64,000 nt of DNA from a virus (Duplodnaviria; Caudoviricetes): the IMG/VR virus record IMGVR_UViG_3300037424_000434, positions 160,001 through 224,000 of that record; one strand, given 5' to 3'. The notes below the pieces were generated by a model that saw nothing but the letters and a program-made list of their open reading frames with translations, did no database searches and had not been told where the DNA came from. This document shows positions 1 to 64,000 of this stretch, piece after piece. The position numbers and the translations under genes are program-made. How positions within the stretch are numbered: position 1 is the first letter of the stretch; each line of letters opens with the position of its first letter.

Positions 1-60
1 CGTGGACCACAGGCAATCACAACATCCATAGCAACAGATCAAGACACGTATAAACTTTTA

Positions 61-621
61 ATGCCAACCACTTATTCAACCTCTCAGAATCATGGATGGG
101 ATAAGTTTGAGACAGTTGGTTCGAAAGTAAGTGAACTCGTGACCGAAGTAACCCATGCATCACATAACGTGGTCGGGATACATGGGAGTTCTGCCAAAGC
201 CGATGCTCCTTTAATGTATACTGATTCTGATAGAAGAGAGTGGGTATTTGAGTTTCAGTTTATCGTACACTCTGACGCATACCAAGATGTGTGGTTGCCT
301 ATCCAAGAGTTTCTTCGAATGTCAGCACCTTCTGCCGCAACTGGAAATTCTGTTACAGAAAATGTCAACATTAGCATTCCTTATGTTTTCAGTTTACAGA
401 CCAAAACCGGGAATGGATTTAATGTGCCCGTATTGTCGGTAAAGGATGCCGTTATAACATCCATACAACCGAAGTACGAACAACCATATATTTCGGGATA
501 TCCTTCAAAAGCCGAAATGACCATAACGTTTAAGGATCTAAATGTGCTTTTTTCTGATTCCTATAAAACAGATGAGACAAGGAACACCATACCTATCACA
601 ATAAGAGAAAATGGGATATAA
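61..621 (+). CDS. Baseplate/tail-tube initiator protein (T4 gp48/gp54-like)
   Basis: 186 aa, directly upstream of gp53-like gene; composition and position typical of tube-cap proteins; no diagnostic motif. Confidence 0.45.
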   Translation: MPTTYSTSQNHGWDKFETVGSKVSELVTEVTHASHNVVGIHGSSAKADAPLMYTDSDRREWVFEFQFIVHSDAYQDVWLPIQEFLRMSAPSAATGNSVTENVNISIPYVFSLQTKTGNGFNVPVLSVKDAVITSIQPKYEQPYISGYPSKAEMTITFKDLNVLFSDSYKTDETRNTIPITIRENGI

Positions 622-651
622 TTTACCGTAACAAACAACCTGTTGGAGGTT

Positions 652-1017
652 ATGATGGCAGTTAAAAGAGATACTACATTTACGAGAAAGCTCCCACAAA
701 CATCGATGCTTAGATTGTATAATATTCTAATAGATGATAATGGGGATAGGTTTTGTAACATAACAAGAACATACCAAACAAACCCTGAATTACAGAGACA
801 AGACATATATGAGATATATACCGTTGAGGAAGAAGATTGGTGGGATACTATCTCTTTTAGGTTCTATGAGACTCCTTATTTGTGGTGGATAGCGCCGGTT
901 ATTAACAATATAACAAACCCATTTGAGACACTTGAGGTGGGATCGCAGTTAAAAATCTTGAGATATTCCTATATCCCCCAAATATTCGAAGACTTGTCTG
1001 TTATAGAGGAGTTATAA
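652..1017 (+). CDS. gp53: Baseplate wedge protein gp53-like (LysM-like fold)
   Basis: YTVEEEDWWDTISFRFYETPYLWWIAPVINNITNPF pattern; GGAGG RBS at 645-649 favours ATG 652. Confidence 0.8.
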   Translation: MMAVKRDTTFTRKLPQTSMLRLYNILIDDNGDRFCNITRTYQTNPELQRQDIYEIYTVEEEDWWDTISFRFYETPYLWWIAPVINNITNPFETLEVGSQLKILRYSYIPQIFEDLSVIEEL

Positions 1018-2264
1018 TGCTTAATGTAGAAGAAATATTGGGAGTAAAAATATATACCAACAACGGGGATTATATTATTGGTTCAGATGCAATAGAAACC
1101 TTGTATTTTATTGAGGATATCTATAGTACCTCTATCATGGGGAAGATAAAGTTTATTGACACTATCGGATTGCTCGAATTTGGTCCAATAAACGGCAATG
1201 AACGATTTGAGATAAAATTCGGCAACACGGAAAATGATAAATATTATAATACAATTAATTTGTATGGATATAAAATAAAAAGTATTATACCTTCCAGTAA
1301 CACCTCAGTTACTACTGGTAGTTTTATTGAAATGATATTGGTGGATGATACCTTTGCCAAGTTTCATAACAGAAATTGGAGTAAAGCGTGGGTTGATTCA
1401 TATATCCATGATATAGTGGAAGATATAGCAACAAATCATGTTGGGGTTTCGTTTAAACAGATAGAAAAAACCAAAGAAAAGATATCACAGTTTGATACTC
1501 ATCTCAAAACACCAGCAGAAGGTATTCAGTGGCTATCTGAGAGATGTAGCAGCAGTGTACACGGCCAAGCTGGACATTTATTGTATCCATTCAATGACCC
1601 AGATTCTACTGGATACAAGTATAATTTCGTATCATTAGAAACTCTTTTGAGACAAACAAAATTGATGGACCCCGTAGGGGACCGTAATTTGTATGTGTTC
1701 AGTGACAGGAACGAGCAATACCAAAACAAGATATTAAATTATTCCATGTCACATGTTGATTATGCAACATTGAGAACCCTCGCGGGGGCGGTATATCATG
1801 GATTTGATATTAACAGAAAAAAATTGCTTAAGAGAGAATTCACTTACAAAGAAGCAGTGAGTAGATTTACGATTCTTGGTAAGAAAACATTATTTACCAA
1901 CACAATAACACCAGATCATCATATGACAAAGATCGAAACATATGGCAATGAGAATATGATAGATAATTTATGGTTCAGTAGGTGGATAAAACAATACTGT
2001 CTACAACAAACCATTACCCTAAGCGTTGCTGGTAGCGAAAAAAGACATGCCGGGGGGATGATCAAAATTGAATGGCCTAGCACTGATTCCGTGCAAGGCA
2101 TAATCAACAAACAAATGAACGGGAAATATTTGATAAAATCAGTGACCCATTACTTTTCGAAAGATTTTATGCCAGCATATCAACAAAAATTAGTATGTAT
2201 TAAGAATGGATATCAGGATTCTGATAACTCCACTCTCATCAAATCTGTGAACACTAACATATAA
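1017..2264 (+). CDS. Baseplate hub protein (gp27/late-control-D-like)
   Basis: 415 aa between gp53 and gp5; C-terminal GKYLIKSVTHYF motif typical of hub proteins. Confidence 0.65.
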   Translation: MLNVEEILGVKIYTNNGDYIIGSDAIETLYFIEDIYSTSIMGKIKFIDTIGLLEFGPINGNERFEIKFGNTENDKYYNTINLYGYKIKSIIPSSNTSVTTGSFIEMILVDDTFAKFHNRNWSKAWVDSYIHDIVEDIATNHVGVSFKQIEKTKEKISQFDTHLKTPAEGIQWLSERCSSSVHGQAGHLLYPFNDPDSTGYKYNFVSLETLLRQTKLMDPVGDRNLYVFSDRNEQYQNKILNYSMSHVDYATLRTLAGAVYHGFDINRKKLLKREFTYKEAVSRFTILGKKTLFTNTITPDHHMTKIETYGNENMIDNLWFSRWIKQYCLQQTITLSVAGSEKRHAGGMIKIEWPSTDSVQGIINKQMNGKYLIKSVTHYFSKDFMPAYQQKLVCIKNGYQDSDNSTLIKSVNTNI

Positions 2265-2272
2265 GGATTATT

Positions 2273-3514
2273 ATGATCAAGCAAAGTGTGGATAATATAA
2301 TACCAAAGATAACCACTTTAACGGGTATATATCGTGGGGTGGTCGAGAACAATGTTGATCCCCAAAAAATGGGGAGATGCCAGATACGGGTATGGGGGTT
2401 GCATGACGAGCTAAAAGAGGCGTCAAGAATAGAGGGCATTCCAACCGCTAGTCTGCCGTGGTCTGAGCCATGTTTGGGGCTTCTGGAAGGGTCTGTGACT
2501 GGAGCTGGGCTGTTTTCCGTACCATTGCAAGGGTCTCATGTATTTCTCTTCTTTGAGGGGGGTAATTGGAACGCTCCAAGATATTTTGCCACCGCGCCGG
2601 GCCTGCCAACAGAAGCCCCCGACACATCCAAGGGGTTTAATGATCCAGAAGGTAAGTATCCACGTTCTGATAGATTAAATGAGCCTGATTTTCATAGACT
2701 TGCTCGTGGAGAAATAACCGGTACAATAGTTGAACACAAAAACGAAAACCTTGATCTTGGTGTAACCAAAGCAGATACTAGCACGTGGGATGAACCAGAA
2801 TCAGCATATGCCGCGACATACCCTAACAATATAGTTCTTTCCACCCACAGAGGTATATTGATAGAACTTGATAACACAGCGGGAAAGGAGAGGATTCATT
2901 TATACCATCCATCGAATACCTATATCGAAATAGATGTTGAGGGTAATGTGGTTTTCAAAAACGAAGGAAACAAATTTGAGATAACAAAGGGTGATAGAAA
3001 TAAACACATATTTGCCGACGATAACGAAACTATCGATATCGATAAGACAAAAAAAATCGGATCAAACGAGACTGTTGATGTTGGATTGAACAGAACAACA
3101 ACTATTGGTACTAATGAATCTCTTGATATTGGGAGCAACGAAACAGTCGTTGTTGGAATAGATGCAACCAAGAATGTTGGTAATAACTTGGTTGTAACGG
3201 TAGGAACTAATTCTACAAAAACTGTTGGGGCAAATGAACAGATAGATATTACAGGTAACCTAACAGAAACCATTGGGGGTAACTCTACAAAAACTGTTGG
3301 GGCAAATGAACAGATAGACATTACAGGTAACCTAACAGAAACGGTTGGATCTGGGTGGACCATAATAGTCTCGGGACAGGCGATTATTAACGCCACGGGG
3401 GACGTGGAAGTTGTTGCGGGGGGGTCTGCTAGTGTAACTTCTACAGGACCAGCAACAGTACAAGGATCTATTGGTGTGCTGAAAGGTACCTCCAACACGT
3501 TCACGGTGTCCTAA
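2273..3514 (+). CDS. gp5: Baseplate central spike gp5/VgrG-like, no lysozyme domain
   Basis: OB-fold motif YRGVVENNVDPQKMGRCQIRVWGLH..LPWSEP; IELDNTAGKERIHLYHPS; C-terminal 8-aa beta-helix repeats. Confidence 0.9.
   Translation: MIKQSVDNIIPKITTLTGIYRGVVENNVDPQKMGRCQIRVWGLHDELKEASRIEGIPTASLPWSEPCLGLLEGSVTGAGLFSVPLQGSHVFLFFEGGNWNAPRYFATAPGLPTEAPDTSKGFNDPEGKYPRSDRLNEPDFHRLARGEITGTIVEHKNENLDLGVTKADTSTWDEPESAYAATYPNNIVLSTHRGILIELDNTAGKERIHLYHPSNTYIEIDVEGNVVFKNEGNKFEITKGDRNKHIFADDNETIDIDKTKKIGSNETVDVGLNRTTTIGTNESLDIGSNETVVVGIDATKNVGNNLVVTVGTNSTKTVGANEQIDITGNLTETIGGNSTKTVGANEQIDITGNLTETVGSGWTIIVSGQAIINATGDVEVVAGGSASVTSTGPATVQGSIGVLKGTSNTFTVS
3209..3342 (+). repeat. 72-nt near-perfect tandem duplication in gp5 beta-helix
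   Basis: aattctacaaaaactgttggggcaaatgaacagatag... at 3209 and 3281. Confidence 0.9.
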
Positions 3515-3819
3515 TGTCCGATATATTGAAGGTGGGAGATAATGGAAGCGGGATTTGTTATTCTCACGATAGCCCTGTGGTTGTTACGGGGGTATTGGTT
3601 GAGGGGTTTGATGGGTTTGGTATGAATGGTATTTTGGTTTCCGGTGATGGCCATACAGTAAACCTTACCTGTGGACACACAGGTACTTTGATTGCTTCTG
3701 TTAGTGATATGACATGTAATGGTGTTCCTGTGGGCAAACAAGGGGATTCTTGGACCGATGGCACGGGCACAACAACAGGCACAATAACAAACACAAGCGG
3801 CGGGATTACGGAGGGATAA
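3514..3819 (+). CDS. PAAR-like spike tip protein (gp5.4-like)
   Basis: 101 aa right after gp5; C-x-x-H (CYSH), CGH and V-x-x-NG-x-P-V motifs. Confidence 0.75.
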   Translation: MSDILKVGDNGSGICYSHDSPVVVTGVLVEGFDGFGMNGILVSGDGHTVNLTCGHTGTLIASVSDMTCNGVPVGKQGDSWTDGTGTTTGTITNTSGGITEG

Positions 3820-4620
3820 ATGGCACTGCCTAGTTTTCCAACAAATTTAAATGACTTACAATCAGGTACTGTGGGCCGTATGGCGGCGACTTTATCCAAG
3901 ATACAGGTGGCAAAGGTGTTGTTTGATCAGCAAATTTCTGGGGTAGACAATTACCTGAAGGGTCTGTCTGAATTACCGGGATTGCCTGATTTACCTTCTA
4001 TACCGGGAATAAGCGCCCAAGTTACCGTTGTCCAACAACAGGTGTCGGCTAAACTATTAGAGTTGGACGAGATAAGCCAGATAGGAGGGTCTTGTTTGGC
4101 CGGTCCAATGGCGGCTTTGACGGCAATGACCAGTGATGGGTTTGGTTTGGTCAGTAATGCATTAGAGGGGTTTAATGCTGTATTGAATATGCCCTCAGAA
4201 ATGATGGGGATATATGGATTGTATGCCCGTGCGCGTAATATGATCGGAGCGTTGGGCGTGGATAAACTTGTTGCCGCCGCTCTGGGTCAATTGGGATGTT
4301 TGAGTGATAGTTCCATGATAGCCGATACGACAGCCGAACTTGCACAAATCATGAATGCGTTTGGAATGGACGGTACTGGACAAATCACAGACGAATCATT
4401 TCAAGCAAAAATGGCAGGAGATTTGAGTGCTTCGGGTGCAATGCATGGCATAGACCCGGCATTTACGACAAACATGTCTAATGGACTGGGTGAGATGGGG
4501 AAACAGGCAAATATTATGACACAACAAGCAACAGCCAAAGCGCAAGAAGTATTAGCGGGTATTAAGGAGAACGCAAAGTTGGCGATACAGAAAAAACCTT
4601 CACCCCCGGCACTCTGGTGA
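3820..4620 (+). CDS. Hypothetical virion-module protein
   Basis: 266 aa Ala/Gly/Met-rich ORF between PAAR and gp25. Confidence 0.6.
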   Translation: MALPSFPTNLNDLQSGTVGRMAATLSKIQVAKVLFDQQISGVDNYLKGLSELPGLPDLPSIPGISAQVTVVQQQVSAKLLELDEISQIGGSCLAGPMAALTAMTSDGFGLVSNALEGFNAVLNMPSEMMGIYGLYARARNMIGALGVDKLVAAALGQLGCLSDSSMIADTTAELAQIMNAFGMDGTGQITDESFQAKMAGDLSASGAMHGIDPAFTTNMSNGLGEMGKQANIMTQQATAKAQEVLAGIKENAKLAIQKKPSPPALW

Positions 4621-4631
4621 TGACATTTTTT

Positions 4632-4639
4632 GATAAATA
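4632..4639 (+). promoter_or_regulatory. Late promoter variant GATAAATA
   Basis: One mismatch to T4 late consensus TATAAATA, upstream of gp25 RBS; same variant at 10190 and 11899. Confidence 0.55.
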
Positions 4640-4653
4640 TTACTGAGGTAATT

Positions 4654-5040
4654 ATGGCAATAAAAACATGGAAAGACATAGACGGCGCATTGAATCGTAA
4701 AAACAGCGGTGACATTGTGGATATGGTGGGGTTTGATGCTATTAATAATTCATTAATTAACATATTCACAACATTCCAAGGGGAGCGAAGAATGCTCCCA
4801 GAGTTCGCGCTGCCCATATATACTTTGCTGTTCGAGCAGATTGACAATCAATCGGCTAATGTGTTGGCTGAGCTGATAATACAGGCAGTGAATATATGGG
4901 AGCCTAGAATAGTGGTGACAGGCGTAGAGATTGATACTAGACCAGACGAAAATACGTATATAGTGACGCTGAACTACACTGTTATAGGAAACACCAAAGA
5001 ACAAATACAATCATTCGAAACAGTATTGAGGGTTATATAA
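4654..5040 (+). CDS. gp25: Baseplate wedge protein gp25
   Basis: INNSLINIFTTFQGERRMLPEF...WEPRIVVTGV motif; GAGGT RBS before ATG 4654. Confidence 0.9.
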   Translation: MAIKTWKDIDGALNRKNSGDIVDMVGFDAINNSLINIFTTFQGERRMLPEFALPIYTLLFEQIDNQSANVLAELIIQAVNIWEPRIVVTGVEIDTRPDENTYIVTLNYTVIGNTKEQIQSFETVLRVI

Positions 5041-7286
5041 TGGCTGATAAACAATTAATACCGAACTATGTAGACGCTGATTTCGATACAATGAAAACTC
5101 GTCTAAAGACTTTGTTACAACAGGTTGATAACTTTCAGGACTATGATTTCGAGGGTGCTAATATAACGGTTCTTCTTGAATTAATGGCTTATGTTGGTGA
5201 TCTTAATACATTCTATACAAATAGATTAGCACAGAATATCCACACAGAAACCGCTGATATATATGAAGTAGTTCACTCGTTGGTTAGACAGCAAGGATAT
5301 TCTCCCACTGGGTATGTTTCTTCTGAGGTTGTTGTTACCATACGAGTGAGACAACAAGACGATGATCAACTGGTTACATATTTTTCTGAGGGAAACCAGC
5401 TATATATTCCTAGGTGGTTTAAAGTTAATACGGGATTATCCGATGATGCCGGTAATATAATATATTACTGTATGTCCGAGGACTTCACATTTGATGTTAC
5501 GTTGGCTGACATAAAAACTGACTATGACACTGATCTCAGTATCAATTATAACTATGTGGAATTTGATGTTACCCTGAAACAAGGCGAACCTCTACAGGCA
5601 CCCCTTGAATATACTGGTAGGGATATAATCTCAAATCAAATAATATTGCCTTTTGATAACTGGGATATGGGTCTTTATCCATACGAGGATACCAAAGAAT
5701 CTTTGTTGGTTACTGTTGGGTCTAACGAAACTGCTTGGGTGAGAGTGTCTGATTTCTTCGATGAACTATCCGGTCTCAGCGAAGAAAACAATGCATACAT
5801 TTTATCCTATGACAAATACAAAAGGGCAGCATTGTCTTTTTCTAGCACACGAAATATACCAAGCGTTGATGATGACATTAAAGTTTATTTAATAAAATCT
5901 CTTGGCACTGATGGTGTAATTGCGAGAAATACTTTCACGGCAACCAACAAGCCAGACATCGACACTATTCTTGGTGCAGTTGAGGTGCCTTTTTTGACCA
6001 ACATCTCCTCCGCAACAACCATACCGTTGGATAGGTATACTGTTGTTAATACATCGGATTCTGTTGGTGGATCTAATCCACCGGATATCGATGAATTAAA
6101 GGTTGGTGGTGCTGCTTATTCCCACTCACAACTTAGAAACGTCACAAAAGCAGATTATATAGGCAACCTTAACTCTAGAGGAGATATCACGGTATCCAAT
6201 GTGTGGGGGGAGCAAGAACAAAACCCCGGCGTGTTGACATCGACCTATTACAATAGAGCTTATATATCAGCCATACCAACCGAATGGGCTACTGGTACCC
6301 ACAATAACATTAATCTGAAAGAGGTTGTGCCAAATACCGATTTTTCTGGTACGATATCAACGATCTTGGCTTATCCGACGAATTATGCAGAGGATCGTCC
6401 AGTGTTTTCAGTTTTTGACGTGGACACATTTTCCAATGGTGAGATAATCGCGAGTGGAATATATACCAACAGAGCCGTTGATACTGATGGAGCTGGTATC
6501 GGGATGACGGTTGATATTACCATATACAATCAAGTATTAGTGTCTATTACGGTGAATAACTATGGTACGGGCTATGAGATTGGAGATACTGTTGTAGTAT
6601 ATGAAGGGACCACTGGTGGTTGGTCTAACGGGACAGGATCATATGTGGCAACAATTGATTCGTTTGAGTCTGATATCTTCAGCCCAGCATGGACATCTCA
6701 ACTCCTAGCATACCTAGAGCCTCGTAGAATGTTAGGTATATGGGAAGAGTTTATTCTTCCCGAGGTAATCTATTTCCGATTTGATTTTGGGTTAAAAGTA
6801 AAGAGAAGCTATAGCTGGACGGTTGTCAAAGAAGCGATAAAGAACAAGCTGATTTATTATTTCAGAAATAACAATAAATCTTTTGGCGAAACAGTAGATT
6901 TTAGAGAGGTAACCGAATACATATTGGATTTGGGGAATGTCTCACCGACCGACACCTTTTCTATGGTCAGAGGTATTCAGAGTTTGGTGGTGAGAGATGT
7001 TTTGATTCACCGTGATCCGGTTGTGGTAGCTTCAATCGACAATCAACCCGATTGTGAGGGTCTGGGTGGTACATGGACCGGATCGTGTTCTATCATCCCC
7101 GACGAGATGTATATCTTCCCAGATAACGTATATAATTATTATCCACGGTTTGTGGATACTGGGTATTTTAGGACAACCCGCAGTACAGTTGATGATGTAT
7201 ACAATATAATTCAACCTATTAAATTGGGTCACAACCAATTTCCGTTTTTGGCCGCTGATTGTTGTGTGTTCGTAAACGAAGGATAA
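5040..7286 (+). CDS. gp6: Baseplate wedge protein gp6
   Basis: ADFDTMKTRLK..DYDFEGANITVLLELMAYVGDLNTFY N-terminus; GG..PPDIDELK..SQLRNVTKADY. Confidence 0.9.
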   Translation: MADKQLIPNYVDADFDTMKTRLKTLLQQVDNFQDYDFEGANITVLLELMAYVGDLNTFYTNRLAQNIHTETADIYEVVHSLVRQQGYSPTGYVSSEVVVTIRVRQQDDDQLVTYFSEGNQLYIPRWFKVNTGLSDDAGNIIYYCMSEDFTFDVTLADIKTDYDTDLSINYNYVEFDVTLKQGEPLQAPLEYTGRDIISNQIILPFDNWDMGLYPYEDTKESLLVTVGSNETAWVRVSDFFDELSGLSEENNAYILSYDKYKRAALSFSSTRNIPSVDDDIKVYLIKSLGTDGVIARNTFTATNKPDIDTILGAVEVPFLTNISSATTIPLDRYTVVNTSDSVGGSNPPDIDELKVGGAAYSHSQLRNVTKADYIGNLNSRGDITVSNVWGEQEQNPGVLTSTYYNRAYISAIPTEWATGTHNNINLKEVVPNTDFSGTISTILAYPTNYAEDRPVFSVFDVDTFSNGEIIASGIYTNRAVDTDGAGIGMTVDITIYNQVLVSITVNNYGTGYEIGDTVVVYEGTTGGWSNGTGSYVATIDSFESDIFSPAWTSQLLAYLEPRRMLGIWEEFILPEVIYFRFDFGLKVKRSYSWTVVKEAIKNKLIYYFRNNNKSFGETVDFREVTEYILDLGNVSPTDTFSMVRGIQSLVVRDVLIHRDPVVVASIDNQPDCEGLGGTWTGSCSIIPDEMYIFPDNVYNYYPRFVDTGYFRTTRSTVDDVYNIIQPIKLGHNQFPFLAADCCVFVNEG

Positions 7287-7289
7287 GAC

Positions 7290-10187
7290 ATGTCTAGATT
7301 TTCAGATTCTCCATATTTTTTGTTAAAGGATTTTGTTGGCGAAATAACAGCCACTGAAACCGCAGTACTGTCTGTGGAGCAATATAATCAGTGGCCAGAT
7401 GTGGTATTTACTGATATAATATTTGTTGGGGGAGCACAATACCCCGAGACAAGCAATCAATTTGAAAATACCATAGACAAGTATGTAGATTTTGATATAA
7501 ACACTGACTATGCTCAGAAATTTGAATCAGATGCTGTTGTGTGGAATGCCATTCTTGATCTTAATGCTGTTTCCTATTATTCAGATGACACTCTTCCTTC
7601 TGTTGGTATTCTTAGAGGCGGGGATTCATGGGGATCAATAGTTGTTGATGGTGGGAAGTTTATAGACATATACGCCAAACTAGACAATATTGGGTTTGTT
7701 CCCGTTAGATTAAAACCAGTGGCAGAGATTCCCCGAGAAAAAAAATATTTTCGCTTTGATTTTGTTGAGATTAACACTCTGTTGTATGATGGAACTGTTG
7801 TGGTATATAATTCCGATCTGCCAGCGGACGAACCCTATTTTGATAGTAGTTATGTCAGTATTCAGACTATGGATTATATGTATGATATCACCCCTCCTAG
7901 CTGGCGTGATCTTACTATAGATGATATATTGAACAATGGTACTGAGATGTATTTTAGAAAAGACAGTGCTTTTCATGACTGGCTGAATATCGTATCTAAT
8001 GGATACTATCTAGAAAATTATAACGTGGAAGTTGATTCCAGAAATTATGTCAATACGGACAAAAGTTTTATATATTTTGGTGATATATACCCAACAGCAA
8101 AAGATTCTATAGGTGATCCTAATAGATATCACATAGTATTTAATGGCATGAAGGACTGGGTTCAGTCAGCACTTCCTTCTAACAACAGAACAGATAATCT
8201 AGTTGAATTTCTGGATACCCATTTCGACCAAGTATACTCAGAGGGATATCAGTTGCTTAAAGATGTTTGGTCCCTGAGAGATGGCAGAGAATGCAATAAC
8301 AAGTTCCTTGGGTATATACCAACCTTTTATGGAATAGAAAAGGACGATGATATTCCCTCATGGTTCAGTGATAGATATAGAGAATATGCATCAGAGCTTG
8401 TGTGGTTGATGAAACGCAAAGGAACATACGCCGCAATGTACATTATATATGAATTGATGTGTGGCAATTCACCAAACATATTTAATGTGTTGGAGAGGTG
8501 GCACAGTGATCCTCATGTAGACCCAACTGAATACGAAGACCACATATACACCGAACTGTATGGAAAAGAGAATCCAGATGGTTCGTTGGGGGCAGGGGAT
8601 TTTTGGTATGCAAAGTTTAATACTGTAGCATACCCCCAAGGATATTTGGCTTCTGATAACAAGATATTATCTCCGTATTACCGAGTGGATCTTGACCTAA
8701 GCGTCCAGCCAGTAACGACATTTGAGATATTGCCGGAGGATATAGCAAAGGCGTTATACAAGAATTGGGAGCTCCAAAGACCTGTTAACAGACAAGCCGA
8801 GTATAATCTGATATATGCTCCATATTGTGACATATCAGGCAAGTCATATACTTTATATGAAGATGGTTACGCACCCCAAAGCGTAACTTACTCTCCTTCT
8901 AATTTGGTGTTTGATGAGAATAATTATATACACATTCAGAGAGTTCTTACTCCTAACTGGACGGTTGAACATGGATTGAACACCACCGAGGTTATTGTTA
9001 CTGTTTATGATTCAAATCTAGAGGAAGTAGCTCCAACAACCACGAAAATAGTATCGGATAATGTAGTATCTTTGACCTTTGGTGTTAGTGTTATTGGTAT
9101 AGTTGTGGTATCTAGAGCCATTAATACACATTCGCCTTTTGATGCTATTGCGTGGAAGATCCATCATGGCTTGGCTAGAAACGAATCCGTTCACCAAGTA
9201 ATAGATTCTTCAAACATGGTATATCAGCCAACAGAATCTTATATAGAGGATTCTAATACATTGGTTATATCTAATGCGGAGTCTGGAAGTGTCACCCATA
9301 TTAAAGCGGGGTTATCGATAGGTGACACCTATGACAGTGATGATGACGGAATAGAAGACAGTGTTTTGACATCTGATGTTTGGATGTTTAATGATGTGTG
9401 GGTGTCGGGTGATACGACAAATAAAGTAACGACATATGTCTATGAAGGGGTTGAGTATATCGCATGGGTGATAAATCACCCATTACCTGTAAACATTTTC
9501 CAAGTTAACTGTTTTAATGCGGCCAACGAGTATGTTATTCCTCGAAATATTTTAGTAGGCGAAAATTCTGATATCGATTTAACACCACAAGTGGTTGTTC
9601 TGTGGGCCGAAAATGTTATAGAAAATGATCCAAGTGATTACTTTGGGTTTGCTGCTATCACAAAAATAGGTAACCTAGGATCTTTTTATGGAGGTGTGCC
9701 TGTTAATTTAGACGGTGATCCATTGCCTGTTGAATGGAGACTCACCATAGAAAATGAGACAGATATATTTACTTTCTTGACAGAGGGAAGTAGTGAGGCT
9801 CTTGCATTGATCGGGGATGGTACGAAAACAATTCATTATCATGATCCATTGAATCCCTCCAACCCGCTGCCTTATGTATATGGTACCACTGATATACAGG
9901 AAACCAGTGGGGGGTGGTATTATTATACATTTACTGTGTCCAATGAAGCAAAAAAACAGTTAAACGAAGAGGGGTATATGATTCGTTCGATCGAGTTGGT
10001 TAATACCATGGTTACACGAATCGATATGCAAAGAATAATGTATAGTAAGATAAGCGGAATATATAAACCATATGGGGTTAATTTTGTGGGACATTATAGA
10101 ATATTTGGCGGCGATTTGGGTGCTGTCTTGTTGGATCATAAATATAACGTACTATTGGATACATTCGGTGAACCGTTGTATGCATAA
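7290..10187 (+). CDS. Large baseplate wedge protein (gp7-like)
   Basis: 965 aa after gp6; LMKRKGTYAAMYIIY P2-gpI/gp7-like motif. Confidence 0.6.
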   Translation: MSRFSDSPYFLLKDFVGEITATETAVLSVEQYNQWPDVVFTDIIFVGGAQYPETSNQFENTIDKYVDFDINTDYAQKFESDAVVWNAILDLNAVSYYSDDTLPSVGILRGGDSWGSIVVDGGKFIDIYAKLDNIGFVPVRLKPVAEIPREKKYFRFDFVEINTLLYDGTVVVYNSDLPADEPYFDSSYVSIQTMDYMYDITPPSWRDLTIDDILNNGTEMYFRKDSAFHDWLNIVSNGYYLENYNVEVDSRNYVNTDKSFIYFGDIYPTAKDSIGDPNRYHIVFNGMKDWVQSALPSNNRTDNLVEFLDTHFDQVYSEGYQLLKDVWSLRDGRECNNKFLGYIPTFYGIEKDDDIPSWFSDRYREYASELVWLMKRKGTYAAMYIIYELMCGNSPNIFNVLERWHSDPHVDPTEYEDHIYTELYGKENPDGSLGAGDFWYAKFNTVAYPQGYLASDNKILSPYYRVDLDLSVQPVTTFEILPEDIAKALYKNWELQRPVNRQAEYNLIYAPYCDISGKSYTLYEDGYAPQSVTYSPSNLVFDENNYIHIQRVLTPNWTVEHGLNTTEVIVTVYDSNLEEVAPTTTKIVSDNVVSLTFGVSVIGIVVVSRAINTHSPFDAIAWKIHHGLARNESVHQVIDSSNMVYQPTESYIEDSNTLVISNAESGSVTHIKAGLSIGDTYDSDDDGIEDSVLTSDVWMFNDVWVSGDTTNKVTTYVYEGVEYIAWVINHPLPVNIFQVNCFNAANEYVIPRNILVGENSDIDLTPQVVVLWAENVIENDPSDYFGFAAITKIGNLGSFYGGVPVNLDGDPLPVEWRLTIENETDIFTFLTEGSSEALALIGDGTKTIHYHDPLNPSNPLPYVYGTTDIQETSGGWYYYTFTVSNEAKKQLNEEGYMIRSIELVNTMVTRIDMQRIMYSKISGIYKPYGVNFVGHYRIFGGDLGAVLLDHKYNVLLDTFGEPLYA

Positions 10188-10189
10188 TT

Positions 10190-10197
10190 GATAAATA
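10190..10197 (+). promoter_or_regulatory. Late promoter variant GATAAATA
   Basis: Intergenic, upstream of AAGGAG RBS of 10216 ORF. Confidence 0.55.
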
Positions 10198-10215
10198 TAG
10201 TAAAGGAGTAACCAA

Positions 10216-11880
10216 ATGTCAAGATTTTTTGAATATGACGCACCCAGCCTCATTGATGGGACAGAAAAAGTAGTTATATACCAAAATGGTGCCACGAAAA
10301 GTGCCACCATTAGCAGCATTGTATCGCCCAATACGCTCGTGGGGTTATCTGATACTGTTATAGCATATAAACAGTGGTTGGATGTTACCGATTCAGCATC
10401 TTTTTGGCCTGATATAGTTTTCGGCTCTTGGACGGGTTCCGCATACAGAACAGATTTGGGTGATTTGAAACTACGTAATCTTGCTTTACCATGGGCAGCG
10501 GGATTCCGGCCTACTCATTTTAGGGTGCATTTTGAAGTTGACGTCCCTACCACTACAGTGTCCCTTGTTATCAAGGATACTGCCAATCATGCCATGTTTA
10601 ATACTGACATTTATAATGCAGTGTCTGGTCAGGTATATGAGCTAAATACCAGTTATTATTTGGATATATTTGAGTTCTATGCTTACGGTAGTGCAGGTAC
10701 TGATCTTACCGTTACAAAAATTGAATTTTTGTATGGTGCCGAGGTGTCAGACGGTCAGTATTTTGGTGAAGTTCATTGGCTTGATACCAGTATGGTATTT
10801 AATGGGACCGCTTACGACGTAACAGGCACCGATCCGTATATCACTGTTAGAACTATCGGCGATGAGCTTACAAATTGGGCAACGGGGTACAGGCCTCCAA
10901 AAGTGAAGGTGACCTTCACAACAGCTCAACCTTCTGTATCCCTTGTTTTGACTACCGATAACGAGGGTACCATTCTCAATCAAGCGAATGCGGTCAGTGG
11001 ACAGGAATACTTGCTTGATTGGTCTTCTGGTGATAATTTATATTACATCGATTTTTTGGGTCTCGTTGCTACTGATAGTGTAGAAGCCATTGAGTTTATT
11101 GGCCCTTCGACGGCTGATGTTGAGCAATATGGGCTAATCTCGTTTGATTACGGAACAGGGCTATGGAGGGGAACGACAGATGGGATTAAAAAGCTAAAAA
11201 TTGATTCTGATGCTATGGTTTACGAACCCCAATTATCTATTCGTGGCAGTTTGGAACAAAGTGTTCCTGTAATCAGGATGAAAGAGCCATTTACAATAAG
11301 TGAAGGGGTTATCGGGGTTGATGATGTTGTATGGGAGATTGATAATAGGGGGAGACAAACCATTACAAATCGTTCTAGCTGGGGACCAACACTTACGATT
11401 AATGATTACAATCCAAATGGAAACACTGTATTTGAAATTAATAGAAGGGAACCTGCTGCGCTTACTGGTGACTTTATAACTTTTATCCAATATACAACAC
11501 CATCATCCGCCGTTGAAAAGTTTAAGGTGACTAGTGAAGGTATAGTACGGGCTAATGGATATCGGTATATGAGTGCAGTAACGGTAAATCTTGGTACAGT
11601 CACAGGCTCTTTCAGTGTTGATATGGATTTACAGAATGAGCGGTATTTCAAAGTTCAGACAGGAGTTTCAGGTACTATTACCATTCTAAACCCCCCACAG
11701 GACGCAATGGCTTTGGTGTTGGATGTTACGACAACCGCTGACGTAACATTAACCATAACCAATTCATTGCCTGTAACCGTTGATTTACTGTCAGGTAAGA
11801 AGTATAGACTAATTATCACAATGTATGATGATGGTTCTTATCCATCATATTGGGTTAAATCTGCGGAGATAGGGGTTTGA
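10216..11880 (+). CDS. Tail fibre/receptor-binding protein candidate
   Basis: 554 aa, beta-rich, two internal ~120-aa repeated modules, strong RBS. Confidence 0.6.
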   Translation: MSRFFEYDAPSLIDGTEKVVIYQNGATKSATISSIVSPNTLVGLSDTVIAYKQWLDVTDSASFWPDIVFGSWTGSAYRTDLGDLKLRNLALPWAAGFRPTHFRVHFEVDVPTTTVSLVIKDTANHAMFNTDIYNAVSGQVYELNTSYYLDIFEFYAYGSAGTDLTVTKIEFLYGAEVSDGQYFGEVHWLDTSMVFNGTAYDVTGTDPYITVRTIGDELTNWATGYRPPKVKVTFTTAQPSVSLVLTTDNEGTILNQANAVSGQEYLLDWSSGDNLYYIDFLGLVATDSVEAIEFIGPSTADVEQYGLISFDYGTGLWRGTTDGIKKLKIDSDAMVYEPQLSIRGSLEQSVPVIRMKEPFTISEGVIGVDDVVWEIDNRGRQTITNRSSWGPTLTINDYNPNGNTVFEINRREPAALTGDFITFIQYTTPSSAVEKFKVTSEGIVRANGYRYMSAVTVNLGTVTGSFSVDMDLQNERYFKVQTGVSGTITILNPPQDAMALVLDVTTTADVTLTITNSLPVTVDLLSGKKYRLIITMYDDGSYPSYWVKSAEIGV

Positions 11881-11898
11881 TGTATTACTGTGATAATT

Positions 11899-11906
11899 GA
11901 TAAATA
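11899..11906 (+). promoter_or_regulatory. Late promoter variant GATAAATA
   Basis: Intergenic, upstream of GGAG RBS of 11931 ORF. Confidence 0.55.
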
Positions 11907-11930
11907 ATATAGAAGGACAATGGAGTAATT

Positions 11931-13454
11931 ATGGCTAGAAGACATTATTGGCAGTTTCTTGTTACAGATGAAGGTAATCCTATAGAGAATGCCGATATTA
12001 CTATAACCAGTGCAGGCACAGACACCCCGGTTTTCGTGTATACCTCGGAATCCGGTGGTGCTGGTACTGCCACAGCCCCCCAAGTAACGACCAGTAGAAA
12101 GGGATATTTTGAGTTTTGGGTGGGAGATACTACCGAAGGCATTGGGTATCCGTATACCACAAAATTCAAAATAGCGTGGTATTCTGCCGGTGTTAGTGCT
12201 GGATATATAGATTATGTTGATGTGTTTTCCACTTCTGTAGCAGAAGTTGATTTGGCCAGTGTAGATACTGGTAGAAATAAAGCGGTCTCGAATTTCTTGG
12301 CTAAGGGCTGGGAAGATCATTCGAATTCGGTGCTTTATACAAACGGGGTTACTACAATTCATGGCATGTTGGCGATGAATTTAAGTGATAACACTAACAT
12401 CGATTACAACAGACTTATAAGCAATGAGTATGCATATAAATGGGATACTCACGCCGATGCTGTTATGGCGGATTCCCCTCATGGGATAAGTGGTGTTGAT
12501 GAAACCATTACGGAGGCAACAAAAAACAAAACAGTAAGCAATACCCTCGCATATGGGTGGGAACAACACCGAACAAACACGGCCCTTGACGAACATGCCC
12601 AATATTCTCTTGTTGACGGGACACGAAAATATACTGCTGGGGTTGGATACGCCAATGGGTCGATAGTTTCAGGTGTTGGTGTTGATGATTTCGTTACCAA
12701 AGCGTATGTAACAGCCATATCCAACCCGTTTGACCAAGATTTGAATACAACGGATTTTGTGACATTTGCTGGAGTTACTGTTGCAGGAACTATTCTGGGT
12801 AACGGTAGTCTACTGACAAATATAACATTTGACCAATTATTTGATGCCAATATAGTCACACCCTCAGACGGAGATATCTTAGAATATCAATCCGGGTATT
12901 GGGTGAACACACAACCAACACTAAGTTCACTGACAGATACAACAATATCAGCTCCCGCTGACTATCAAGTTCTTAGTTATTCAAGTGGCTCATGGGTGAA
13001 TGGATCAAAGATTAATCAAAATCTAATGACAACCAACTCCCCCGTATTTGCGAACTTGACTATTACTAATACACTTACAGCATCAGTATTTAGTGCTTCG
13101 ACCAGTATAGGCACCGTGAATTTGGTGGTATCCGGTGATATTACCGCACCAACATTGCCGTTGAAATATAAAACACTGGAAATCGGGGATTGGAATATGG
13201 ATGTAACAGCTAATGTGTCGGTTTTACATGGATTAACTCTTGCTAACATTAGAACTGTGGAGGGTGTTATAAGGAATGATACCGCTGTCGGAACATATGT
13301 CATTGGAGGGAGCGATACAACAAACCACTCTTGGGTTGCTGTGATGGATGGGACTAGTGTGTACTTGACGAGACTGGCCGGTGGTGGTTTCGATAATGGT
13401 GACTTTGATTCTGTTGGATACAATCGTGGTTGGATTACTATTGGATACGTATAA
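11931..13454 (+). CDS. Virion structural / fibre protein
   Basis: 507 aa; N-terminal carboxypeptidase-regulatory-like GNPIENADITI; shares DEHAQYSLVDGTRxY motif with 14502 ORF. Confidence 0.6.
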   Translation: MARRHYWQFLVTDEGNPIENADITITSAGTDTPVFVYTSESGGAGTATAPQVTTSRKGYFEFWVGDTTEGIGYPYTTKFKIAWYSAGVSAGYIDYVDVFSTSVAEVDLASVDTGRNKAVSNFLAKGWEDHSNSVLYTNGVTTIHGMLAMNLSDNTNIDYNRLISNEYAYKWDTHADAVMADSPHGISGVDETITEATKNKTVSNTLAYGWEQHRTNTALDEHAQYSLVDGTRKYTAGVGYANGSIVSGVGVDDFVTKAYVTAISNPFDQDLNTTDFVTFAGVTVAGTILGNGSLLTNITFDQLFDANIVTPSDGDILEYQSGYWVNTQPTLSSLTDTTISAPADYQVLSYSSGSWVNGSKINQNLMTTNSPVFANLTITNTLTASVFSASTSIGTVNLVVSGDITAPTLPLKYKTLEIGDWNMDVTANVSVLHGLTLANIRTVEGVIRNDTAVGTYVIGGSDTTNHSWVAVMDGTSVYLTRLAGGGFDNGDFDSVGYNRGWITIGYV

Positions 13455-13475
13455 TAATTATATTGGAGTTCGTAA

Positions 13476-13847
13476 ATGAGACTGTATAGGTATTTGGCAT
13501 TATCAAGCACGGATGAAGGGGTAAGCACCTTTCGTGCCTTGAAATTGGATTTGGTTGAGGAAGAAACTGGCAACACTGCTTTGGTCAAAAGAATGAGCGA
13601 AGACTTTGCATTAGATGACACCGCTATACAGTTATTAGAGAGAGCCAATGCAGAGCTAAAAAAGATGTATAGAGGTAAGTTGAAGTTTGATTTCTGCACA
13701 GAAAACCAAGGGTTTACTCCCGATGAAGTTAGGATTGAAATAAAAAAAGTTCGTCAGTTGAAAGAAAAGTGGTTCAAATTTAATGATGAGCTTTCGAGTA
13801 TTCAAATAGATTTTGAGGACAAGCTCAAACAAGGTTTACAAAAGTAA
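13476..13847 (+). CDS. Hypothetical protein
   Basis: 123 aa, GGAG RBS. Confidence 0.6.
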   Translation: MRLYRYLALSSTDEGVSTFRALKLDLVEEETGNTALVKRMSEDFALDDTAIQLLERANAELKKMYRGKLKFDFCTENQGFTPDEVRIEIKKVRQLKEKWFKFNDELSSIQIDFEDKLKQGLQK

Positions 13848-13863
13848 GTTTTAATGATACTAT
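13835..13863 (+). promoter_or_regulatory. Sigma70-type promoter, GTTTACA class (gp55)
   Basis: TTTACA-N17-TACTAT with TG extension. Confidence 0.7.
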
Positions 13864-13901
13864 ATATCTCAGATAATACTATATTTGTACGGAGAAGGTA
13901 T

Positions 13902-14486
13902 ATGGGGTCAACAGAAAACAATGAATTGGATATAGAAGAGATTGATATAGAAGAGATTGATATAGAAGAGATTGATATAGAAGAGATTGATATAGAAGAG
14001 ATTGATATAGAAGAGATTGATATAGAAGACGAAGTGGTTATGGACGAGAAGGCGCTGTATTACGTGAGGAACAAAGATCTCATCCCCGAAATGGAAAAGC
14101 TGGCCGCTAAAGGTGTTATGTCTGAAGAACTTGGAAGAATGCTATTATTAATAGCAAAAAATCTTTCCAATAAAGGGAATTTTATAAATTATACATGGAA
14201 AGAAGACATGGTACAAGAAGCCGCGTTGACTTGTTGTAAATATTTAAAAAACTTTGATCTTAAAAAATCAAATAACCCCTTTTCATACATAACAACAATA
14301 TGTACTCATGCTTTTGTTAATTATATCAATAAACAGAGAAAGCACTCAGATATCAAAGATACATGTTTCAATGGAAAAGACCACATGTCAGACAGCGAAT
14401 TTGGATTTACAGTAAAAGCTATAGATTACACTTCAATGGCACCTGTCACTGAAAAGAAAAAGAAAAAGAAGAAAACTGATAGTTAA
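13902..14486 (+). CDS. gp55: Late-transcription sigma factor gp55
   Basis: YYVRNKDL..LGRMLLLIAKNLSNKGNFINYTWKEDMVQEA..NFD..NPFSYITTICTHAF; GGAGAAGG RBS before ATG 13902. Confidence 0.9.
   Translation: MGSTENNELDIEEIDIEEIDIEEIDIEEIDIEEIDIEEIDIEDEVVMDEKALYYVRNKDLIPEMEKLAAKGVMSEELGRMLLLIAKNLSNKGNFINYTWKEDMVQEAALTCCKYLKNFDLKKSNNPFSYITTICTHAFVNYINKQRKHSDIKDTCFNGKDHMSDSEFGFTVKAIDYTSMAPVTEKKKKKKKTDS
13929..14029 (+). repeat. Perfect 15-nt tandem repeat (gatatagaagagatt) x6.7 encoding DIEEI
   Basis: Read directly from sequence. Confidence 0.95.
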
Positions 14487-14501
14487 ATTGGAGGACGATT
14501 A

Positions 14502-16898
14502 ATGGCTGTAAATAGAATATTTGGTGCAATAGCACAATCAGGTGGTACTGTCGGTGCCCTTGATAGTATTAATAGTTCATCAATATCAACTAATGATATG
14601 GCAATAGTAAAGGATAACACCTTAAATGCCATTCATTACTATGTCTACAGTGGTTCATCCACAACAACAGCATCACTGCCAAAGGTGATAGCACCCGTTG
14701 ACGTGGGTGTTGGGTCCGGTAGATGGTTGTTGGTGTCGGAAAGTTATTTCACTGAAAATCTGACGGTTGATACGGGTAAATATATACTGTCTAATGATCT
14801 ATATGGATTTGATGCTGCTTTGAAACTGGGATATACTCCCGGTAACGTGGCGTTGACTATATCAGATACTACAATAGCGGCAAGTCTTCCAATAACAACC
14901 ACTAGTTCTATAACATCAACGTTGCCCACAGGAACAGCTCCGATCACAACGTCAAGTACAACTCTGTGTACTGGGTTAAATGCAGAATTTTTTAATGGTA
15001 TAACATCAACAAATGTGAGTTTGTTGAATGATAACACCAACAAGTACAGCGTTATTCCACGGGTGACAGATAGTGTGTTAATAGTTCCTATTGCGGATGC
15101 AGACTTTACGACAAAAGTATATGTCGATGATCTGGTTTCGGGTGCATTTGATGGAACAATTTATAGTTTATTGGATGGTACCAGACCCTACACAGGGGTA
15201 CCGATCCTCGATGTTGCGCTGGACGCTGTAGCATCTATAACAGATTCTCGTCATTTGTCTACAAAGGGTTATGTTGACTCTGTTGTCATAACTAGCCATA
15301 GTGGATTGACTAATTTATCAGCGGATGATCATGCTCATTATATTTTGGTTGATGGTACCAGACCCTACACAGGGGTACCGATCCTCGATGTAGCATTAAA
15401 CGAAATAACCTCTATTACCGATGTTAGACATCTCGCCTCAAAGGGATATGTCGATGATCTAGTGTCAGGTGTTTCTACTGTTGCTCACTCTTCATTGACA
15501 GGATTGTCTAGTGATGATCACACTCAATATTCCCTTGTCAACGGGACAAGACCCTATCTGGGAGTCGTTGGTGGGGTAGATCCAATATTTGACAGTAACT
15601 TCGTCACCAAATCATATTCCGATTTCTACACAAATAGAGTATTATTATCATCCACAGATGCATTTTATGACTTTCTTCAGGATAAGATAGAAACAAATCC
15701 CGCTGTAGGGGTAACCACTATCTATGATGGCACCAACACTGGCGTTATTGTAGAGAAAACAAGCGAATTAGCTGGTACGGTGGCAGATGTTACTGTAGCC
15801 AATGGCGGAACCACAGCATTGTTTTTTGTGCGAGATAGCAAAGACGTTGGGTATCCAAACACCTTTCTTGATGTGACCAATGGTGGTATATTTGATAATC
15901 TTGGGGTGTCAGGAACAGATCTAACAGAAACTCAATTATACCCTGTTTCTGATACCAACCCCGGCGCTGGGGATGCGGAGGTGCGTATCAGAAATGTCAT
16001 CGGTGATGTCGAGTATATGGAAATTGTTGATGGCGGTGCCGGTCTTATTGCCGCAGATGATTGGTATTCGTTCACTCTGGTGGGGGATTATACAACAATT
16101 TCAACATGGGAAGCGCAGGTGGTGTCTGGTACAATTGTTGCGGTCAGAAGAAATACCACAGGATTCAATGCCGGTGTTGGTGTTGGATACACATATGCCC
16201 TAGATGTTACGTATATAGAGGGTATATCAGGGATATTTGTGTTGAGACCTTATATCGTGGGGACTATTGCTGGGTTTACTGTGCCAACATATGGAGATGG
16301 ATACACTTCTGCTTCCTATAATCTGACAGAGGCGACAAAAGCATCTTATACCATAACAGGGTATGGAACAGCGGGATCTTTGGGTGATTTAGACGTAACG
16401 TTTATCAATCCCGTATCAGAGAAATTAAAATATTCACATTTTAAGTCAACAACAACTCCTGTTGATTTGTATATAAGCGGATACACTGTCACGGCTGGGG
16501 CCAATATTTCGGGTATCTCATTTGATAGTTGGGGTCATATTGTTGAGATAACAGAGGCATCAGCACAACCGGCGTGGGAACTCAAAACAGGAACGGATTT
16601 TGAGATAGAATACAGCAAGAGCTATTTTGTTGACCCAAGTGCTGCGGCAAGGATTATCACCCTTCCCTATACCGTAGTTAGAGCACCTGTGATAGGTGAT
16701 TTCTTTATTATAGACAATCATACCAAAGATGCATCGTTGTATAATTTAACGATACAAGCACATGCCGGTGATGGTGGTTCACTTAATTTGTTGGTGGAGG
16801 GTGTTGCGTCACAGGATGTTGTGATTGACGTTGATGGGGCCAGAGTTATTATGACATACGTGGATGGTACATATGGTTGGAGATATAAAGTAATATAA
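14502..16898 (+). CDS. Tail fibre-like virion protein
   Basis: 798 aa Thr/Ser/Gly-rich with repeated HxxLxxLxxDDHxxY / DGTRPY / TKxYVD motifs. Confidence 0.65.
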   Translation: MAVNRIFGAIAQSGGTVGALDSINSSSISTNDMAIVKDNTLNAIHYYVYSGSSTTTASLPKVIAPVDVGVGSGRWLLVSESYFTENLTVDTGKYILSNDLYGFDAALKLGYTPGNVALTISDTTIAASLPITTTSSITSTLPTGTAPITTSSTTLCTGLNAEFFNGITSTNVSLLNDNTNKYSVIPRVTDSVLIVPIADADFTTKVYVDDLVSGAFDGTIYSLLDGTRPYTGVPILDVALDAVASITDSRHLSTKGYVDSVVITSHSGLTNLSADDHAHYILVDGTRPYTGVPILDVALNEITSITDVRHLASKGYVDDLVSGVSTVAHSSLTGLSSDDHTQYSLVNGTRPYLGVVGGVDPIFDSNFVTKSYSDFYTNRVLLSSTDAFYDFLQDKIETNPAVGVTTIYDGTNTGVIVEKTSELAGTVADVTVANGGTTALFFVRDSKDVGYPNTFLDVTNGGIFDNLGVSGTDLTETQLYPVSDTNPGAGDAEVRIRNVIGDVEYMEIVDGGAGLIAADDWYSFTLVGDYTTISTWEAQVVSGTIVAVRRNTTGFNAGVGVGYTYALDVTYIEGISGIFVLRPYIVGTIAGFTVPTYGDGYTSASYNLTEATKASYTITGYGTAGSLGDLDVTFINPVSEKLKYSHFKSTTTPVDLYISGYTVTAGANISGISFDSWGHIVEITEASAQPAWELKTGTDFEIEYSKSYFVDPSAAARIITLPYTVVRAPVIGDFFIIDNHTKDASLYNLTIQAHAGDGGSLNLLVEGVASQDVVIDVDGARVIMTYVDGTYGWRYKVI
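15174..15391 (+). repeat. 41-nt identical direct repeat, period 177 nt
   Basis: gatggtaccagaccctacacaggggtaccgatcctcgatgt at 15174 and 15351. Confidence 0.9.
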
Positions 16899-16910
16899 GG
16901 GAGAACAATA

Positions 16911-18404
16911 ATGGCTAATATTTCGGACAACGGTGATCTAACACTAAATTCAAGAGATTTATCAGCAGGTATTATAGGTGCCCATCCAACATTCATTGAT
17001 AATTTGGATGGTACCTTTGATATTGGTGCATGTGAGGTTTTGTTGTATGATAACAGCACTCATAATGGATATTTGAGGAAATACAGTATTAGTGCTGTTG
17101 CTGGGGCGGGCACAACTATCGATGCCACCAACTATTTAGTGGTTGATTATAACGCAGGGTCTCCTCAGTACCAGATCACAACTAATGTGAGTTTGATAAA
17201 CGAATCCGATGTCATTCCAGTGGTGACACTGTATAATGATACTAATCTTGATTTGCATCCAATAGAATGGGACGCTCTTGGTCAAGGGCTTAGTAACAAA
17301 TTACACACTCGCATTGTCAAGACAGCTCGTTTTGGATGGGAATCTGGACTAGCTTTGGGGGAGTCTGCCACGAGGATTGTTACAATATCTACCGGGGTTA
17401 TGTGGGTGGGTGCAGTAAAAAGCACAGTATCAGCGTTTGATTCATCTACCGGGATTTGGATATTCTGGTATAAACTTGCGGGGGTTTGGACAAAAAACGA
17501 AACAACAACCCAGTACAATAACACTCAATATCAGGGTGCAACGGATTTGGTTGCTTTAACAACTAATAACTATGGGGTCAATTGGGTATTCGTTGATGTT
17601 GATGGGGACGCGGGGTATGTATTGGGAGACGACTCGTATGCAACGTTAAGTGAGGCTAATGCGGCACAACCACCGGGAGATCTGCCTCCTGAGTTTTTGC
17701 CTAACGGGTTCTTGGTGGGGAAGATAGTAGTATTGAAGAATGCTACCGTTGCGACCCAGATAGATAGTGCATTTACACATACATTTGTGGGCACCAGATC
17801 GACAAGCCACAATAACATGAGTGGGCTTCAGGGTGGTATAGTGGATGAATATTATCACATGACCAACACTAACCACACCAACTTGGTGGGTGATTTGTGG
17901 ACTGATATTCCTTTTTCGCTGACCTCAGCCAACACACCCGGAGCAGACGCTACATATACAGCGATTGGTGGGGGGAATTATGGATATTGTTGGCGTCTCC
18001 CCGCTTCGGGTGATCCAACATTAACATTTGAAGTACAGTTGCCACACACATATAAGGCGGGTTCTGATTTAAAGCCACATTTCCATTGGTTCGTCGATGC
18101 CGTAGCGACGGATCAATTTGTCATGATATTGAGATATACCATATGGAATGTTGGTGTTGCGCCTGTGTCAGGAACTTTGACAGCAACCGTGCCTTTTACA
18201 TCAGTGGCTTATCAAGAAGTCATTACAGGGTTCGGGACGATATCCGGTACAGGGATAGTCGAAAGTACCATAATCTCATGTGAGGTTGCACGGCTGGCCA
18301 CGTCAGACGCAAATGACACATACGCGGATATCATATACTTGTTAAGCTCTGATTTCCACATTCAACTGGATAAGAGAGGTAGTACCACGGAAATTCCGGT
18401 ATAA
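16911..18404 (+). CDS. Virion structural / fibre-associated protein
   Basis: 497 aa; HNNMSGLQGG..EYYH motif seen in phage fibre proteins; GGGAG RBS. Confidence 0.55.
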   Translation: MANISDNGDLTLNSRDLSAGIIGAHPTFIDNLDGTFDIGACEVLLYDNSTHNGYLRKYSISAVAGAGTTIDATNYLVVDYNAGSPQYQITTNVSLINESDVIPVVTLYNDTNLDLHPIEWDALGQGLSNKLHTRIVKTARFGWESGLALGESATRIVTISTGVMWVGAVKSTVSAFDSSTGIWIFWYKLAGVWTKNETTTQYNNTQYQGATDLVALTTNNYGVNWVFVDVDGDAGYVLGDDSYATLSEANAAQPPGDLPPEFLPNGFLVGKIVVLKNATVATQIDSAFTHTFVGTRSTSHNNMSGLQGGIVDEYYHMTNTNHTNLVGDLWTDIPFSLTSANTPGADATYTAIGGGNYGYCWRLPASGDPTLTFEVQLPHTYKAGSDLKPHFHWFVDAVATDQFVMILRYTIWNVGVAPVSGTLTATVPFTSVAYQEVITGFGTISGTGIVESTIISCEVARLATSDANDTYADIIYLLSSDFHIQLDKRGSTTEIPV

Positions 18405-18406
18405 CG

Positions 18407-18435
18407 TTTACATATCACTTGGTATGGTGTATACT
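18407..18435 (+). promoter_or_regulatory. Sigma70-type promoter, GTTTACA class (gp47)
   Basis: TTTACA-N17-TATACT. Confidence 0.75.
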
Positions 18436-18467
18436 CCCTTGTATTAACGTATATAGGGAGTATTTTC

Positions 18468-19496
18468 TTGAAAAGAATATTAGTAACAGACACCCATTTG
18501 GGGTGTAAAAAAGCAAGTGACTTTTATCTAGAATTGGTCTTTGGTTTATTCGAGGATATAGGAGTTTATGCTCAGGACAAGGGGATAAAAGAACTTGTCC
18601 ATCTTGGTGATTTCTTCGACAACCGCAAAAGCATGTCTCTCAAAACACTATTTTATGCCAATCAAATTGGACTGAACCTAAAGCGATTCGATAAATCCTA
18701 TTTTATTCTAGGTAACCATGATCTTTTTTACAAAGATCGATATCTGCCAAACTCTTCCCAGTTATTCGAGCATATGAATCATATTGATGTCATATATGAG
18801 CCAACAAAAATTGGTAATTGTGTGCTTGTTCCATGGGTTGTTGAGGGGGAAGAGGGTGGGAGTTTTGGGGACTTCCTACAGGCAACAGATGCTAGGTTTT
18901 GTCTTGGTCATTGGGAAATCAATGGAGCCAAAATGAATGTCGCCGGAACGGTAGCAGAGAACAGTCAATGGAACTTCGGTGATTTTCGGAAGTTTGAAAA
19001 AACTATTTCTGGGCACTTCCACACAAAAGGGGTATATAATCACAATGTTGAGTATATAGGATCTCCTTTTCACATGGATTTCAATGACAGTGGTCCTAGG
19101 GGCTGGTATGTATTTGATGATGAAACAGGGGATCTTGAGTTTGTAGAATGGAGAAAATCCCCCAAGTATATTAAATGGACCGCTTTGCCTGACAATATTG
19201 TAAGTGGTGAATTTACGGGACATGTGGTGAAGGTTATCTTTGCAGAGGATTTTGGCACAACAGCCAACAATCAGATTATCGCGGATGTACAAAGCACTAA
19301 TCCCCATCAAATATTTGTCGAATATGCGTTTAGTCAGGGAATGACAACGGGCACCCGAGAAGAGGAGACTGTTGTGTTGATGGACGCCAAGGATGTACAT
19401 CAACATTTTATCGATAAAAGTGATGTTCCAACTCATTTAAACAAAAAGGTAATGGCGAAAATAGTCGAACAAATGTACGGAGAGCTAGGCGGTTGA
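18468..19496 (+). CDS. gp47: Recombination endonuclease subunit gp47 (SbcD/Mre11-like)
   Basis: TDTHLG, HLGDFFD, GNHD, SGHFH metallophosphoesterase motifs; TTG start with AGGGAG RBS. Confidence 0.95.
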   Translation: MKRILVTDTHLGCKKASDFYLELVFGLFEDIGVYAQDKGIKELVHLGDFFDNRKSMSLKTLFYANQIGLNLKRFDKSYFILGNHDLFYKDRYLPNSSQLFEHMNHIDVIYEPTKIGNCVLVPWVVEGEEGGSFGDFLQATDARFCLGHWEINGAKMNVAGTVAENSQWNFGDFRKFEKTISGHFHTKGVYNHNVEYIGSPFHMDFNDSGPRGWYVFDDETGDLEFVEWRKSPKYIKWTALPDNIVSGEFTGHVVKVIFAEDFGTTANNQIIADVQSTNPHQIFVEYAFSQGMTTGTREEETVVLMDAKDVHQHFIDKSDVPTHLNKKVMAKIVEQMYGELGG

Positions 19497-19499
19497 CAT

Positions 19500-20087
19500 A
19501 TGATAGACTATATATGTTCTATAAATTCTTACGATAATGGCTTGCTCCGAGAGGAGATAGCCCCTCCAGTAACCCAAACCCTAGGGGTGAAACCAGAAGG
19601 TGACCGCGTAAGGGTTGCCATACATCGGAGGACCGAACCATCATACTATAATAATATGGAGGTTCAGGGCGCACCATTTGTCGAACAAGTGGTTTTTGAG
19701 TTGGTGAGGTTTTGTACTCAGAGCTGGATAGAAGATTATGTCGAAAATGGGGTATCTAAGGGGAGATATCACATAATATACACCTATTCCCTTGTGCCCG
19801 AGGGCACAAGGATCGAAGATAGTGCAATGCCTAACCATAGATATGATAGGTATGGATATTCAAATACCAATCCTTTCGGGAAAATAGACGAGGGGGAGTT
19901 GAGATATCGACTTGGTGTTATTGAGAGCACCCTCCAAGAGATGAACAAAAAACCTATACTTGATCGACAAGAATTTGAGCAGATAAAGACCCGATTTAGA
20001 GGTTTGGAACAAACAGAAATAGATATACCAAAAAGATTGAGGGAATTTGATTTTTTTGAAAATGATATTAACTTTAACGTGGAGTAG
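19500..20087 (+). CDS. Hypothetical protein
   Basis: 195 aa, closely spaced after gp47. Confidence 0.6.
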   Translation: MIDYICSINSYDNGLLREEIAPPVTQTLGVKPEGDRVRVAIHRRTEPSYYNNMEVQGAPFVEQVVFELVRFCTQSWIEDYVENGVSKGRYHIIYTYSLVPEGTRIEDSAMPNHRYDRYGYSNTNPFGKIDEGELRYRLGVIESTLQEMNKKPILDRQEFEQIKTRFRGLEQTEIDIPKRLREFDFFENDINFNVE

Positions 20088-20089
20088 AT

Positions 20090-20443
20090 ATGATACAAGC
20101 AGATATGATAATAGAATGTGATGTGTGTGGAAGCACAGAAGGTGTTCAGTGTGAGATTATGATGAAAGGGTCCAGAGTTGATCGAGTATATCATCTTTGC
20201 CCCGAACACTGGGTTGAGGTGTATAGAGAATGTATTGAAAGTTTTCTGGACCACAACCCATATAAAGTGAACTCTTTTATAAAAAATGCCGCCGACAGCT
20301 TAATTATCAAACAAAGACATTTGGATAAATTGGGAGACATTACAACGGATGACGGTGTTGTTGATCTGAATATATTTGCTCCACGTACAGTTAGAATTTT
20401 GCGTACATTTGACGTAGATGCGGGGGATGAAACGAATGAGTAA
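20090..20443 (+). CDS. Hypothetical protein (CxxC...C-x-x-H)
   Basis: 117 aa, CDVC and CPEH motifs. Confidence 0.6.
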   Translation: MIQADMIIECDVCGSTEGVQCEIMMKGSRVDRVYHLCPEHWVEVYRECIESFLDHNPYKVNSFIKNAADSLIIKQRHLDKLGDITTDDGVVDLNIFAPRTVRILRTFDVDAGDETNE

Positions 20444-20660
20444 AATACAGGTTGATAAAATTGAACTGAAAAACTTTTTTTCCTATGGAAATGCGTGGCA
20501 GACCATTGATCTACATGAAGGGGTAAACATTGTTTTGGGGCATGATGTTGACAAGGAACGGTCCAACGGCGCGGGGAAGTGTGTTAGGGGTAACACCGAA
20601 GTCTGTATTGAATTCGATGACCCTGAAACCGAAAGATTGTTCTTAGAGTCTATTGAATAA
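20436..20660 (+). CDS. gp46: gp46 (SbcC/Rad50-like) N-extein fused to N-fragment of split intein
   Basis: IELKNFFSYGN...NGAGK then CVRGNTEVCIEF and stop; Walker A incomplete. Confidence 0.9.
   Translation: MSKIQVDKIELKNFFSYGNAWQTIDLHEGVNIVLGHDVDKERSNGAGKCVRGNTEVCIEFDDPETERLFLESIE
20580..20657 (+). mobile_element. Split intein N-fragment (26 aa)
   Basis: Block A CVRGNTEV beginning right after Walker A lysine. Confidence 0.85.
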
Positions 20661-20697
20661 TTATAATTATTTTGTTTACCTGAACCATTGTAGTCTG

Positions 20698-20705
20698 TAT
20701 AAATA
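20698..20705 (+). promoter_or_regulatory. T4-type late promoter TATAAATA for the endonuclease gene
   Basis: Exact consensus 30 nt upstream of ATG 20735. Confidence 0.7.
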
Positions 20706-20734
20706 CTTGTAATACAATGGAAGAGGTAAGTATT

Positions 20735-21793
20735 ATGACAAAACGATTAAGTCCGTTTTCACAGGAATTTTGGATTCAGAAGGGTATGTCACCGGAGGAA
20801 GCCGACTATAAGAGAAACAGTTTCAGACCAATACGAAAAGAGTATTGGTTGGAAAAGGGTTATTCTTACGAAGATGCTGAGAAAAAGGCTATTCAAACGA
20901 AAATTGATAATAACAAAAAAGGGGCACTATCTTCTTCACAAAGAGATTCGGTGGAATTGAGAAAATCCAGTCCAAGGTGTGTTGAGTATTGGATGGAAAG
21001 GGGCTACTCTCACGAAGATGCTAAGACCGAGGTTTCTAATCAACAGTCAACCTTCTCATTAGACAAATGTGTAGAGAAGCATGGCGAAGAAGACGGTAAA
21101 ATTATATGGCAAAAAAGACAGGATAAATGGCAAGATACTCTCAATACAAAGTCGGATAAAGAACTTGAAAGTATAAACGAAAGAAAGGGTAATTGCGTAA
21201 ACTTTGCATATCTAATGAATAAGTTTGATGGCGATAAAGATAAGGTCAGATTATTTGTGGAAAGTAGAGGAATAAAATTATTTAATACAGTAGATGAACT
21301 AAAAGATTATGTGAAAGAATGTATTAATGACAATCCTGAGAGAAGATATCTATCACGGGATAGGTTCTGTATAAAACATAATATATCAAGACTTCAATGT
21401 GATTATTTGGGCATAAAACCCAAAGATGTGTTGAAAGGTGTGTTGAAGAAAGGGTCATATAAAGTTAGAGGGAAATATAACCAGACACATATGAGAACAG
21501 AAGACGGTTTGTTGAGAAGTTTACAGGAGATGTATTTCTATGATATACTGAAAGAAAATGATATAAAGTTTGAGATGGATGAGAACTACCCCAATTCATC
21601 TTTTAGATATGACTTTTATCTGATAGACTTTGATGTATATATTGAGATATGCCCGTTATATGGACAGGTCGGACAGGAATTATACACAGAAAGGATGGAT
21701 AAAAAGCAAGAACTGTTCAGTTTCGTGAAATTATCCAAATCCAAGGAATTTGAGGTTTATATAAGGAGGTTATTAGATGAAAACAACTGTTAA
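20735..21793 (+). CDS. Free-standing Vsr/DUF559-like homing endonuclease candidate
   Basis: Three N-terminal xYWxxKGxSxExA repeats; C-terminal RSLQE..FYDIL..YDFYL..VYIEI PD-(D/E)XK-like motif; sits between intein halves. Confidence 0.75.
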   Translation: MTKRLSPFSQEFWIQKGMSPEEADYKRNSFRPIRKEYWLEKGYSYEDAEKKAIQTKIDNNKKGALSSSQRDSVELRKSSPRCVEYWMERGYSHEDAKTEVSNQQSTFSLDKCVEKHGEEDGKIIWQKRQDKWQDTLNTKSDKELESINERKGNCVNFAYLMNKFDGDKDKVRLFVESRGIKLFNTVDELKDYVKECINDNPERRYLSRDRFCIKHNISRLQCDYLGIKPKDVLKGVLKKGSYKVRGKYNQTHMRTEDGLLRSLQEMYFYDILKENDIKFEMDENYPNSSFRYDFYLIDFDVYIEICPLYGQVGQELYTERMDKKQELFSFVKLSKSKEFEVYIRRLLDENNC

Positions 21794-22142
21794 ACAAATA
21801 TATGATTTTTATAAAAAACACCCAAAACATATAGGGAAAGTAAAAACACTGACACCCTTCGGGATGAAGACCATTCAGGGCGCCGACATAACCGCATACA
21901 ATAGTGAGATTATTTCAATATCAACAGACAGTAAATTATTGGAATGTTCGCCTAATCATAGAGTGAGATTCAACAACAAATGGGTACATGTCGTTGATTT
22001 GAGGTTGGGTGACTTGATTGATACCGTTGATGGTTCTGAAAGTGTTAATGGTATATCAAAGTTGGACTTAAGAGAAGACTTATATGACTTTCAGGTAGAA
22101 GAAGTTCATCAATATTACACCAACGGTATACTGTCACACAAC
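21777..22142 (+). mobile_element. Split intein C-fragment (122 aa)
   Basis: Block B CSPNH, block F YDFQV..HQYYTNG, block G SHN followed by +1 Ser. Confidence 0.9.
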
Positions 22143-24224
22143 TCATCATTTCTAGAGGCGATTCCCTTTGCTATATTCGGCCAAACAGGGAAGGGGGTTC
22201 CTTTAAATAAGATCATTAACTGGAAAAACGGAAAAGCGGCAGAGACACGTCTTCATTTCCGAAAAGATGGGATCAAATACGAACTTCAAAGGGGAATAAA
22301 ACCCGGAATATTAGAACTTATTAAAGATGGATCAAATGTACCCAAGTTGTCTGATAAGAGGATATTTCAACAAGAGATAGAAACTGATCTTATTGGGATG
22401 GACTTTAGAGCAGCGCAGGCTATCCATTTCCAGAACGCAAACAATATGATTTCTATGTTCAATACCCCAAAAGCCGATAAACGAAAATTTATCGAGAAAT
22501 TCTTTAATCTAGAGGTGTATTCTCAATTAAATGAACTGGCTAACTCGAAGCTGCGTGGGATAGAGCTAAAACGCTCCGAATTGGATTCAGAGCGTTCTTT
22601 TAAACAAAAGAGGGCGGTAGAACTTGAAGATGAAATAAGACGTTGTATTGCACCAAACATTGAGGACTATGAGCTATCTGTTGTTGCAGCAGAAGCCGCA
22701 TTGAATGATTTTCGTTCATCAAACAAAGAAGCTTTGTTGTATAATGAAACCACTCTCAGCGAACAGTTCGAAAGTGTTCGCGCCACTGTTGAGGTGAAGC
22801 GAAAAGAACTTGACGTGTTAAGAGGTAAAATAAAGGCCATTGAGTTGGAATTAAGGGGTTTAGAGGTACAAAAAGCATCTTTAACCAAGCGTGTTATTGA
22901 TATCGGGGATTTGAGTGCCCAGAGAGACAAGTTAAACCGATTAAGAGACGGGCTTGTTCTCATAGGGAACCTTGATATTCAAGCAGATGAGCACCGAAAA
23001 GCATTGGCCGCTCACTCACTTGACAAGGATATTATTGAAAAGAAAAAAACCGAACTACAGACTGAGATGAGGTTGGTGGAGAAAGAGATTCGTAAATGGC
23101 AGAGCACTAATATATTAGAGGATTCTGACTGCCCGACCTGTTTTCAGAAATCAAATCCCGAGCACATTAAAGTACATGTTGATACACAGGTACAATTCTA
23201 TACCACCAAGTTCAACGAATTACAGGTTGAGCTTGAAACCCAGCTCGTTACACTCAGGGATGTTGTCGAAAAACTCACAAAAGCTCGTGAGGCTTTGACG
23301 CTGGTCGAAGATAAAAATTCCAAGAAAGTCGTTATTGAAAAGAGGATAGCAGAGTTATCAAATGTTTCGGAAAAAGAGGCAGAGTTAGTATCTATTAATA
23401 TTCAATTAACGGAATGTGATAGTAAATTGACTGTTCTGTCGGCCAGCCATGCAACAGAAAATGGGTCAATACCCTTATTAGAAGCATCAGTTCTGAGGGC
23501 AAATTCTTTGGTTGAAGAGACTCAAAAGATGTTGGATACATATCGACGAGTTAGTGCTGAATATGTTAGAATGGTTGAGAAGGTCGAGTCGGAGAAAAAA
23601 ATTCTAGCATCACAGAAAGAAATCGCCGAGAGAATCAAACTGGACCAAGAAGTTCGCATAGCCAGCAAAGCACAACTTGAGCTAGAACTTGCTGGATGGG
23701 ATGCTCAGTACAAAAAACTTGATACAATGAAGGATTATTTGTCCTACATCAAAGAAACCTTGAAGGATGAGAATGTTAAACAGTATGCTATCAGTAACAT
23801 TGTCCCGTTTGTGCAGAAACAGACCAATCATTACCTCGCAGAGACAGGCCATAATTATTATATTGAGCTAGACAATTGGCTGGAGGGAACAATTAAGGGA
23901 TTCGGTGTTGGGGAGAGCGATTTTGGTAATATGTCTGGTGGGGAAGGTAAGAGCATAGATCTGGCGTTGAAATTCGCTATGATGGATGTAGCCAGAAGCC
24001 AAGCAGGATCTTATCTGGATATTTTGGTTCTGGATGAGTTATTGGACAGTTCCATTGATAGTTTTGGTCTGGAAAGAACCATTGACATAGTTCGGCTAAA
24101 ACAAAGAGAGGATTTATTAAAAGTTTTTGTTGTTTCTCATAGGGACGAGATTGGCGCGTTTGATTTTGACCATACATATAACGTGGTCAAAGAGAATGGG
24201 TTTTCTGCTATATCGGTGGTCTGA
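21777..24224 (+). CDS. gp46: Split intein C-fragment fused to gp46 C-extein
   Basis: 122-aa intein part ending ILSHN, then SSFLEAIPFAIFG, coiled coil with CPTC zinc hook, MSGGE signature, LVLDE Walker B, VVSH. Confidence 0.92.
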   Translation: MKTTVKQIYDFYKKHPKHIGKVKTLTPFGMKTIQGADITAYNSEIISISTDSKLLECSPNHRVRFNNKWVHVVDLRLGDLIDTVDGSESVNGISKLDLREDLYDFQVEEVHQYYTNGILSHNSSFLEAIPFAIFGQTGKGVPLNKIINWKNGKAAETRLHFRKDGIKYELQRGIKPGILELIKDGSNVPKLSDKRIFQQEIETDLIGMDFRAAQAIHFQNANNMISMFNTPKADKRKFIEKFFNLEVYSQLNELANSKLRGIELKRSELDSERSFKQKRAVELEDEIRRCIAPNIEDYELSVVAAEAALNDFRSSNKEALLYNETTLSEQFESVRATVEVKRKELDVLRGKIKAIELELRGLEVQKASLTKRVIDIGDLSAQRDKLNRLRDGLVLIGNLDIQADEHRKALAAHSLDKDIIEKKKTELQTEMRLVEKEIRKWQSTNILEDSDCPTCFQKSNPEHIKVHVDTQVQFYTTKFNELQVELETQLVTLRDVVEKLTKAREALTLVEDKNSKKVVIEKRIAELSNVSEKEAELVSINIQLTECDSKLTVLSASHATENGSIPLLEASVLRANSLVEETQKMLDTYRRVSAEYVRMVEKVESEKKILASQKEIAERIKLDQEVRIASKAQLELELAGWDAQYKKLDTMKDYLSYIKETLKDENVKQYAISNIVPFVQKQTNHYLAETGHNYYIELDNWLEGTIKGFGVGESDFGNMSGGEGKSIDLALKFAMMDVARSQAGSYLDILVLDELLDSSIDSFGLERTIDIVRLKQREDLLKVFVVSHRDEIGAFDFDHTYNVVKENGFSAISVV

Positions 24225-24607
24225 TGGATCATTGTCACTATTGGAACAATAAACGAGTATGTATAGGGTTTGATTGTGACATATGTGATTATGCCAAAGA
24301 GTATCACAGGAAGAATTCTACATGTTTTTCTGCCCGTAAAATAGGATATGGTGGGGGGAAAAATTGCGGTGTATGCACCATCTGCTCTCATAGAGTATGT
24401 GTATACACACAAAAGCCATGTGTTCAATGTGAAGAATGTTTTGAGCCGTTCGGCATGGAGCAATGTGAATCATGCACAAACTTTGACCAAGAAGATGTTT
24501 TGTGGGTTAAACACAAAGATTGTAGATATGAAAGAAGGGCCGATTATGTCAGGGTACAGCGATATTGGGACGAAAATGAGTTAGACGAGGATCTGTTTAG
24601 TGTATGA
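24224..24607 (+). CDS. Cys-rich hypothetical protein
   Basis: 127 aa with many CxxC; ends ELDEDLFSV. Confidence 0.65.
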   Translation: MDHCHYWNNKRVCIGFDCDICDYAKEYHRKNSTCFSARKIGYGGGKNCGVCTICSHRVCVYTQKPCVQCEECFEPFGMEQCESCTNFDQEDVLWVKHKDCRYERRADYVRVQRYWDENELDEDLFSV

Positions 24608-25012
24608 AATGTGTGGTAGCTGGTAGCAGAAAGATAGATGATTATCGGATACTGGATTGTTTGTTTACAACACACTTCTGGCGTGATAAGATAGTGGAAA
24701 TAGTATCAGGGGGGGGCTAAAGGGGTTGATCGATTGGGAGAAATTTTAGCGGAATCAAGAGGATTGAAGTGCTCATTGTTCCCCGCAGATTGGGAAAAGT
24801 ATGGGAGAAAAGCGGGATATTTGCGCAACGATCAAATGGCAAGATATACCGATGTTGCGATAATTTTGTGGGATGGCCAGAGTCGTGGTACAAAGCATAT
24901 GATTGATTTGATGATGAAATACGACAAGCCATGTGACATACATATCATCAAAAATGGAATATTAGATAAACCCAACCATTTTGAAGAGAGCTTGTTTTGG
25001 GTGTGGGAGTAA
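24604..25012 (+). pseudogene. SLOG/DUF2493 (YspA-like) gene broken by +1 frameshift in a G8 run
   Basis: MKCVVAGSRK..EIVSGG | AKGVDRLGE..WEKYGRKAGYLRNDQM..WDGQSRGTKHMI; G8 at 24709-24716 gives TAA, G7 restores frame. Confidence 0.8.
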
Positions 25013-25123
25013 ATAGCATCAAAAGTGTGGGGATATTGATTACCATAAAAGAAGGAATCCGATGTTAATAGTGATATCGGTATATATTTACATTAATCAA
25101 CAATAAAAGAGAGGAATTAAAGC

Positions 25124-25597
25124 ATGGCGAGTCGATTTGAAGAAGCAACAAGTGATGTGGTAGCGCAAGTAAACGAGGTTGTTAGGACCAAGTTTCCCAG
25201 CCTCAGTGGATGTCTTATTGAGGTTGTGATGGACACAAAAAAGCGCAAATCGGGGGGTAAATATAGTCTAGTCAAGCTGGACAAGGCATCCCCTATCATC
25301 AAGCATATTTCGGCGGATAATACCAATGAGTTTGGTTTGGATTATATTTTATACATCGACCAGAAGGTATATAACGAGTTGAGCGAATCTGACCGTATCC
25401 GTCTCATTTCTCATGGTCTTTATCATTCTGACGTGGATTTTGAAAAAGAAAATCCATATGCTTGTCGTAAACCAACGGTACAGACGTTCTGCGAAGAAAT
25501 TCACGACAATGAGGACGACCCTCGTTGGGCGGAACGTCTTGATCTGATCGCGGAGGGTGTGTATGAGCGCGAGGCCGAAGCCAATGGGGAAGCATAA
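25124..25597 (+). CDS. Phage metallopeptidase-like protein
   Basis: 157 aa; LISHGLYH at the position of HELxH; strong RBS. Confidence 0.55.
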   Translation: MASRFEEATSDVVAQVNEVVRTKFPSLSGCLIEVVMDTKKRKSGGKYSLVKLDKASPIIKHISADNTNEFGLDYILYIDQKVYNELSESDRIRLISHGLYHSDVDFEKENPYACRKPTVQTFCEEIHDNEDDPRWAERLDLIAEGVYEREAEANGEA

Positions 25598-26045
25598 AGA
25601 CGACGAGGATGTTGAACGAGCAAAATACATGCTCACACCAGAAGACTTTGATGGGGGGTTCCATAACGTGGAACCTCCCGCAGAGTTCTATGCAGAAGAA
25701 GAGAAGAAAGCATCTGAAGCAGAAACCTTTATTGGTATGGATGACAGTTTCAACGGTATCCCACACAAAACTGACAGGGTACAAGTAGTATTTTCTCCCG
25801 AGGAGTTGGTGATTTTGACCCAAGTTTTGGAGAATTATTCCACCCATATAATAGGGGTGGAATATGTGTACGAAGAACTTGGATACGACGAAATATATCA
25901 ACACCAAACACTTGTACGCGGACTAAGAGATGTTGTCAATGACACATTAGAGCATTACATAAAAGTTAGACCCTATAGCCCTTTTATTGTTCCATGGGTT
26001 AATCGAATAGGTAAAGGAAAAATCCGCAACAAAGGGCAGAAATGA
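25584..26045 (+). CDS. Hypothetical protein
   Basis: ATG 25584 preferred over track start 25557. Confidence 0.6.
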   Translation: MGKHKDDEDVERAKYMLTPEDFDGGFHNVEPPAEFYAEEEKKASEAETFIGMDDSFNGIPHKTDRVQVVFSPEELVILTQVLENYSTHIIGVEYVYEELGYDEIYQHQTLVRGLRDVVNDTLEHYIKVRPYSPFIVPWVNRIGKGKIRNKGQK

Positions 26046-26254
26046 TGTTTGGTTGTAGATTTGGGTTTCATAAATTTGTGCCATATAGATACAACTGGGT
26101 AGAATATATGCCTACCCAGCAAAACCCTAGGTTCAGTAAAGAAGGGGCAGAGATTTTGTCGCATGTATATTGTACTGTGTGTGGTGAGATTCGGGAGGTG
26201 ATGAATGTTGAGGGAAAAATGGTTAAATACGTCAGACCTGCGAAGAGCGTTTGA
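26042..26254 (+). CDS. Small Zn-binding hypothetical (C..H / CxxC)
   Basis: CRFGFHK and CTVC motifs; ATGA overlap. Confidence 0.6.
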   Translation: MMFGCRFGFHKFVPYRYNWVEYMPTQQNPRFSKEGAEILSHVYCTVCGEIREVMNVEGKMVKYVRPAKSV

Positions 26255-26777
26255 GTATGCAAACGCAACAGGGAAGGGGTTTTCGCGAATATTGTTTTTG
26301 TGTCCTAAAGGCTCAGGAAAGACTACCGCTTTGTTTGAAATTTTTTTACAAACCCCTGACTCGGTGTTTCTTACACCCTATGGAAGTCATTTAAATCATT
26401 TACGTCAGCGGGCTGATAGAATAGAATATGGCCGAGGATCTAACCTGAAACCAATGTATGATATATTACCGTTCACCAATACAAGTCCTTTGGGTAGGGG
26501 ACATAGACCGATTTCCTGTGTGTTTATAGATGATTTGGATCGATGTATACATTCTTTTATAGCGTCGTATCAACACCTAGTATCCAATATAACATCAACC
26601 AACAGTTCCAGACGGGGTATAATGGCAACCATGACTCCCAGAGAAGACAGGAACATAAACTATCAGGGGTTTTTTGACTATATCAAGCGCCCCTTTTCCC
26701 CTGATCAAGATTCGTCCATTGACAAAAAGGATTTTTACAGAACAGACCATTTTGAGGGAGACTTGTTTAAAGTATGA
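26205..26777 (+). CDS. P-loop NTPase-like fragment
   Basis: CPKGSGKT Walker A and VFIDD Walker B-like; ends DHFEGDLFKV; start uncertain. Confidence 0.55.
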   Translation: MLREKWLNTSDLRRAFEYANATGKGFSRILFLCPKGSGKTTALFEIFLQTPDSVFLTPYGSHLNHLRQRADRIEYGRGSNLKPMYDILPFTNTSPLGRGHRPISCVFIDDLDRCIHSFIASYQHLVSNITSTNSSRRGIMATMTPREDRNINYQGFFDYIKRPFSPDQDSSIDKKDFYRTDHFEGDLFKV

Positions 26778-27160
26778 ACGATAAAAGAACAGATGGGGTG
26801 GATTATGAATATAATGTTCCACCCAACAAGTCCGAGGATACACTAACAGCGTCTTGTATTAGCTACTTACGGGACAAAGGATTGACCGTATACAAAGCAA
26901 CCAATCCTTTAGTTATATACGAAGACAGAATTATCAACATGCAGACCTTTTTGATGTTGCGTGGTGATATAAACGAGGCTATGGATGAGGTGTATGAGAA
27001 AATTGTAATCAAAAATCCAAAAATAGTGTTGGTCCATTCAGTCAAACAAACATATAATTTTATATCAAAAGATGTTGCTGTGAAATCAAATCTGTCTTTT
27101 GATGATTCCTGTGTGGATGAATATAGATATATTAGATATGGAGTAATTGAAAATGAGTAA
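26774..27160 (+). CDS. Hypothetical protein
   Basis: 128 aa, ATGA overlap. Confidence 0.6.
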   Translation: MNDKRTDGVDYEYNVPPNKSEDTLTASCISYLRDKGLTVYKATNPLVIYEDRIINMQTFLMLRGDINEAMDEVYEKIVIKNPKIVLVHSVKQTYNFISKDVAVKSNLSFDDSCVDEYRYIRYGVIENE

Positions 27161-27662
27161 ACCATTAACAGAAGGATCAACTATGGGTGGAATGTCACCA
27201 AAGAAACAAGATAGTGCATTTTCAATGCGACCACCTATGCCACGACTAATGACCCCAAAAACGAAAATGTCATTGCGCGAACAAGATTGGTTGGAATTCT
27301 CTGATCGTGTAGCCAAACATTTGAGAGAATACACCGTTCCTCAATATGGAGATAAGCCCGATGACGAAATATCAAGATATTCGGTGGAGGTTTGTGTTGA
27401 AGCTGTTGCGAAATATGCAAAACGTTACGACAAGCAAAGCAGACAGGGACAACAGGAGCTGGATTTTGTGAAAATGGCACATTATGCTCAATGTGCATGG
27501 GAGAAGTACAACAAAATCCCGGTAATACACGCTGCATATAAACTAATCCCGTATGACACAAAATGGACAGAAGAGGATGTAGCAAAGAATAGTGGTATGG
27601 AATATATCGGAAAGTTCACCTTCAACGGTGCGGTAAAATATGTATACAAGGAGTTAGTATGA
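27153..27662 (+). CDS. DUF3310-like protein
   Basis: AKYAKRY...DFVKMAHYAQ motif. Confidence 0.5.
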   Translation: MSKPLTEGSTMGGMSPKKQDSAFSMRPPMPRLMTPKTKMSLREQDWLEFSDRVAKHLREYTVPQYGDKPDDEISRYSVEVCVEAVAKYAKRYDKQSRQGQQELDFVKMAHYAQCAWEKYNKIPVIHAAYKLIPYDTKWTEEDVAKNSGMEYIGKFTFNGAVKYVYKELV

Positions 27663-28015
27663 GCGAAAGCGAGAGTCAATTTCAAAAATTTTTAGAAGAA
27701 GACCTAATTGAAGAAGTTGTATTTGAAATGGTCAATGAAAATCCCAGTAATCATGGGAAGGGATTTCGAACATATAAAATCACCCCATACTGGAAACCAG
27801 ACATGGCCCCAGAAGGGTTTTCGGATTTTTATTTTGAGACAGATATATACTGGTCGCCCTTTGAAACCGAATATTTTGATCAACTGGATCATTATACTCA
27901 TGGCGCGGCCTATGCTTTTATTGGATATGATCACGACGAGGAGGTCAAAAAGTTCGAAATCGATTGTAAAAAAGTATATGATGAGGAAATTTCGCCCATA
28001 TCCGGCGACGAATAG
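27659..28015 (+). CDS. Acidic hypothetical protein
   Basis: 118 aa, AGGAG RBS, ATGA overlap. Confidence 0.6.
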   Translation: MSESESQFQKFLEEDLIEEVVFEMVNENPSNHGKGFRTYKITPYWKPDMAPEGFSDFYFETDIYWSPFETEYFDQLDHYTHGAAYAFIGYDHDEEVKKFEIDCKKVYDEEISPISGDE

Positions 28016-28034
28016 AGGATTGTAAAATATATAA

Positions 28035-28086
28035 TATAAATACTTGGGAATAGTTGGTTTACAAATGTGTTAATATTTATTATAAT
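28035..28086 (+). promoter_or_regulatory. Tandem late (TATAAATA 28035) and GTTTACA-class sigma70 promoter (28058-28086) for uvsX
   Basis: TTTACA-N17-TATAAT exact. Confidence 0.8.
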
Positions 28087-28110
28087 AAGTAAAAAAATGT
28101 GAGGTAGAAT

Positions 28111-29220
28111 ATGTCCAATACGTTTGATTTAATTAAAGAAAAACTGGAAAAGGCGGCAAAAGGCGATAGGATGATGATTCTAAGTGAATCAGAAAATGCC
28201 GCGCCGATAGTGTATATACCAACAGAAGCATACGACCTGAACAGAATCCTGTCAGGCTCATTGTACCACGGGGTTGCAAGTCGAACCCATACCCTATTAG
28301 TGGGACCAGAAGCATCTGGTAAATCTTCCTTTATGTGTCTTAATCTCGCAGCCGCCCAAAAAATGGGTTATACCCCCGTTGTTATTGATGCCGAGGGAGC
28401 ATGGACAAAAAAGTTCTGTGAACGATGGGGTATTGATACCACAAGAGCGTTTATAATTTCTACTCCATGGGTAGAAGAAATTATGATAGAGCTTGCTAAG
28501 ATCATTGATGAGGGTTGGACTAGATTGGCTATTGCGTTTGATTCCATTGGTGCGGTTGAGTCACTTAAGATGATCGACGATGTTACCGGCAAGGGGAAGC
28601 GGGGAGAAGTTGTTGCCGATCAGGGAGGGTTGCAGAAGAAAATCAAACGTCTTATGAAAATGTTGGTTGATATCACCAAGCGCCAAGACTCTGTTTCTTA
28701 TTCTGCTGGACATTACTATGGTAACCCAACAGGATATGGAGAACCAGAAAAGATCGGTGGGGGATTTTACCCGAGACTCGCCGCAGATTACATCATAACT
28801 CTGAAAAAAGCTCTTATCCACGAAAACCCCACAGCAAAAACTGCGGCAGAAAAAGGGGATGTCGTTGGTACCAGAATATATGCTGCAACGATAAAAAATA
28901 GATACGCACCACCCTTTCAGGAGGCAGTGTTTGAAATCTCATATCATAATGGTGTACAACGATTGGCTGGTATCATTGATGTAGCCAAAGAAATGGGTAT
29001 TATTGATCAATCAGGCGCATGGTATACAGTTCCATGTCTGGGGATAAAATCCCAAGGCCAAGGTAACCTAGAAAAAGACCTCGAAAATGTTGATATCCAA
29101 CCCCTGTTTGATGAGATTGAAAAAATTCTGGAAGGTAGAGGATACAGCAGTGCTAAAGATGAATTGAAGGTTTTGGCTGATGTTGTTGATGGGGTGACAC
29201 CCACAGAAGTGCTATCATGA
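28111..29220 (+). CDS. uvsX: UvsX/RecA-like recombinase
   Basis: GPEASGKS Walker A, IDAEGA, AFDSIGA, IGGG, IKNRYAPPF. Confidence 0.95.
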   Translation: MSNTFDLIKEKLEKAAKGDRMMILSESENAAPIVYIPTEAYDLNRILSGSLYHGVASRTHTLLVGPEASGKSSFMCLNLAAAQKMGYTPVVIDAEGAWTKKFCERWGIDTTRAFIISTPWVEEIMIELAKIIDEGWTRLAIAFDSIGAVESLKMIDDVTGKGKRGEVVADQGGLQKKIKRLMKMLVDITKRQDSVSYSAGHYYGNPTGYGEPEKIGGGFYPRLAADYIITLKKALIHENPTAKTAAEKGDVVGTRIYAATIKNRYAPPFQEAVFEISYHNGVQRLAGIIDVAKEMGIIDQSGAWYTVPCLGIKSQGQGNLEKDLENVDIQPLFDEIEKILEGRGYSSAKDELKVLADVVDGVTPTEVLS

Positions 29221-29402
29221 CCTCAGAAGAAAGAAGTGATGCACTTGAGTTGATAGCTCGGCGGTTAGAATCAAAAAATAGATCAAAGAAATCTGAAGAG
29301 GTTCTTCGTGAATTGTATGAACTTGTCGATGATTATAATGCTTTTATACGAGATATGGACGTGAGATTCGACAAGATATTGATACGGGTGGAGAATCTAT
29401 GA
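29217..29402 (+). CDS. Hypothetical protein
   Basis: 61 aa, ATGA overlaps both sides. Confidence 0.55.
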   Translation: MTSEERSDALELIARRLESKNRSKKSEEVLRELYELVDDYNAFIRDMDVRFDKILIRVENL

Positions 29403-29626
29403 ACATACAAGAATTTCGATTACTACCACAATATAAGGATATGTCGCGAACCAATGGTTTAAAAGTAGGTGATAAATTCCTGACTGGCGCAAGAGTATTA
29501 AACCAAGTTGACAGCAAACACGTCAATGACATGATTACATACTATGTTGTGATACAAGTTCAAACAAATGGTAATATTAGTTATAAACAAGAGATGGAGA
29601 GATTAACCGGACAAGAGGAGGAGTAA
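29399..29626 (+). CDS. Hypothetical protein
   Basis: 75 aa, GGAG RBS. Confidence 0.55.
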   Translation: MNIQEFRLLPQYKDMSRTNGLKVGDKFLTGARVLNQVDSKHVNDMITYYVVIQVQTNGNISYKQEMERLTGQEEE

Positions 29627-29630
29627 CTAG

Positions 29631-29960
29631 ATGGTGGCAATACAGGTGTTTGTAATAAGTTATGAAACAAAGGTTTCGACGTTCAAGGCGTATTTGTTGG
29701 CAGAGTCAAAAGCGGATGCAATGTCTTATCTTAAAGCAGAGATGGGAGACCAAGAGGGATTTAGAATCAACAATTTTGAGTCCCGAGAAGAAATACACGC
29801 AATCACTACTCAAGTATTAGACAAGATTCGTGGACCAAAACAGGAAGCAAAAGTTGTGGAGAATGTTAAGTTGCTTTGCCCGTGGTGTGAGTCAACCGAT
29901 TATTTGTCGAATCATGCATTAAAGATGCATATAGTTAAAGCACACAAAAAGGAGAAGTAA
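29631..29960 (+). CDS. C2H2 zinc-finger protein
   Basis: CPWC...ALKMHIVKAH. Confidence 0.65.
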   Translation: MVAIQVFVISYETKVSTFKAYLLAESKADAMSYLKAEMGDQEGFRINNFESREEIHAITTQVLDKIRGPKQEAKVVENVKLLCPWCESTDYLSNHALKMHIVKAHKKEK

Positions 29961-30037
29961 TGGAACCGGGACGGGTTGATATTGGGAACTTGCCGAAAAA
30001 CAAAGCAGAAGAATATATCAAAAAAGGATTATATTGA
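29960..30037 (+). CDS. 25-aa micro-ORF carrying a portal (gp20)-like motif
   Basis: MEPGRVDIGNLPKNKAEEYIKKGLY; AAGGAG RBS, TAATG and TGATG coupling. Confidence 0.55.
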   Translation: MEPGRVDIGNLPKNKAEEYIKKGLY

Positions 30038-30888
30038 TGAAGATATCCGTTAATAACATTGATTCCTTGTTGAGAGTTGAACTTAGCAAAATTGCTAGTA
30101 TTGTCGATATTGATGATGCTAGCAATGGTCTTTTTCTTATATGGACCAATGCAGACGAAAAGGAGATGTTTGACAGGCAGACCCACCTGATCACAACTGC
30201 TATCAACAAAAAGATGCCTATCATTATTTTTGACAAATATCAAACCATGGACCCGGATGAAATATCGTTTATGATGAAGTCAGGGGTTTTTCTGTGGGAA
30301 CCTGCTGTGGCTGATAGGATGTTCTTTTCATTTCAGCCTGTTTGGGGTAGGTTGCGGTTAACACCCCAAGACATTCCATGGGACTTTGATTCGGAAAAAA
30401 GACCCATAGATCTCGCGTATATGTCATCGATGATACAAAAAATGCCCACGTTCAAAAAATACTTCGCTCCCATCGCAGAGATTGGCGAATTTAGAGTTTA
30501 CTATTTCGACAAGATTGGGAGCGAGAACATTAACAGAAAGATAGAAGAAATCGGTGTTACAGTGGGGCCTCAGACCAATATCAACAAAACAAAAATGACG
30601 CTTTTACTGGGAACCGATCAAGATTATAGAGTTGGCAGACTTGACCCCAAATTATTTGAGTATCTTGAGGCTGGTATAGTTCCAATGTTACCCGTGGAGC
30701 ATAGATGGTATCATAGTGTTTTTAGAGATTTGACCGTTGATGGCGAAGATCAAATCGAATATTTTCTCCGAACAGTTGACAGGATAGGCTTTGGGTCAGT
30801 CTATGAGATATACCAGAACATCAACGACAACTTACCCGAAGCGGATGTGATTAATGTGGCAAAGAGAATAAAGACCTTTTTTGAATAA
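30037..30888 (+). CDS. GT-B glycosyltransferase-like protein
   Basis: RPIDLAYMSS and KMTLLLG..GRLDPKLFEYLEAGIVPML resemble GT-B C-terminal domains such as T4 BGT. Confidence 0.45.
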   Translation: MKISVNNIDSLLRVELSKIASIVDIDDASNGLFLIWTNADEKEMFDRQTHLITTAINKKMPIIIFDKYQTMDPDEISFMMKSGVFLWEPAVADRMFFSFQPVWGRLRLTPQDIPWDFDSEKRPIDLAYMSSMIQKMPTFKKYFAPIAEIGEFRVYYFDKIGSENINRKIEEIGVTVGPQTNINKTKMTLLLGTDQDYRVGRLDPKLFEYLEAGIVPMLPVEHRWYHSVFRDLTVDGEDQIEYFLRTVDRIGFGSVYEIYQNINDNLPEADVINVAKRIKTFFE

Positions 30889-30891
30889 AAC

Positions 30892-30919
30892 AAAAGCCCC
30901 TAGAAGATTAGGGGCTTTT
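30892..30919 (+). terminator. Intrinsic terminator
   Basis: aaaagcccct-N8-aggggctttt. Confidence 0.85.
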
Positions 30920-31037
30920 AATTTGATAACCTAAATACCTAAAATCAAAAGATTTTTCGCTTTTTTGTTTACATCAAAGACAAAGTATGTCATGCTTGTA
31001 TATGTTACAATTGCGAATAAAAGGAAAAGGTGATTTT

Positions 31038-31346
31038 ATGGAATTTAAGTACACGGACAAAGGCACGTGTTTGATTGAGATAAACACGAGTGTGTATATG
31101 TCGTTCGGTGATGCAGAAGAAATTCGATTTGTCCATGTTAAGTATTCAACTCCCCACACTTCGATATCACGGATGTTTCCTATACCGCTATCAAAACTAC
31201 CAAAGGACTGTACCACATCTTTTGGCAAAAAGAACATCAAACAGATTAGAGAGCTATTGCAAAAATTTTCTGTTGGCGGTACTCTGGACAGAAAACATCT
31301 AAAGAAAATCGGAGACGCTATAAATCGTGCAGAAAAAAGTAAATGA
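31038..31346 (+). CDS. Hypothetical protein
   Basis: ATG 31038 follows AAGG RBS. Confidence 0.55.
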   Translation: MEFKYTDKGTCLIEINTSVYMSFGDAEEIRFVHVKYSTPHTSISRMFPIPLSKLPKDCTTSFGKKNIKQIRELLQKFSVGGTLDRKHLKKIGDAINRAEKSK

Positions 31347-31542
31347 TTGTTTGTATATCAGACCCTCCATTGAAAGCATTGACCTTGCAAAAGAAATATG
31401 CGACACTCACCTATTTCTCACAACACATATCACAATGTTGAGTGTGAGAAATTTCCTAGTAATCATGCATGACCCAAACCATAGATGTTTTGTTTGTAAA
31501 CAGATCCATACCGCAAACAAAACAGAAAAAATTCTTTTTTAA
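31327..31542 (+). CDS. Hypothetical protein
   Basis: 71 aa, GGAG upstream. Confidence 0.35.
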   Translation: MQKKVNDCLYIRPSIESIDLAKEICDTHLFLTTHITMLSVRNFLVIMHDPNHRCFVCKQIHTANKTEKILF

Positions 31543-31560
31543 AGTAACCTGTATTTTTTG

Positions 31561-31589
31561 TTGACAGGGCAGGATTTTGGTGTTATGGT
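31561..31589 (+). promoter_or_regulatory. Sigma70 promoter, TTGACA class
   Basis: TTGACA-N17-TATGGT after T-tract. Confidence 0.65.
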
Positions 31590-31629
31590 GTAGTTGTGGT
31601 TAACGAAATCCCAAACAAAAGGACAAAAA

Positions 31630-31761
31630 ATGAAAGCATTTTCTGGTGAACTTGGCCAAGGTCGCAAGGTCTCTTCTGAGTATGAAAAAGAATTAGCTCT
31701 TATCAAAGAGATGAAAGCTAAAGGGGAAACCCCCTACAGAAACCTTGTTCACGTGGTCTAA
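31630..31761 (+). CDS. 43-aa hypothetical protein
   Basis: [18 protein letters not shown]...; AAGGA RBS; not in ORF track. Confidence 0.5.
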
Positions 31762-31776
31762 GAAAGGACTAATGTA

Positions 31777-33987
31777 ATGAATCGTTGGAACACAAATAAC
31801 ATGCAGGTGTCGCGTCCAGAACCTTTTCGGGTTGAAGTTCTCGATGAAGAAATGGATACCAAGGTCATTAATGATTTTCTCTTAAAGTTTGGTCGTGATC
31901 TGGTAGCAGAAGCCCGACAAGGAAACCAAGATCCGGTTATCGGGCGTGATGATGAGATTCGCCGGGTAGTTCGTATTCTGTCACGAAAAACAAAAAACAA
32001 TCCTATTCTGATTGGAGAACCCGGTGTTGGCAAAACCGCCATTGTCGAAGGTTTGGCTCAACGGATTGTTAGGGGCGATGTACCGAACTCAATGAAAGAT
32101 AAGTATATTTATGCACTCGATCTTGGGTCACTGATGGCCGGTGCCAGTATGCAAGGAGAACTCGAAAAACGAGTCAAGGATATCTTGGACTACATCAAAG
32201 GCCAAGACGGACAAATCATGTTATTCATCGATGAAATCCATAGCATGGTGGGTATGGGAGCGGGCAACGGTGTAGATATGGGCAACATGCTCAAGCCAAT
32301 GTTGGCTCGTGGGGAACTTCGTTGTATCGGTGCTACCACCTTGGATGAGTACCGAGAAAATGTGGAAAAAGATGCCGCATTGGAAAGACGATTTCAAACC
32401 ATTATCGTGGATCAACCGAGTGTTGAAGATACGATTTCAATGCTTCGTGGGCTGAAGTCTAGATACGAAGTTTATCATGGAGTTACTATTCGTGATACGG
32501 CTTTGGTTGTTGCGGCTGAGCTATCCCATAGGTATATCTCGGACCGGTTTCTACCAGACAAAGCAATTGATCTTGTTGACGAGGCATGTGCTATGGTTCG
32601 GACTGAGCTTGACTCGAATCCGGCAGAACTTGACGGAATGCTCCGTAAAATCCAACAACTTAAAATCGAGGAAAGCGCGTTAACAGGCGAACCTGACCAA
32701 AGTTCGGCGGATCGATTGATTGCTATCCAAGCGGAAATTTCCGGACTAACCCCGATTGCAGATGATATGACCACTCGCTGGACGAATGAGAAGGCGCTAA
32801 TCTTGAGTGTTACCACTCTTCGAAAAAACCTGTCCACTGCCAGAAAAGAGCTTGAAACCTGTCAGCGACAAGAAGAATTGGAACGTGCGGGGGAACTTCA
32901 GTACGGCCTGATTCCCCAAATGGAATCCGAAGTTCATAATGCCGAAGAAGCATTGTCGGCTCTTAATGGTTCCGCTCTGTGCCATGACGCGATCAATGAA
33001 GATGAGATTGCGCAAGTGGTTTCTCGTTGGACGGGAATTCCCGTCTCCCGCCTGACCGAGGGAGAGATCGAAAAGATTCTTGGTCTCCGAGCAAAAATGG
33101 GTGGTCAGGTGATTGGCCAAGAGGAAGCAATAGAATCAGTGTCTGATGCTATCATTCGTTCTCGCTCTGGCATTAAAGACCCCGCCCGCCCTATTGGATC
33201 GTTCATCTTTCTTGGACCCACTGGGGTGGGAAAAACTGAGTTGGCAAAATGTTTGACTCGCGAAATGTTTGACACTGAACAAAATATGATTCGGGTTGAT
33301 ATGTCTGAATATATGGAAAAACATAGTGTGGCACGGTTAATTGGTGCTCCTCCCGGTTATATCGGATACAATGAGGGTGGCCAGCTTACCGAAGCGGTAC
33401 GCCGCAAACCATTTTCAGTGATCCTGTTTGATGAAATTGAAAAGGCGCACCCAGATGTCTTTAATACCCTCCTTCAGATCCTTGATGATGGACGTTGCAC
33501 TGATGGCCATGGCAGAACAGTTAGTTTCAAAAATACCATTATCATCATGACCAGCAATATCGGTTCACAGCCTCTTATTACAGGGATTGACGGTTCTGGT
33601 CACATTAAAGAGGCGGCACGTGACAAGGTTATGGACGAACTTAAGAGGGGGTTCCGACCCGAGTTCCTTAATCGGATTGATGATATCATCCTCTTTAAGC
33701 CATTGGGTATGGCTGAAATCAAGGTTATTATTGAATTGATGCTCCAAGATATCCGTGATCGGTTATCTGGTCGCAGGATTGACATACAGTTGACAGATGT
33801 GGCCAAAGAGTTTGTTGCTGAAGTAGCATATGATCCAATCTATGGCGCTCGTCCCCTGAAAAGATTTTTGATCCACAACCTCGAAACCGAAATCGGGAAA
33901 GCCCTTCTCCGGGGAATTGTAAAAGACGGTGATATCATTCAAGTTGATGCTAATAGAGAAGATGGTTTGGTTATTAGCGTAGTTTAA
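31777..33987 (+). CDS. clpB: ClpB-like AAA+ disaggregase lacking the N-terminal domain
   Basis: [14 protein letters not shown], coiled-coil middle domain, [38 protein letters not shown]. Confidence 0.95.
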
Positions 33988-33997
33988 TAAAACCAAA

Positions 33998-34040
33998 GAA
34001 TGTTTGCGTTCACGAACAATGTCATTAAACGCAAACATTC
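33998..34040 (+). terminator. 13-bp inverted repeat after clpB
   Basis: gaatgtttgcgtt / aacgcaaacattc. Confidence 0.6.
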
Positions 34041-34129
34041 CACCTTTTACCAAAATTAACCTTGACATATATAAGTAATCTATGGTACTGTTGGACTATA
34101 AAGATAACCCATACAAAGGAGAAACAACA

Positions 34130-34999
34130 ATGACAATTTCTACCCCTAACGTTAATCCATTTTTTCCGGTCGAGCGTCAAAAACTTTTTGCCTCATTCGA
34201 GGACGAGCAAGTATATGTTGACCGGGATGGTTTGCTGAATGCCGAAACCGGTGGTGTCTTGGGCACGGTTGGTGTCAAGTATAAACTGGTGCCGAATGCC
34301 GAAGTTAATTCTATCTTCGAGGAGGCTTTTCAAAATCTTCCCGTTGAATTCACTAAAGACCATTTGAACTCAAACGAGTCACGCTGGCAACGTGATATCA
34401 TTCTTGATGGTGATCAGTTTACCCGCACCATTGGATTGAATGATGTGGTTAAGACTAAAATCTCGGTTTGGAATGGTTATGATGGTCGTACCGGGGTTGG
34501 GTTTGCCCTTTCAGCATACCGCCAAATCTGCGAAAACGGCATGATGGGATGGAGAAAAATGTTCGGTTCAAATCTGCCGCATCTTGGACCCCACGTTATC
34601 ACCAAGATCCAACGGGATTTTGATAAATCATTCCAAGGATTTCAACAGAATTTTGATGTCTGGGAGTCAATGGCCAATCAACGATTCACCCATATCGATT
34701 TCAAGAACTTTATCGAGTCTCGGGTCAAACGTACCAACGATGCAGGTAAGGTTATTGGGTACTTGAGTGATCGTCAAGCTGACGCAATCACCGATCAATA
34801 CGCTCCGATTCTGAACAAATACCGTGACGACGAGACTCGCTGGGCGAGTCTGAATGTCATCACAGCGATTGCAACCCATCACACGGAGGCGCGCGAAGGT
34901 GGTTCGAGTATCTTCTCAGCGGGATATTCAAGGCTTGAGAAATTGGCTCAAGACTTCATGACATTCGATGCAAACTCTGATCTTTTTGTGGTGAGTTAA
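34130..34999 (+). CDS. DUF932-like protein
   Basis: LGTVGVKYKLVPN...WNGYDG...RQICENGM motif; AAGGAG RBS. Confidence 0.75.
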   Translation: MTISTPNVNPFFPVERQKLFASFEDEQVYVDRDGLLNAETGGVLGTVGVKYKLVPNAEVNSIFEEAFQNLPVEFTKDHLNSNESRWQRDIILDGDQFTRTIGLNDVVKTKISVWNGYDGRTGVGFALSAYRQICENGMMGWRKMFGSNLPHLGPHVITKIQRDFDKSFQGFQQNFDVWESMANQRFTHIDFKNFIESRVKRTNDAGKVIGYLSDRQADAITDQYAPILNKYRDDETRWASLNVITAIATHHTEAREGGSSIFSAGYSRLEKLAQDFMTFDANSDLFVVS

Positions 35000-35050
35000 T
35001 GATGGAGAGAGTGGACACTAAATAAACCACTAATCATCGCTTGATTTGAA

Positions 35051-35083
35051 TATAAATACTCCTAGTGAAAGCTGGGGGTATTT
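35051..35083 (+). promoter_or_regulatory. Late promoter TATAAATA overlapping an RBS-sequestering hairpin
   Basis: TATAAATA 35051-58; aaatactcctag / ctgggggtattt stem. Confidence 0.75.
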
Positions 35084-35087
35084 TTTT

Positions 35088-35345
35088 ATGACAAAATGTG
35101 ACATTTGTTCTACATTAGCGTATACAGAGAAACACCACATAGTATCAAAATCATGTGGAGGTTCTAACGCAAAACATAACATAACCCATATATGTTCAAT
35201 CTGCCATGGATTGGTTCATCGTGGTGTCCGGGTCATAGAGGGCAAATTCATGACATCTGATGGTATAAAAGTTATCTGGCATGACATAGACGAGGACACA
35301 ATAACAGGTAGAGAACCAGAGGTTTATGTGATGGGCAAGAAATAA
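35088..35345 (+). CDS. HNH endonuclease
   Basis: CDIC..EKHHIVSKSCGGSN..NITHICSICHGLVH. Confidence 0.85.
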   Translation: MTKCDICSTLAYTEKHHIVSKSCGGSNAKHNITHICSICHGLVHRGVRVIEGKFMTSDGIKVIWHDIDEDTITGREPEVYVMGKK

Positions 35346-35377
35346 TTAAAATTTTTTTCAGAAAAATAGAAAATTTT

Positions 35378-35385
35378 TATAAATA
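35378..35385 (+). promoter_or_regulatory. Late promoter TATAAATA
   Basis: Exact consensus in AT-rich intergenic DNA. Confidence 0.6.
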
Positions 35386-35422
35386 GAAGTAAGAAAGAAA
35401 AAAAACAGGAGATCAAACTTAC

Positions 35423-35533
35423 ATGTTTAGTATACATTTACAACCATTGTCAACCACATGTAATTCGGGCAAACCCGAGGCGGCACTCGTACGCTTTCAG
35501 GATAGTTGGAATTATATTACGGGGCAAATGTAA
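35423..35533 (+). CDS. 36-aa micro-ORF
   Basis: MFSIHLQPLSTTCNSGKPEAALVRFQDSWNYITGQM; AGGAG 11 nt upstream. Confidence 0.35.
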   Translation: MFSIHLQPLSTTCNSGKPEAALVRFQDSWNYITGQM

Positions 35534-35626
35534 ATGGTCTAAAGTTGAAGCATATATTCTTTAATGAGCCATTTACATGAGAACTGTAGATGGCTTTTGT
35601 TTTTGTAGGTCTTTGATAATTGAATA

Positions 35627-35655
35627 TTGACATGTAGTAAAAAGCATGATACTCT
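35627..35655 (+). promoter_or_regulatory. Sigma70 promoter, TTGACA class
   Basis: TTGACA-N17-TACTCT with TG extension. Confidence 0.6.
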
Positions 35656-35662
35656 ATAAACC

Positions 35663-35977
35663 ATGATAAATGTATGTTTTTGGTGTAATAGAGCTAAAGC
35701 TGAAGAGCAGGCAGGACAACCCGTTTATACTGACTATGAATTTTGTCCCTTATGTAAGAAGATATGTGAACAAGGAATAACCATAATTCAAGTCACAACC
35801 GAGTCTAATGGCAATCCGCCCGTCAGGGATGGTCTTTGTCCTACAGGTAAATGGGTTGTGGTATCAGAAAAAGAATTGGTGAGAGTATTGACAGACTCAC
35901 CAATTCTTGATACCATCCTGCTTGCTCGACAGTTATATGTAAACAAAAATGATTGGGGGAGCCTAAAACTCCCTTAA
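35663..35977 (+). CDS. Hypothetical protein (two CxxC)
   Basis: CFWC and CPLC motifs. Confidence 0.6.
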   Translation: MINVCFWCNRAKAEEQAGQPVYTDYEFCPLCKKICEQGITIIQVTTESNGNPPVRDGLCPTGKWVVVSEKELVRVLTDSPILDTILLARQLYVNKNDWGSLKLP

Positions 35978-35988
35978 AGGAGACCAAC

Positions 35989-36936
35989 GTGTTTAAAAAA
36001 TATTGTTCGATCACACATCATTACAACTCAAAGTATATTTCCAAGTGGATAACATATCATCCAGAACTGAAAGATGCTATGTACGTCGTTCACGAAAAAG
36101 TGGATGGATCTAATCTTCAGTTGATTTTTCGGCCAGAAGATAGTTTGGTTTATGCTAGCCGTAAGATGATCCTTGAACCCGAAGACGGGTTCAATGGGGT
36201 TAGACAAGTAATTGAGGGTATTTGGGATAATGGTCTTTGGCATATTCAGGAATATTCTCGTATAGAGAATGTAGTCGTGCGGTTGTATGGTGAATTCTTT
36301 GGACCCAAAATTCAAGGTAGAGTAGATTATGGACCAAACAAAGGGTTCCTGATCTTTGACATAGAAGTTGATGGATTCTGGCTGAGCCCAAGGGAAGTGG
36401 AAGACTTTCTATATGATTTGAAGTGCGATCATTTGATGGTTCCGGTCATAGCCTATGCCCATTCCCTTGAAGAGGCCTTGGAGTGTAACGTAAATTTAAA
36501 TTCTATGTTGACAAAGGCCGAGGGTGGTACTAATATAATGGAAGGTGGGGTAATCAAACCATATGAATTAGTTATTAGAACATCGGAAGGTTCAACATTC
36601 TATTTAAAAAAGACGAATAACGAATTCTCCGAGAAGTCTACAACCAAACCATGGAGGCAACTAGATGGGAGTAATACTCCAGAAGTTGTATCATGGCGCG
36701 ACACCTTCTGTCAGTATTTGAATGACAACCGGGTACTTTCGGTTTTTAGTAAATACGGTGAGATCGAAAAATCTGGCCAGATGGGGGATTATATTAGATA
36801 TATTCTCCAAGACGCCAAAGAATCCTTTTTAGAGGAAGAGACCGATTTTGATATCAATGAATATACGAAAGATGAATATAAGTTCATAACAAACGGTGGT
36901 AACGCCGTGGCGATGTTGCTTAAAAAATATCTATAG
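35989..36936 (+). CDS. RNA ligase, Rnl2 family
   Basis: HEKVDGSN motif I, YGEFFG, FDI, EGGVIKP, LKK; Rnl2-type C-terminus; GTG start after AAGGAG. Confidence 0.88.
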   Translation: MFKKYCSITHHYNSKYISKWITYHPELKDAMYVVHEKVDGSNLQLIFRPEDSLVYASRKMILEPEDGFNGVRQVIEGIWDNGLWHIQEYSRIENVVVRLYGEFFGPKIQGRVDYGPNKGFLIFDIEVDGFWLSPREVEDFLYDLKCDHLMVPVIAYAHSLEEALECNVNLNSMLTKAEGGTNIMEGGVIKPYELVIRTSEGSTFYLKKTNNEFSEKSTTKPWRQLDGSNTPEVVSWRDTFCQYLNDNRVLSVFSKYGEIEKSGQMGDYIRYILQDAKESFLEEETDFDINEYTKDEYKFITNGGNAVAMLLKKYL

Positions 36937-36973
36937 ACCAGTGAATAGTCTTGTGGGGATTCACAAAAAGCAT

Positions 36974-37044
36974 AGGGGCTTGGTGTAGTGGAAACATAAC
37001 CGACTTTGAATCAGTTGCCGAGAGTTCGATTCTCTCAGCCCCCG
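36974..37044 (+). tRNA. tRNA-Gln(TTG), no encoded CCA
   Basis: Cloverleaf, loop CTTTGAA. Confidence 0.8.
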
Positions 37045-37065
37045 GTAATTTGTGAAAGGATTGTC

Positions 37066-37611
37066 ATGACCAAACAGTATGAAGTATCTATAACCGTGAG
37101 ATCTGGGGAAGGAGTGATGGATAAAATCAGAGCACTGAGAGGGGTGTTTTCTTTTATACATCCATCGACAGGCGAAACCCAGTTTATGTTGAGTTTGAAG
37201 GAATCTTTCTGGTTAATTAATGAAGCACGTGATGGGGGTGTAATTTTATATTTATCCCCAAAAACGGCATTGGAACTCTCAGAAAAGGGATTTATAGTTA
37301 AACAACCAAATAACATATCCAAAGGTATTGTCGATGATGGCAGTGAGGAAATAATCACAGTTAGAATATATAAAGAAAATGATGGACTTAAGATCCAAGC
37401 AGTCAGAACCATACGTGCCGCACTTGGATATGGACTGATAGAATCAAAAGATTTGATTGAGGAAATTTGGCAAGACCGCGAACCGGTGGTTGTGGTTATG
37501 ACAAAAAGAGAGGCAACGATATTAATTGATGGTGGATTCGTGGTGGAGATTTTTCCCCCAGACACTGGACCTAACCATTTTGAACCAGATTTATTTGAAA
37601 TGTTCCCTTAG
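37066..37611 (+). CDS. Protein with two ribosomal bL12 C-terminal-like modules
   Basis: KIQAVRTIRAALGYGLIESKDLIE matches bL12 CTD pattern; degenerate N-terminal copy; track start 37006 lies inside tRNA-Gln. Confidence 0.6.
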   Translation: MTKQYEVSITVRSGEGVMDKIRALRGVFSFIHPSTGETQFMLSLKESFWLINEARDGGVILYLSPKTALELSEKGFIVKQPNNISKGIVDDGSEEIITVRIYKENDGLKIQAVRTIRAALGYGLIESKDLIEEIWQDREPVVVVMTKREATILIDGGFVVEIFPPDTGPNHFEPDLFEMFP

Positions 37612-37675
37612 TCTAATGGTAGGGCGGTGAGTTGCAACCTCACAAGCAACGGTTCGATTCCGTTAGGGAATTCCA
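37602..37675 (+). tRNA. tRNA-Cys(GCA)
   Basis: Cloverleaf, U73, CCA; overlaps stop codon of upstream ORF. Confidence 0.85.
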
Positions 37676-37730
37676 ATAGCAAGGTAAAGGAGGGTTTGAT
37701 TCCCTCCATGTCCCCACTAAGGAGAATTAT

Positions 37731-37880
37731 ATGGATGATTCACAGTTTTATAGAAAAATTAATGATCGTTCATGTAACAGTTCTACGTATCATAAGAAGG
37801 ATGGAACATCCGTTAGATCAAAATTGAAAGAGGAATTGAAAAAAATAAAAAAAGAGCTTGACAAAGAGGAATTGGTTTGA
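37731..37880 (+). CDS. 49-aa hypothetical protein
   Basis: MDDSQFYRKINDRSCN...; AAGGAG RBS. Confidence 0.5.
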   Translation: MDDSQFYRKINDRSCNSSTYHKKDGTSVRSKLKEELKKIKKELDKEELV

Positions 37881-37886
37881 TAGTAT
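37858..37886 (+). promoter_or_regulatory. Sigma70 promoter, TTGACA class
   Basis: TTGACA-N17-TAGTAT after A-tracts. Confidence 0.7.
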
Positions 37887-37944
37887 CCGTCTTAAGTTAA
37901 GCAACACGAAACAAAAATTTACGTTTTTTGATAACAGAATAAAT

Positions 37945-38023
37945 GGGTAGTGAGATTAAAATATGCTGGGCATATGTCAGCCTCCAAAACTGATTTTAAT
38001 GGGTTCGATTCCTACGCTACCCG
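37945..38023 (+). tRNA. tRNA-Trp(CCA), irregular D-arm, no CCA end
   Basis: gggtagt/gctaccc acceptor, loop CTCCAAA, T-loop TTCGATT. Confidence 0.6.
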
Positions 38024-38050
38024 CAAAAAACAAAAACGAAAAAATAAAGA

Positions 38051-38079
38051 TTGACATTTGGTGTGAGATGTGTTTTAAT
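38051..38079 (+). promoter_or_regulatory. Sigma70 promoter, TTGACA class
   Basis: TTGACA-N17-TTTAAT after A-tracts. Confidence 0.6.
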
Positions 38080-38105
38080 CCACCTCAGTTCAATAGAAAA
38101 GTTGT

Positions 38106-38184
38106 CGCGGTATAGGGAAGTTTGGTTGTTCCCGTTGGGTTCATATCCCAAAGATCATCGGTTCGAATCCGATTACCGCTCCCA
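38106..38184 (+). tRNA. tRNA-fMet(CAT)
   Basis: 1:72 mismatch, three G-C pairs in anticodon stem, CCA. Confidence 0.85.
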
Positions 38185-38192
38185 GTTGTTAT

Positions 38193-38270
38193 GCTCCTGT
38201 AGTCCAAATTGGAGAAGGACATTGCTCTTTCAAGGCAAGTACGAGGGTTCGATTCCCTTCAGGAGTACCA
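38193..38270 (+). tRNA. tRNA-Glu(TTC)
   Basis: Cloverleaf with CCA. Confidence 0.9.
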
Positions 38271-38273
38271 GTC

Positions 38274-38402
38274 GTTTTGGATAGTAGTTTAAATGACGAA
38301 GAACGTGCCCTTTAATATGGGCAAAGTGAGGAAAGTACCTCGTAAATCGCAGTACAGAAATGTACGCCGTGTTTAGGGAAACCGCCCTCCTATCCAAAAC
38401 CA
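38274..38402 (+). ncRNA. Unassigned structured RNA candidate
   Basis: 11-bp closing stem gttttggatag/ctatccaaaac, four internal hairpins, ends ACCA. Confidence 0.5.
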
Positions 38403-38407
38403 GTTTT

Positions 38408-38482
38408 GTCTCATTCGACTAGGGGTTAGGTCATTAGCCTCTCAAGCTAAAAACATGGGTTCGATTCCCATATGAGACACCA
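38408..38482 (+). tRNA. tRNA-Glu(CTC)
   Basis: Cloverleaf with CCA. Confidence 0.9.
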
Positions 38483-38569
38483 ATTGGAACAATGGCACGG
38501 TGATGGATGGTCTGTCTTGGTTGGATAAACATGAGTTCAGAGAAGAAAGAAAAAATAAGGAAATAGTTG

Positions 38570-38598
38570 TTGACAATGAGTGTGAGTTCTGATATACT
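38570..38598 (+). promoter_or_regulatory. Sigma70 promoter, TTGACA class
   Basis: TTGACA-N17-TATACT with TG extension. Confidence 0.8.
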
Positions 38599-38612
38599 CT
38601 ACTCAAGTCAAA

Positions 38613-38791
38613 ACCTCTCCAACGCAGAGAACGAATCGTAAACGTTGGAAACCAAAGTCTATGACAGTTAGAGGTCTGTTATCTAGTCAAGTTAAAATGA
38701 AAGTTGTGTTCATGGGTGCAGCACATTAAATCGCTTGGGGCCAACGTGGCGAATTCGAATAGTCATATAAAAACGAGAGCTTTCATTTTAA
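38613..38791 (+). ncRNA. Two closed structured domains, unassigned
   Basis: acctct/agaggt + ccaacg/cgttgg; 14-bp ttaaaatgaaagtt/agctttcattttaa. Confidence 0.4.
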
Positions 38792-38799
38792 ACATTTTG

Positions 38800-38876
38800 G
38801 GGGTAGGGCACAGGTTGGCATCTGGTCTTGTCTGTAAAACAACGCAAATACGGTTCGATTCCGTGCTACCCCACCA
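38800..38876 (+). tRNA. tRNA-Tyr(GTA), short variable arm
   Basis: ggggtag/ctacccc, loop CTGTAAA, CCA. Confidence 0.75.
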
Positions 38877-39134
38877 ATTTAAATGGTAAAAACAGGTAAC
38901 ATTCTGGTTTAGCTAACCAAAATAAATCCTGTCTATAATTTGATGACCGGTTAAATCAGATTATTAAGCGTTTGCCCCTAGAGTCGATAAAGGGGTAACA
39001 ATTTAAATGGTAAAAACAGGTAACATTCCGGTTTAGCTGGCCAAAAATAAATCCTGTCTATAATTTGATGACCGGTTAAATCAGATTATTAAGCGTTTGC
39101 CCCTAGAGTCGATAAAGGGGTAGCAATTTAAATG
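38875..39134 (+). repeat. Tandem duplication of a 124/125-nt three-hairpin element (ncRNA candidate)
   Basis: Copies start 38875 and 38999, 11-nt third start at 39124; differences mostly keep pairing via G-U. Confidence 0.9.
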
Positions 39135-39139
39135 TATAT

Positions 39140-39314
39140 GCTCCCGTGTAGAAATATGGCCAACACGAGAAAAAATATCCCATTCATGAGGGGATTACAG
39201 TAACGTGAAGGACTCTAGCCCGGACTCGAAAGGCGCATCAAGCGAAGGTGAACGGTTATCTGGGATAGTTGATAGCAACTATAATTGCTGGTTCGAAGCC
39301 AGCCGGGGGCTCCA
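39140..39314 (+). ncRNA. tRNA-like RNA with ~100 extra nt
   Basis: Acceptor gctcccg/cgggggc, T-arm gctgg-ttcgaag-ccagc, U-CCA end, internal CAT-loop hairpin. Confidence 0.65.
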
Positions 39315-39454
39315 ATTTGTGGGTACCAAATAAAGAGTGCTTTGTCAACCACGGAGAAAGACATGAAACAAGAAATTAATCAAGAAGAACTGGAAAAAAT
39401 GGAGACGTGAAAAATGGATTGAATACGCATCGGTTCGCGTAACTTTGGAGCGCC

Positions 39455-39709
39455 TTGTTATGGCGCGGAGGTAGGGAAGTGTTAAGTAAAAATCAAATGA
39501 AGGCATTAAAGGAATTAACCGCAGCCTTCAAAAAGTGTAAAGCGGTAAATATTTCTTTCTGCGGGATGGACTGCGATCTTCTTGCGTATGATCGAGAAGA
39601 ATTAAGCTCTCAAGAAAAAGAGTTGGGTGGTCTTCACGAAGCGCAAGGAAAATGTGACCATGAAATAGTTAATACGCATGGGACATATTTAGACAGCGGA
39701 GGCTGGTGA
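39455..39709 (+). CDS. Hypothetical protein
   Basis: 84 aa in track; true start probably 39479 or later. Confidence 0.5.
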   Translation: MLWRGGREVLSKNQMKALKELTAAFKKCKAVNISFCGMDCDLLAYDREELSSQEKELGGLHEAQGKCDHEIVNTHGTYLDSGGW

Positions 39710-39877
39710 ACGTAAGGGGGGCGATTAGTACCCTATAGCGTTTTCGTTTAAGAGTGGAACAAACGAAACAAATTCCATTCAAACATTAATATCGCGGTTT
39801 TGTTGAAAAGAAAAGAACGGTTGACCATGCGTTAAAGGTTGTGGGATTTAGTAATTCTTTTTGGCAAACATTTTTGT

Positions 39878-39951
39878 ACCCGATTAGTACAATGGGAGTG
39901 CAACTGGCCTACACCCAGTAGACACGGGTTCGATTCCTGTATCGGGTACCA
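39878..39951 (+). tRNA. tRNA-Val(TAC)
   Basis: Cloverleaf with CCA; C at position 33. Confidence 0.85.
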
Positions 39952-40008
39952 TTAAAACATGTTAGGGTTGAACCATGGGTTCGTAAAAACTTTCCCCCTA
40001 AACTTTAT

Positions 40009-40083
40009 CCCTGTGTAGCTGAGATGGATTAGCGATTGCCTGAAGAGCAGTATAGAAGGGTTCGATACCTTTCACAGGGACCA
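40009..40083 (+). tRNA. tRNA-Phe(GAA)
   Basis: Cloverleaf with CCA. Confidence 0.9.
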
Positions 40084-40089
40084 TTTATT

Positions 40090-40359
40090 CATGGGTCGCG
40101 CCCATGGCGCATCTATCCTATGCGAAAATCATGGTTACGATCATGGTGTGGATACGAGTGTAGAATATAAACCCTCACCGGTGGACTCTGGCATGGTGGC
40201 TACGAACTACTATTGGAATGTTCAATTCATTCTGGGGGTGCCAATTAGAATTGATTGTTGCGGTATAATATGGGCGAGTTAGGGCACGTCCACAGAATCC
40301 ACCTTTAGTGGGGTGGCACAAAGCACTTTAGATGGAGTTGTCAACCATCCAACAATCAA
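40090..40359 (+). ncRNA. Unassigned structured RNA candidate
   Basis: catggg/cccatg, cgcat/atgcg, 10-bp ttgattgttg/caacaatcaa enclosing further hairpins. Confidence 0.45.
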
Positions 40360-40370
40360 CACAAGTTTAT

Positions 40371-40447
40371 GGGAGCGTGATGGAATTGGCATACGTGTTG
40401 GTCTTAGAAACCAAATTTTAGGGGTTCGAATCCCCTCGCTCCTACCA
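40371..40447 (+). tRNA. tRNA-Leu(TAG), short variable arm
   Basis: Cloverleaf with CCA. Confidence 0.88.
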
Positions 40448-40453
40448 AAATGC

Positions 40454-40670
40454 AACAGGTAAACGCTCTAAAGAACATGAGAATGGGTTGGGAGTAATAT
40501 TCCGTAACGGATTACCTGACCACTAGGCTACCCATCTAGACCCTTTATTGGGATAAATCATGTCACCTGTTTACACTACAGTTATAGATACTGTATTATA
40601 AGATTCGTGGGGGATTAGCCCACGAATGCATAGGCATAAGGTTTAAGCCCTTGCAATGACGGGCTCAAAT
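40454..40670 (+). ncRNA. Unassigned structured RNA candidate
   Basis: aacaggt/acctgtt closed domain plus three consecutive hairpins. Confidence 0.5.
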
Positions 40671-40703
40671 CAACTAGCTTAGACCGATTTTTTAAGAATT
40701 TAC

Positions 40704-40774
40704 CGGTGTGTGAGAGAATGGTACTCATCCATCCTTGGACGATGGAAACGCAGGTTCGATTCCTGCCATGCCGA
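40704..40774 (+). tRNA. tRNA-Pro(TGG), no encoded CCA
   Basis: cggtgtg/catgccg, loop CTTGGAC. Confidence 0.8.
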
Positions 40775-40775
40775 C

Positions 40776-40838
40776 TTGACATGTAATAAATATCTCCCTA
40801 TCTCTATTTATAATAGTTCGATATTTATTACATGTCAA
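40776..40838. repeat. Perfect 19-bp inverted repeat with 25-nt spacer
   Basis: ttgacatgtaataaatatc / gatatttattacatgtcaa. Confidence 0.95.
40805..40838 (-). promoter_or_regulatory. Antisense promoter candidate
   Basis: Minus strand TTGACA-N17-TATTAT overlapping minus-strand TATAAATA. Confidence 0.45.
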
Positions 40839-40941
40839 TATATTATACTACATGTTTGAAAGGTACGCACTTTGGGTTGCACCCTATAGCGTTTTAACTA
40901 CTTGCCGAGCAGGGCTTTTCAACTTTCAAACAATTTTTTAT

Positions 40942-41017
40942 GCGGGTAGAACTCAGTCTCATGGTGAGGCAGTAGCCTTCCAAGCTATCGTTAGGTGTTC
41001 GATTCACCCTACCCGCT
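40942..41017 (+). tRNA. tRNA-Gly(TCC), irregular, no CCA
   Basis: gcgggta/tacccgc, loop CTTCCAA; 5 extra nt before D-stem. Confidence 0.65.
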
Positions 41018-41110
41018 TTTTACGAATATCGAACATATATCCGAAATCCTCGGGGTGAATGGATACCGATGAACCCCTTGAGGTGAGTAGGTAACGTAAC
41101 AAAAGCATTT

Positions 41111-41185
41111 GATGCTATCGTATAAGGGTTATTACCTCTGGTTGTCAGCCAGATAATGCGGGTTCGAGTCCCGCTAGCATCGCCA
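41111..41185 (+). tRNA. tRNA-Asp(GTC)
   Basis: Cloverleaf with CCA. Confidence 0.9.
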
Positions 41186-41212
41186 TTTTTTGTTATATAG
41201 ATAGACAGTTAT

Positions 41213-41286
41213 GCTCCTCTAGTTCAATGGCAGAGCAATCGCCCGATTAGCGATGAATCAGGGTTCAAATCCTTGGGGGAGTACCA
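41213..41286 (+). tRNA. tRNA-Ile(GAT)
   Basis: Cloverleaf with CCA; atypical loop CCGATTA. Confidence 0.75.
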
Positions 41287-41295
41287 GAATTTTGT

Positions 41296-41370
41296 TCCTT
41301 CTTAGTTCAGTGGCAGAACGCTTGGCTGTTAACCAAGATGTCGCAAGTTCGAATCTTGCAGAAGGAGCCA
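41296..41370 (+). tRNA. tRNA-Asn(GTT)
   Basis: Cloverleaf with CCA. Confidence 0.92.
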
Positions 41371-41373
41371 TTT

Positions 41374-41445
41374 CAGCGGGGTTAGTTTAAGGGAGAACAG
41401 AGAGGGCTTGCCTCTCAGACATGGGTTTGGATCCTATGCCCTGTA
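41374..41445 (+). pseudogene. Degenerate tRNA remnant
   Basis: D-arm-like tagtttaagggagaac, gagag/ctctc stem, broken T-loop and acceptor. Confidence 0.4.
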
Positions 41446-41474
41446 ATATTTTGTGTTAACACGAGATCAAGGAG

Positions 41475-41729
41475 ATGATTATGGTTAACACGTTCGAAGA
41501 TGACAATTATTTAAAGAGGTTTAATGAGTCACGATCCTTTCTTTGTTCGGGTGGTTATTTAACAGATGGGGAGAATCGAAAAATCAAAGATCGGTTCAGG
41601 AAAGCCGCAGCAAAAAGTGGAACAAAGCTGGAAACGCTTCCCTTTTTTATCAAGCAAAGGGTGAACGTGAACGATTTTGGTATATCAAGGATCATGAATG
41701 AGACAAACAAAGAGAGAATCTTTTGTTGA
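41475..41729 (+). CDS. Hypothetical protein
   Basis: 84 aa, AAGGAG RBS. Confidence 0.55.
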   Translation: MIMVNTFEDDNYLKRFNESRSFLCSGGYLTDGENRKIKDRFRKAAAKSGTKLETLPFFIKQRVNVNDFGISRIMNETNKERIFC

Positions 41730-41925
41730 AGCAATAACAAACATGTTAATCGGATATTCATGTGGCGTATTATCTCAACTATTAGTGTTTCCTTTGGTGG
41801 GAATTTATGTATCATGGAGTGATAATTTATTGCTTGCTCTGTATTTTACTTTAGTAAGCTTGTTGCGAAATTATGTTGTTAGAAGAGTTTTTGATGCAAA
41901 GAAGCATAAAAAGGTTTATGTATAG
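41698..41925 (+). CDS. Small two-TM phage membrane protein (QTKRESFVEAITN family)
   Basis: Recognisable N-terminal motif and two hydrophobic helices. Confidence 0.6.
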   Translation: MRQTKRESFVEAITNMLIGYSCGVLSQLLVFPLVGIYVSWSDNLLLALYFTLVSLLRNYVVRRVFDAKKHKKVYV

Positions 41926-41939
41926 GTCGTAAGTATTAC

Positions 41940-42009
41940 GGGGCTGGCGCTGGGACCGCATAGGAGTTTTGCAAATTTCTTGAGGTGGGTTCGATTCCCA
42001 CTAGCTCCA
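41940..42009 (+). tRNA. tRNA-Ala(TGC), short D-arm, no CCA
   Basis: G3-U70, A73, loop TTTGCAA, T-arm gtggg/cccac. Confidence 0.65.
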
Positions 42010-42064
42010 TAATCAGTTAAGATTGGAGAGAGAACGGTACTATTTTTAACTTGGAGGTAATTAG

Positions 42065-42220
42065 CTGACGCTTGACGAATATATTGAAATGGCTAAACAA
42101 GAATTGGATCTCATGAGAGAAGATTATGAAAGAAATAACAGAATTGATCCAGATTCATGGCCATTAGAACTTGACTCCGGTGCATGGGGCGAGGAAGAAA
42201 TGTGCAGGAGATTTTCTTAA
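42065..42220 (+). CDS. 51-aa acidic protein with CTG start
   Basis: GGAGG RBS then CTG ACG CTT GAC GAA TAT... Confidence 0.4.
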   Translation: MTLDEYIEMAKQELDLMREDYERNNRIDPDSWPLELDSGAWGEEEMCRRFS

Positions 42221-42231
42221 TAAGAGTTTAC

Positions 42232-42310
42232 GGGGGATTGGGCAATTTGGCAAAGCCGCTTGATTCAAAACCAAGAGATTTTACGGGTTCGATCCCCGTA
42301 TCCCCTACCA
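42232..42310 (+). tRNA. tRNA-Leu(CAA)
   Basis: Loop TTCAAAA, A73, CCA. Confidence 0.8.
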
Positions 42311-42321
42311 AAAGAGTTTAT

Positions 42322-42397
42322 GGTGTAGTGCCCAAGAGGTGTTTGGCATTCGGCTGTGACCCGGATTGATTGAGTTCGATTCTCACATTACACCCCA
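42322..42397 (+). tRNA. tRNA-His(GTG)
   Basis: G-1:C73, loop CTGTGAC, CCA. Confidence 0.85.
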
Positions 42398-42405
42398 AAT
42401 TAAAG

Positions 42406-42480
42406 GCACTCATGGTGAAAAGGAAATCACAGGAAACTTCTAATTTCTCGTTCTAGGTTCGAGTCCTAGTGGGTGCGCCA
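42406..42480 (+). tRNA. tRNA-Arg(TCT)
   Basis: Cloverleaf with CCA. Confidence 0.9.
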
Positions 42481-42554
42481 TTTGATAACATTTTTTGTAC
42501 ACTAACAATTGAAATGTTATCACACAAAAATTATAATTGAAAGTGTTTAAAGAC

Positions 42555-42695
42555 AAATTTCGGTGTCGTAAATTAGAGTTACTTCGTCTTCTAAACGAGT
42601 GGTCGCTGGTTCGAATCCAGCCAAGATCCCCAAAAAGGTCTTGTAGCTCAGCGGTAGAGCACTAAATCTCTCTGATTGATTGTTACCCGAAATTT
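42555..42695 (+). ncRNA. yrlA: YrlA-type Y RNA (circularly permuted tRNA-like domain)
   Basis: Order anticodon-like arm, T-arm, acceptor 3' strand, loop, acceptor 5' strand, D-arm, all inside a 5'/3' terminal bulged stem. Confidence 0.8.
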
Positions 42696-42703
42696 TGAGT
42701 TAT

Positions 42704-42778
42704 GCTCCAATAGTTAAACGGTATAACGGGCAACTTATAATTGTTTGTTGGAGGGTTCGACTCCCCCTTGGAGTACCA
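42704..42778 (+). tRNA. tRNA-Ile(TAT)
   Basis: Loop CTTATAA, A73, CCA. Confidence 0.8.
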
Positions 42779-42799
42779 CTTTTTTAATAACGACAATGA

Positions 42800-43025
42800 T
42801 AAGCGGCAACGGGCACCCAATACTGCCATAAGTGCGGGTGGTTTCAACCGCAAACGATAAAACCGAGTTGGGATTGCTGCCCTGATTGCGGAAACGAGAA
42901 AATCCCTTTCGTGGTTGGGCGGTACATCGTTGAAACAAAGAAGTGTGGCCGATGGCTCTGGGTATATTTTGAAACAAAAAATGTCGGGTTTATACCGGCA
43001 ACCTAACAACCCACTCTGGGACTTC
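42800..43025 (+). ncRNA. Unassigned structured RNA candidate
   Basis: tgcgg/ccgca, aacgat/atcgtt enclosing gggatt/aatccc, gtcgg/ccggc; no credible + ORF. Confidence 0.5.
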
Positions 43026-43035
43026 GTGATGATGA

Positions 43036-43110
43036 ACGGGTGTAGTCCAATTGGCAGGAGACGCGGGGCTTAAAACCCTGACAGTGTGAGTTCGAATCTC
43101 ATCACCCGTA
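43036..43110 (+). tRNA. tRNA-Leu(TAA), CTA in place of CCA
   Basis: acgggtg/cacccgt, loop CTTAAAA. Confidence 0.82.
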
Positions 43111-43130
43111 CTAATAGAAAGGAAAAGATT

Positions 43131-43364
43131 ATGAAAGTAAACATTGACGCAAAAGAATCATTACAACGTGACCCCGCGCATGATATTCAATCTGTCTTAA
43201 ACATTGGGTTCAAATGTCCGGACACGCGAACTGCGATAAACAAGGTAGTGGCAAGACTTGAGGGCCGTATCTGGGCACACGAAAACGATGAACAACAGAT
43301 GTGCGAGGATGAATACGAGGACTGCAAGAACGATTTAGCGTTGCTGAAGTTACTGATCGGCTAA
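43131..43364 (+). CDS. Hypothetical protein
   Basis: ATG 43131 after AAAGGA; track start overlaps tRNA. Confidence 0.6.
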   Translation: MKVNIDAKESLQRDPAHDIQSVLNIGFKCPDTRTAINKVVARLEGRIWAHENDEQQMCEDEYEDCKNDLALLKLLIG

Positions 43365-43367
43365 CCA

Positions 43368-43673
43368 GTGAAATTCTTAATAAAAGAGATTTCTAATGAA
43401 ACTTTTATTCACATTAGAAAGTGGATAGTGGATGTTGATGGAAATGAAAGCTGTAACTATAGAAGTCGTACCAGTATTAATTGTTTCTTTTATGGCAAAC
43501 ACCATAGAAACAAAACAAAAGACTTCCTGTATCATGGGGAGTCTTTGAGGGAAGCAATTGACGTTAGAGGATTTGATCCAGAAGGAGTTGCTGAGGTTGA
43601 TTCTATCTGGGAGTTTTATAAGATCATTGGTTATGATTATAAAAAGAAAAAATATGTTGACAAAACACTATAG
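43368..43673 (+). CDS. Hypothetical protein
   Basis: 101 aa. Confidence 0.55.
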   Translation: MKFLIKEISNETFIHIRKWIVDVDGNESCNYRSRTSINCFFYGKHHRNKTKDFLYHGESLREAIDVRGFDPEGVAEVDSIWEFYKIIGYDYKKKKYVDKTL

Positions 43674-43685
43674 AAAGGATACTAT
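43657..43685 (+). promoter_or_regulatory. Sigma70 promoter, TTGACA class
   Basis: TTGACA-N17-TACTAT. Confidence 0.6.
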
Positions 43686-43690
43686 TAATC

Positions 43691-43828
43691 ATGGCAGCAA
43701 AAAATGGTTCAACCAAAAGCTCAAAACGTAAAATGAAAACTTCTATTGGTAAGAGCAAGAACACTGTATACAACAAAGCTCACCAAAAGAAACATGGCAA
43801 AAAAGTATACCGTGGTCAGGGGCGATAA
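43691..43828 (+). CDS. 45-aa very basic protein ending KKVYRGQGR
   Basis: MAAKNGSTKSSKRKMKTSIGKSKNTVYNKAHQKKHGKKVYRGQGR; AAAGGA RBS. Confidence 0.65.
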   Translation: MAAKNGSTKSSKRKMKTSIGKSKNTVYNKAHQKKHGKKVYRGQGR

Positions 43829-43897
43829 ATGATTATTGCACCAAATGGCATGAGAACGAAGAAATCAGGTATTTCTTATTAAGTGACAGGAATAATC

Positions 43898-44053
43898 ATG
43901 CATTGGTTAAAGAAATTATTGGGTCTATGTGATCATAAGTGGGAGATCATCAAAGAAATTGAATGCTTTGAATATAGTTTTTCAAAACATCCATATAAAA
44001 CGAAATATATCTTACAATGTAAACATTGTGGGAACATTAAAAGAGTAAAGTGA
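43898..44053 (+). CDS. 51-aa Zn-binding hypothetical (CDHKW...CKHC)
   Basis: AGGA RBS; same pattern as 26042 ORF. Confidence 0.55.
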   Translation: MHWLKKLLGLCDHKWEIIKEIECFEYSFSKHPYKTKYILQCKHCGNIKRVK

Positions 44054-44218
44054 AGTAAAAGGCAATGGCAGTTAAAGATGACAAAAAAGATGTTGTTAAA
44101 AAGCCGTACAACATATTTTGAGGAGAATGACGATGAAACGAAAACAAAGAGATAAACTCATCGTGTTCTTGGGATAGATTAACACTCGCCCATGAGCACG
44201 TAAAACAACAGTGTTTAT

Positions 44219-44296
44219 GGGCGCGTAACTCAATTGGATTAGAGTATCCGGCTTTTACCCGGTAAGTTGTGGGTTCGAGTCCCACCGCGCCCACCA
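44219..44296 (+). tRNA. tRNA-Lys(TTT)
   Basis: Cloverleaf with CCA. Confidence 0.9.
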
Positions 44297-44310
44297 AAAT
44301 TTTGATTTGC

Positions 44311-44384
44311 GCGGGTGTAGTTCAATGGAAGAACAGTATACTTTTAATATACCTATCGGGGTTCGATTCCCTGTACCCGTACCA
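44311..44384 (+). tRNA. tRNA-Lys(TTT), second divergent copy
   Basis: Loop CTTTTAA, A73, CCA. Confidence 0.75.
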
Positions 44385-44393
44385 TTTTTTGGG

Positions 44394-44468
44394 GGGGGTA
44401 TAACTCAGTTGGCAGAGTACCTGACTCTTAATCAGGAGGTCACTGGTTCGATCCCAGTTGCCCCACCA
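44394..44468 (+). tRNA. tRNA-Lys(CTT)
   Basis: Loop CTCTTAA; acceptor one pair short. Confidence 0.8.
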
Positions 44469-44485
44469 AGATAAAAATAGAACAT

Positions 44486-44571
44486 GGAAGGTAGCGTCAT
44501 GGCGACAAACTAGTCTTGAAAATTAGGCCGGGTGTGAAAGCCCGAGGGTTCGATTCCTTTACCTTCTTCCA
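44486..44571 (+). tRNA. tRNA-Ser(TGA)
   Basis: Long variable arm, loop CTTGAAA, U73-CCA. Confidence 0.75.
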
Positions 44572-44601
44572 CCAATGGACAAAGCATAAGTCCTTTATTT
44601 C

Positions 44602-44675
44602 GCCGCTATAGTTAAAAGGTATAACGCCTGTTTTGTAATCAGGATTTCGGGGTTCGAGTCCTCGTAGCGGCCCCA
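44602..44675 (+). tRNA. tRNA-Thr(TGT)
   Basis: Cloverleaf with CCA. Confidence 0.88.
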
Positions 44676-44701
44676 TTTTAAACAACAAAAGGCTCAAGAA
44701 G

Positions 44702-44863
44702 ATGTTGACATTATCGAAGCTTAGAAAAGCTTGGCTGAAAAACGTAGGTTACGTTCGCATTGCTAATGAGTTGTGCCTTGATCCCGATATGGTCCAAACT
44801 GTTTATGCACGATGGACAGAAGAGCACCTTAGAAAAAGATCTGGATGGATGTATCCATATTAA
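44702..44863 (+). CDS. 53-aa hypothetical protein
   Basis: MLTLSKLRKAWLKNVGYVRIANEL... Confidence 0.45.
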   Translation: MLTLSKLRKAWLKNVGYVRIANELCLDPDMVQTVYARWTEEHLRKRSGWMYPY

Positions 44864-44956
44864 GGAAAGTTAATCAATCAGGGCATTGACACCGACTGCT
44901 AATCGGTTGGTTCAGTAGTGATACTGAATAGGTTTCGAGTACCTAGCTTTCCTCCA
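44864..44956 (+). tRNA. tRNA-Ser(GCT), atypical fold
   Basis: 8-bp acceptor possible, 5-bp D-stem, long variable arm, U73-CCA. Confidence 0.8.
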
Positions 44957-44974
44957 TTAATGAAAGGATGACTT

Positions 44975-45715
44975 ATGTTTAAGATAAATCTTCATGCCCA
45001 TACTCAATATTCCGATGGTCAGGCCACTATTGCGCAAATGGCAGAAGCCTGCAAAGATTTGGAATTCACTGCATGTGTTATTACTGACCACGTTTATATG
45101 GATGATCGTCGGCCAAGTGTTTCACAGAGTCAATATTTACATAAAATCCTACCAGAAGCCCGTGAGGTCCAAGAGAAAGTAGGTATTCCTGTTATTGTCG
45201 GTGCGGAATTTAGCATTGGACGAATGGAAGAATGCTTAGTGTTTGGAACACAGGCAATCACAGAGCTATATTCTATGAGACAAGAATATATGAACATTAA
45301 AGACGCATATCTTGACATAGCAGATCTTGCATATATTCGAGATAATCGGGATTGTGCTGTTATTTTATGCCACCCTAGCATTCCCGTATACGGCGATAAT
45401 TTTTCCACATTTGACCCCGAAAATCCCCAAAAAACCAAACCCATGAAAAATTGGATAACCCAAGGCGGGGTTAATGTTATTGATGGATATGAAGGGATTA
45501 ATTCCGGCCAACCCCAGTTTGGTAAATTTAGAAATGTGCCCAAAGAGTTTGATGGTTTGATTTCCTTTTGCAACTCGGATGCCCATAGTGTGATATCATT
45601 GTCATTGGGGTATAATGAGACAGCATCCCCTATATACACAGAAGACGATCTTATAAGGTATATCAAGGGTGGGGGTGTTTGGAAGCACCATACTGTGCCT
45701 TGGAGATACGAATAA
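44975..45715 (+). CDS. PHP-domain phosphoesterase
   Basis: NLHAHTQYSDG, ITDH, GAE, CHP, NSDAH. Confidence 0.88.
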   Translation: MFKINLHAHTQYSDGQATIAQMAEACKDLEFTACVITDHVYMDDRRPSVSQSQYLHKILPEAREVQEKVGIPVIVGAEFSIGRMEECLVFGTQAITELYSMRQEYMNIKDAYLDIADLAYIRDNRDCAVILCHPSIPVYGDNFSTFDPENPQKTKPMKNWITQGGVNVIDGYEGINSGQPQFGKFRNVPKEFDGLISFCNSDAHSVISLSLGYNETASPIYTEDDLIRYIKGGGVWKHHTVPWRYE

Positions 45716-45966
45716 TGGACAATAACAAACTTGACAAATTAAGAGATATACGGTATACTGTTCGTAAGTGTTGTGGTACATGTAACAATGCCTGTTTTGA
45801 ATTCAGGGCTGAATGGGGGACATGCAAAATACATGAATATATACACAAAAAACATACAGGTAAACCTAGACATCTGAGTATTCATATGTATGGTTCGTGT
45901 GGCAGTTATGATATGAATAATGTTTTTGAAGCTGTCACTGAACACTATAAGGAGTTTTATGAGTAA
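45715..45966 (+). CDS. Cys/His-rich hypothetical protein
   Basis: CCGTC..CKIH..GSC; ATG 45715 couples to PHP stop. Confidence 0.6.
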   Translation: MDNNKLDKLRDIRYTVRKCCGTCNNACFEFRAEWGTCKIHEYIHKKHTGKPRHLSIHMYGSCGSYDMNNVFEAVTEHYKEFYE

Positions 45967-46624
45967 TGTAAAGCTGATTGCTGTGACAAAACCTGTTCTG
46001 GATGGGTGTGAGACAGCAGAAGAATTGATTTCGTATTGTGCTAGGGTATCAAACCCAGACAATCAAAGAAAGTATGATACAGCCGGTAAGTTGCTTCGAT
46101 ACATGTTAAAACATAAACATTTCAGTCCATTTGAAATGGCCCATATGGTTATGGAGATCAAAACAACCCGCGACATTGCTCGGCAGATTTTGCGTCACAG
46201 ATCGTTTTCTTTTCAAGAGTATAGTCAGAGATATGCAGCGGTAACCCCTGATTCGTTTGTGCTATCAGAGGCTCGTTTGCAGGACAAGTTCAATCGACAA
46301 AATTCAATTGAGGTTAGTGATAAAGCATTGCTTGATTGGTGGACTTTGAATCAAGGGAGGCTTTTGGACATGACGATTGCTCTGTATAATACCGCTCTCG
46401 AAAAGGGTATTGCAAAGGAAGTGGCCCGAAAGGTTTTGCCTGAAGGTATTACCGGGAGTGTGATGTACATGTCAGGCACAGTTCGCAGTTTCATTCATTA
46501 TTGTGATGTTAGACGGAAAAGCGATACTCAGCTTGAGCACCGATTGATTGCAAATGAAGTGTGGGATATATTATGCCAGCAGTTCCCCACTATACCCGAA
46601 GCACTGGAGATGTCAGATGAGTAA
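45959..46624 (+). CDS. thyX: Flavin-dependent thymidylate synthase
   Basis: ARVS, HFSPFE, RHRSFSFQEYSQRY, TQLEHR. Confidence 0.97.
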   Translation: MSNVKLIAVTKPVLDGCETAEELISYCARVSNPDNQRKYDTAGKLLRYMLKHKHFSPFEMAHMVMEIKTTRDIARQILRHRSFSFQEYSQRYAAVTPDSFVLSEARLQDKFNRQNSIEVSDKALLDWWTLNQGRLLDMTIALYNTALEKGIAKEVARKVLPEGITGSVMYMSGTVRSFIHYCDVRRKSDTQLEHRLIANEVWDILCQQFPTIPEALEMSDE

Positions 46625-46805
46625 AGAAATCGTGATATGTGAGGAGTGCTGTGGTAGGGGGTTTTTGATTAAATCAGTGTTAGAAGACTACCATAGGGGC
46701 ATATATACCGAAAAGAACGTTCCGTGTAACACGTGCAAGGAGTCCGGCAGACTTATCAAGATCACAACCATTGTAATTAGACCATACGAAAGTGACGTAG
46801 ACTGA
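46617..46805 (+). CDS. DnaJ-type zinc-finger small protein
   Basis: CEECCGRG and CNTCKESG repeats. Confidence 0.6.
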   Translation: MSKEIVICEECCGRGFLIKSVLEDYHRGIYTEKNVPCNTCKESGRLIKITTIVIRPYESDVD

Positions 46806-46817
46806 TTTTTTTTTTTG

Positions 46818-46846
46818 TTGACACAAAGAATGTGGGGTGGTATAGT
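46818..46846 (+). promoter_or_regulatory. Sigma70 promoter, TTGACA class
   Basis: TTGACA-N17-TATAGT after T-tract. Confidence 0.75.
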
Positions 46847-46887
46847 GTTCCTGTAGCGACAAACAACCCTGTCGAACGGAGCTAACT

Positions 46888-47262
46888 ATGTGTCAAATGA
46901 GTGATATTCATGATGAAGCGGTTAATGCGGGTTTGGAAGCAGGTAGCCGACACAAACCTGTTCCGATGATTGTGGGCGAGGAAAAAACCCTCTTCTCAAA
47001 TGAGATTGATTATGACAAAAAGGTGTACTATGTTGAATCAGGGGTTTGTGGGTTTGCGTGGGTTGAGATTTTTCCCGCTCGTGGCAAGTTCGTTTCGTAT
47101 TTAAAGAAAAACGATATTGGCCGGGTTGGGGATCGCGGTTATAGGATTCCTGTTTTTGTGTTCGGACAGTCACTTGAACGGAAAGAGAAATACGCCGAGG
47201 CTTTTGCATCTGTTCTAAAAAAACATGGCATTAAAGCGTATGCGAACTCCCGAGTGGATTGA
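46888..47262 (+). CDS. Conserved-type phage hypothetical protein
   Basis: GVCGFAWV...QSLERKEKYAEAFA motif. Confidence 0.7.
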   Translation: MCQMSDIHDEAVNAGLEAGSRHKPVPMIVGEEKTLFSNEIDYDKKVYYVESGVCGFAWVEIFPARGKFVSYLKKNDIGRVGDRGYRIPVFVFGQSLERKEKYAEAFASVLKKHGIKAYANSRVD

Positions 47263-47268
47263 TTTTTG

Positions 47269-47276
47269 TATAAATA
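47269..47276 (+). promoter_or_regulatory. Late promoter TATAAATA
   Basis: Exact consensus 7 nt upstream of tRNA-like element. Confidence 0.65.
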
Positions 47277-47283
47277 GAAGTAT

Positions 47284-47355
47284 GGCGGTATGTATGATTA
47301 TGACTGGTTGGCTCATATCCGACCGGGGAAAGTTTGATTCTTTCTACCGCTACCA
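47284..47355 (+). tRNA. D-arm-degenerate tRNA(CAT)-like element
   Basis: ggcggta/taccgct-A-CCA, loop CTCATAT, T-arm gaaag-tttgatt-ctttc. Confidence 0.6.
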
Positions 47356-47407
47356 TATAGTCAAAAAGAGAATGAGTCTCTTGGCGATTTTTTGTTAACA
47401 CAAAGAG

Positions 47408-47668
47408 GTGAATTATATGTCAAAGCATCACGACGAGGTTATTTCGGCGTATGGGTTGAGCACTGTAACATTTGACCATCTTGCCTTATACACTGTTGGT
47501 GTATTTTATTGGGGTGGTAATGGTTCTCCTGTTAGTACATATAAAATATTGGCTGATAAGAAAGAAGACGCTATTAAATATGTTAATAATAATTTGAAAG
47601 TATCTTATCTTCACCGAGTATCAATAATTTCAACAGAACCAAATCCAAACAGGCCAAAACATGCGTAA
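47408..47668 (+). CDS. Hypothetical protein
   Basis: 86 aa, GAGG RBS. Confidence 0.5.
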   Translation: MNYMSKHHDEVISAYGLSTVTFDHLALYTVGVFYWGGNGSPVSTYKILADKKEDAIKYVNNNLKVSYLHRVSIISTEPNPNRPKHA

Positions 47669-47888
47669 GTATGAAATTAAAACAGTGGAAACAAGGTTGC
47701 TTATCAGCCTGAAATGTGATATCTGTGGTATGGATATCATAAACTCACCACTTGAAGAACAAGAAGCAATCTTAATCGCAGATATTGGTGGATATAGTTC
47801 CGTGTTTGGTGACGGATGCGAATATCAACTTGATATGTGCCAGCACTGTTTCAAAGAAAAGCTTGGCCAATATGTGAGAATTTTATGA
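47661..47888 (+). CDS. Zn-binding hypothetical protein
   Basis: CDICG ... DMCQHC. Confidence 0.6.
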   Translation: MRKYEIKTVETRLLISLKCDICGMDIINSPLEEQEAILIADIGGYSSVFGDGCEYQLDMCQHCFKEKLGQYVRIL

Positions 47889-48046
47889 CATGTCCAGAAT
47901 GTGGTGATATTGTTGTGATAGAGGGATTGTGCAAAGATTGTAGAAATACGATGTTATCTAAACACAATTGTACTGATTGTGCGTGTGAATCATATATACA
48001 GCCATGTGAAGCATGTGATAATGGATCTTGTAGGGATTCATATTAG
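47885..48046 (+). CDS. Cys-rich small protein
   Basis: Four CxxC; ATGA overlap at 47885. Confidence 0.5.
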   Translation: MTCPECGDIVVIEGLCKDCRNTMLSKHNCTDCACESYIQPCEACDNGSCRDSY

Positions 48047-48107
48047 CATGATGACAAAAGGAGTTTAACACTTGGCTAACGGGCTTGTGGCCCAAGGAGG
48101 TAGACAG

Positions 48108-48383
48108 ATGAAACCACGGCAAAAAGATCCTTTATGCGTAGAAAAACCGCAACCCGCCGTTGAGTGCCTTGTTGTGCCCGGTCCAACAACGGCAGAAACA
48201 AGCAAATACAAATTCGGCAACATCTCGTGGATTAAGGGTGATCTACAGCAATGTGTTCTTCGGGCCGCTGTTGATTGGAAAAATTTTCAGTCGGCTGAAA
48301 ATGCACAGGCTCTCTATATGTCTGTGCTTGCGATGCTTGGGGAAGAACCGGAAAACATACATTTACTGGATGGTGAGTCGTAA
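48108..48383 (+). CDS. Hypothetical protein
   Basis: AAGGAGG RBS before ATG 48108. Confidence 0.6.
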   Translation: MKPRQKDPLCVEKPQPAVECLVVPGPTTAETSKYKFGNISWIKGDLQQCVLRAAVDWKNFQSAENAQALYMSVLAMLGEEPENIHLLDGES

Positions 48384-48435
48384 TCAAGGGGAAATCTACA
48401 GTGATGTGAGTTTCCAAAGCATACGTGGGTAAAGC

Positions 48436-48684
48436 ATGGGGTATGTTCTTATAGAAACAAGAACCCAGCAATGGAGCAAAATCAAGGAGTTACAAATGAC
48501 AGATGATGGATTTTTTGACAGCACGCCACCGGACCCCAAAAGAAAGTTGCGCTTTACCTATACGCTGTGGTCTTCGACCGGCGCGGGATTTGGTCTAGGT
48601 GTCTGGCGCGTCGTTTACTTACCGACAAACGTAATATGGACGATAGCTATTGGCCCGCTGTCGATTTATTTACGGTACGTATAG
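48436..48684 (+). CDS. Hypothetical protein
   Basis: 82 aa; start could be 48496. Confidence 0.45.
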   Translation: MGYVLIETRTQQWSKIKELQMTDDGFFDSTPPDPKRKLRFTYTLWSSTGAGFGLGVWRVVYLPTNVIWTIAIGPLSIYLRYV

Positions 48685-48783
48685 CGATTGTGTTGCTGTA
48701 GCATATAACATATTCTAATATATTGAACTAACAAGAAAGGTTGTTATTGATTGAGAACGTTTCTACTGCCAAAGGCTAAAGCA

Positions 48784-48930
48784 ATGGCATTGCATTTATC
48801 CTCGGAATATCAAGAAGGATATGATTCGCTGGTAACAGAAAATCCTTATGATTTTTTTGATGACGCGATGAAGCATACTGCATGGTGTTATGGTAAACAA
48901 AAGAGAACATTGGAACAAGAAGGGAAGTAA
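48784..48930 (+). CDS. Ribosome modulation factor (RMF)-like small protein
   Basis: EYQEGY...NPY...AWCYG matches RMF G-Y..CPY..W..GW spacing; not in ORF track. Confidence 0.5.
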   Translation: MALHLSSEYQEGYDSLVTENPYDFFDDAMKHTAWCYGKQKRTLEQEGK

Positions 48931-48960
48931 TTCTTTCCTGAATTCGTATAATGGTGGTGT

Positions 48961-49221
48961 ATGATGGCAGATGATAGTTTAGCCCCTATCCAATTCAAGC
49001 ATATGACCGTGATAGCAAAACATGATCCCGGTGTTACTGGGAAGTACGAAGAAGGTGAAGTTTTGTGTGGTTGTGGCCGAGAATTCATGTACTCGATTCA
49101 GTATGAAGAAAATTTAAGACAAATTAATGATAGTTTGGTGTTTAGATGTCCTCGATGCTATGCAATGAGTCTAGAACAAACCGTTGGACTATTGAGTAAA
49201 GAGTGTAGTGAATTGGTGTAA
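48961..49221 (+). CDS. Zn-binding hypothetical protein
   Basis: CGCG and CPRC. Confidence 0.55.
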   Translation: MMADDSLAPIQFKHMTVIAKHDPGVTGKYEEGEVLCGCGREFMYSIQYEENLRQINDSLVFRCPRCYAMSLEQTVGLLSKECSELV

Positions 49222-49283
49222 ACGAGTAAGATAGGCGGCGATGGTGTAACAGACAGATAATCGTACGAGGAGACTCTTATATT

Positions 49284-49499
49284 ATGACTAAATCATTTTG
49301 CGGCAAATGTAAATATAGGCAAGGTAGATTCAAGAGTGAATCAAACTGCTCTCATCCCGCAAACATCAGAGAGGATGATGATTGGTATGGCGGAGTGAAA
49401 ATTTATGGAAAATGTCAAATCATAAACAAGGATAATAAATGCCCCAATTTTATGTGGATACCTTCTATGGACCCGAGGACAAAATATGACTTGGATTAA
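49284..49499 (+). CDS. Cys-containing hypothetical protein
   Basis: CGKC..C..C..C; GAGGAG RBS. Confidence 0.6.
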   Translation: MTKSFCGKCKYRQGRFKSESNCSHPANIREDDDWYGGVKIYGKCQIINKDNKCPNFMWIPSMDPRTKYDLD

Positions 49500-49788
49500 T
49501 ATTGAAGACCAAGAACCAGAAGAAGATAGAGAGCTGTTCTATTTTTTTGAGCATACTGGTGTATCCAAAGGCAAGTATCGCCGGACATATTACGACCCCG
49601 AAATCTGGGGGGATGGGTTGGGAGATTGTTATATGGATACTTTCTATGGGAGGGGGGGCTTTCTGTCCGACGATGTGACACACTGGATGTATGTCGATGG
49701 ACACGATTGGTATCCAGCTCCCCCAAAAGAATTTATTCAGGGAGTAGCAGTAAACGGCCTACCAATAAAAGCAGATATGGAAGATTAA
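49486..49788 (+). CDS. DUF551-like protein
   Basis: WINIEDQEPE ... DVTHWM motif. Confidence 0.65.
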   Translation: MTWINIEDQEPEEDRELFYFFEHTGVSKGKYRRTYYDPEIWGDGLGDCYMDTFYGRGGFLSDDVTHWMYVDGHDWYPAPPKEFIQGVAVNGLPIKADMED

Positions 49789-49871
49789 GCAATCAGGGTA
49801 TTGCACCTTCTTGGAAAGGAGTGGGTTCGGCAGAAACGCCGGATAGGATTCGAGTTCCTAGTCTTCCTCCA
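49779..49871 (+). tRNA. tRNA-Ser(GGA), atypical fold
   Basis: Same architecture as 44864; imperfect anticodon stem, loop TTGGAAA; U73-CCA. Confidence 0.65.
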
Positions 49872-49915
49872 TATTATATAAAATCAGGCTAAGAGCCTGT
49901 AAGGAACAAAATTGC

Positions 49916-50125
49916 ATGTCTAAATTTAAACATTACATAACAGCCCCAACAGATCAAATAGATGAGGCTACATATGAAGGTAATATAGGATTCGAGGAAA
50001 TGGTGGATTTTTATAAGAAATCCACTGAATCCGAATACAACAGTATGGAAGATGCTATTTCTAGAAATGATTGGGTTGCATTTAAAAAACTAATAAAAAG
50101 GGTAGTGGGGGTTAATCTAAAATAA
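49916..50125 (+). CDS. Hypothetical protein
   Basis: YEGNIGFEEMVDFY motif; AAGGA RBS. Confidence 0.6.
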   Translation: MSKFKHYITAPTDQIDEATYEGNIGFEEMVDFYKKSTESEYNSMEDAISRNDWVAFKKLIKRVVGVNLK

Positions 50126-50127
50126 GA

Positions 50128-50268
50128 ATGTCTGAATATATAAGAGTATGTTGTCCCCAATGCGACAGCGAAGAAATTGTACCGAAGTATGGAAACATTT
50201 TTGAGTGTCGGGATTGCGGGTATGTTGACGAAGAATACATTTTTGAAGATGTTGTTGTAGACGAATAA
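50128..50268 (+). CDS. 46-aa zinc-ribbon protein
   Basis: CPQCDS...FECRDCGY; not in ORF track. Confidence 0.6.
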   Translation: MSEYIRVCCPQCDSEEIVPKYGNIFECRDCGYVDEEYIFEDVVVDE

Positions 50269-50270
50269 AA

Positions 50271-50346
50271 GGACTTGTAGAACAATTGGCAGTTCGGGGT
50301 GCTCATAACACCAAGGTTTCAGGTTCGAGTCCTGACAGGTCCACCA
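50271..50346 (+). tRNA. tRNA-Met/Ile2(CAT)
   Basis: Cloverleaf with CCA, loop CTCATAA. Confidence 0.85.
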
Positions 50347-50354
50347 AATTTTAA

Positions 50355-50709
50355 GGGGTTGTAAAGGTTTCGACAGTCGTTGGGATGGAGATAACACGTG
50401 CAGTAGATGATTGTTGGCTACTTAAAAAATCAATCAAACAGATAAACGCTGAAGATAACTTCGCACTAGCGGCATAAGCCGCTTGTCGCTGTGACAACTC
50501 CTGATAGTCACTATAGCGGCATCATTAGTCAGGAAAAGCTGACCATGCTTAATGGTATGAAATACGGTTTTTTTTGGTTCATATCGCGTCACCGGGGAAG
50601 TTATGCTTGGCCGTATTTTCGAGAAAAAAGAGCGCCAAAGGCGAAACGCACGTAATGAATGTTACTTTTGAACAATGGTTGGACGTGGGTTCGACTCCCA
50701 CCAACTCCA
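50355..50709 (+). ncRNA. ssrA: tmRNA, tag (A)AEDNFALAA
   Basis: GGGGTTG..GGTTTCGAC 5' end, G3-U70, T-arm, tag ORF 50448-50477 ending ALAA-TAA; no encoded CCA. Confidence 0.93.
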
Positions 50710-50803
50710 TAATTAATGTGAGCCAAACCATGCGAAGGTGAATAGATACCACTGGATGGGAGCTTAGGCCGCGCTAAGAAGCCGCGCTAATAAGGATATT
50801 ATA

Positions 50804-51106
50804 ATGAAATGGCTTCAGTTTGTGATAGATGTTTATTGGCTCGTTATTGCTCTTATGTTTGTATCATGCACAGCGAACGCACTTGACGCAACTTTCACCA
50901 AAACCTATCAAACATCAAAAGGTACCATAACTTTCAATCACCAATCTCATTCAACATTGGCCGACTGTGTTGGGTGTCATGAGGGAGGTAAGTTGTTGGG
51001 GGGAGTGGTCAACAAGAACGTGGGGCATAATTATTGCAGGAGTTGTCACCAAAAAATGAACAGCGATTTTGCGCCGGTTATTTGTACTGGTTGCCATGTG
51101 AGGTAA
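50804..51106 (+). CDS. Triheme cytochrome c7 (PpcA family) with signal peptide
   Basis: Hydrophobic leader ending ANA; GTITFNHQSH, CVGCH, VGH, CRSCH, CTGCH. Confidence 0.9.
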   Translation: MKWLQFVIDVYWLVIALMFVSCTANALDATFTKTYQTSKGTITFNHQSHSTLADCVGCHEGGKLLGGVVNKNVGHNYCRSCHQKMNSDFAPVICTGCHVR

Positions 51107-51107
51107 G

Positions 51108-51683
51108 ATGAGTTATTTTTTAGATGCTTATTCCATAACCCTCCAACATGAGGGTGGATACGTAAATGATCCAGATGATGTTGGGGGTGAGACGTATAAG
51201 GGTATTGCACGAGCATACAATCCATCATGGGGTGGTTGGTTCGTTGTGGACGCATTGAGAGGATCTACTGACTTTCCAGAGTGTTTAACCGATAACAAAA
51301 CATTACAACTTGATGTAAGGAAATTATACAAATCCAAATATTTTGATCCATACCAAGGTGATGCTATGCCCAAAGATTTGGCATTAGAGATGTTCGATAC
51401 TGCCGTGAACATGGGTGTTGGTCGAGCGGTTACATTCCTCCAAAAAGCACTAAACGTGTTAAACCGAAATCAATTATTATATCCCGATATGGTGGAAGAT
51501 GGGGATTATGGACCAACAACCCACAAAGCACTTCAGGTACTATTAAACGAAAATGGCACTGAGGTATTGGTAAAAATGCTTAATGTGCTTCAGGGGATGC
51601 ATTATATTGAGTATATGAACAAATCACCCAAACAGGAAAAATATGCCCGTGGTTGGTTCTCGCGGGTTCAGATAGGAAAATAA
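51108..51683 (+). CDS. GH108 endolysin with peptidoglycan-binding domain
   Basis: HEGGYVNDPDDVGGETYKGI, FDTAVNMG, DGDYGPTT, YARGWFSR. Confidence 0.93.
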   Translation: MSYFLDAYSITLQHEGGYVNDPDDVGGETYKGIARAYNPSWGGWFVVDALRGSTDFPECLTDNKTLQLDVRKLYKSKYFDPYQGDAMPKDLALEMFDTAVNMGVGRAVTFLQKALNVLNRNQLLYPDMVEDGDYGPTTHKALQVLLNENGTEVLVKMLNVLQGMHYIEYMNKSPKQEKYARGWFSRVQIGK

Positions 51684-51684
51684 T

Positions 51685-51885
51685 ATGAATAAAACTGGTG
51701 ACAAAAGAATCAATATGGAAACGTATGTACCTGAAGTATATATTTTTGACCGTTGGATTAGTATGGAATGGGTTAGAGATGTGAAATCTGTGTATATTCT
51801 TGATATATATCAAATTCTTGCCAAAGAATTTGGTGAAAAATGGGTAGAAAAGGCAAAAGAATGTATCCAAAAATTGGACTGTTGA
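51685..51885 (+). CDS. Hypothetical protein
   Basis: 66 aa. Confidence 0.45.
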   Translation: MNKTGDKRINMETYVPEVYIFDRWISMEWVRDVKSVYILDIYQILAKEFGEKWVEKAKECIQKLDC

Positions 51886-51903
51886 CATAAATAGAAATGA
51901 CCC

Positions 51904-52035
51904 GTGAGGTCAAATAAAAAACAGACTTCAGTAACAGTGGATCGCAAAATTAAATGCGCCATATGCGGGACAGTTTGTAAAACAAGCGCAAAATTCTGCG
52001 GAAATTGCGGAACGAACTTGACATATCAATATTAA
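51904..52035 (+). CDS. 43-aa zinc-ribbon protein
   Basis: CAICGT...AKFCGNCGT; GTG start at 51904 or 51937. Confidence 0.5.
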   Translation: MRSNKKQTSVTVDRKIKCAICGTVCKTSAKFCGNCGTNLTYQY

Positions 52036-52046
52036 GAGCGTAAGAT
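52018..52046 (+). promoter_or_regulatory. Sigma70 promoter, TTGACA class
   Basis: TTGACA-N17-TAAGAT directly upstream of Y-like RNA. Confidence 0.65.
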
Positions 52047-52057
52047 GTAATACATAC

Positions 52058-52140
52058 AATGACGGTGGCGTAGAACAGGGATACTTCACATGACGAAAAG
52101 ACACCTTGCTCGTTTGATCCCCTGATTTGTAATTAACATT
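52058..52140 (+). ncRNA. Second Y-like RNA without tRNA-like domain
   Basis: ggtggcgtagaacagggatacttc resembles YrlA 5' ggtgtcgtaaattagagttacttc; cagggat/atcccctg stem. Confidence 0.55.
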
Positions 52141-52156
52141 TTTATAGGAAAAAGGC

Positions 52157-52408
52157 ATGAATGTGAAACAATTTTTCAGTGTACACGCAGAGTTACAAGC
52201 AGTGTTCTTTCGGGATGTTTGTGAGGGATATCTAGCCTCGTTTGTTGTTGTCGTGGGTGTATGTGGTGTTGTTTTGGAACTATTCAAACAAGCATTTATG
52301 TCCTTTACGACAAAATCAATCGAATTTGAGGTTCTACAGGATAAAAAGTATCAAGAAGAAACAGACTTTTTGTGTCAAAAACAAAAAGAGATGGATGAAC
52401 AACAATAA
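52157..52408 (+). CDS. Hypothetical protein
   Basis: 83 aa with one hydrophobic stretch. Confidence 0.45.
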   Translation: MNVKQFFSVHAELQAVFFRDVCEGYLASFVVVVGVCGVVLELFKQAFMSFTTKSIEFEVLQDKKYQEETDFLCQKQKEMDEQQ

Positions 52409-52428
52409 ATATATGAGGTAGGTACTAC

Positions 52429-52617
52429 ATGATTAAAGCATTTGGTGTTCCACGGTTCAATGGAGCAGGAAAAACGTATACAGCACCGGCAATGGTCGAG
52501 GCTGTTAATGTCCAGCTTGAACGATTGGGTTTAACAGGAAAAGACATAGTTTCGATTCAGATTGATGAAGAGTTTTACCATGTGTTTTATGCTGTTCCGG
52601 TAAAACCAACAGAATAA
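52429..52617 (+). CDS. Hypothetical protein
   Basis: 62 aa, GAGG RBS. Confidence 0.55.
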   Translation: MIKAFGVPRFNGAGKTYTAPAMVEAVNVQLERLGLTGKDIVSIQIDEEFYHVFYAVPVKPTE

Positions 52618-52637
52618 ACCCGACAAGGTGATGAAAC

Positions 52638-52670
52638 AAAGGTAACCTCTAACACGGGGTTACCTTTTTT
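52638..52670 (+). terminator. Intrinsic terminator
   Basis: aaaggtaacc / ggttaccttt plus T-run. Confidence 0.85.
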
Positions 52671-52713
52671 GTTTGGGGATAACTATATGATAGCAGTACA
52701 GGGAGGTTATTTT

Positions 52714-53172
52714 ATGATGAAAATAGCATTTTATAGGGCCAGCGCCGGTAACATGTTTGATAAAGCCATAAACCTGTGGACAGGCATGTATGGATATTCT
52801 CATGTGGAGTTGGTATTTTCTGATGGAGTAAGCTTTTCCGCTTCATCCAGAGATAATCTAGTGAGATTTGCGCGTATTAATTTTGTTCCAGACAGGTGGG
52901 AGTTTGTTGAACTACCGCTATTTAACAAAATAGACGAGGCAAAAATAAGAGCGCAAGCCGAAAACTTAGCGGGAAGGAAATATGATTGGAAAGGCATTTT
53001 TCTTTGGATGTTTTTGCCTCTCAAAAAACAAGACAATGATAGATGGTGGTGTTCTGAGATTGTTTCTTTTTTATTAAAAGAGTCTAATTATAGAGTACAT
53101 CCAAATAAAATGGCAAAACAGTGGAAGGTTGCTAGACAACCATGGCACATTAGTATATCATTTATGAAATAA
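52714..53172 (+). CDS. Permuted papain-like (YiiX/YaeF-type) protein
   Basis: YSHVELVF ... KYDW ... WWCSEIV; GGAGG RBS. Confidence 0.65.
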   Translation: MMKIAFYRASAGNMFDKAINLWTGMYGYSHVELVFSDGVSFSASSRDNLVRFARINFVPDRWEFVELPLFNKIDEAKIRAQAENLAGRKYDWKGIFLWMFLPLKKQDNDRWWCSEIVSFLLKESNYRVHPNKMAKQWKVARQPWHISISFMK

Positions 53173-53196
53173 TAATGTGATATGTGGGAGGGCTGT

Positions 53197-53655
53197 ATGG
53201 ATATTAGGTCTGACGGGAAATACCCAGCAAATAAATTATCCAATTTTGCTGGACATGGGTTTAACCTTGATGGTGTGGAAATTTCGTCTCTTGAGGGATT
53301 TCTTCAAAGTTTAAAATTTTCTAATCCAGATATGCAAGAAGAGGTGTGTGGGTTGGTTGGGTATGCCGCTAAAATAAAAGGCAAAGACAAGAACTGGCGT
53401 AGACGACAAATATTGTATTGGAGAGGATGTGAAATTAAAAGGAATAGTCAAGTATACCAAGATTTATTGGATCGAGCCTACATGGCATGTGCTACCCAGA
53501 GTGAGGGATTTAGGCGCGCATTGATTGCTTCTGGTACGGGATTGCTGACTCCTTCTATTGGAAGAAGAAAATCCAATGAGACTATCTTGACAACATCAGA
53601 GTTTTGTTCTAGACTCATGAGATTACGTGAGCAAATAAGAAACGGGGAAATATAA
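53197..53655 (+). CDS. NADAR-family hydrolase (T4 gp30.3-like)
   Basis: LSNFA..F.LDG.....EGFLQSLK...LYWRG...FRRALIAS...TILTTSEF. Confidence 0.8.
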   Translation: MDIRSDGKYPANKLSNFAGHGFNLDGVEISSLEGFLQSLKFSNPDMQEEVCGLVGYAAKIKGKDKNWRRRQILYWRGCEIKRNSQVYQDLLDRAYMACATQSEGFRRALIASGTGLLTPSIGRRKSNETILTTSEFCSRLMRLREQIRNGEI

Positions 53656-54395
53656 TGATTGGAATAGAAACTAGACCGGATGATCTGAAAAAGTATTTGG
53701 ATTCTGATTATCCGTTGTTGGACCGATTTAAAGCACTGGCACCGGGAACGTTTAGACATTCCCAAAATGTTGCAGCATTAACAGAAGCGATTGCCTCGGA
53801 CTTGGGGCTGGATGTTACCTTGATGAGAGTGGCAGCCACTTATCATGATATAGGTAAAACCGTTAATCCCATGTATTTTACGGAGAACCAGAACGGGGAA
53901 GCAAACCCCCATGATTTACTTGAACCCTTTGTTTCATATCAATTCATTACCCGCCATGTGGCCGATGGAGTGTTTATCCTGACTAACGAGACCGATATGC
54001 CACGACAGGTTTTGCAGATCATTTCTGAGCACCACGGCGATACTGTGTTGAAAGCTATTTTCAACAAAGCCGTCACCCAGAATATTGATAACTTTCGATA
54101 CAAAGCACCAAAACCATCCAATGAATATTCGAGTATTTTGATGATTGCTGATACAGTAGAAGCAACAGCACGAAGCATTTCGGACAAACTAACAACACCA
54201 GAAGAGAAGATAAGAGTGGTAAAAGACACTATTGAGAGGTTGAGGGATGACAAGCAACTTGATGAAATGAAGGTTGGAACCCTCAGACAGGTGCAAAACA
54301 GGCTCATACGGGAGCTTGATGGAATTTATCATACTCGTATTGATTATGATGGAGAAGTACAAAAAAACCAACTAAAAAGTGAGGTAACAAAGTGA
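53655..54395 (+). CDS. Stand-alone HD phosphohydrolase, PgpH/7TM-HDIG-like
   Basis: APGTFRHS, YHDIGK, YFTENQ..NPHD, EHHG, MIADTVEA; no TM segment. Confidence 0.85.
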   Translation: MIGIETRPDDLKKYLDSDYPLLDRFKALAPGTFRHSQNVAALTEAIASDLGLDVTLMRVAATYHDIGKTVNPMYFTENQNGEANPHDLLEPFVSYQFITRHVADGVFILTNETDMPRQVLQIISEHHGDTVLKAIFNKAVTQNIDNFRYKAPKPSNEYSSILMIADTVEATARSISDKLTTPEEKIRVVKDTIERLRDDKQLDEMKVGTLRQVQNRLIRELDGIYHTRIDYDGEVQKNQLKSEVTK

Positions 54396-54619
54396 TGGAA
54401 TTAGAATATGTGGCTTGTTCAAAATGTGGGCATGATCAGTTTTTGCAACTGACAATGTTTGCCAAAGTACCCGCAGTTCTCAGTCAAACAGGGAAAGCAG
54501 GTATTTCACCCCAACCGGGAAAGATTATCTGTGCAGAGTGTGGCACTGATATTATCGCCCAATTTACAAAGGAAGCAGAGGAAGAATCCACCAAATCAAA
54601 GATTATCTTGACATCCTGA
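54395..54619 (+). CDS. Zinc-finger hypothetical protein
   Basis: CSKCG and CAECG. Confidence 0.6.
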   Translation: MELEYVACSKCGHDQFLQLTMFAKVPAVLSQTGKAGISPQPGKIICAECGTDIIAQFTKEAEEESTKSKIILTS

Positions 54620-54636
54620 CGATTTGGGTGTATGAT
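54608..54636 (+). promoter_or_regulatory. Sigma70 promoter, TTGACA class
   Basis: TTGACA-N17-TATGAT. Confidence 0.75.
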
Positions 54637-54658
54637 ACACTAAAAAAAGGATTATATA

Positions 54659-56470
54659 ATGACACTTATCGAACAATTACAGTGCTATGATGATAGCTAT
54701 GCTCTTGGTGTATCCGAAGTTTCGGATATCGAATATGACAGACTGAAGGCGGTAGCCCGGAAATCTTTCCCCAATGACCCCTATTTCCAGCACGTAGGTG
54801 CAATGGTTCGTGGAGATAAGATCAAACTGCCTTATGTATTGGGTTCGCTGAATAAAACCAAGGCGACCGATGGGTCTTACGATGACTGGATTCGTCAATA
54901 TCAGGATCGCAACGAACTTATGGTGTATTGGGCGAAGCTGGACGGCGTGTCTCTATATGTGGAATATGTTGAAGGAGCGTTTGCCCGAGCAACAACCCGT
55001 GGGGATGGTGAGTACGGGCAGGATGTTACCGAGAAGGCTAGGTTGTTTGTTGCTCCCACAATCCAGCGACGATCAACAGTGTGTCTCAGAGCCGAAGCAT
55101 TATTAACAGGTAATAATCACATATTGATGGGGTATAAAACCCGCAGAAACGGGGTTGCTGGTATGCTCAACTCGGACTCCACGACTAATTGTGAACTAAT
55201 CGAGGTTGTGTATTATGAGCTTATTAGTGATACCACTGGGGTGCCAGAAACCGAATCTGCTAGGATTTCCCGATTGGAAGAGCTTGGTTTGAATGTAGCC
55301 CCTCATTGTGTGATTAGTGCTCAGCCCGTAACATCCGTGGTGGAAATGTTGAGGGAGTGGAAATCAACATCCACCTTCGATATTGACGGGGTTGTTGTTA
55401 CACCAGATCAGAGTGAGCGCGAAGACACTTATTACCCTGATAACAAAATTGCTTTCAAAGTAAATGAGGAAGCAACTATCTGCACGGTTCGTGGTGTTGA
55501 ATGGTCTGTTGGTCGTACAGGTCGAGTTACACCGGTAGTTGTCATTGATCCCATGATTATTGGGGGAGTAACAGTCGAACGCGCAACAGGGTTTAATGCT
55601 GACTTCATTTTTGGTTCGCGAATCGGGGTAGGTGCAAAAATTGGAATATTTAGGAGCGGGGATGTTATTCCTTACATCGATTTTGTTGTAGATCCTGTTC
55701 CGGTTGAATACTTGGATACCTGCCCTTCCTGTGGATCAACACTCCAATATTTGGGTGTTGATGTGGTTTGTGTGTCCGATAATTGTCCCGATAAAAACCT
55801 TGCGGTGATCGAATATTTTCTCCGCACACTCGGATGCGAAAACGTCACAAAGGTGACCTTGAAAAAGCTTGGTGTTGTTTCAATCCGGGCGGCATATGAG
55901 CTGGATGAATGGGATATCGCCGAGTTGCCCGGTTTCGGTATCAAACGAGCGGAACAAATTGTCTCTGAAATACGAAAGACCCTGAAAACCACCCCAGATC
56001 GGTTGCTTGGAAGTTTTGGCATCAGCGGGGTTGGTGTTAACGGTGCTAGAGAGATTCTTAAAAAATATAATTTTGATGATCTTTTTGCGCTTGGTTATGA
56101 CGATTTTGTGTCTATTAATGGGATTGGTGATACTTTGGCAACCAACTTGGTTGAAAGTCTTCCGAGTCGCAGGGGTATATATGAGTATCTTAAAGAAGAA
56201 GGTCTTCAGTGGGCATCTTCCACCAACACCCTGCGAGGCAAGACATTTTGTTTAACGGGGAATGGTACCGTTAAACGTGATGTGTTAATCAAATTAATCG
56301 AACAGAACGGTGGGTATGTGAAAGGCATGAGCAAAAATGTTGATGTTCTGGTTACAGCAGATCCTGCCAGTAATAGCGGAAAGTCAAAAAAAGCCCGTGA
56401 ATACATCGCCCAAGGTGCTACCATTGATATTATTGGATACGATGAGCTTATGTCCATGTTGGAGTATTAA
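54659..56470 (+). CDS. ligA: NAD-dependent DNA ligase
   Basis: AKLDGVS, TRGDGEYGQDVT, DGVV, IAFK, VGRTGRVTP, OB, Zn finger, HhH, BRCT. Confidence 0.95.
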   Translation: MTLIEQLQCYDDSYALGVSEVSDIEYDRLKAVARKSFPNDPYFQHVGAMVRGDKIKLPYVLGSLNKTKATDGSYDDWIRQYQDRNELMVYWAKLDGVSLYVEYVEGAFARATTRGDGEYGQDVTEKARLFVAPTIQRRSTVCLRAEALLTGNNHILMGYKTRRNGVAGMLNSDSTTNCELIEVVYYELISDTTGVPETESARISRLEELGLNVAPHCVISAQPVTSVVEMLREWKSTSTFDIDGVVVTPDQSEREDTYYPDNKIAFKVNEEATICTVRGVEWSVGRTGRVTPVVVIDPMIIGGVTVERATGFNADFIFGSRIGVGAKIGIFRSGDVIPYIDFVVDPVPVEYLDTCPSCGSTLQYLGVDVVCVSDNCPDKNLAVIEYFLRTLGCENVTKVTLKKLGVVSIRAAYELDEWDIAELPGFGIKRAEQIVSEIRKTLKTTPDRLLGSFGISGVGVNGAREILKKYNFDDLFALGYDDFVSINGIGDTLATNLVESLPSRRGIYEYLKEEGLQWASSTNTLRGKTFCLTGNGTVKRDVLIKLIEQNGGYVKGMSKNVDVLVTADPASNSGKSKKAREYIAQGATIDIIGYDELMSMLEY

Positions 56471-56500
56471 GACGAAAGAGTATTAGTCGAGGAATAAGAT

Positions 56501-56866
<366 letters not shown>

Positions 56867-56869
56867 GTT

Positions 56870-57265
56870 GTGGCATCAACCAAATTTTATCATTGTTCAC
56901 CGAAACGATTCAAGAAAGGTGATATATTAGTTTCTCCTTCAGCAGAAGAAGACCACAACTATCCCGGTATGGGATATGCGGGGGTTTTTGTTACCATCTC
57001 ACCCATACCTCACATGACCATTTGGGGTGATATCACCCGTAAATGGCAGGTTTATGAGGTTTCTCCTATTGGTCGCTTGTCCTATGGTATGTGGGGTGAT
57101 ATCATTTGCAAAAGAGCTATAGTATTGTCTCGTGTTGGAAACGCAATGGGAATTATGTCTAATTACAAAAAGACAAAAAAAATCAATGCTCGTGGGGGAT
57201 ATTCGTCGAACAAAGAAGTATATGTCACCCGAAAAGAGTGGGAGAAGATAAAGAAAGAATGGTAA
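56870..57265 (+). CDS. ADP-ribosyltransferase-like (Arr-like) protein
   Basis: FYHCS..FKKGDIL ... VFVT ... WG ... VYEVSPIG resembles the Arr H-Y/S fold pattern. Confidence 0.45.
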   Translation: MASTKFYHCSPKRFKKGDILVSPSAEEDHNYPGMGYAGVFVTISPIPHMTIWGDITRKWQVYEVSPIGRLSYGMWGDIICKRAIVLSRVGNAMGIMSNYKKTKKINARGGYSSNKEVYVTRKEWEKIKKEW

Positions 57266-57777
57266 GAGCACATTTTATAAGTGACCATCATTTATATCAC
57301 GGGAATATATTAAAATACTGTAATAGACCATTTGCCACAATCGAAGAAATGCATGAACATACCATTCAACAGTGGAATGAAGAAGTACCGCCTGATGGAA
57401 TTGTGGTTCATTTGGGTGATTATATTTGTGGCGGTACGTTTGAGCAGGTACAAACGATAACCAAGCAATTGAATGGATTTAAGATACTTGTTACAGGTAA
57501 CCATGATCGGAAAGGCAAGCAGTGGTTTCTTAAAGCAGGATTTGACCGGGTATTTAAATATAAGTGGACCATTGGCATGTATTGTTTCAGTCATAGACGA
57601 ATGAGTGTTGATTGGCTCATAGACAATGACGTGCAATATAACTTGCACGGTCATTGCCATAAGTTCCAGTATGGTGATCCCTATTGGAACTTTGGGGTAG
57701 ATATTATAGGATATAAACCAAAAGAAGTTGAACTAAATTTGTCGAAAGAGGATTTGTTTTATGGCGAAAGTAGATAA
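57259..57777 (+). CDS. Calcineurin-like metallophosphoesterase
   Basis: SDHHLYHGNI, HLGD, GNHD, HGHCH. Confidence 0.9.
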   Translation: MVRAHFISDHHLYHGNILKYCNRPFATIEEMHEHTIQQWNEEVPPDGIVVHLGDYICGGTFEQVQTITKQLNGFKILVTGNHDRKGKQWFLKAGFDRVFKYKWTIGMYCFSHRRMSVDWLIDNDVQYNLHGHCHKFQYGDPYWNFGVDIIGYKPKEVELNLSKEDLFYGESR

Positions 57778-57835
57778 ACTATCCTGTTAACTAACAATAG
57801 ATAAGAAATTGTGGATATAGAAAGGGAGAAATAAT

Positions 57836-58138
57836 ATGGCTAAGATGGATATCAGCGTCACCCGTACCCTAACACTAGGGTTGGGTAATTATGAATCAGC
57901 AAAACCCTCGATTACGTTAACAGTCAAAGATGTAGAAGCGGCGGATGTGGCAGATGCATATTTGGCACTGGATAATGTTATCACGGGATTATTTAAACTT
58001 GAAGTGTTAGCAGTGGTAGAGGAACACTCCAAAATAAAGACTTCAGGGTTGAATGCATATTGTTCAACGGGGGAACAAAACCGAGCTGATATTGGGGCAA
58101 AAATAGAAAATTCGTTGGTTGATTTGGGGAAATTTTAA
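57836..58138 (+). CDS. Hypothetical protein
   Basis: LGLGNYESAKPSITL; GGGAG RBS. Confidence 0.65.
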   Translation: MAKMDISVTRTLTLGLGNYESAKPSITLTVKDVEAADVADAYLALDNVITGLFKLEVLAVVEEHSKIKTSGLNAYCSTGEQNRADIGAKIENSLVDLGKF

Positions 58139-58146
58139 TGCTATCA

Positions 58147-58154
58147 TATAAATA
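58147..58154 (+). promoter_or_regulatory. Late promoter TATAAATA
   Basis: Exact consensus upstream of 58185 RBS. Confidence 0.65.
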
Positions 58155-58184
58155 TTAACATACTATGTTGTTAAGGAGATTGTA

Positions 58185-58463
58185 ATGTCAAAATGTGTGA
58201 AATGTAATAAGTTTCTTCACCCAGATTTGTGTGTGGTGATTGATGAAGATTCTGGTGCATGTAAGTGTGTGTTCTGTTATACTGATAAGAAGACCATCAC
58301 AGTAGAAGACGAAGAGACGGGAAAGATGGAATATCAGTTATCCAAAGAGGATGCGGTAGAGAATTACCGTATATATACATTGGATCTCATGAACAGCGAA
58401 AAGGTGGCAAAAGTGTTGGCGGGTACAAGTAAACTCCCCCCAAAACAAAAAACACAAAAATAG
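58185..58463 (+). CDS. Zn-binding hypothetical protein
   Basis: CVKC ... CVFC; AAGGAG RBS. Confidence 0.65.
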   Translation: MSKCVKCNKFLHPDLCVVIDEDSGACKCVFCYTDKKTITVEDEETGKMEYQLSKEDAVENYRIYTLDLMNSEKVAKVLAGTSKLPPKQKTQK

Positions 58464-58484
58464 AAAGATGAAAGGAGAAATGTT

Positions 58485-59024
58485 ATGTCTGAAGTAGTGG
58501 TTGTTTTAAATGCTGACTACTCATTCCTGTCCGTAACCTCATGGAAGAACGCGGTGTGTCTTTTGATTGAGGGAAAAGCGGAGGCCTTAAGAGAGACAAA
58601 ACAAATCGTCCGAAACGCTACCCGAAGTGTTGTAGTCACAGTTCCAACAGTTATAAGGCTAGTAAAGTTTATTCGTTCGATTTTTAAGTCAAAGGTTCCT
58701 TACTCAAAGCGGAATGTGTTTGCGCGTGATAACCAAACATGTGGGTATTGTGGGCGAAAGATCGAAAATCTAGAGGAATGTACGGTGGATCACGTTATAC
58801 CGAGAGCACAGGGCGGGAAATCTTCATGGGGAAATTGCGTGACTTCGTGCAAGACATGTAACCATGCTAAAGCAGACCGTACACCAACTCAGGCCCATAT
58901 GAGTTTGAGATTTAAGCCATATCAACCAACTATCAACGAGCATATACAGTATTATACTGAGCGATACGGGATAGATAAGCTTATCCAGCAAATATTCAAG
59001 GAGCAATATAATTGTTCTGATTGA
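58485..59024 (+). CDS. HNH endonuclease (HNH_5/McrA-like)
   Basis: VLNADY, RNVFARD..CGYCG, TVDHVIPRAQGG.SSWGNCVTSC..CN. Confidence 0.92.
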   Translation: MSEVVVVLNADYSFLSVTSWKNAVCLLIEGKAEALRETKQIVRNATRSVVVTVPTVIRLVKFIRSIFKSKVPYSKRNVFARDNQTCGYCGRKIENLEECTVDHVIPRAQGGKSSWGNCVTSCKTCNHAKADRTPTQAHMSLRFKPYQPTINEHIQYYTERYGIDKLIQQIFKEQYNCSD

Positions 59025-59049
59025 CAAAAGGGGAAAAACCCCCCTTTTG
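59025..59049 (+). terminator. Intrinsic terminator
   Basis: caaaagggg / ccccttttg. Confidence 0.75.
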
Positions 59050-59050
59050 G

Positions 59051-59079
59051 TTTACATTCCATCAGAAGCGGGATATAAT
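59051..59079 (+). promoter_or_regulatory. Sigma70-type promoter, GTTTACA class
   Basis: TTTACA-N17-TATAAT. Confidence 0.8.
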
Positions 59080-59115
59080 CATATATGGCATGTTTTGTGG
59101 AAAGGAATCCTCTAG

Positions 59116-59430
59116 ATGGTGCTAAGTAAATTTGAGACGTTATTGTTGACCAATGTTGGGACAATAACAAAAAAGTGGTTATGCTGGTTGTTTGGGCGAT
59201 TTTTTATACCAACAGAAAAACTACCGAGAAAAATAACACAAGACATACGCATTCTGTTCTTTGATAGCGACGAAGAATGTGGGTATTTTGATGATAATCA
59301 ACTATTAATGCTTGGACTTGATATAGGAGCAATCAACGATGACAGCCGATACTGGAACTATTCTCCCGGAAATAGACTCTCTCCTCGAAGTGCCGGACGA
59401 CCAAGAACCGCAAATGATCCCTCCATTTGA
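59116..59430 (+). CDS. Hypothetical protein
   Basis: 104 aa, AAGGA RBS. Confidence 0.45.
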   Translation: MVLSKFETLLLTNVGTITKKWLCWLFGRFFIPTEKLPRKITQDIRILFFDSDEECGYFDDNQLLMLGLDIGAINDDSRYWNYSPGNRLSPRSAGRPRTANDPSI

Positions 59431-59674
59431 TGATTGTGTCGATGGGTTATCTACAGAACAGCTACAGATGCTCGGAGTTGAGGAATATAGTGAGGAATAT
59501 AGTGGGGAAACAGTAAACCCCCCCAACGCGTGGATAACCTTGATGAGACGTGGGTTGGTGGACACAACGAGTGGATATCTGGTGGATTCTGATATCCTAG
59601 ACGAGTGGGTGAATATGAATAGACTGATATCTGGCACCGAACATGAGACACAGGAGATACCAGATGATAACTGA
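59339..59674 (+). CDS. Acidic hypothetical protein
   Basis: 111 aa; start could be 59414. Confidence 0.5.
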   Translation: MTADTGTILPEIDSLLEVPDDQEPQMIPPFDDCVDGLSTEQLQMLGVEEYSEEYSGETVNPPNAWITLMRRGLVDTTSGYLVDSDILDEWVNMNRLISGTEHETQEIPDDN

Positions 59675-60302
59675 TTTGGATGTATATGTAGCCTATAAAA
59701 CAGCGGAAGCCGCCGCGAAAGGTCGAACCGGTTTTAGGTTACCCAAAGATTGGGATGTATATAAGACCGAAAAAATGAACAAGTTTGCATATGATCAGTT
59801 ATACAAATTAATGGTTCATTTCAATACATCCATGCGCAACGTTGATATGGCAAAATTTATGTCATGTGGGTTTGAGATATGGAAAAGTTTCTCTTATCAA
59901 CACTTTTTTGAGAAACCTGTGTTGAATTTGTATATGCAATACGATAAACAAAAGAAACGTCGAATCATGTCCGATACGGCAGAAGTAGATAAAAGCTTCG
60001 CCTACATTGCTGACTTTTTGAAAACCAAACCCATTCGAGAAGGATATAATCAGTTACAGAATTTTTGTAAATTCAGGGACGGTGAGATTAGAACCATCAT
60101 AAACCTGTATGTACAAGACAAAATTGACACCATTACATTGGTGTATTGTCTGAAGAAAAGATATATTGTTCTGTCTGATGATGAGAGAGCGATAACCCCT
60201 TATATTTCTCAGAGATATAGGGATTTGTGTGACAACCTTGTGGAGATGCAAGATTACATGGATCAAAAGGAGAGAGAATTAGATGAGTACAAAGATCAGT
60301 GA
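59664..60302 (+). CDS. Helicase loader gp59-like
   Basis: Position upstream of gp32 as in T4; size ~212 aa; CAGGAG RBS. Confidence 0.55.
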   Translation: MITDLDVYVAYKTAEAAAKGRTGFRLPKDWDVYKTEKMNKFAYDQLYKLMVHFNTSMRNVDMAKFMSCGFEIWKSFSYQHFFEKPVLNLYMQYDKQKKRRIMSDTAEVDKSFAYIADFLKTKPIREGYNQLQNFCKFRDGEIRTIINLYVQDKIDTITLVYCLKKRYIVLSDDERAITPYISQRYRDLCDNLVEMQDYMDQKERELDEYKDQ

Positions 60303-60432
60303 TACCCCATATCTAGAAACCCCCGTACCTCAGAAGACAACCAAAGAGCAAATGATTTATGGTGCAGGGGAAACGTTACAAGAAAAAGAACAAGAATCAA
60401 GGGAAAAGAAGAAAAGAATGCTCAATGAGTGA
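60283..60432 (+). CDS. 49-aa hypothetical protein
   Basis: MSTKISDTPYLETPVP...; AAGGAG RBS. Confidence 0.5.
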   Translation: MSTKISDTPYLETPVPQKTTKEQMIYGAGETLQEKEQESREKKKRMLNE

Positions 60433-60463
60433 AGAAAAACCATAAATAGTAGTACACCGTTGG

Positions 60464-60492
60464 TTTACAAAAGAGTTTGATTACAGTATACT
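60464..60492 (+). promoter_or_regulatory. Sigma70-type promoter, GTTTACA class (gp32)
   Basis: TTTACA-N17-TATACT; CATAAATA late-like site at 60441. Confidence 0.75.
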
Positions 60493-60570
60493 TCAGTACA
60501 TACAATTCAGGGTTGACCTGAAAATAAAACAAACAGTAACTTCAGTAAAGACAGTTACGCAGGAGACAGA

Positions 60571-61539
60571 ATGAGTAAGTGGTTAAGAAAAGACGATTAT
60601 GACATGTTCGCTGGCAATAAAGCAAAAGAAAAAGAAAAAGCTTCAAGTGATACGGTAGGCGGTTTTTACAAGAAATGGAAAAACCCCCAGATGGGAACTC
60701 AAGAAAAGGCTAAAGAGTATAAAATTCGCCTCCTTCCCGATCCCCAAAAAGGCTACTACAAAAGTTACCTTTACCACGGGTTTATGAGCGGAGAATCTTT
60801 CCACTATTTTTTGTGCGAAAAAACATTTGATATGGATTCGTATTGTCCCTTTTGTGATGCGACAAAAATTTTATATCAAGGAAGTGATTCCGATAAGCGC
60901 AAAGCAGGAGAGTACAAGCGCAAAGAGCGTTTCGTCACAAATGCATACATTGTGGACGATCCACGTGACGTGGAAACCAAAGACGAGCAATACAAGGTGA
61001 GCGGTACTGTTCGCTTGTATGAGTTCCCCGGCACGGTTGAGTCAAAAATTTCCAACGAAATTACTGACAAAGAGCAAGGTTATGGTATTGGTATTTTCGA
61101 TCCAGAAAAAGGATACGACTTTATCCTAAAAATTAAAGCAAAGCCAAAGGACAAAAATGGAAAAGAGTGGCCGGATTATGGCGATTCCATGTTTGCCCGC
61201 CAACCGAGTCCAATCAATTCAGACGATGCGGTGGTTGATAAAGTGATGAACGAAAGGGTTGATCTCGAAGAGTACATCAAGTCTTTGCGTAAAAACCCGG
61301 AAGAGATGGAAAAACTTCTGAAAGCAGAAATGCTTTGGGATGATGTTGGTCACACTTTCGAGAAACGGGTTAAGGGTGCCATGTCAACACAAGCGCCGGT
61401 TGTAGAAACAACGGCAGCTACTCAATCACGGGAGACACGGGAAGCGGCCCCATCGGCCCCTGCCCCACAGGCACCTGTTATTGCGGTTGAAACCGATGAT
61501 GACACTGATGCACTGTTAGCAGAATTAAGCGACATGTGA
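60571..61539 (+). CDS. gp32: Single-stranded DNA-binding protein gp32
   Basis: IRLLPD, HGF, C..CPFC Zn site, NAYIVDDP, IFDP..GYDF.LK, acidic tail DDDTDALLAEL. Confidence 0.93.
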   Translation: MSKWLRKDDYDMFAGNKAKEKEKASSDTVGGFYKKWKNPQMGTQEKAKEYKIRLLPDPQKGYYKSYLYHGFMSGESFHYFLCEKTFDMDSYCPFCDATKILYQGSDSDKRKAGEYKRKERFVTNAYIVDDPRDVETKDEQYKVSGTVRLYEFPGTVESKISNEITDKEQGYGIGIFDPEKGYDFILKIKAKPKDKNGKEWPDYGDSMFARQPSPINSDDAVVDKVMNERVDLEEYIKSLRKNPEEMEKLLKAEMLWDDVGHTFEKRVKGAMSTQAPVVETTAATQSRETREAAPSAPAPQAPVIAVETDDDTDALLAELSDM

Positions 61540-61561
61540 AAATATTCAGCATTAAGTAATG

Positions 61562-61600
61562 AAAAGGGTTCTTTGGTATAAATACTGAAGAACCCTTTTT
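61562..61600 (+). terminator. Terminator hairpin with late promoter TATAAATA (61577-84) at its tip
   Basis: aaaagggttctt / aagaaccctttt plus T-run. Confidence 0.8.
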
Positions 61601-61615
61601 TCCCTTGGAGCTATC

Positions 61616-62143
61616 ATGAAATATCATACATATTTAAACGAAATATCTAATACGGTGGCATATTGGATATCACCAACAGGCAAAGCAATCAACGTTGGCA
61701 CCAATCATGTTACCGCTATTATAAAAAACCCCAAAACTTTTGGGATGACATCTGACCATGTTAAAGCAATATTTGACAAATTTAACGAACCAATTGGGCA
61801 AGAAGGGAAAGCCCGAGAAGAACTAATATTGGAATTGGTTAATAAGGGATGGATAAGAATACGGAGATATAGAAACGAGGGGTATTCTGTAACGATTGGC
61901 TCGATGACAAAAAAAGTCAAAGATATTCTTTTTTCGTGGGCTGATACAATGCTAAATACAGGTGTGAATGGTAACAAAGAAACCGACAAATATATACCTG
62001 TTAAGATAATTGGATTTAAAGATCATTATACACGTAACCTAACAATATTTGATTTGGCCAATGATGCCTTATATGAGGGAAAGGAGTTTTTTGACATAAA
62101 AAACAAAATAGTGGAGAATTGTGATGAAGATTTTGAGATGTAA
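61616..62143 (+). CDS. Hypothetical protein
   Basis: 175 aa, YWISPTG..H motif, GGAG RBS. Confidence 0.65.
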   Translation: MKYHTYLNEISNTVAYWISPTGKAINVGTNHVTAIIKNPKTFGMTSDHVKAIFDKFNEPIGQEGKAREELILELVNKGWIRIRRYRNEGYSVTIGSMTKKVKDILFSWADTMLNTGVNGNKETDKYIPVKIIGFKDHYTRNLTIFDLANDALYEGKEFFDIKNKIVENCDEDFEM

Positions 62144-62145
62144 TA

Positions 62146-62673
62146 ATGGGTAAGGGTGGAGATTGGGAAAGAGAGATTTCTAAAACTCTTACCACGTGGC
62201 TAACAGGAGCACCCAAACCATATGTGTGGTGGAGGATGCCGAGCAGTGGTGCTATGGCAACCATATCCGAAGAAAATAAAGAATTGTCAGGTGATATAAT
62301 GCCACTTCGACCAGAAGGAGCCTTTTTGACGGATAAGTATAGTATAGAAGCCAAGGTTGGGTATCCTAATTCATCCTTTCACAAACATTTAAAAGGGGTC
62401 AAAAATGACGAAATCAAAGATTTTTGGGAACAATGTTGTCGGGACGCTATCAAAGCATCAAAAAAACCCCTGCTGATATACAAAAAACTGAGGTGTAATG
62501 CTTTGATAGGGATTGAGATGGGGGACTTCAGGGATCAACTTTTGGGGTTACCTCGGGTATGTATGCGGTTCTCGGAGGAACAGACCAATGAAGTTGATCT
62601 ACCAGAGGTCGCGTTTTATGATATGACAGCTTTCTTGGAAGCGATTAAACCGGACGACATAAGGAATATTTAA
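62146..62673 (+). CDS. Holliday junction resolvase-like PD-(D/E)XK nuclease
   Basis: KGGDWEREI..SGA..GDI..SIEAK. Confidence 0.75.
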   Translation: MGKGGDWEREISKTLTTWLTGAPKPYVWWRMPSSGAMATISEENKELSGDIMPLRPEGAFLTDKYSIEAKVGYPNSSFHKHLKGVKNDEIKDFWEQCCRDAIKASKKPLLIYKKLRCNALIGIEMGDFRDQLLGLPRVCMRFSEEQTNEVDLPEVAFYDMTAFLEAIKPDDIRNI

Positions 62674-62942
62674 TGAACTTGAGCCTCACCAAAGATCAAT
62701 TTCTTGAGTTGATCGCGGTCTATATAATAGAGGAAGCCAAAAATAGAGGAAAAGAACTCTTATTAACCGACACACAGGATTTAGATGAATACGAACGGTT
62801 GTTGGTGCATATTTCAAAATTTCCGATGGAAAGTTCATTAAAAATGGCTAAACATAATATTGAACCTAAAATCAAAGTGCAGGGGAAAAGACTGATGGGT
62901 AGCCTAAATAAGGCAGATGATGTGAGGATAATAATAGGATGA
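62673..62942 (+). CDS. Hypothetical protein
   Basis: 89 aa, TAATG coupling. Confidence 0.55.
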   Translation: MNLSLTKDQFLELIAVYIIEEAKNRGKELLLTDTQDLDEYERLLVHISKFPMESSLKMAKHNIEPKIKVQGKRLMGSLNKADDVRIIIG

Positions 62943-63376
62943 GTCAAATAACTCTTACACCAGACGAAATGCCCGATTTTGTTGTTGCATTTTTGATGGA
63001 TAATTTCAAAAACGAGGAACTTAGAGAATTAAACCCTCTATGGAAAAAATTTATTGAAACCCTTGAAGCAAAGGGTGTTGAATCACAAACAATGATCTAC
63101 TATTTACATATGGACGCGGAAACCCGCCTGAAGTATAAGATGATTGCTGATGTATTTAGTGGCAAATCTAGTAGTGCAAAAATCAATATTACAAAAAATA
63201 TAGCAAAAACAACTGAACGCAAAATTAAATATGGAAATATAAAAAACATCATAAAAAAGGTGTTTAAGATTGTCAAAGAAGAAAGATACAGAACATCTAT
63301 GCCCATAACAGAGATGAAAATGGATAAAATCATTAAATATGTTATGGATCAAGAAAAAACGGAGGAAGACGAATAA
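62939..63376 (+). CDS. Hypothetical protein
   Basis: 145 aa. Confidence 0.6.
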   Translation: MSQITLTPDEMPDFVVAFLMDNFKNEELRELNPLWKKFIETLEAKGVESQTMIYYLHMDAETRLKYKMIADVFSGKSSSAKINITKNIAKTTERKIKYGNIKNIIKKVFKIVKEERYRTSMPITEMKMDKIIKYVMDQEKTEEDE

Positions 63377-63885
63377 TGGGTGAATTTAATGGCACACCAG
63401 AAATAAACAGAAGAATGAATTTTTCTAGTGATTCTGGACCAAAAAATGTGGCAGCAGATACGACAGCAACAGATACGACAGCAACAGATACGACAGCAAC
63501 AGATACGACAGCAACGGTAACCCCCGGTGCAGAAGCAGCAGCAGCACAAGGAACACAGACTAGCCAAGAAACATCGGCAGCAGCAGAAACAGGAGCATCC
63601 ACAGAAACCCCTACTGAGACCACCGAAGAGCCAAAAAAACAGTATTCAACTGATGTCGAGGGTGTATCATGTGATGATGAAGTAAAGGTTGGTACTGATA
63701 AATTCCCTTGTTTTGATGTCTCTCATTCAGAGTTTTATCAAAACATGCAAGATGGTAGACGTAGGTTACGTTTCAATCAAGGCAGTAATTGTCAGAAGTA
63801 TATGGCCGGAACTAGATACAATCGAGCGTTTTATATTAGACACACGGATGCGCAAGGAAAAACCTTTGTGCGCCGAGTAAAGTAG
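63376..63885 (+). CDS. Hypothetical protein with low-complexity TDTTA linker
   Basis: 169 aa, conserved-looking C-terminus GRRRLRF. Confidence 0.6.
   Translation: MGEFNGTPEINRRMNFSSDSGPKNVAADTTATDTTATDTTATDTTATVTPGAEAAAAQGTQTSQETSAAAETGASTETPTETTEEPKKQYSTDVEGVSCDDEVKVGTDKFPCFDVSHSEFYQNMQDGRRRLRFNQGSNCQKYMAGTRYNRAFYIRHTDAQGKTFVRRVK
63455..63515 (+). repeat. (cagatacgacagcaa)x4
   Basis: Read directly from sequence. Confidence 0.95.
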
Positions 63886-63886
63886 G

Positions 63887-63915
63887 TTTACAGATCAACA
63901 CAAATATGCCATAAT
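63887..63915 (+). promoter_or_regulatory. Sigma70-type promoter, GTTTACA class
   Basis: TTTACA-N17-CATAAT. Confidence 0.65.
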
Positions 63916-63944
63916 ACCTTTACTAACCTAAAGGAGAAAGGACA

Positions 63945-64000
63945 TTGGTAACTATTTGTTTCGATATGAATAATCTGGTGATGCGTAATCTGTTTGGACA
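63945..64000 (+). CDS. Start of T4 RNase H / 5'-3' exonuclease-like gene (partial)
   Basis: TTG start, MVTICFDMNNLVMRNLFG resembles the D..NL..R N-terminus; AAGGAG/AAGGA RBS. Confidence 0.5.
   Translation, partial: MVTICFDMNNLVMRNLFG

Follow-up and report, generated by a model that had tools for sequence, protein, structure and literature searches.

About 20 non-structural proteins of an uncultured T4-like phage with a 236-kb genome (235,765 bp), the bodies of which are otherwise unrelated, carry a common acidic-hydrophobic C-terminal peptide on a floppy linker. This peptide, hereafter the LF tail, has the form hydrophobic(-5)-x-[DE]-[DE]-L-F(0)-x-[LVI](+2)-COOH; it is a modular short linear motif and most likely a docking peptide for one common partner, a reading that in our judgement has about an even chance of being right. 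Six of the carriers lie in the window, i.e. the whole 64,000-nucleotide stretch of the phage genome that was analysed (Table 1), and literature searches retrieved no description of such a tail in print.

The LF tail is concentrated at the ends of unrelated proteins

The initial annotation of the window had noticed [ND]-H-F-E-x-[DS]-L-F endings on several proteins and taken them for a shared tag, and all the peptides that it quoted were recovered in place. The strict word [ND]HFE..LF proved to be a sub-variant of the broader tail; translated in all six frames, the 235,765-bp genome contains it 3 times, each time 2-4 aa before a stop codon, versus a chance expectation of ~0.01 estimated from composition. 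The proteome (~71,400 residues, 376 called ORFs) has 18 instances of the core [DE][DE]LF. Half of them (9/18) are placed exactly 2 aa before the C-end, a position at which ~0.1 were expected, and one more stands at 5 aa. At the DNA level, a pattern for [DE][DE]-L-F-x-hydrophobic-stop gave 11 matches in this genome versus 0 for the reversed control, and 7 versus 1 in a 51-kb relative. The C-terminal enrichment over chance therefore holds genome-wide, and the carrier set is larger than first noted.

That the carriers are otherwise unrelated was borne out by BLASTP, which connected only two pairs (54552/55349 and 65756/67175). Their bodies include DUF2493, DUF932, SF2-domain-like P-loop, bL12-CTD-like, Zn-ribbon and Cys-rich proteins, and most carriers are small and located in variable, early-looking regions. 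The tail usually closes the protein, after a linker that is Pro-rich or disordered; Pro is enriched 3.4-fold across the 15 residues that precede the tail. At the two sites ahead of the [SD] equivalent, D/P/N and E predominate.

Table 1. Tail carriers and associated features, with coordinates in the window
Feature	Position	Strand	C-terminal ending	Tail position	Remarks
ORF 19500, 195 aa	19500..20087	+	EFDFFENDINFNVE		Polymerase-type tail pattern (AFNFFFGG); not a member
Cys-rich protein, 127 aa	24224..24607	+	LDEDLFSV	24578-24604	Canonical; F two residues from the end
DUF2493/SLOG gene	24604..25012	+	NHFEESLFWVWE	24974-25009	
P-loop protein, 190 aa	26205..26777	+	DHFEGDLFKV	26745-26774	
Phage ClpB without N-domain	31777..33987	+			Immediately precedes the DUF932 carrier in every relative seen
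DUF932 protein	34130..34999	+	ANSDLFVVS	about 34973-34996	PF06067 (Pfam)
bL12-CTD-like protein	37066..37611	+	NHFEPDLFEMFP	37573-37608	Between tRNA-Gln and tRNA-Cys
tmRNA	50355..50709	+			Tag AEDNFALAA
Metallophosphoesterase, ORF 57259	57259..57777	+	SKEDLFYGESR		Loose candidate member

Among the window carriers, the Cys-rich protein has no Pfam or PHROG family, and for the P-loop protein, which is similar in fold to a free-standing SF2 helicase domain 1, a word-based protein search found no homologue. The frame of the DUF2493/SLOG gene is interrupted at a run of eight G (24709-24716), one G too long; its homologues carry PF10686, and 118 of 120 stop just past the last strand without any tail, so the tail is an addition to the DUF2493 domain. 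In the AF2 model of the DUF932 protein, for which Foldseek returned no PDB match, the body has a pLDDT of 87, the last helix spans residues 264-277 and the tail is a low-confidence coil (pLDDT ~47). Two further proteins had been listed as carriers: the metallophosphoesterase, for which no orthologue was found, does end in EDLFYGESR (ORF at 57238-57777) but fits the tail loosely, and ORF 19500, to which an Atlas search gave no usable match, belongs by its ending with the polymerase-type tails instead.

The tail is conserved as protein and retained in relatives

Orthologues of three window carriers keep the tail at 30-65% identity, with linkers that vary in length and sequence. Those of the P-loop carrier in the relatives L013, L016 and L026 end in EHFKEQGDLFEI, EHFKDEGDLFTI and NYFEEGLFEI, respectively; [DE]LF.[IV] persists at the C-end of 24 of 31 DUF932 homologues, the linker before it being variable; and the bL12-like orthologues (29-35% identity) end in [ED]DLFEI, the tail L and F being two of only 13 invariant columns of their alignment. 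The early cluster of one relative holds 8-10 tails on small proteins, mostly without a homologue in this phage. Farther away, the distant bL12-CTD-like phage proteins of IMG/VR (6 loci) have no tail, nor was one found around them, and therefore the tail is specific to this T4-related phage clade. Single-protein searches of IMG/VR with the P-loop, DUF932 and phosphoesterase carriers returned no relatives, and BLAST gave no match among deposited phages. Taken together, the C-terminal enrichment, the persistence of the tail in orthologues, the linkers (variable, and Pro-rich or disordered) and the addition to the DUF2493 domain support a modular signal with a common reader, as had been proposed from the window.

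Selection at the protein level, likewise proposed earlier, is borne out by synonymous drift of the tail codons (L as TTG, CTA, TTA, CTG or CTT, F as TTT or TTC, D and E by both codons), and no conserved DNA was found downstream of the tail stop codons. Of the four occurrences of the 10-nt word ACCATTTTGA on the + strand, three are in-frame tails, and the shorter word CATTTTGA has 12 and 12 occurrences versus 6 expected, without out-of-frame clustering; an out-of-frame excess, which would have pointed to a nucleic-acid element, was not observed. It is very unlikely that the tail arose by chance or by shared ancestry of its carriers, or that it is a nucleic-acid element (DNA or RNA) at the ends of genes. 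The two related carrier pairs and the sharing of ACCATTTTGA by three tails would speak for such an origin, but the enrichment is ~100-fold over expectation with a reversed-pattern control of 0, the remaining bodies are unrelated, and codon drift, the unconserved flank and an out-of-frame count of the in-frame tail word that is not above expectation all argue the other way.

A candidate docking peptide for a common partner

As a docking peptide, the tail would plug its acidic and hydrophobic residues, which may form one face of a short helix, into a single basic/hydrophobic groove, and many accessory proteins would be tethered to the same place via one common partner. We infer this single reader and the tethering from the positional enrichment, codon drift, unrelated bodies, orthologue retention and Pro-rich linkers. 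A precedent exists in the same virus family, namely that gp43, gp33 and gp55 of T4 bear interchangeable, nearly identical hydrophobic-acidic C-terminal clamp epitopes on divergent unstructured linkers (PMC2988020). Tail-borne docking peptides also seem to be in use in this phage, which has a bacterial SSB-type tip (DDDIPF) on a 121-aa protein other than SSB, after a linker rich in Pro and Arg. Counting against docking, the same tail anatomy fits a degradation tag equally well, and the tail is missing from the recognisable replisome and transcription proteins (polymerase, gp44, gp62-like, gp32, UvsX, gp46/47 and gp55). Family searches of the phage genome detected none of the classic readers of C-terminal peptides (PDZ, TPR/TPR_12, ankyrin/Ank_2, Hsp20, SspB, ClpX or DnaN/beta clamp) and no second AAA_2 unfoldase, and the reader is probably not reached via the polymerase-clamp epitope, because in this clade that contact has a T4-type tail of its own.

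Should one reader handle ~8% of the genes of a large phage by a transferable eight-residue tag, some twenty function-unassigned proteins would acquire a shared context, and identifying the reader would uncover a node at which phage proteins meet the host or one another. Being short and portable, the tag lends itself to testing. Labels of this kind, particular to a lineage and set on the C-termini of accessory proteins, may be general and overlooked in large phages.

Clamps, host hubs and turnover as alternatives

The initial annotation had offered sliding-clamp binding as one candidate, and the phage does encode a gp45-type clamp (genome 4722-5483), of which the carriers could be 'tool-belt' clients; we regard this as improbable. 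The start of the RB69 polymerase peptide resembles the tail core [SD]-L-F-x-hydrophobic, the P-loop carrier resembles a helicase domain, and the window carriers are located among recombination genes, all points for the clamp. The architecture also matches the T4 epitopes, with a hydrophobic and acidic extreme C-terminus on a flexible linker in unrelated proteins of one phage (PMC2988020), and a divergent motif alone would not exclude one pocket, in that PCNA accepts divergent motifs (PMC6881253). However, the phage polymerase ends in QAFNFFFGG, a T4-type tail (F-[ND]-F-F), and the polymerases of five relatives end in Q[AS]F[NK].FF(G), conserved and distinct from the LF tail; the pattern [LF][DN]F[LF][FYLE] has only two matches in the proteome, the polymerase and ORF 19500, both near the C-terminus. 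The near-identity and interchangeability of the T4 epitopes, which extend to that phage's own polymerase tail, have no counterpart here, where sequence and register differ; and whereas the T4 epitopes sit on the polymerase and gp55, the LF tail sits on ~20 mostly tiny function-unassigned proteins, which as clients would compete with the polymerase. Moreover, gp55 (window 13854-14486; phrog_234, E 7e-35) has no hydrophobic tail, its last residues being a run of Lys and then TDS, and no gp33 was recognised in this phage. The separate polymerase-type tail, together with a gp55 that has neither tail, argues against the phage clamp as reader, although not decisively. A family search for the gp59 N-domain gave no match, and nor did its control. 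A slim chance is left to mimicry of a host docking peptide, by which the tail would target a host hub (beta clamp, SSB-tip partners or another abundant protein) and serve host take-over. The bacterial clamp motif QL[SD]LF has the [SD]-L-F core and is frequently terminal, as is the LF tail, and the F-D-D-D-I-P-F tip of SSB likewise sets acidic residues and then hydrophobic-x-hydrophobic-COOH behind a disordered Pro-rich linker. The genuine DDDIPF tip on the 121-aa protein of this phage is of this type; the small size of most carriers and their variable, early-looking surroundings fit mimicry as well. Set against this, Q or L is absent from positions 1-2, where the clamp motif has Q and an aliphatic residue, and the LF tail, unlike that motif, conserves a hydrophobic residue two positions past F and another at -5; its terminus is L-F-x-[LVI] rather than I-P-F after an Asp run; and SSB offers one tail to many partners, whereas here many tail-bearers would presumably share one.

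A turnover tag, clearing transiently needed non-structural proteins via an AAA+ protease (of the Clp type or another) that is reached directly or by an adaptor, is possible, though we think it rather unlikely. The tail might then be a virus-owned address label that places a class of accessory proteins under one control, early and middle proteins being cleared on a timetable by Clp machinery partly supplied by the phage (ClpP, tmRNA) and perhaps completed by a host unfoldase; if true, such a clade-specific turnover tag would be a proteome-wide timing device new for phages. A bona fide phage ClpP is encoded elsewhere in the genome (E 4e-45), and the tmRNA has an ALAA-ending tag, the core of which, E-D-N-F-A-L, is loosely like [DE][DE]-L-F-x-L. 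The ssrA tag and ClpX C-motif-1 are likewise transferable C-terminal peptides on unrelated proteins, and at the place where this clade has the LF tail, 26 of 150 DUF932 representatives, homologues from outside the clade, have Ala-Ala as their last residues (e.g. RLAA, KLAA or ALAA) versus an estimated ~1 expected. The structural module (95-178 kb) has no tail, as a tag for non-structural proteins would have it. Terminal Ala-Ala, however, defines the ClpX C-motif-1 degrons (..LAA-COOH) and is seen on no carrier, and the LF tail is strongly acidic; the most conserved residue of the tail, L at -1, corresponds to N in the tmRNA tag; and DUF2493 homologues show no Ala-Ala pattern. In addition, the carriers include enzymes with no need to be short-lived, and neither a phage unfoldase with a ClpP-docking loop nor an adaptor was found, the only AAA_2 protein being ClpB.

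The lack of tails in the structural module also leaves the capsid-packaging tag, another of the early candidates, unsupported. The capsid-targeting sequence of T4 is a leader at the N-terminus of proteins that are made late and packaged, with cleavage after [LI]-x-E, whereas the LF tail is C-terminal; TATAAATA was not found directly upstream of any carrier. A prohead-protease site, [LI]-x-E within the tail, was rejected, since the relatives lack the pattern and cleavage 5 residues from the end is implausible. Recognition by the phage ClpB had been suggested as well and is unlikely: although a phage ClpP exists, this ClpB lacks both the N-domain and a ClpP-docking loop and is otherwise a true, ordinary disaggregase. 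Its relatives, at ~60% identity, are spread over many phyla.

Conserved C-terminal tail on unrelated proteins

The source contig, a single sequence of 235,765 bp of which the window is bases 160001-224000, belongs to a T4-related phage encoding a T4-type DNA polymerase (phrog_262), clamp loader, gp45-like clamp, gp32, UvsX and late sigma factor gp55, together with 27 tRNAs and one tmRNA; nearly every window gene lies on the + strand. The peptides quoted in the initial annotation were all found at the coordinates it reported, and six-frame translation of the whole genome gave three matches to [ND]HFE..LF, each 2-4 residues ahead of the stop. This pattern represents the 'HF' form of a broader tail, hydrophobic-x-[DE]-[DE]-L-F-x-[LVI]-COOH, which was recognised by scanning all C-termini and ends ~20 ORFs, 13 at genome 54.5-81 kb, six in the window (Table) and one at 224.9 kb. 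Aligned on Phe (n = 20), the tails have F or L at -5 in 14, E at -3 in 12, D or E at -2 in 17, L at -1 in 18 (M in two), F at 0 in all 20 and L, V or I at +2 in 17, with the stop codon immediately past +2 in 16. [DE][DE]LF totals 18 in ~71,400 residues, and genome-wide it lies exactly two residues from the C-terminus nine times versus ~0.1 expected; a separate DNA-pattern count for the tail gave 11 matches versus 0 with the reversed control. No description of this tail was found in the searchable literature.

It is the protein that carries the signal, as the initial annotation had argued from varying codons: five codons are used for the tail Leu and both for each of Phe, Asp and Glu, and the sequences downstream of the stop codons are unrelated among carriers. 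The DNA word ACCATTTTGA, named in the initial annotation, has four + strand copies, of which three are the tails, always in frame, and the shorter CATTTTGA has no out-of-frame excess; with the codon variety and the unrelated 3′ flanks, a DNA element is therefore not what the test points to, and the tail reading survives. The carriers are indeed otherwise unrelated, since BLASTP after trimming the final ten residues connected only two pairs. The tail is genuine: a C-terminal tag that is conserved at the protein level and shared by unrelated proteins. Docking to one common partner, the best reading of it, has about an even chance.

Tail carriers and other features
Feature	Window	Genome	Remarks
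Cys-rich body	24224..24607		tail carrier
Zn-ribbon bodies			tail carriers
DUF2493/SLOG body	24604-25012		tail carrier
P-loop body	26205..26777		tail carrier; Atlas model resembles lone SF2 helicase domain 1 (first RecA-like domain; DEAD/ResIII models), TM about 0.6
DUF932 body	34130..34999		tail carrier
bL12-CTD-like body	37066..37611		tail carrier
Metallophosphoesterase body	57259..57777		putative tail carrier (loose match)
195-aa ORF	19500-20087		between gp47 and gp46, ends EFDFFENDINFNVE
ClpB	31777-33987		sole Clp ATPase
ClpP		43114-43656 (locus L003:3114-3656)	stand-alone; Pfam CLP_protease, E 4e-45
121-aa protein		81629-81994, minus strand (locus L005:1629-1994)	C-terminal LLDDDIPF

Conservation and anatomy of the tail

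An ending [DE]LF.[IV] was kept in 24 of 31 DUF932 homologues, at identities down to ~40%, and the segment from the last conserved helix to the tail varied in both length and sequence. In related contigs, which keep the gene order UvsX - ClpB - DUF932 - bL12-like, the P-loop, DUF932 and bL12-like orthologues without exception share the ending ..DLF[ETK]I; at 29-35% identity, the bL12-like proteins align with only 13 invariant columns, two of them the tail L and F. In a 51-kb IMG/VR relative, 8-10 mini-proteins of an early cluster bear the tail, with NHFEEGLFEI and DHFEDDLFEI among its forms; most of these proteins lack a homologue in the studied genome, so the tail endures while the proteins turn over. 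Beyond the clade the tail disappears: it is absent from distant bL12-like phage proteins and their gene neighbourhoods, and 118 of 120 DUF2493 homologues terminate directly past the last strand, making the tail here a 14-residue addition. Pro is 3.4-fold enriched over the 15 residues ahead of the tail, and an AlphaFold2 model of the DUF932 carrier (alignment of 33 sequences) has a confident body (mean pLDDT 87) and a coil at residues 278-289, tail included (pLDDT ~47 over 281-289). This layout is that of a tethered short linear motif.

Candidate readers of the tail

The main rival, a turnover or degradation tag, appears rather unlikely, although the phage encodes a true ClpP and a tmRNA, and 26 of the 150 best DUF932 representatives end in ssrA-like Ala-Ala (RLAA, KLAA, ALAA and similar) versus an estimated ~1 expected. 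Because these ends sit where the clade has its LF tail, they hint at degradation; however, the hint comes from a single family, the defining Ala-Ala is absent from the LF tail, and neither an unfoldase nor an adaptor has come to light. ClpX and ClpA are absent from the phage, and its ClpB is genuine, with the middle domain but without the N-domain and the ClpP-docking loop. No PDZ, TPR, ankyrin, Hsp20, SspB, ClpX or beta-clamp reader was found encoded in the genome. The structural module (genome 95-178 kb) has zero tails (an estimated ~3.7 expected), which is compatible with docking and degradation alike.

Recognition specifically by the phage clamp has a strong precedent in T4, where gp43, gp33 and gp55 share C-terminal clamp epitopes that are hydrophobic-acidic, sit on unstructured linkers and can replace one another (PMC2988020), but here it seems improbable. 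The phage's own polymerase ends in QAFNFFFGG and those of five relatives in Q[AS]F[NK].FF(G). The end of gp55 is a Lys run, and it too lacks the LF tail. [LF][DN]F[LF][FYLE] has only two proteome matches, both C-terminal, in the polymerase and ORF 19500-20087; thus a separate T4-type tail is kept in the clade. The clamp reading is lowered by these ends, and only lowered, because clamps can accept divergent motifs (PMC6881253). ORF 19500-20087, initially listed as a looser tail member, belongs instead to this polymerase-type class: its ending resembles the T4-type polymerase tail and that of no other protein of the genome, making it a candidate clamp client. Neither a family nor a usable structural match was found for it.

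Other observations

The Ala-Ala endings in DUF932, a mobile-element family, are far above chance, and many of its members may bear a degron like that of ssrA. Ala-Ala also ends 8 of 35 called ORFs of an unrelated phage contig (L032, IMGVR_UViG_3300010373_000128). The 121-aa protein, a non-SSB phage protein with a small helical body and a Pro/Arg/Ser-rich linker, bears the docking tip of bacterial SSB.

Many genes open with a capsid-targeting-like leader, MR[LF]xxY[LI]xE (genome 56830, 65136, 66666, 52052, 52844, 53589 and others), and some directly adjoin tailed genes with TATAAATA just upstream (65091, 66522), so within a single region two distinct tag systems interleave.

By its model, the tailed P-loop protein may represent a UvsW-like helicase that is split or has degenerated; no family was found for the two ORFs that follow it (window 26205-27662 for all three). 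A single surplus G in the 8-G run 24709-24716 divides the DUF2493/SLOG gene between two frames, whether through a homopolymer sequencing error or as a genuine frameshift; seven Gs would give a continuous frame and one ~135-aa protein. At the head of the tRNA cluster, the bL12-CTD-like gene (window 36973-37675; loci L010, L013, L016 and L018) always follows tRNA-Gln, and tRNA-Cys comes next in most relatives seen.

What the first reader, a model, noticed from the sequence alone, without database searches (positions are those of the whole stretch)
38875..39134. Tandem-duplicated 124-nt three-hairpin RNA with pairing-preserving changes and a Y-like core
Seen: two copies separated by the same caatttaaatg spacer that follows tRNA-Tyr. 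The differences include ggtt/aacc to ggtt/ggcc and ttgcccct/aggggtaa to aggggtag, which keep the stems via G-U pairs. The first domain (aaaaacagg-taacattc-[hairpin]-taaat-cctgt) echoes the YrlA and 52058 pattern (ag-agttacttc...ctaaat-ctct). Inference: a functional, dosage-amplified ncRNA, possibly a third Y-like variant with two extra 3' hairpins.
Basis: partly seen in the sequence, partly recalled or inferred. Interest (0 to 1): 0.68.

Follow-up and report, generated by a model that had tools for sequence, protein, structure and literature searches.

The report
Duplicated orphan spacer RNA after tRNA-Tyr
A 236-kb uncultured phage carries, right after its tyrosine tRNA gene, two near-identical 124/125-base non-coding units that are probably cut out of the tRNA precursor as small hairpin RNAs; they show no tested hallmark of a Y RNA, have no relatives anywhere I searched, and their function cannot be settled from sequence.

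Summary
The tandem duplication is real. An 11-nt spacer occurs exactly three times (38875, 38999, 39124), bounding a 124-nt and a 125-nt copy that differ at five positions.

The copies lie on the tRNA strand, between tRNA-Tyr and a 175-nt tRNA-like RNA, downstream of a near-consensus sigma-70 promoter. They hold no ORF of 30 aa or more.

Copy 1 folds into three well-defined hairpins. Copy 2's changes halve the predicted probability of the first domain. The "pairing-preserving" changes are three one-sided A-to-G transitions, with no statistical weight from two sequences.

The Y-like reading fails:
- no Rfam hit;
- the published Ro motif is absent;
- a profile of the 24-nt motif shared by this genome's four Y-like RNAs does not find the units even at E = 1000.

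The element is an orphan. It has no third copy in the genome and no credible match in 20 related loci or in the viral, metagenome or genome collections, so covariation cannot be tested.

Best reading (about 0.5): a duplicated transcribed spacer RNA released with tRNA-Tyr. It is analogous, not homologous, to the E. coli RtT repeats after tRNA-Tyr and to T4 RNA C/D. A neutral duplication is the main rival. Interest is low to moderate. The scan noted this same stretch once before, in an overlapping window.

The parts
38570..38598 (+). Near-consensus sigma-70-type promoter (11 of 12, extended -10) that would drive tRNA-Tyr, both units and the 175-nt tRNA-like RNA
   Evidence: no terminator-like site on the + strand in 38300-39500
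38800..38876 (+). tRNA-Tyr (GUA) with encoded CCA; its last two bases open the first spacer copy
   Evidence: 84-87% identical tRNA-Tyr in relatives
38875..38885 (+). Spacer copy 1 (11 nt, A/T-rich): the tRNA-Tyr trailer and proposed endonuclease site
38886..38998 (+). Unit 1 body: about 6 nt of unpaired A-rich 5' sequence (38886-38891; about 15 nt if the 5' end lies at the proposed cut in the preceding spacer), then P1 38892-38932 (5-bp base, 4x4 internal loop, apical hairpin), P2 38935-38964 (10 bp, 10-nt loop with a self-complementary 8-mer) and P3 38972-38998 (8 bp, 11-nt loop)
38999..39009 (+). Spacer copy 2
39010..39123 (+). Unit 2 body: P1 39016-39057 (weakened, apical hairpin in a shifted register), P2 39060-39089, P3 39097-39123
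39124..39134 (+). Spacer copy 3 (the partial third repeat), followed 5 nt later by the next RNA gene
39140..39314 (+). Context: 175-nt tRNA-like RNA with a 7-bp acceptor, T-arm and CCA, followed by a similar A/T-rich trailer
   Evidence: read from the sequence; earlier notes seen

Best explanation
The two units are a duplicated internal transcribed spacer of a polycistronic phage pre-tRNA.

Proposed mechanism (inferred, not shown):
1. Transcription from the promoter at 38570-38598 runs through tRNA-Tyr, unit 1, unit 2 and the 175-nt tRNA-like RNA.
2. A host RNase E-type endonuclease cuts in each single-stranded A/U-rich spacer. This is the same cut that frees the 3' end of tRNA-Tyr.
3. Two RNAs of about 124 nt are released. 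Each has an A-rich 5' tail and three hairpins, and the G+C-rich P3 protects the 3' end from exonucleases.

The duplication most likely arose by unequal recombination or slippage between two copies of the 11-nt spacer that already flanked a single unit.

What the released RNAs do is unknown. I take them to be stable by-product or accessory RNAs of the tRNA operon, of the same kind as the E. coli RtT repeats and T4 RNA C and D. They are not Ro60-binding Y RNAs.
For: - The units lie on the same strand as all 28 RNA genes of the array.
- There is a strong promoter upstream and no terminator-like site.
- No ORF of 30 aa or more lies on either strand across 38890-39204.
- The spacer has the form of the other inter-RNA spacers of this array: CCA, then 5-14 A/T-rich nt, then the next 5' end.
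- The spacer is identical after tRNA-Tyr and after each unit.
- Copy 1 has three hairpins with pair probabilities of 0.9-1.0, each better than shuffles at z -2.5 to -2.9.
- The same architecture exists in E. coli K-12: tRNA-Tyr followed by 3.1 copies of a 178-bp unit at 95% identity. That array overlaps the last 19 nt of the tRNA, and each unit holds an RtT element.
- In T4, tRNA-Arg is followed directly by rnaD and rnaC. Their roles are still unknown (PMC3014915; PMC9697503).
- Relatives L010 and L011 carry a different structured 214-nt non-coding segment in the same slot (z -3.2).
Against:
- There are no homologues, so no covariation and no evidence of purifying selection.
- Copy 2's substitutions weaken domain 1, which looks more like drift than conservation.
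- The whole-unit folding z-scores are ordinary for this array.
- The RNase E site is inferred from the general A/U-rich single-strand preference of that enzyme (my own knowledge), and the host is unknown.
Confidence: 0.5

Rival explanations
1. Neutral, recent duplication of non-functional spacer DNA. The hairpins are incidental features of A/T-rich spacer sequence, and the RNA is degraded after tRNA processing.
For: The element is absent from every relative examined. The slot after tRNA-Tyr is hypervariable among relatives: a 214-nt gap or a 144-150-aa ORF. Copy 2's fold is degraded. The z-scores are not exceptional.
Against: All three hairpins individually beat shuffles in copy 1. The differences are clustered rather than spread (p about 0.02), leaving 79 identical nt over P2 and P3. 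Phage genomes rarely keep useless tandem repeats for long (general knowledge).
Confidence: 0.3
2. A self-pairing RNA module. The 8-nt self-complementary stretch in the P2 loop lets the two units (or two released RNAs) kiss, or form a 10+8+10-bp extended duplex. That duplex would serve as a dimerisation element or as an RNase III processing site in the precursor.
For: In the fold of the tandem, P2 of unit 1 pairs with P2 of unit 2: MFE -69.1 against -54.6 kcal/mol for the separate units. Cofolding predicts about -14 kcal/mol for every dimer combination. P2 is identical in both copies.
Against: A self-complementary stretch of this kind occurs in a random 10-nt loop with probability 0.06-0.09. 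Any duplicated hairpin can swap arms in silico, and co-transcriptional folding favours local hairpins. No experiment exists.
Confidence: 0.07
3. A divergent Y-like RNA that binds the phage Ro60 through domain 1.
For: The phage encodes Ro60/TROVE, RtcB and Rnl2 and at least four Y-like RNAs, one of them in the same array. Domain 1 has a 4x4 internal loop that resembles the loop next to the basal stem of the array's YrlA, by eye.
Against: There is no YrlA hit at E up to 10. The published 5' motif (PMC4201824) is absent. The genome-specific 24-nt Y motif profile finds only the four known loci (18.7-21 bits), and the units are not among 59 hits at E up to 1000. Pairwise similarity to YrlA and to the 52-kb candidate is at shuffle level (z -0.35 and 0.6). 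There is no tRNA-like domain. P1 is an internal hairpin, not a terminal stem.
Confidence: 0.06
4. A DNA-level element. The 30-bp imperfect palindrome (P2) is a binding site for a dimeric protein, present twice about 12 helical turns apart.
For: P2 is a 10-bp inverted repeat around a palindromic core. The spacing of 125 bp is close to an integral number of turns.
Against: No other copy of P2, P1 or P3 exists in the 236-kb genome, even at 25% mismatch. There is no adjacent promoter to regulate, apart from weak minus-strand matches. The location is inside an RNA operon.
Confidence: 0.04
5. An assembly artefact: two alleles of one unit placed in tandem, or a miscounted copy number.
For: The record is a metagenome assembly. 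The copies share a 79-nt identical stretch, longer than common k-mer sizes.
Against: The unit-to-unit junction sequence can only be assembled if reads contain it. The five differences anchor both copies.
Confidence: 0.03

Closest known systems
E. coli tyrT-tyrV operon RtT repeats (Rfam RF00391; rttR)
   Same: A tRNA-Tyr gene is followed on the same strand by a tandem array of a 100-200-nt non-coding unit at 95-96% identity. The repeat phase reaches into the 3' end of the tRNA, so each unit ends like the tRNA and its trailer. Checked here on NC_000913: 178-bp unit, 3.1 copies, four RtT hits of 133-138 bits.
   Different: There is no sequence or structure homology: no RF00391 hit on the window at E up to 10. 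The overlap with the tRNA is 2 nt rather than 19. The unit is 124 nt rather than 178, with 2.1 copies, no small ORF like tpr, and a phage rather than a chromosomal setting.
Phage T4 RNA D and RNA C (species 2 and 1 RNAs)
   Same: Two adjacent small stable RNA genes (119 and 139 nt) lie directly downstream of a tRNA in the tRNA cluster of a T4-type phage, on the same strand, with function still unknown.
   Different: T4 rnaC has a tRNA-type T-arm and tRNA-like ends, and rnaC and rnaD are barely alignable to each other. The units here are 96% identical paralogues without any tRNA feature. The unit model finds nothing at the T4 genes.
YrlA / bacterial and phage Y RNAs (RF02553; Chen et al. 2014, PMC4201824; phiLo Yrl1/2, PMC12135203)
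   Same: The same genome encodes Ro60 and several Y-like RNAs, one of them in this array. Domain 1 has a short stem followed by an internal loop that looks similar by eye.
   Different: The units lack the 5' Ro motif, the genome-specific 24-nt motif, the terminal 5'/3' stem and the tRNA-like domain.

Membership tests
YrlA / Y RNA (RF02553) | Match to the Rfam covariance model | tested here: not met
   No hit on 38875-39134 at E up to 1, in the whole-genome search, or at E up to 10 on 38600-39330.
YrlA / Y RNA (RF02553) | Conserved Ro-binding motif near the 5' end (GNCGAA-type, PMC4201824), or its form in this genome's own Y-like RNAs | tested here: not met
   The motif was read and is absent from the unit. 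A 24-nt profile built from the four Y-like loci hits only those loci, and the units are not among 59 hits at E up to 1000.
YrlA / Y RNA (RF02553) | Stem formed by the 5' and 3' ends of the RNA, enclosing the rest | tested here: not met
   P1 closes only 41 nt and is followed by two further hairpins. By inspection, the flanks of P1 cannot extend the helix.
YrlA / Y RNA (RF02553) | tRNA-like domain (T- and D-arm mimics) | tested here: not met
   No tRNA or tRNA-clan hit in the units. No significant similarity to any tRNA of the array.
YrlA / Y RNA (RF02553) | Binding to Ro60 | not testable with these tools
   Needs EMSA or co-purification with the phage Ro60 (gene found).
RtT (RF00391) | Match to the Rfam covariance model | tested here: not met
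   No hit. The positive control on E. coli K-12 gave 133-138 bits.
RtT (RF00391) | Tandem repeat directly 3' of tRNA-Tyr, with the repeat phase overlapping the tRNA's 3' end | tested here: met
   here; for E. coli. This is architecture only and does not show homology.
T4 rnaC / rnaD | Sequence or structure similarity to the T4 genes | tested here: not met
   The unit model found only an E = 4.7 match elsewhere in the T4 locus, on the other strand.
T4 rnaC / rnaD | Small RNA genes adjoining a tRNA on the same strand in a T4-type tRNA cluster | tested here: met
T4 rnaC / rnaD | Accumulates as a stable processed RNA during infection | not testable with these tools
tRNA (RF00005) | Cloverleaf with acceptor stem and T-arm | tested here: not met
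   Not called by ARAGORN or Rfam. The 5' and 3' ends are not complementary.

The most novel reading that the evidence does not exclude
The unit is a small self-associating RNA. The self-complementary P2 loop makes the two tandem units (or the released RNAs) dimerise, giving either an RNA-only assembly or a 28-bp duplex that acts as a built-in RNase III processing or regulatory switch inside a phage tRNA operon. The divergent apical hairpins of domain 1 would give the two halves different specificities.
Probability: 0.06. Interest if true: 0.55.

Novelty: new variant of a known kind. Interest (0 to 1): 0.25.

Why it matters
If the units are released as stable RNAs, this phage would repeat, without homology, the odd architecture of the E. 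coli tyrT operon: tRNA-Tyr followed by tandem repeats ending like the tRNA. It would also add one more unexplained small RNA to the class of T4 RNA C and D, whose function has been open for fifty years.

That is of some interest for how tRNA operons generate extra RNAs. It does not open a new question, and nothing here can be tested without RNA data or closer relatives.

The practical result is negative. The element should not be counted as a third Y RNA type of this phage.

Tried and rejected
**Homologue searches (all negative)**
- blastn of 38780-39320 against GenBank phages: no match.
- Exact and gapped pattern scans of viral contigs for P2, domain 1 and P3: 0 hits each.
- A 20-mer of P2 in metagenome contigs: 2 hits, both inside a 333-aa ORF with no tRNA nearby, so chance.
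- P3 in genome contigs: 0 hits. A gapped domain-1 pattern: 4 hits in unrelated bacteria, about the number I estimated by chance from the collection's size. The best two reach only about 19-20 bits (E 0.003-0.005), driven by the seeded motif.
- Covariance model R1, built from the two copies. It found only the two copies in the genome. Nothing scored below E = 1 in six loci around Rnl2 homologues of 58-60% identity. Nothing scored below E = 0.2 in 14 more distant IMG/VR loci.
- Our earlier findings, searched by sequence: only this genome.

**Other ideas tested and dropped**
- Derived from tRNA-Tyr or another RNA of the array: local alignment scores are at shuffle level. The best was tRNA-Met at z 2.75 over a short stretch, one of 31 comparisons.
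- Antisense target in the phage genome: complementary 11- to 13-mers are no more frequent than for shuffled units.
- Late (T4-type) or sigma-70 promoter, or terminator, inside the unit: none on the + strand.
- Dispersed repeat or operator family: no other copy of any hairpin at up to 25% mismatch.
- Tiny ORF: a 9-codon frame starts at each spacer ATG, but the T-to-C difference is non-synonymous in it. By eye the only Shine-Dalgarno-like stretch lies 11 nt upstream, in the 3' strand of the preceding P3 (so none before unit 1), where pairing would hide it. I did not pursue this further.

**Not obtainable**

Full report
**Setting.** The window is bases 160001-224000 of a 235,765-bp IMG/VR virus record. 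Earlier notes of this scan describe it as an uncultured T4-like sediment phage. The window holds an array of 27 tRNA genes and a tmRNA, all on the + strand. An Rnl2 RNA ligase gene lies just upstream. The genome also encodes a Ro60/TROVE protein and RtcB.

**The observation.** Tandem Repeats Finder reports 38875-39134, period 125, 2.1 copies, 96% matches.
- The 11-nt spacer occurs without mismatch only at 38875, 38999 and 39124. Copy 1 is therefore 124 nt and copy 2 is 125 nt.
- The first spacer overlaps the terminal CA of the encoded CCA of tRNA-Tyr.
- The copies differ at five places: T38905/C39029, A38915-A38916/G39039-G39040, one extra A in the following A-run, and A38998/G39123.
- Four of the five lie within 15 nt, which random placement gives about 2% of the time.
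- The genome has no third copy by BLAST or by a covariance model. None of the three hairpin modules recurs even at 25% mismatch.
- No ORF of 30 aa or more crosses the units on either strand.

**Structure.**
- Copy 1 folds into three hairpins: P1 38892-38932, P2 38935-38964 and P3 38972-38998. Pair probabilities are 0.9-1.0. Each hairpin alone beats dinucleotide shuffles at z -2.5 to -2.9.
- In copy 2, domain 1 drops from -10.6 to -7.7 kcal/mol (z -0.9). Its basal stem probability falls to 0.54, and the apical hairpin is split between two registers, 0.23 and 0.32.
- In the shifted register preferred by copy 2 there is one double change (U-A to C-G) and one gained pair. With two sequences neither count has any statistical weight, since the shuffles reach it in 239-500 of 500 trials.
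- A transition at a paired position keeps pairing half the time, so three of three is p of about 0.125 (my arithmetic).
- Whole-unit z-scores (-2.5 and -0.9) are ordinary for this array: 11 of 63 spacer windows of 125 nt reach -2 or lower.

**The Y-like test.**
- Rfam gives no hit on the units at E up to 1 over 20 kb, nor at E up to 10 over 731 nt. The YrlA model does not find them in the whole genome.
- Chen et al. 2014 define a short conserved motif near the 5' end as the likely Ro contact (PMC4201824). The units lack it.
- The genome's own four Y-like RNAs are the array's YrlA, the candidate near 52.06 kb, and two upstream of Ro60. They share a 24-nt 5' block.
- An nhmmer profile of that block recovers only those four loci (18.7-21 bits). 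It does not list the units among 59 hits at E up to 1000.
- Local alignment of the unit to YrlA, to the 52-kb candidate and to every tRNA and tRNA-like RNA of the array stays at shuffle level.
- P1 is an internal 41-nt hairpin, not a stem made by the RNA's two ends, and there is no tRNA-like domain.
A loosened form of the motif occurs 326 times in the genome.

**Relatives.**
- Rnl2 homologues of 57-60% identity lead to six metagenome loci with the same gene order and a conserved tRNA-Tyr, 84-87% identical.
- After tRNA-Tyr these loci carry one of two things. L010 and L011 have an unrelated, well-structured 214-nt non-coding segment (z -3.2). L012 and L014 have a 144-150-aa ORF with a weak RNase H-like match.
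- The unit model finds nothing there, nor in 14 more distant IMG/VR loci.
- Pattern scans of the viral, metagenome and genome collections gave only chance matches.
- The element is therefore an orphan, and the slot after tRNA-Tyr is a variable cargo site in this phage group.

**Context and mechanism.**
- A near-consensus promoter lies at 38570-38598. No terminator-like site follows on the + strand.
- Throughout the array, adjacent RNA genes are separated by CCA plus 5-14 A/T-rich nucleotides. The 11-nt spacer is of this type and stands after tRNA-Tyr, unit 1 and unit 2 alike. The 175-nt tRNA-like RNA begins 5 nt after the third spacer.
- From this I infer that the units are transcribed within the pre-tRNA. 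I infer that they are released by the endonucleolytic cut that also frees the tRNA-Tyr 3' end, with P3 acting as a 3' protective hairpin.
- RNase E's preference for single-stranded A/U-rich sites is from my own knowledge. The host and its enzymes are unknown.
- An 11-nt direct repeat on both sides of a single ancestral unit would also explain the duplication, by unequal exchange.

**Closest known.**
- I checked the E. coli K-12 tyrT-tyrV locus directly. tRNA-Tyr is followed by 3.1 copies of a 178-bp unit at 95% identity. The array reaches 19 nt into the tRNA, and each unit holds an RtT element.
- In T4, tRNA-Arg is followed by rnaD and then rnaC. Their roles are still described as unknown (PMC3014915; PMC9697503).
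- The units resemble both in layout but match neither in sequence or model.

**A feature worth a bench test.**
- The P2 loop holds an 8-nt self-complementary stretch.
- In the fold of the tandem, the two P2 elements form a 10+8+10-bp duplex: -69.1 against -54.6 kcal/mol for the separate units. Cofolding predicts about -14 kcal/mol for any dimer.
- Such a loop arises by chance in 6-9% of random 10-nt loops, so this is a lead, not evidence.

**Verdict.** The duplication is real and the element is non-coding. It is probably a pair of spacer-derived small RNAs (about 0.5). A neutral duplication is the main alternative (about 0.3). The Y-like reading is not supported (about 0.06).

Noticed in passing
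window 42562-42585, 52064-52087; G000 93269-93246 (-) and 93046-93023 (-): The four Y-like RNAs of this genome share a 24-nt 5' block. As an nhmmer profile it hits only these four places in 236 kb (18.7-21 bits). This is a genome-specific candidate Ro60 contact and supports the 52-kb candidate as a true Y-like RNA.
   Followed up: partly
window 38570-38799: A near-consensus sigma-70 promoter with an extended -10 is followed by a 195-nt untranslated leader before tRNA-Tyr. In relatives L010-L014, tRNA-Tyr instead follows tRNA-Glu after 8-10 nt, so promoter plus leader is an insertion here. The leader's fold is unremarkable (z -0.5).
   Followed up: partly
window 40776-40941: Directly after tRNA-Pro lies a 19-bp perfect inverted repeat forming a 63-nt hairpin, followed by a second long stem. 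The fold scores z -6.8, the strongest structure signal among the array's spacers. Its nature is unknown.
   Followed up: no
window 40572-40696 and 37676-37800: Two further spacer windows have notable folding z-scores (-3.8 and -2.75). They may hold other small RNAs.
   Followed up: no
L011 2368-2581 (same in L010 11631-11844): Relatives carry an unrelated, well-structured 214-nt non-coding segment in the slot after tRNA-Tyr (z -3.2). It may be a different small RNA in the same position.
   Followed up: partly
L014 1895-2329; L012 11722-12174: Other relatives have a 144-150-aa ORF in the same slot. It gives a sub-threshold RNase H-like match (RVT_3, E 0.0012).
   Followed up: partly

What the first reader, a model, noticed from the sequence alone, without database searches (positions are those of the whole stretch)
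39140..39314. 175-nt tRNA shell with about 100 nt of inserted structure
Seen: 7-bp acceptor (U3-G70), intact T-arm, U-CCA end, D-loop-like GG. The interior holds atccc-[attCATgag]-gggat, cgag/ctcg, and an atcaa/ttgat arm containing GCGAAGGTGAA. Inference: processed like a tRNA by RNase P and CCA recognition but not a normal adaptor. It could be an intron-containing tRNA, a decoy for anticodon nucleases or uncharged-tRNA sensors, or a new ncRNA class using tRNA ends for stability.
Basis: partly seen in the sequence, partly recalled or inferred. Interest (0 to 1): 0.65.

Follow-up and report, generated by a model that had tools for sequence, protein, structure and literature searches.

The report
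Overgrown serine-tRNA look-alike in phage
A 175-base gene in the tRNA cluster of an uncultured 236-kb T4-like phage is a complete serine-type tRNA frame with two extra pieces (50 and 27 bases) in its D loop and anticodon loop. As made it cannot read codons, so it joins the old, unexplained group of tRNA-shaped stable RNAs of phages T4 and T5.

Summary
The tRNA shell at 39140-39314 is real: a 7-bp acceptor stem, a canonical T arm and U-CCA. ARAGORN and Rfam do not call it.

The interior is not one 100-nt insert. The fold is a class-II (long variable arm) cloverleaf with two loop expansions: 50 nt at the 3' end of the D loop and 27 nt at the canonical 37/38 site of the anticodon loop.

Deleting both leaves a 98-nt tRNA-Ser(CGA). 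ARAGORN scores it above every real tRNA of the window, and only 2 of 172 interior shuffles do as well.

No splicing signal was found. There is no BHB motif, no EndA gene, and the inserts are far too short for group I. The acceptor stem lacks the GGA start kept by 13 of the other 15 phage tRNA-Ser aligned. UCG is the rarest Ser codon.

No relative could be retrieved, so there is no covariation evidence.

Best reading (about 0.5): an unspliced, tRNA-processed, non-decoding tRNA mimic. T5 RNA1/RNA2 and T4 RNAC are the same kind, but it matches neither family's model. Rivals are a spliced tRNA gene (about 0.13) and a decaying tRNA gene (about 0.22).

This scan has noted the same kind before in other phage genomes.

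The parts
38570..38598 (+). sigma-70-like promoter (TTGACA-17-TATACT, TG extended -10) upstream of tRNA-Tyr; likely start of the transcript that carries the element
   Evidence: 11 of 12 consensus matches; function inferred
39140..39146 (+). acceptor stem, 5' strand GCUCCCG (pairs with 39304-39310; U3-G70)
   Evidence: pair probability 0.99
39149..39163 (+). D stem 5' strand UAGA plus D loop AAUAUGGCCAA (A14, A15, G18 G19, A21 equivalents); U8 at 39147
   Evidence: the D stem UAGA/UCUA has only 0.18 ensemble probability
39164..39213 (+). expansion 1 (50 nt) between the D loop and the D stem 3' strand: rod CACG/CGUG (39164-39167/39204-39207) tipped by AUCCC-AUUCAUGAG-GGGAU (39177-39195), whose loop resembles a CAU anticodon loop
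   Evidence: pair probabilities 0.99 and 0.83; unique in the genome
39214..39217 (+). D stem 3' strand UCUA
39219..39230 (+). anticodon stem 5' strand CCCGGA and loop start CUCGAA (U33, CGA at 39227-39229, A37)
   Evidence: 15 of 17 identical to a phage tRNA-Ser(UGA) anticodon arm; the motif occurs once in the 236-kb genome
39231..39257 (+). expansion 2 (27 nt) at the canonical 37/38 position (junction ambiguous by one A): small hairpin CGC-AUCAA-GCG and purine-rich GAAGGUGAA
   Evidence: no BHB motif
39258..39264 (+). A38 and anticodon stem 3' strand UCUGGG
   Evidence: stem probability 0.97
39265..39286 (+). long variable arm AUAGUUG-AUAG-CAACUAU followed by AAUU (U48 opposite A15)
   Evidence: 0.98
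39287..39303 (+). T arm GCUGG-UUCGAAG-CCAGC
   Evidence: one loop base away from the T arm of the YrlA-like RNA at 42605-42621
39304..39314 (+). acceptor stem 3' strand CGGGGGC, discriminator U, encoded CCA

Best explanation
The element is a gene for a tRNA-derived, CCA-ended RNA of about 175 nt. It keeps the full five-helix frame of a class-II, serine-type tRNA: acceptor, D, anticodon, long variable and T arms. It carries two loop expansions, a 50-nt rod at the 3' end of the D loop and 27 nt at position 37/38 of the anticodon loop.

Inferred steps:
- It is co-transcribed with tRNA-Tyr from the promoter at 38570.
- RNase P cuts it out at G1, and it is trimmed to, or repaired at, its encoded CCA. 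The phage has its own CCA-type nucleotidyltransferase.
- It then accumulates unspliced, as T5 RNA1/RNA2 and T4 RNAC do.
- With a 34-nt anticodon loop it cannot decode.

Most likely (low confidence for this last step) it works as a tRNA look-alike. Its intact acceptor/T-arm/elbow would occupy a tRNA-binding protein, either a host tRNA-targeting nuclease or an enzyme of the phage's own RNA-repair set (RtcB, Rnl2, Ro60). The two expansions would supply specificity or block cleavage.

Shown: the sequence anatomy and its statistical support. Inferred: transcription, processing, stability and function.
For: Shell and helices:
- Shell. Acceptor partner p about 0.022.
- Ensemble probabilities of 0.97-1.00 for the acceptor, anticodon, variable and T helices, and 0.99 for the rod base. 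The helices come in the order of a class-II cloverleaf.

tRNA core:
- Of 150,652 double deletions, the only ones that pass ARAGORN at -ps120 remove 25-74 (or 24-74) and 92-118 (or 93-119), and they give tRNA-Ser(CGA). No real tRNA of the window passes ps120.
- Only 2 of 172 dinucleotide shuffles of the interior reach ps120.
- The rejoined anticodon arm is 15/17 identical to a phage tRNA-Ser(UGA) arm, the best of 287 tRNAs compared.
- U8-A14, A15-U48, G18 G19, U54-A58 and C56 are all in place (read from the sequence).
- A model built from the element aligns to ordinary tRNAs with both blocks skipped. Its best hit is a class-II tRNA-Ser.

Against decoding or splicing:
- Not called by ARAGORN with default introns or by Rfam.
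- No BHB motif, no EndA, no Archease.
- The acceptor stem starts GCU, while 13 of the other 15 phage tRNA-Ser aligned start GGA.
- UCG is the rarest Ser codon, 6.5 per 1000.

Precedent:
- T5 RNA1 is annotated as a tRNA-like stable RNA. It has the same frame with an oversized anticodon loop, and it also becomes an ARAGORN tRNA (up to ps110) when about 40 nt are deleted.
- T4 RNAC is a covariation-supported tRNA-framed RNA, detected in infected cells, role unknown (PMC3014915; PMC9697503).

Context: promoter; RtcB, Ro60 and a CCA-type enzyme in the genome.
Against: - No homologue was found anywhere, so there is no conservation or covariation evidence.
- The folding z-score is only -1.55.
- The inserts are A-rich and weakly structured.
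- The D stem of the tRNA reading has 0.18 probability, against 0.74 for an alternative that pairs the GG.
- There are no expression data.
- A frame this intact, with an insert exactly at 37/38, is also what an intron-bearing tRNA gene would look like.
- The proposed protein partner is pure inference.
Confidence: 0.5

Rival explanations
1. It is a doubly interrupted tRNA-Ser(CGA) gene. Both blocks would be cut out by an unidentified endonuclease, and the exons joined by the phage's RtcB (or Rnl2 after end healing), giving a 98-nt decoding tRNA.
For: A complete, very high-scoring cloverleaf appears after removing exactly two loop-located blocks (null 2/172). One block sits at the canonical 37/38 site. 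The anticodon loop becomes CU-CGA-AA, with a stem like that of phage tRNA-Ser(UGA). The phage has tRNA-Ser(GCU) and (GGA) but no NGA isoacceptor. RtcB is encoded and Rnl2 heads the array. There is published precedent for unexplained 'introns' in phage tRNA genes (PMC6784885).
Against: No BHB motif at either junction. No EndA-family endonuclease or Archease in a 98%-complete genome. At 27 and 50 nt the blocks are far below a group I core of roughly 100 nt (PMC4033280), and there is no Rfam intron hit. The acceptor stem lacks G2-C71/A3-U70, which 13 of the other 15 phage tRNA-Ser aligned keep and which are SerRS identity elements in E. coli (textbook knowledge, from memory). UCG is the least used Ser codon. 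T5 RNA1 shows that 'becomes a tRNA when the insert is deleted' also holds for an RNA annotated as stable at full length.
Confidence: 0.13
2. It is a decaying tRNA gene: a former tRNA-Ser that took two insertions and lost its function, perhaps still transcribed and trimmed but without a role.
For: No homologue was found, so no selection is demonstrable. The thermodynamic signal is weak. The acceptor stem has drifted from the Ser consensus. The codon it would read is rare. The array holds other low-scoring tRNA-like genes.
Against: All 29 base pairs of the five tRNA helices are intact, with only 2 G-U pairs, and every universal tertiary nucleotide is kept. Both insertions lie in loops. The rejoined frame outscores all real tRNAs of the window. 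The inserts are not copies of other genome sequence or of a mobile element. Comparable RNAs in T4 and T5 are conserved or stable.
Confidence: 0.22
3. There is no 175-nt unit. An orphan 3' tRNA fragment (T arm + CCA) meets a complementary 7-mer 171 nt upstream by chance.
For: Shells of this kind arise by chance next to real T arms: 22 strict hits in 1.27 Mb, most of them overlapping ordinary tRNAs. The partner alone has p about 0.02.
Against: The interior independently contains a D-arm half, a split anticodon arm and a variable arm in the right order (p about 0.017 given the shell). The joint chance is of order 4e-4. The 5' end follows the same AAUUUAAAUG spacer that follows tRNA-Tyr and each upstream repeat unit.
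Confidence: 0.05

Closest known systems
Phage T5 RNA1 and RNA2 (NC_005859 30501-30644 and 32959-33083, annotated 'tRNA-like stable RNA with unknown functions')
   Same: They are encoded inside a phage tRNA cluster. They have an acceptor stem, D arm, variable-arm hairpin and canonical T arm, with an oversized region where the 7-nt anticodon loop should be. RNA1 also turns into an ARAGORN-callable class-II tRNA when its insert is deleted. Their function is unknown.
   Different: No sequence relationship: the element's model scores RNA2 at 14.6 bits, like ordinary tRNAs, and does not pick up RNA1. The T5 RNAs have one expansion, this one has two. Here the rejoined anticodon loop is unambiguous (CGA) and scores much higher (ps120 against ps110). 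CCA is encoded here.
Phage T4 RNAC (species 1 RNA, rnaC; NC_000866 70908-71046) and its relatives in Tevenvirinae
   Same: A tRNA-cluster gene in a T4-type phage. It has an acceptor-like stem, a long rod near the D-arm position, a variable-arm-like hairpin directly before a canonical T arm (22 covarying pairs), and a similar T stem CUGG/CCAG. Its role is unknown (PMC3014915, PMC9697503).
   Different: The RNAC covariance model hits only the T arm of the element (7.9 bits, E 1.3). RNAC has no anticodon arm and does not resolve into a tRNA on deletion. RNAC does not encode CCA.
'Enigmatic' introns in tRNA genes of Lak megaphages (Devoto et al. 2019, PMC6784885)
   Same: Oversized tRNA genes of a large phage, read as a tRNA plus an insert at the anticodon loop, with no known splicing mechanism.
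   Different: The Lak cases were called by tRNAscan in eukaryotic mode with a single insert, and insert-free alleles exist for comparison. Here there are two inserts, one of them in the D loop, no insert-free allele is known, and the phage lineage is unrelated.
Multi-intron tRNA genes of Thermoproteales archaea (BHB introns; PMC4033280)
   Same: Several short inserts in one tRNA gene, at 37/38 and at non-canonical sites including the D arm. An RtcB-type ligase is available.
   Different: The defining BHB motif and the EndA endonuclease were tested and are absent. The host is bacterial, since the phage carries a tmRNA.
tmRNA and YrlA Y RNAs (other tRNA mimics encoded by this same phage)
   Same: They use tRNA acceptor/T-arm mimicry. 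The element's T arm is one base from that of the YrlA-like RNA at 42562-42687.
   Different: No tag reading frame or pseudoknots, and no Rfam tmRNA or YrlA hit. The topology is not permuted: the ends lie at the acceptor stem, not at a Ro-binding stem.

Membership tests
Canonical tRNA (Rfam RF00005 / ARAGORN) | 70-95 nt cloverleaf with a 7-nt anticodon loop, detected by the standard models | tested here: not met
   No call by ARAGORN (with -i at default threshold) or Rfam at gathering or E<=10. As transcribed, the anticodon loop is 34 nt and the D arm about 69 nt.
Canonical tRNA (Rfam RF00005 / ARAGORN) | All cloverleaf helices and universal tertiary nucleotides present in the right order | tested here: met
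   After removing 25-74 and 92-118, ARAGORN calls tRNA-Ser(CGA) up to -ps120. U8, A14, A15-U48, G18 G19, U33, A37, U54-A58 and C56 are read from the sequence.
Group I intron-containing bacterial tRNA | Self-splicing intron with a catalytic core of about 100 nt or more at 37/38 | tested here: not met
   The inserts are 27 and 50 nt. There is no Rfam group I hit at E<=10. Size criterion from PMC4033280.
Protein-spliced (BHB) intron tRNA | Bulge-helix-bulge motif placing both splice sites in 3-nt bulges | tested here: not met
   A script scan for strict and relaxed BHB found no motif whose cut sites match either block.
Protein-spliced (BHB) intron tRNA | EndA-family splicing endonuclease available | tested here: not met
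   PF01974 is absent from the 98%-complete phage genome. The host is unknown.
Protein-spliced (BHB) intron tRNA | RtcB-type ligase available | tested here: met
   PF01139 at 195 bits, at C1:40558-41793. Archease is absent.
T4 RNAC (species 1 RNA) family | Match to the family's sequence and structure profile | tested here: not met
   Model R1 was built from 7 members with 22 covarying pairs. Only the T arm of the element matches, at 7.9 bits and E 1.3.
T5 RNA1/RNA2-type tRNA-like stable RNAs | tRNA frame with an oversized anticodon region, encoded in a phage tRNA cluster | tested here: met
   Folds and deletion test of T5 RNA1, compared for the element.
T5 RNA1/RNA2-type tRNA-like stable RNAs | Sequence homology to RNA1 or RNA2 | tested here: not met
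   Model R2 scores RNA2 at 14.6 bits, within the range of ordinary tRNAs, and RNA1 is not recovered.
T5 RNA1/RNA2-type tRNA-like stable RNAs | Accumulates as a stable full-length RNA during infection | not testable with these tools
   Uncultured phage, no transcript data.
YrlA / Y RNA (RF02553) | Ro-binding terminal stem with a permuted tRNA-like domain; Rfam match | tested here: not met
   No Rfam hit at E<=10. The ends form an acceptor stem with CCA.
tmRNA (RF00023) | tRNA-like domain plus pseudoknots and a tag reading frame | tested here: not met
   No Rfam hit on the element. ARAGORN -m at a lowered threshold gives only implausible minus-strand 'permuted' calls. The real tmRNA is at 50355-50709.
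tRNA-Ser identity set (bacterial SerRS) | Long variable arm | tested here: met
   7-bp variable hairpin at 39265-39282.
tRNA-Ser identity set (bacterial SerRS) | G1-C72, G2-C71, A3-U70 acceptor pairs (E. coli identity elements, from memory) | tested here: not met
   The element has G1-C72, C2-G71, U3-G70. Of the other 15 phage tRNA-Ser aligned, 13 start GGA.

The most novel reading that the evidence does not exclude
A bacteriophage tRNA-Ser(CGA) gene split by two short non-group-I, non-BHB inserts (D loop 21/22 and anticodon loop 37/38). The inserts would be removed by an unknown endonuclease and the exons sealed by the phage's own RtcB or Rnl2. That would be protein-dependent tRNA splicing in a bacterial virus.
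Probability: 0.12. Interest if true: 0.85.

Novelty: new member of a known kind. Interest (0 to 1): 0.42.

Why it matters
tRNA-framed stable RNAs have been known from T4 and T5 for some fifty years, and no function has been assigned. Oversized 'intron-bearing' tRNA genes of large phages are likewise unexplained.

This example is unusually clean. Every tRNA helix and tertiary nucleotide is kept. The two added blocks are sharply delimited. One of them sits at the canonical intron site. The same genome encodes RtcB, Rnl2, Ro60/YrlA and a CCA-adding-type enzyme.

That makes it a good test object. One RNA-seq or Northern experiment would show whether such genes are spliced into working tRNAs or act unspliced as tRNA mimics. 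Splicing would be a new pathway for bacteria and their viruses. Unspliced mimics could, for example, act against tRNA-targeting defence nucleases.

On present evidence it is one more orphan member of a known puzzle, without conservation support.

Tried and rejected
- Sequence homologues: none in the INPHARED phages, in IMG/VR by three DNA patterns, or by nhmmer in 102 Rnl2-linked loci and the phage's own genome.
IMG/VR and GTDB gave at most 37% and 30%. The ClpB-like and Rnl2 single-protein scans found no close phage. The baseplate gp6 protein is only 24-26% identical to any isolate.
- Single-sequence covariance model R2: finds only ordinary tRNAs in 34 related loci.
- Single-deletion 'one intron' models: 121 weak, mutually inconsistent ARAGORN calls, and none at ps110. 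ARAGORN's forced tRNA-Val with a 75-nt intron at ps80 was rejected.
- L030:1677-1862, a 186-nt shell in a distant relative: it does not resolve into a tRNA and has no Rfam match, so it is not an analogue.
- Hammerhead or other ribozymes, riboswitches, group I introns: no Rfam match at E<=10.
- tmRNA-like messenger reading: there is an SD-like AGGUGA at 39247-39251, but no start codon at a usable distance (read from the sequence).
- Inserts as copies of a mobile or repeated element: none in the genome.
- Ser-specificity of the anticodon arm: the best match of 287 is tRNA-Ser(UGA), but Ala, Tyr and Lys arms score 13-14 of 17. The arm is therefore clearly a tRNA anticodon arm and only weakly Ser-specific.

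Full report
**Setting.** The window is C1:160001-224000 of a 235,765-bp IMG/VR virus record that is 98% complete. Its Rnl2 is about 30% identical to those of T4-type phages, and its gp6-like baseplate protein is 24-26% identical to any isolate's. It is therefore a deep-branching, uncultured T4-like phage. Positions 36973-50709 hold 27 ARAGORN tRNAs and a tmRNA. There are further tRNAs that ARAGORN misses: Gly-UCC at 40942, Ala-UGC at 41940, and a probable Arg-ACG at 40171.

**Observation.** At 39140-39314 the sequence has:
- a 7-bp acceptor stem GCUCCCG/CGGGGGC with U3-G70;
- directly before the 3' strand, a T arm GCUGG-UUCGAAG-CCAGC;
- then U-CCA.

In the window it is the only T arm + NCCA that lies outside a called tRNA and has its acceptor partner at an oversized distance. 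A 7/7 partner with at most one G-U occurs in 2.2% of shuffles of the 396 nt upstream. Neither ARAGORN (also with introns at default stringency) nor Rfam (gathering, or E<=10) reports anything on it. His cgag/ctcg and atcaa/ttgat helices have about zero probability in the ensemble.

**Anatomy.** The partition function gives 0.97-1.00 for four helices:
- acceptor (1-7/165-171);
- CCCGGA/UCUGGG (80-85/120-125);
- the hairpin AUAGUUG-AUAG-CAACUAU (126-143);
- the T arm.

It gives 0.99 for a rod base CACG/CGUG (25-28/65-68). The order of arms is that of a class-II tRNA: an overgrown first arm in the D position, an arm with a 34-nt loop in the anticodon position, a long variable arm, then the T arm.

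Read as a tRNA, U8, UAGA (10-13), AAUAUGGCCAA (A14, A15, G18 G19, A21) and UCUA (75-78) make the D arm, with 50 nt (25-74) inserted before its 3' strand. CCCGGA-CUCGAA...A-UCUGGG makes the anticodon arm, with 27 nt (92-118) inserted at 37/38. A15 faces U48. The D stem itself is thermodynamically weak: 0.18, against 0.74 for a rival pairing that uses the GG.

**Test of the tRNA reading.** I enumerated 150,652 double deletions of the interior and scored them with ARAGORN.
- At -ps120 only four survive, all the same solution: remove 25-74 (or 24-74) and 92-118 (or 93-119), giving tRNA-Ser(CGA).
- No genuine tRNA of the window survives ps120, and 18 of 26 survive ps110.
- No single deletion survives ps110.
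- With the interior dinucleotide-shuffled, 40 of 68 shuffles reach ps110. Pooled over both runs, 40 of 172 reach ps115 and 2 of 172 reach ps120. So p is about 0.017 given the shell.

ARAGORN's scale may favour long variable arms, so the ranking against class-I tRNAs should not be over-read.

Independent checks agree. The rejoined anticodon arm is 15/17 identical to the tRNA-Ser(UGA) arm of Salmonella phage CF-SP2, the best of 287 tRNAs. Arms of other specificities reach 13-14, so the match shows 'anticodon arm' more than 'Ser'. The 12-nt motif CCGGACUNGAAA occurs once in the genome. A covariance model of the element aligns to ordinary tRNAs by skipping exactly the two blocks, and its top hit among the T4/T5 loci is a class-II tRNA-Ser.

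**Is it spliced?** Nothing tested supports a known pathway.
- The blocks are far too short for group I introns (PMC4033280), and Rfam finds none.
- A scan for strict and relaxed bulge-helix-bulge motifs finds none at the junctions.
- The genome lacks EndA and Archease.
- It does encode RtcB, beside NAD-salvage genes and ClpP, with no nuclease next to it.
- It also encodes Rnl2 at the head of the array, Ro60 and a CCA-adding-type enzyme.
- The acceptor stem (G1-C72, C2-G71, U3-G70) lacks the GGA start kept by 13 of the other 15 phage tRNA-Ser aligned, including this phage's own two. It does share their U73.
- UCG is the least used Ser codon, 6.5 per 1000 against 17 for UCA and UCU.

**Known relatives in kind.**
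- *T4 RNAC.* It has an acceptor-like stem, a rod, a variable-arm-like hairpin and a canonical T arm. Seven diverse members give 22 covarying pairs. Its role is unknown, and it is detected in infected cells (PMC3014915; PMC9697503). Rfam has no family for it. Its covariance model matches only the element's T arm, and RNAC does not resolve into a tRNA on deletion.
- *T5 RNA1 and RNA2.* They are annotated 'tRNA-like stable RNA with unknown functions'. RNA1 has the same frame with an oversized anticodon loop, and it becomes an ARAGORN tRNA (up to ps110, anticodon ambiguous) when about 40 nt are deleted. So 'a tRNA appears when the insert is removed' does not imply splicing.
- *Lak megaphages.* They carry tRNA genes with 'enigmatic introns' (PMC6784885).

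Earlier notes of this scan gave me the T5 and Lak leads, and they report the same kind in other phage genomes. I checked the two leads myself and did not use those notes as evidence.

**Context.** A strong sigma-70-like promoter (TTGACA-17-TATACT) lies at 38570-38598. After it come tRNA-Tyr, two 124-nt repeat units, the element, small unannotated ORFs and tRNA-Val. The element's T arm differs at one loop base from that of the YrlA-like RNA at 42562-42687, and is unlike the T arm of any bona fide tRNA of the array.

**Verdict.** The thing is real and tRNA-derived; the joint chance of shell and interior is of order 4e-4.
- Most likely (about 0.5): an unspliced, tRNA-processed, non-decoding tRNA mimic of the T5 RNA1 / T4 RNAC kind. 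Its function is unknown, and a role as occupant of a tRNA-binding protein is inference only.
- A spliced tRNA-Ser(CGA): about 0.13.
- A decaying tRNA gene: about 0.22.
- A chance shell: about 0.05.

**Limits.** There is therefore no covariation or conservation evidence, and there are no expression data.

Noticed in passing
window 40171-40243 (+): A 73-nt CCA-ended tRNA-like gene called by neither ARAGORN nor Rfam. Acceptor ACCCUCA/UGGGGGU, T arm GAAUG-UUCAAUU-CAUUC, anticodon-type loop CUACGAA (ACG, Arg?). It overlaps a 63-aa ORF.
   Followed up: partly
window 40942-41017 and 41940-42011 (+): tRNA-Gly(UCC), found by Rfam only at 31.8 bits, and tRNA-Ala(UGC) with G3-U70. Both lack an encoded CCA and both are missed by ARAGORN.
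   Followed up: partly
window 42605-42621 vs 39287-39303: The T arm of the YrlA-like RNA and that of the element are identical except for one loop base, and unlike any ordinary tRNA of the array. This suggests common descent or a shared partner.
   Followed up: partly
window 38877-39134 (+): Two tandem units of about 124 nt lie between tRNA-Tyr and the element. Each is preceded by the spacer AAUUUAAAUG, which also precedes the element.
   Followed up: no
L103:1109-1247 (-) and homologues L104-L109: The T4 RNAC family has a well-supported tRNA-framed structure (22 covarying pairs in 7 sequences) and is found in 748 phage records. Rfam 15 has no family for RNAC or RNAD.
   Followed up: yes
L183:202-345 (-): T5 RNA1, annotated as a stable tRNA-like RNA, becomes an ARAGORN-callable class-II tRNA (up to ps110, anticodon ambiguous) when about 40 nt of its anticodon-loop insert are deleted.
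   Followed up: yes
G000:C1:36500-45500 (L182), C1:~88.1-88.5 kb, C1:~92 kb: Outside the window the phage encodes RtcB next to a NAD-salvage set (NUDIX, NMNAT-like, NAD synthase, nicotinamidase) and ClpP. It also encodes a CCA-adding/poly(A)-polymerase-family enzyme and a Ro60 (TROVE) protein.
   Followed up: partly
L030:1677-1862 and L030:4163-4257: A distant Rnl2-linked metagenome contig has a 186-nt acceptor + T-arm shell without CCA that does not resolve into a tRNA. It also has a 95-nt 'tRNA-Ile' with an oversized interior.
   Followed up: partly
window 44219-44467 and 41376-41445: ARAGORN calls five tRNA-Lys genes (UUU and CUU) in one array. tRNA-Lys is the classic target of anticodon nucleases such as PrrC.
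   Followed up: no
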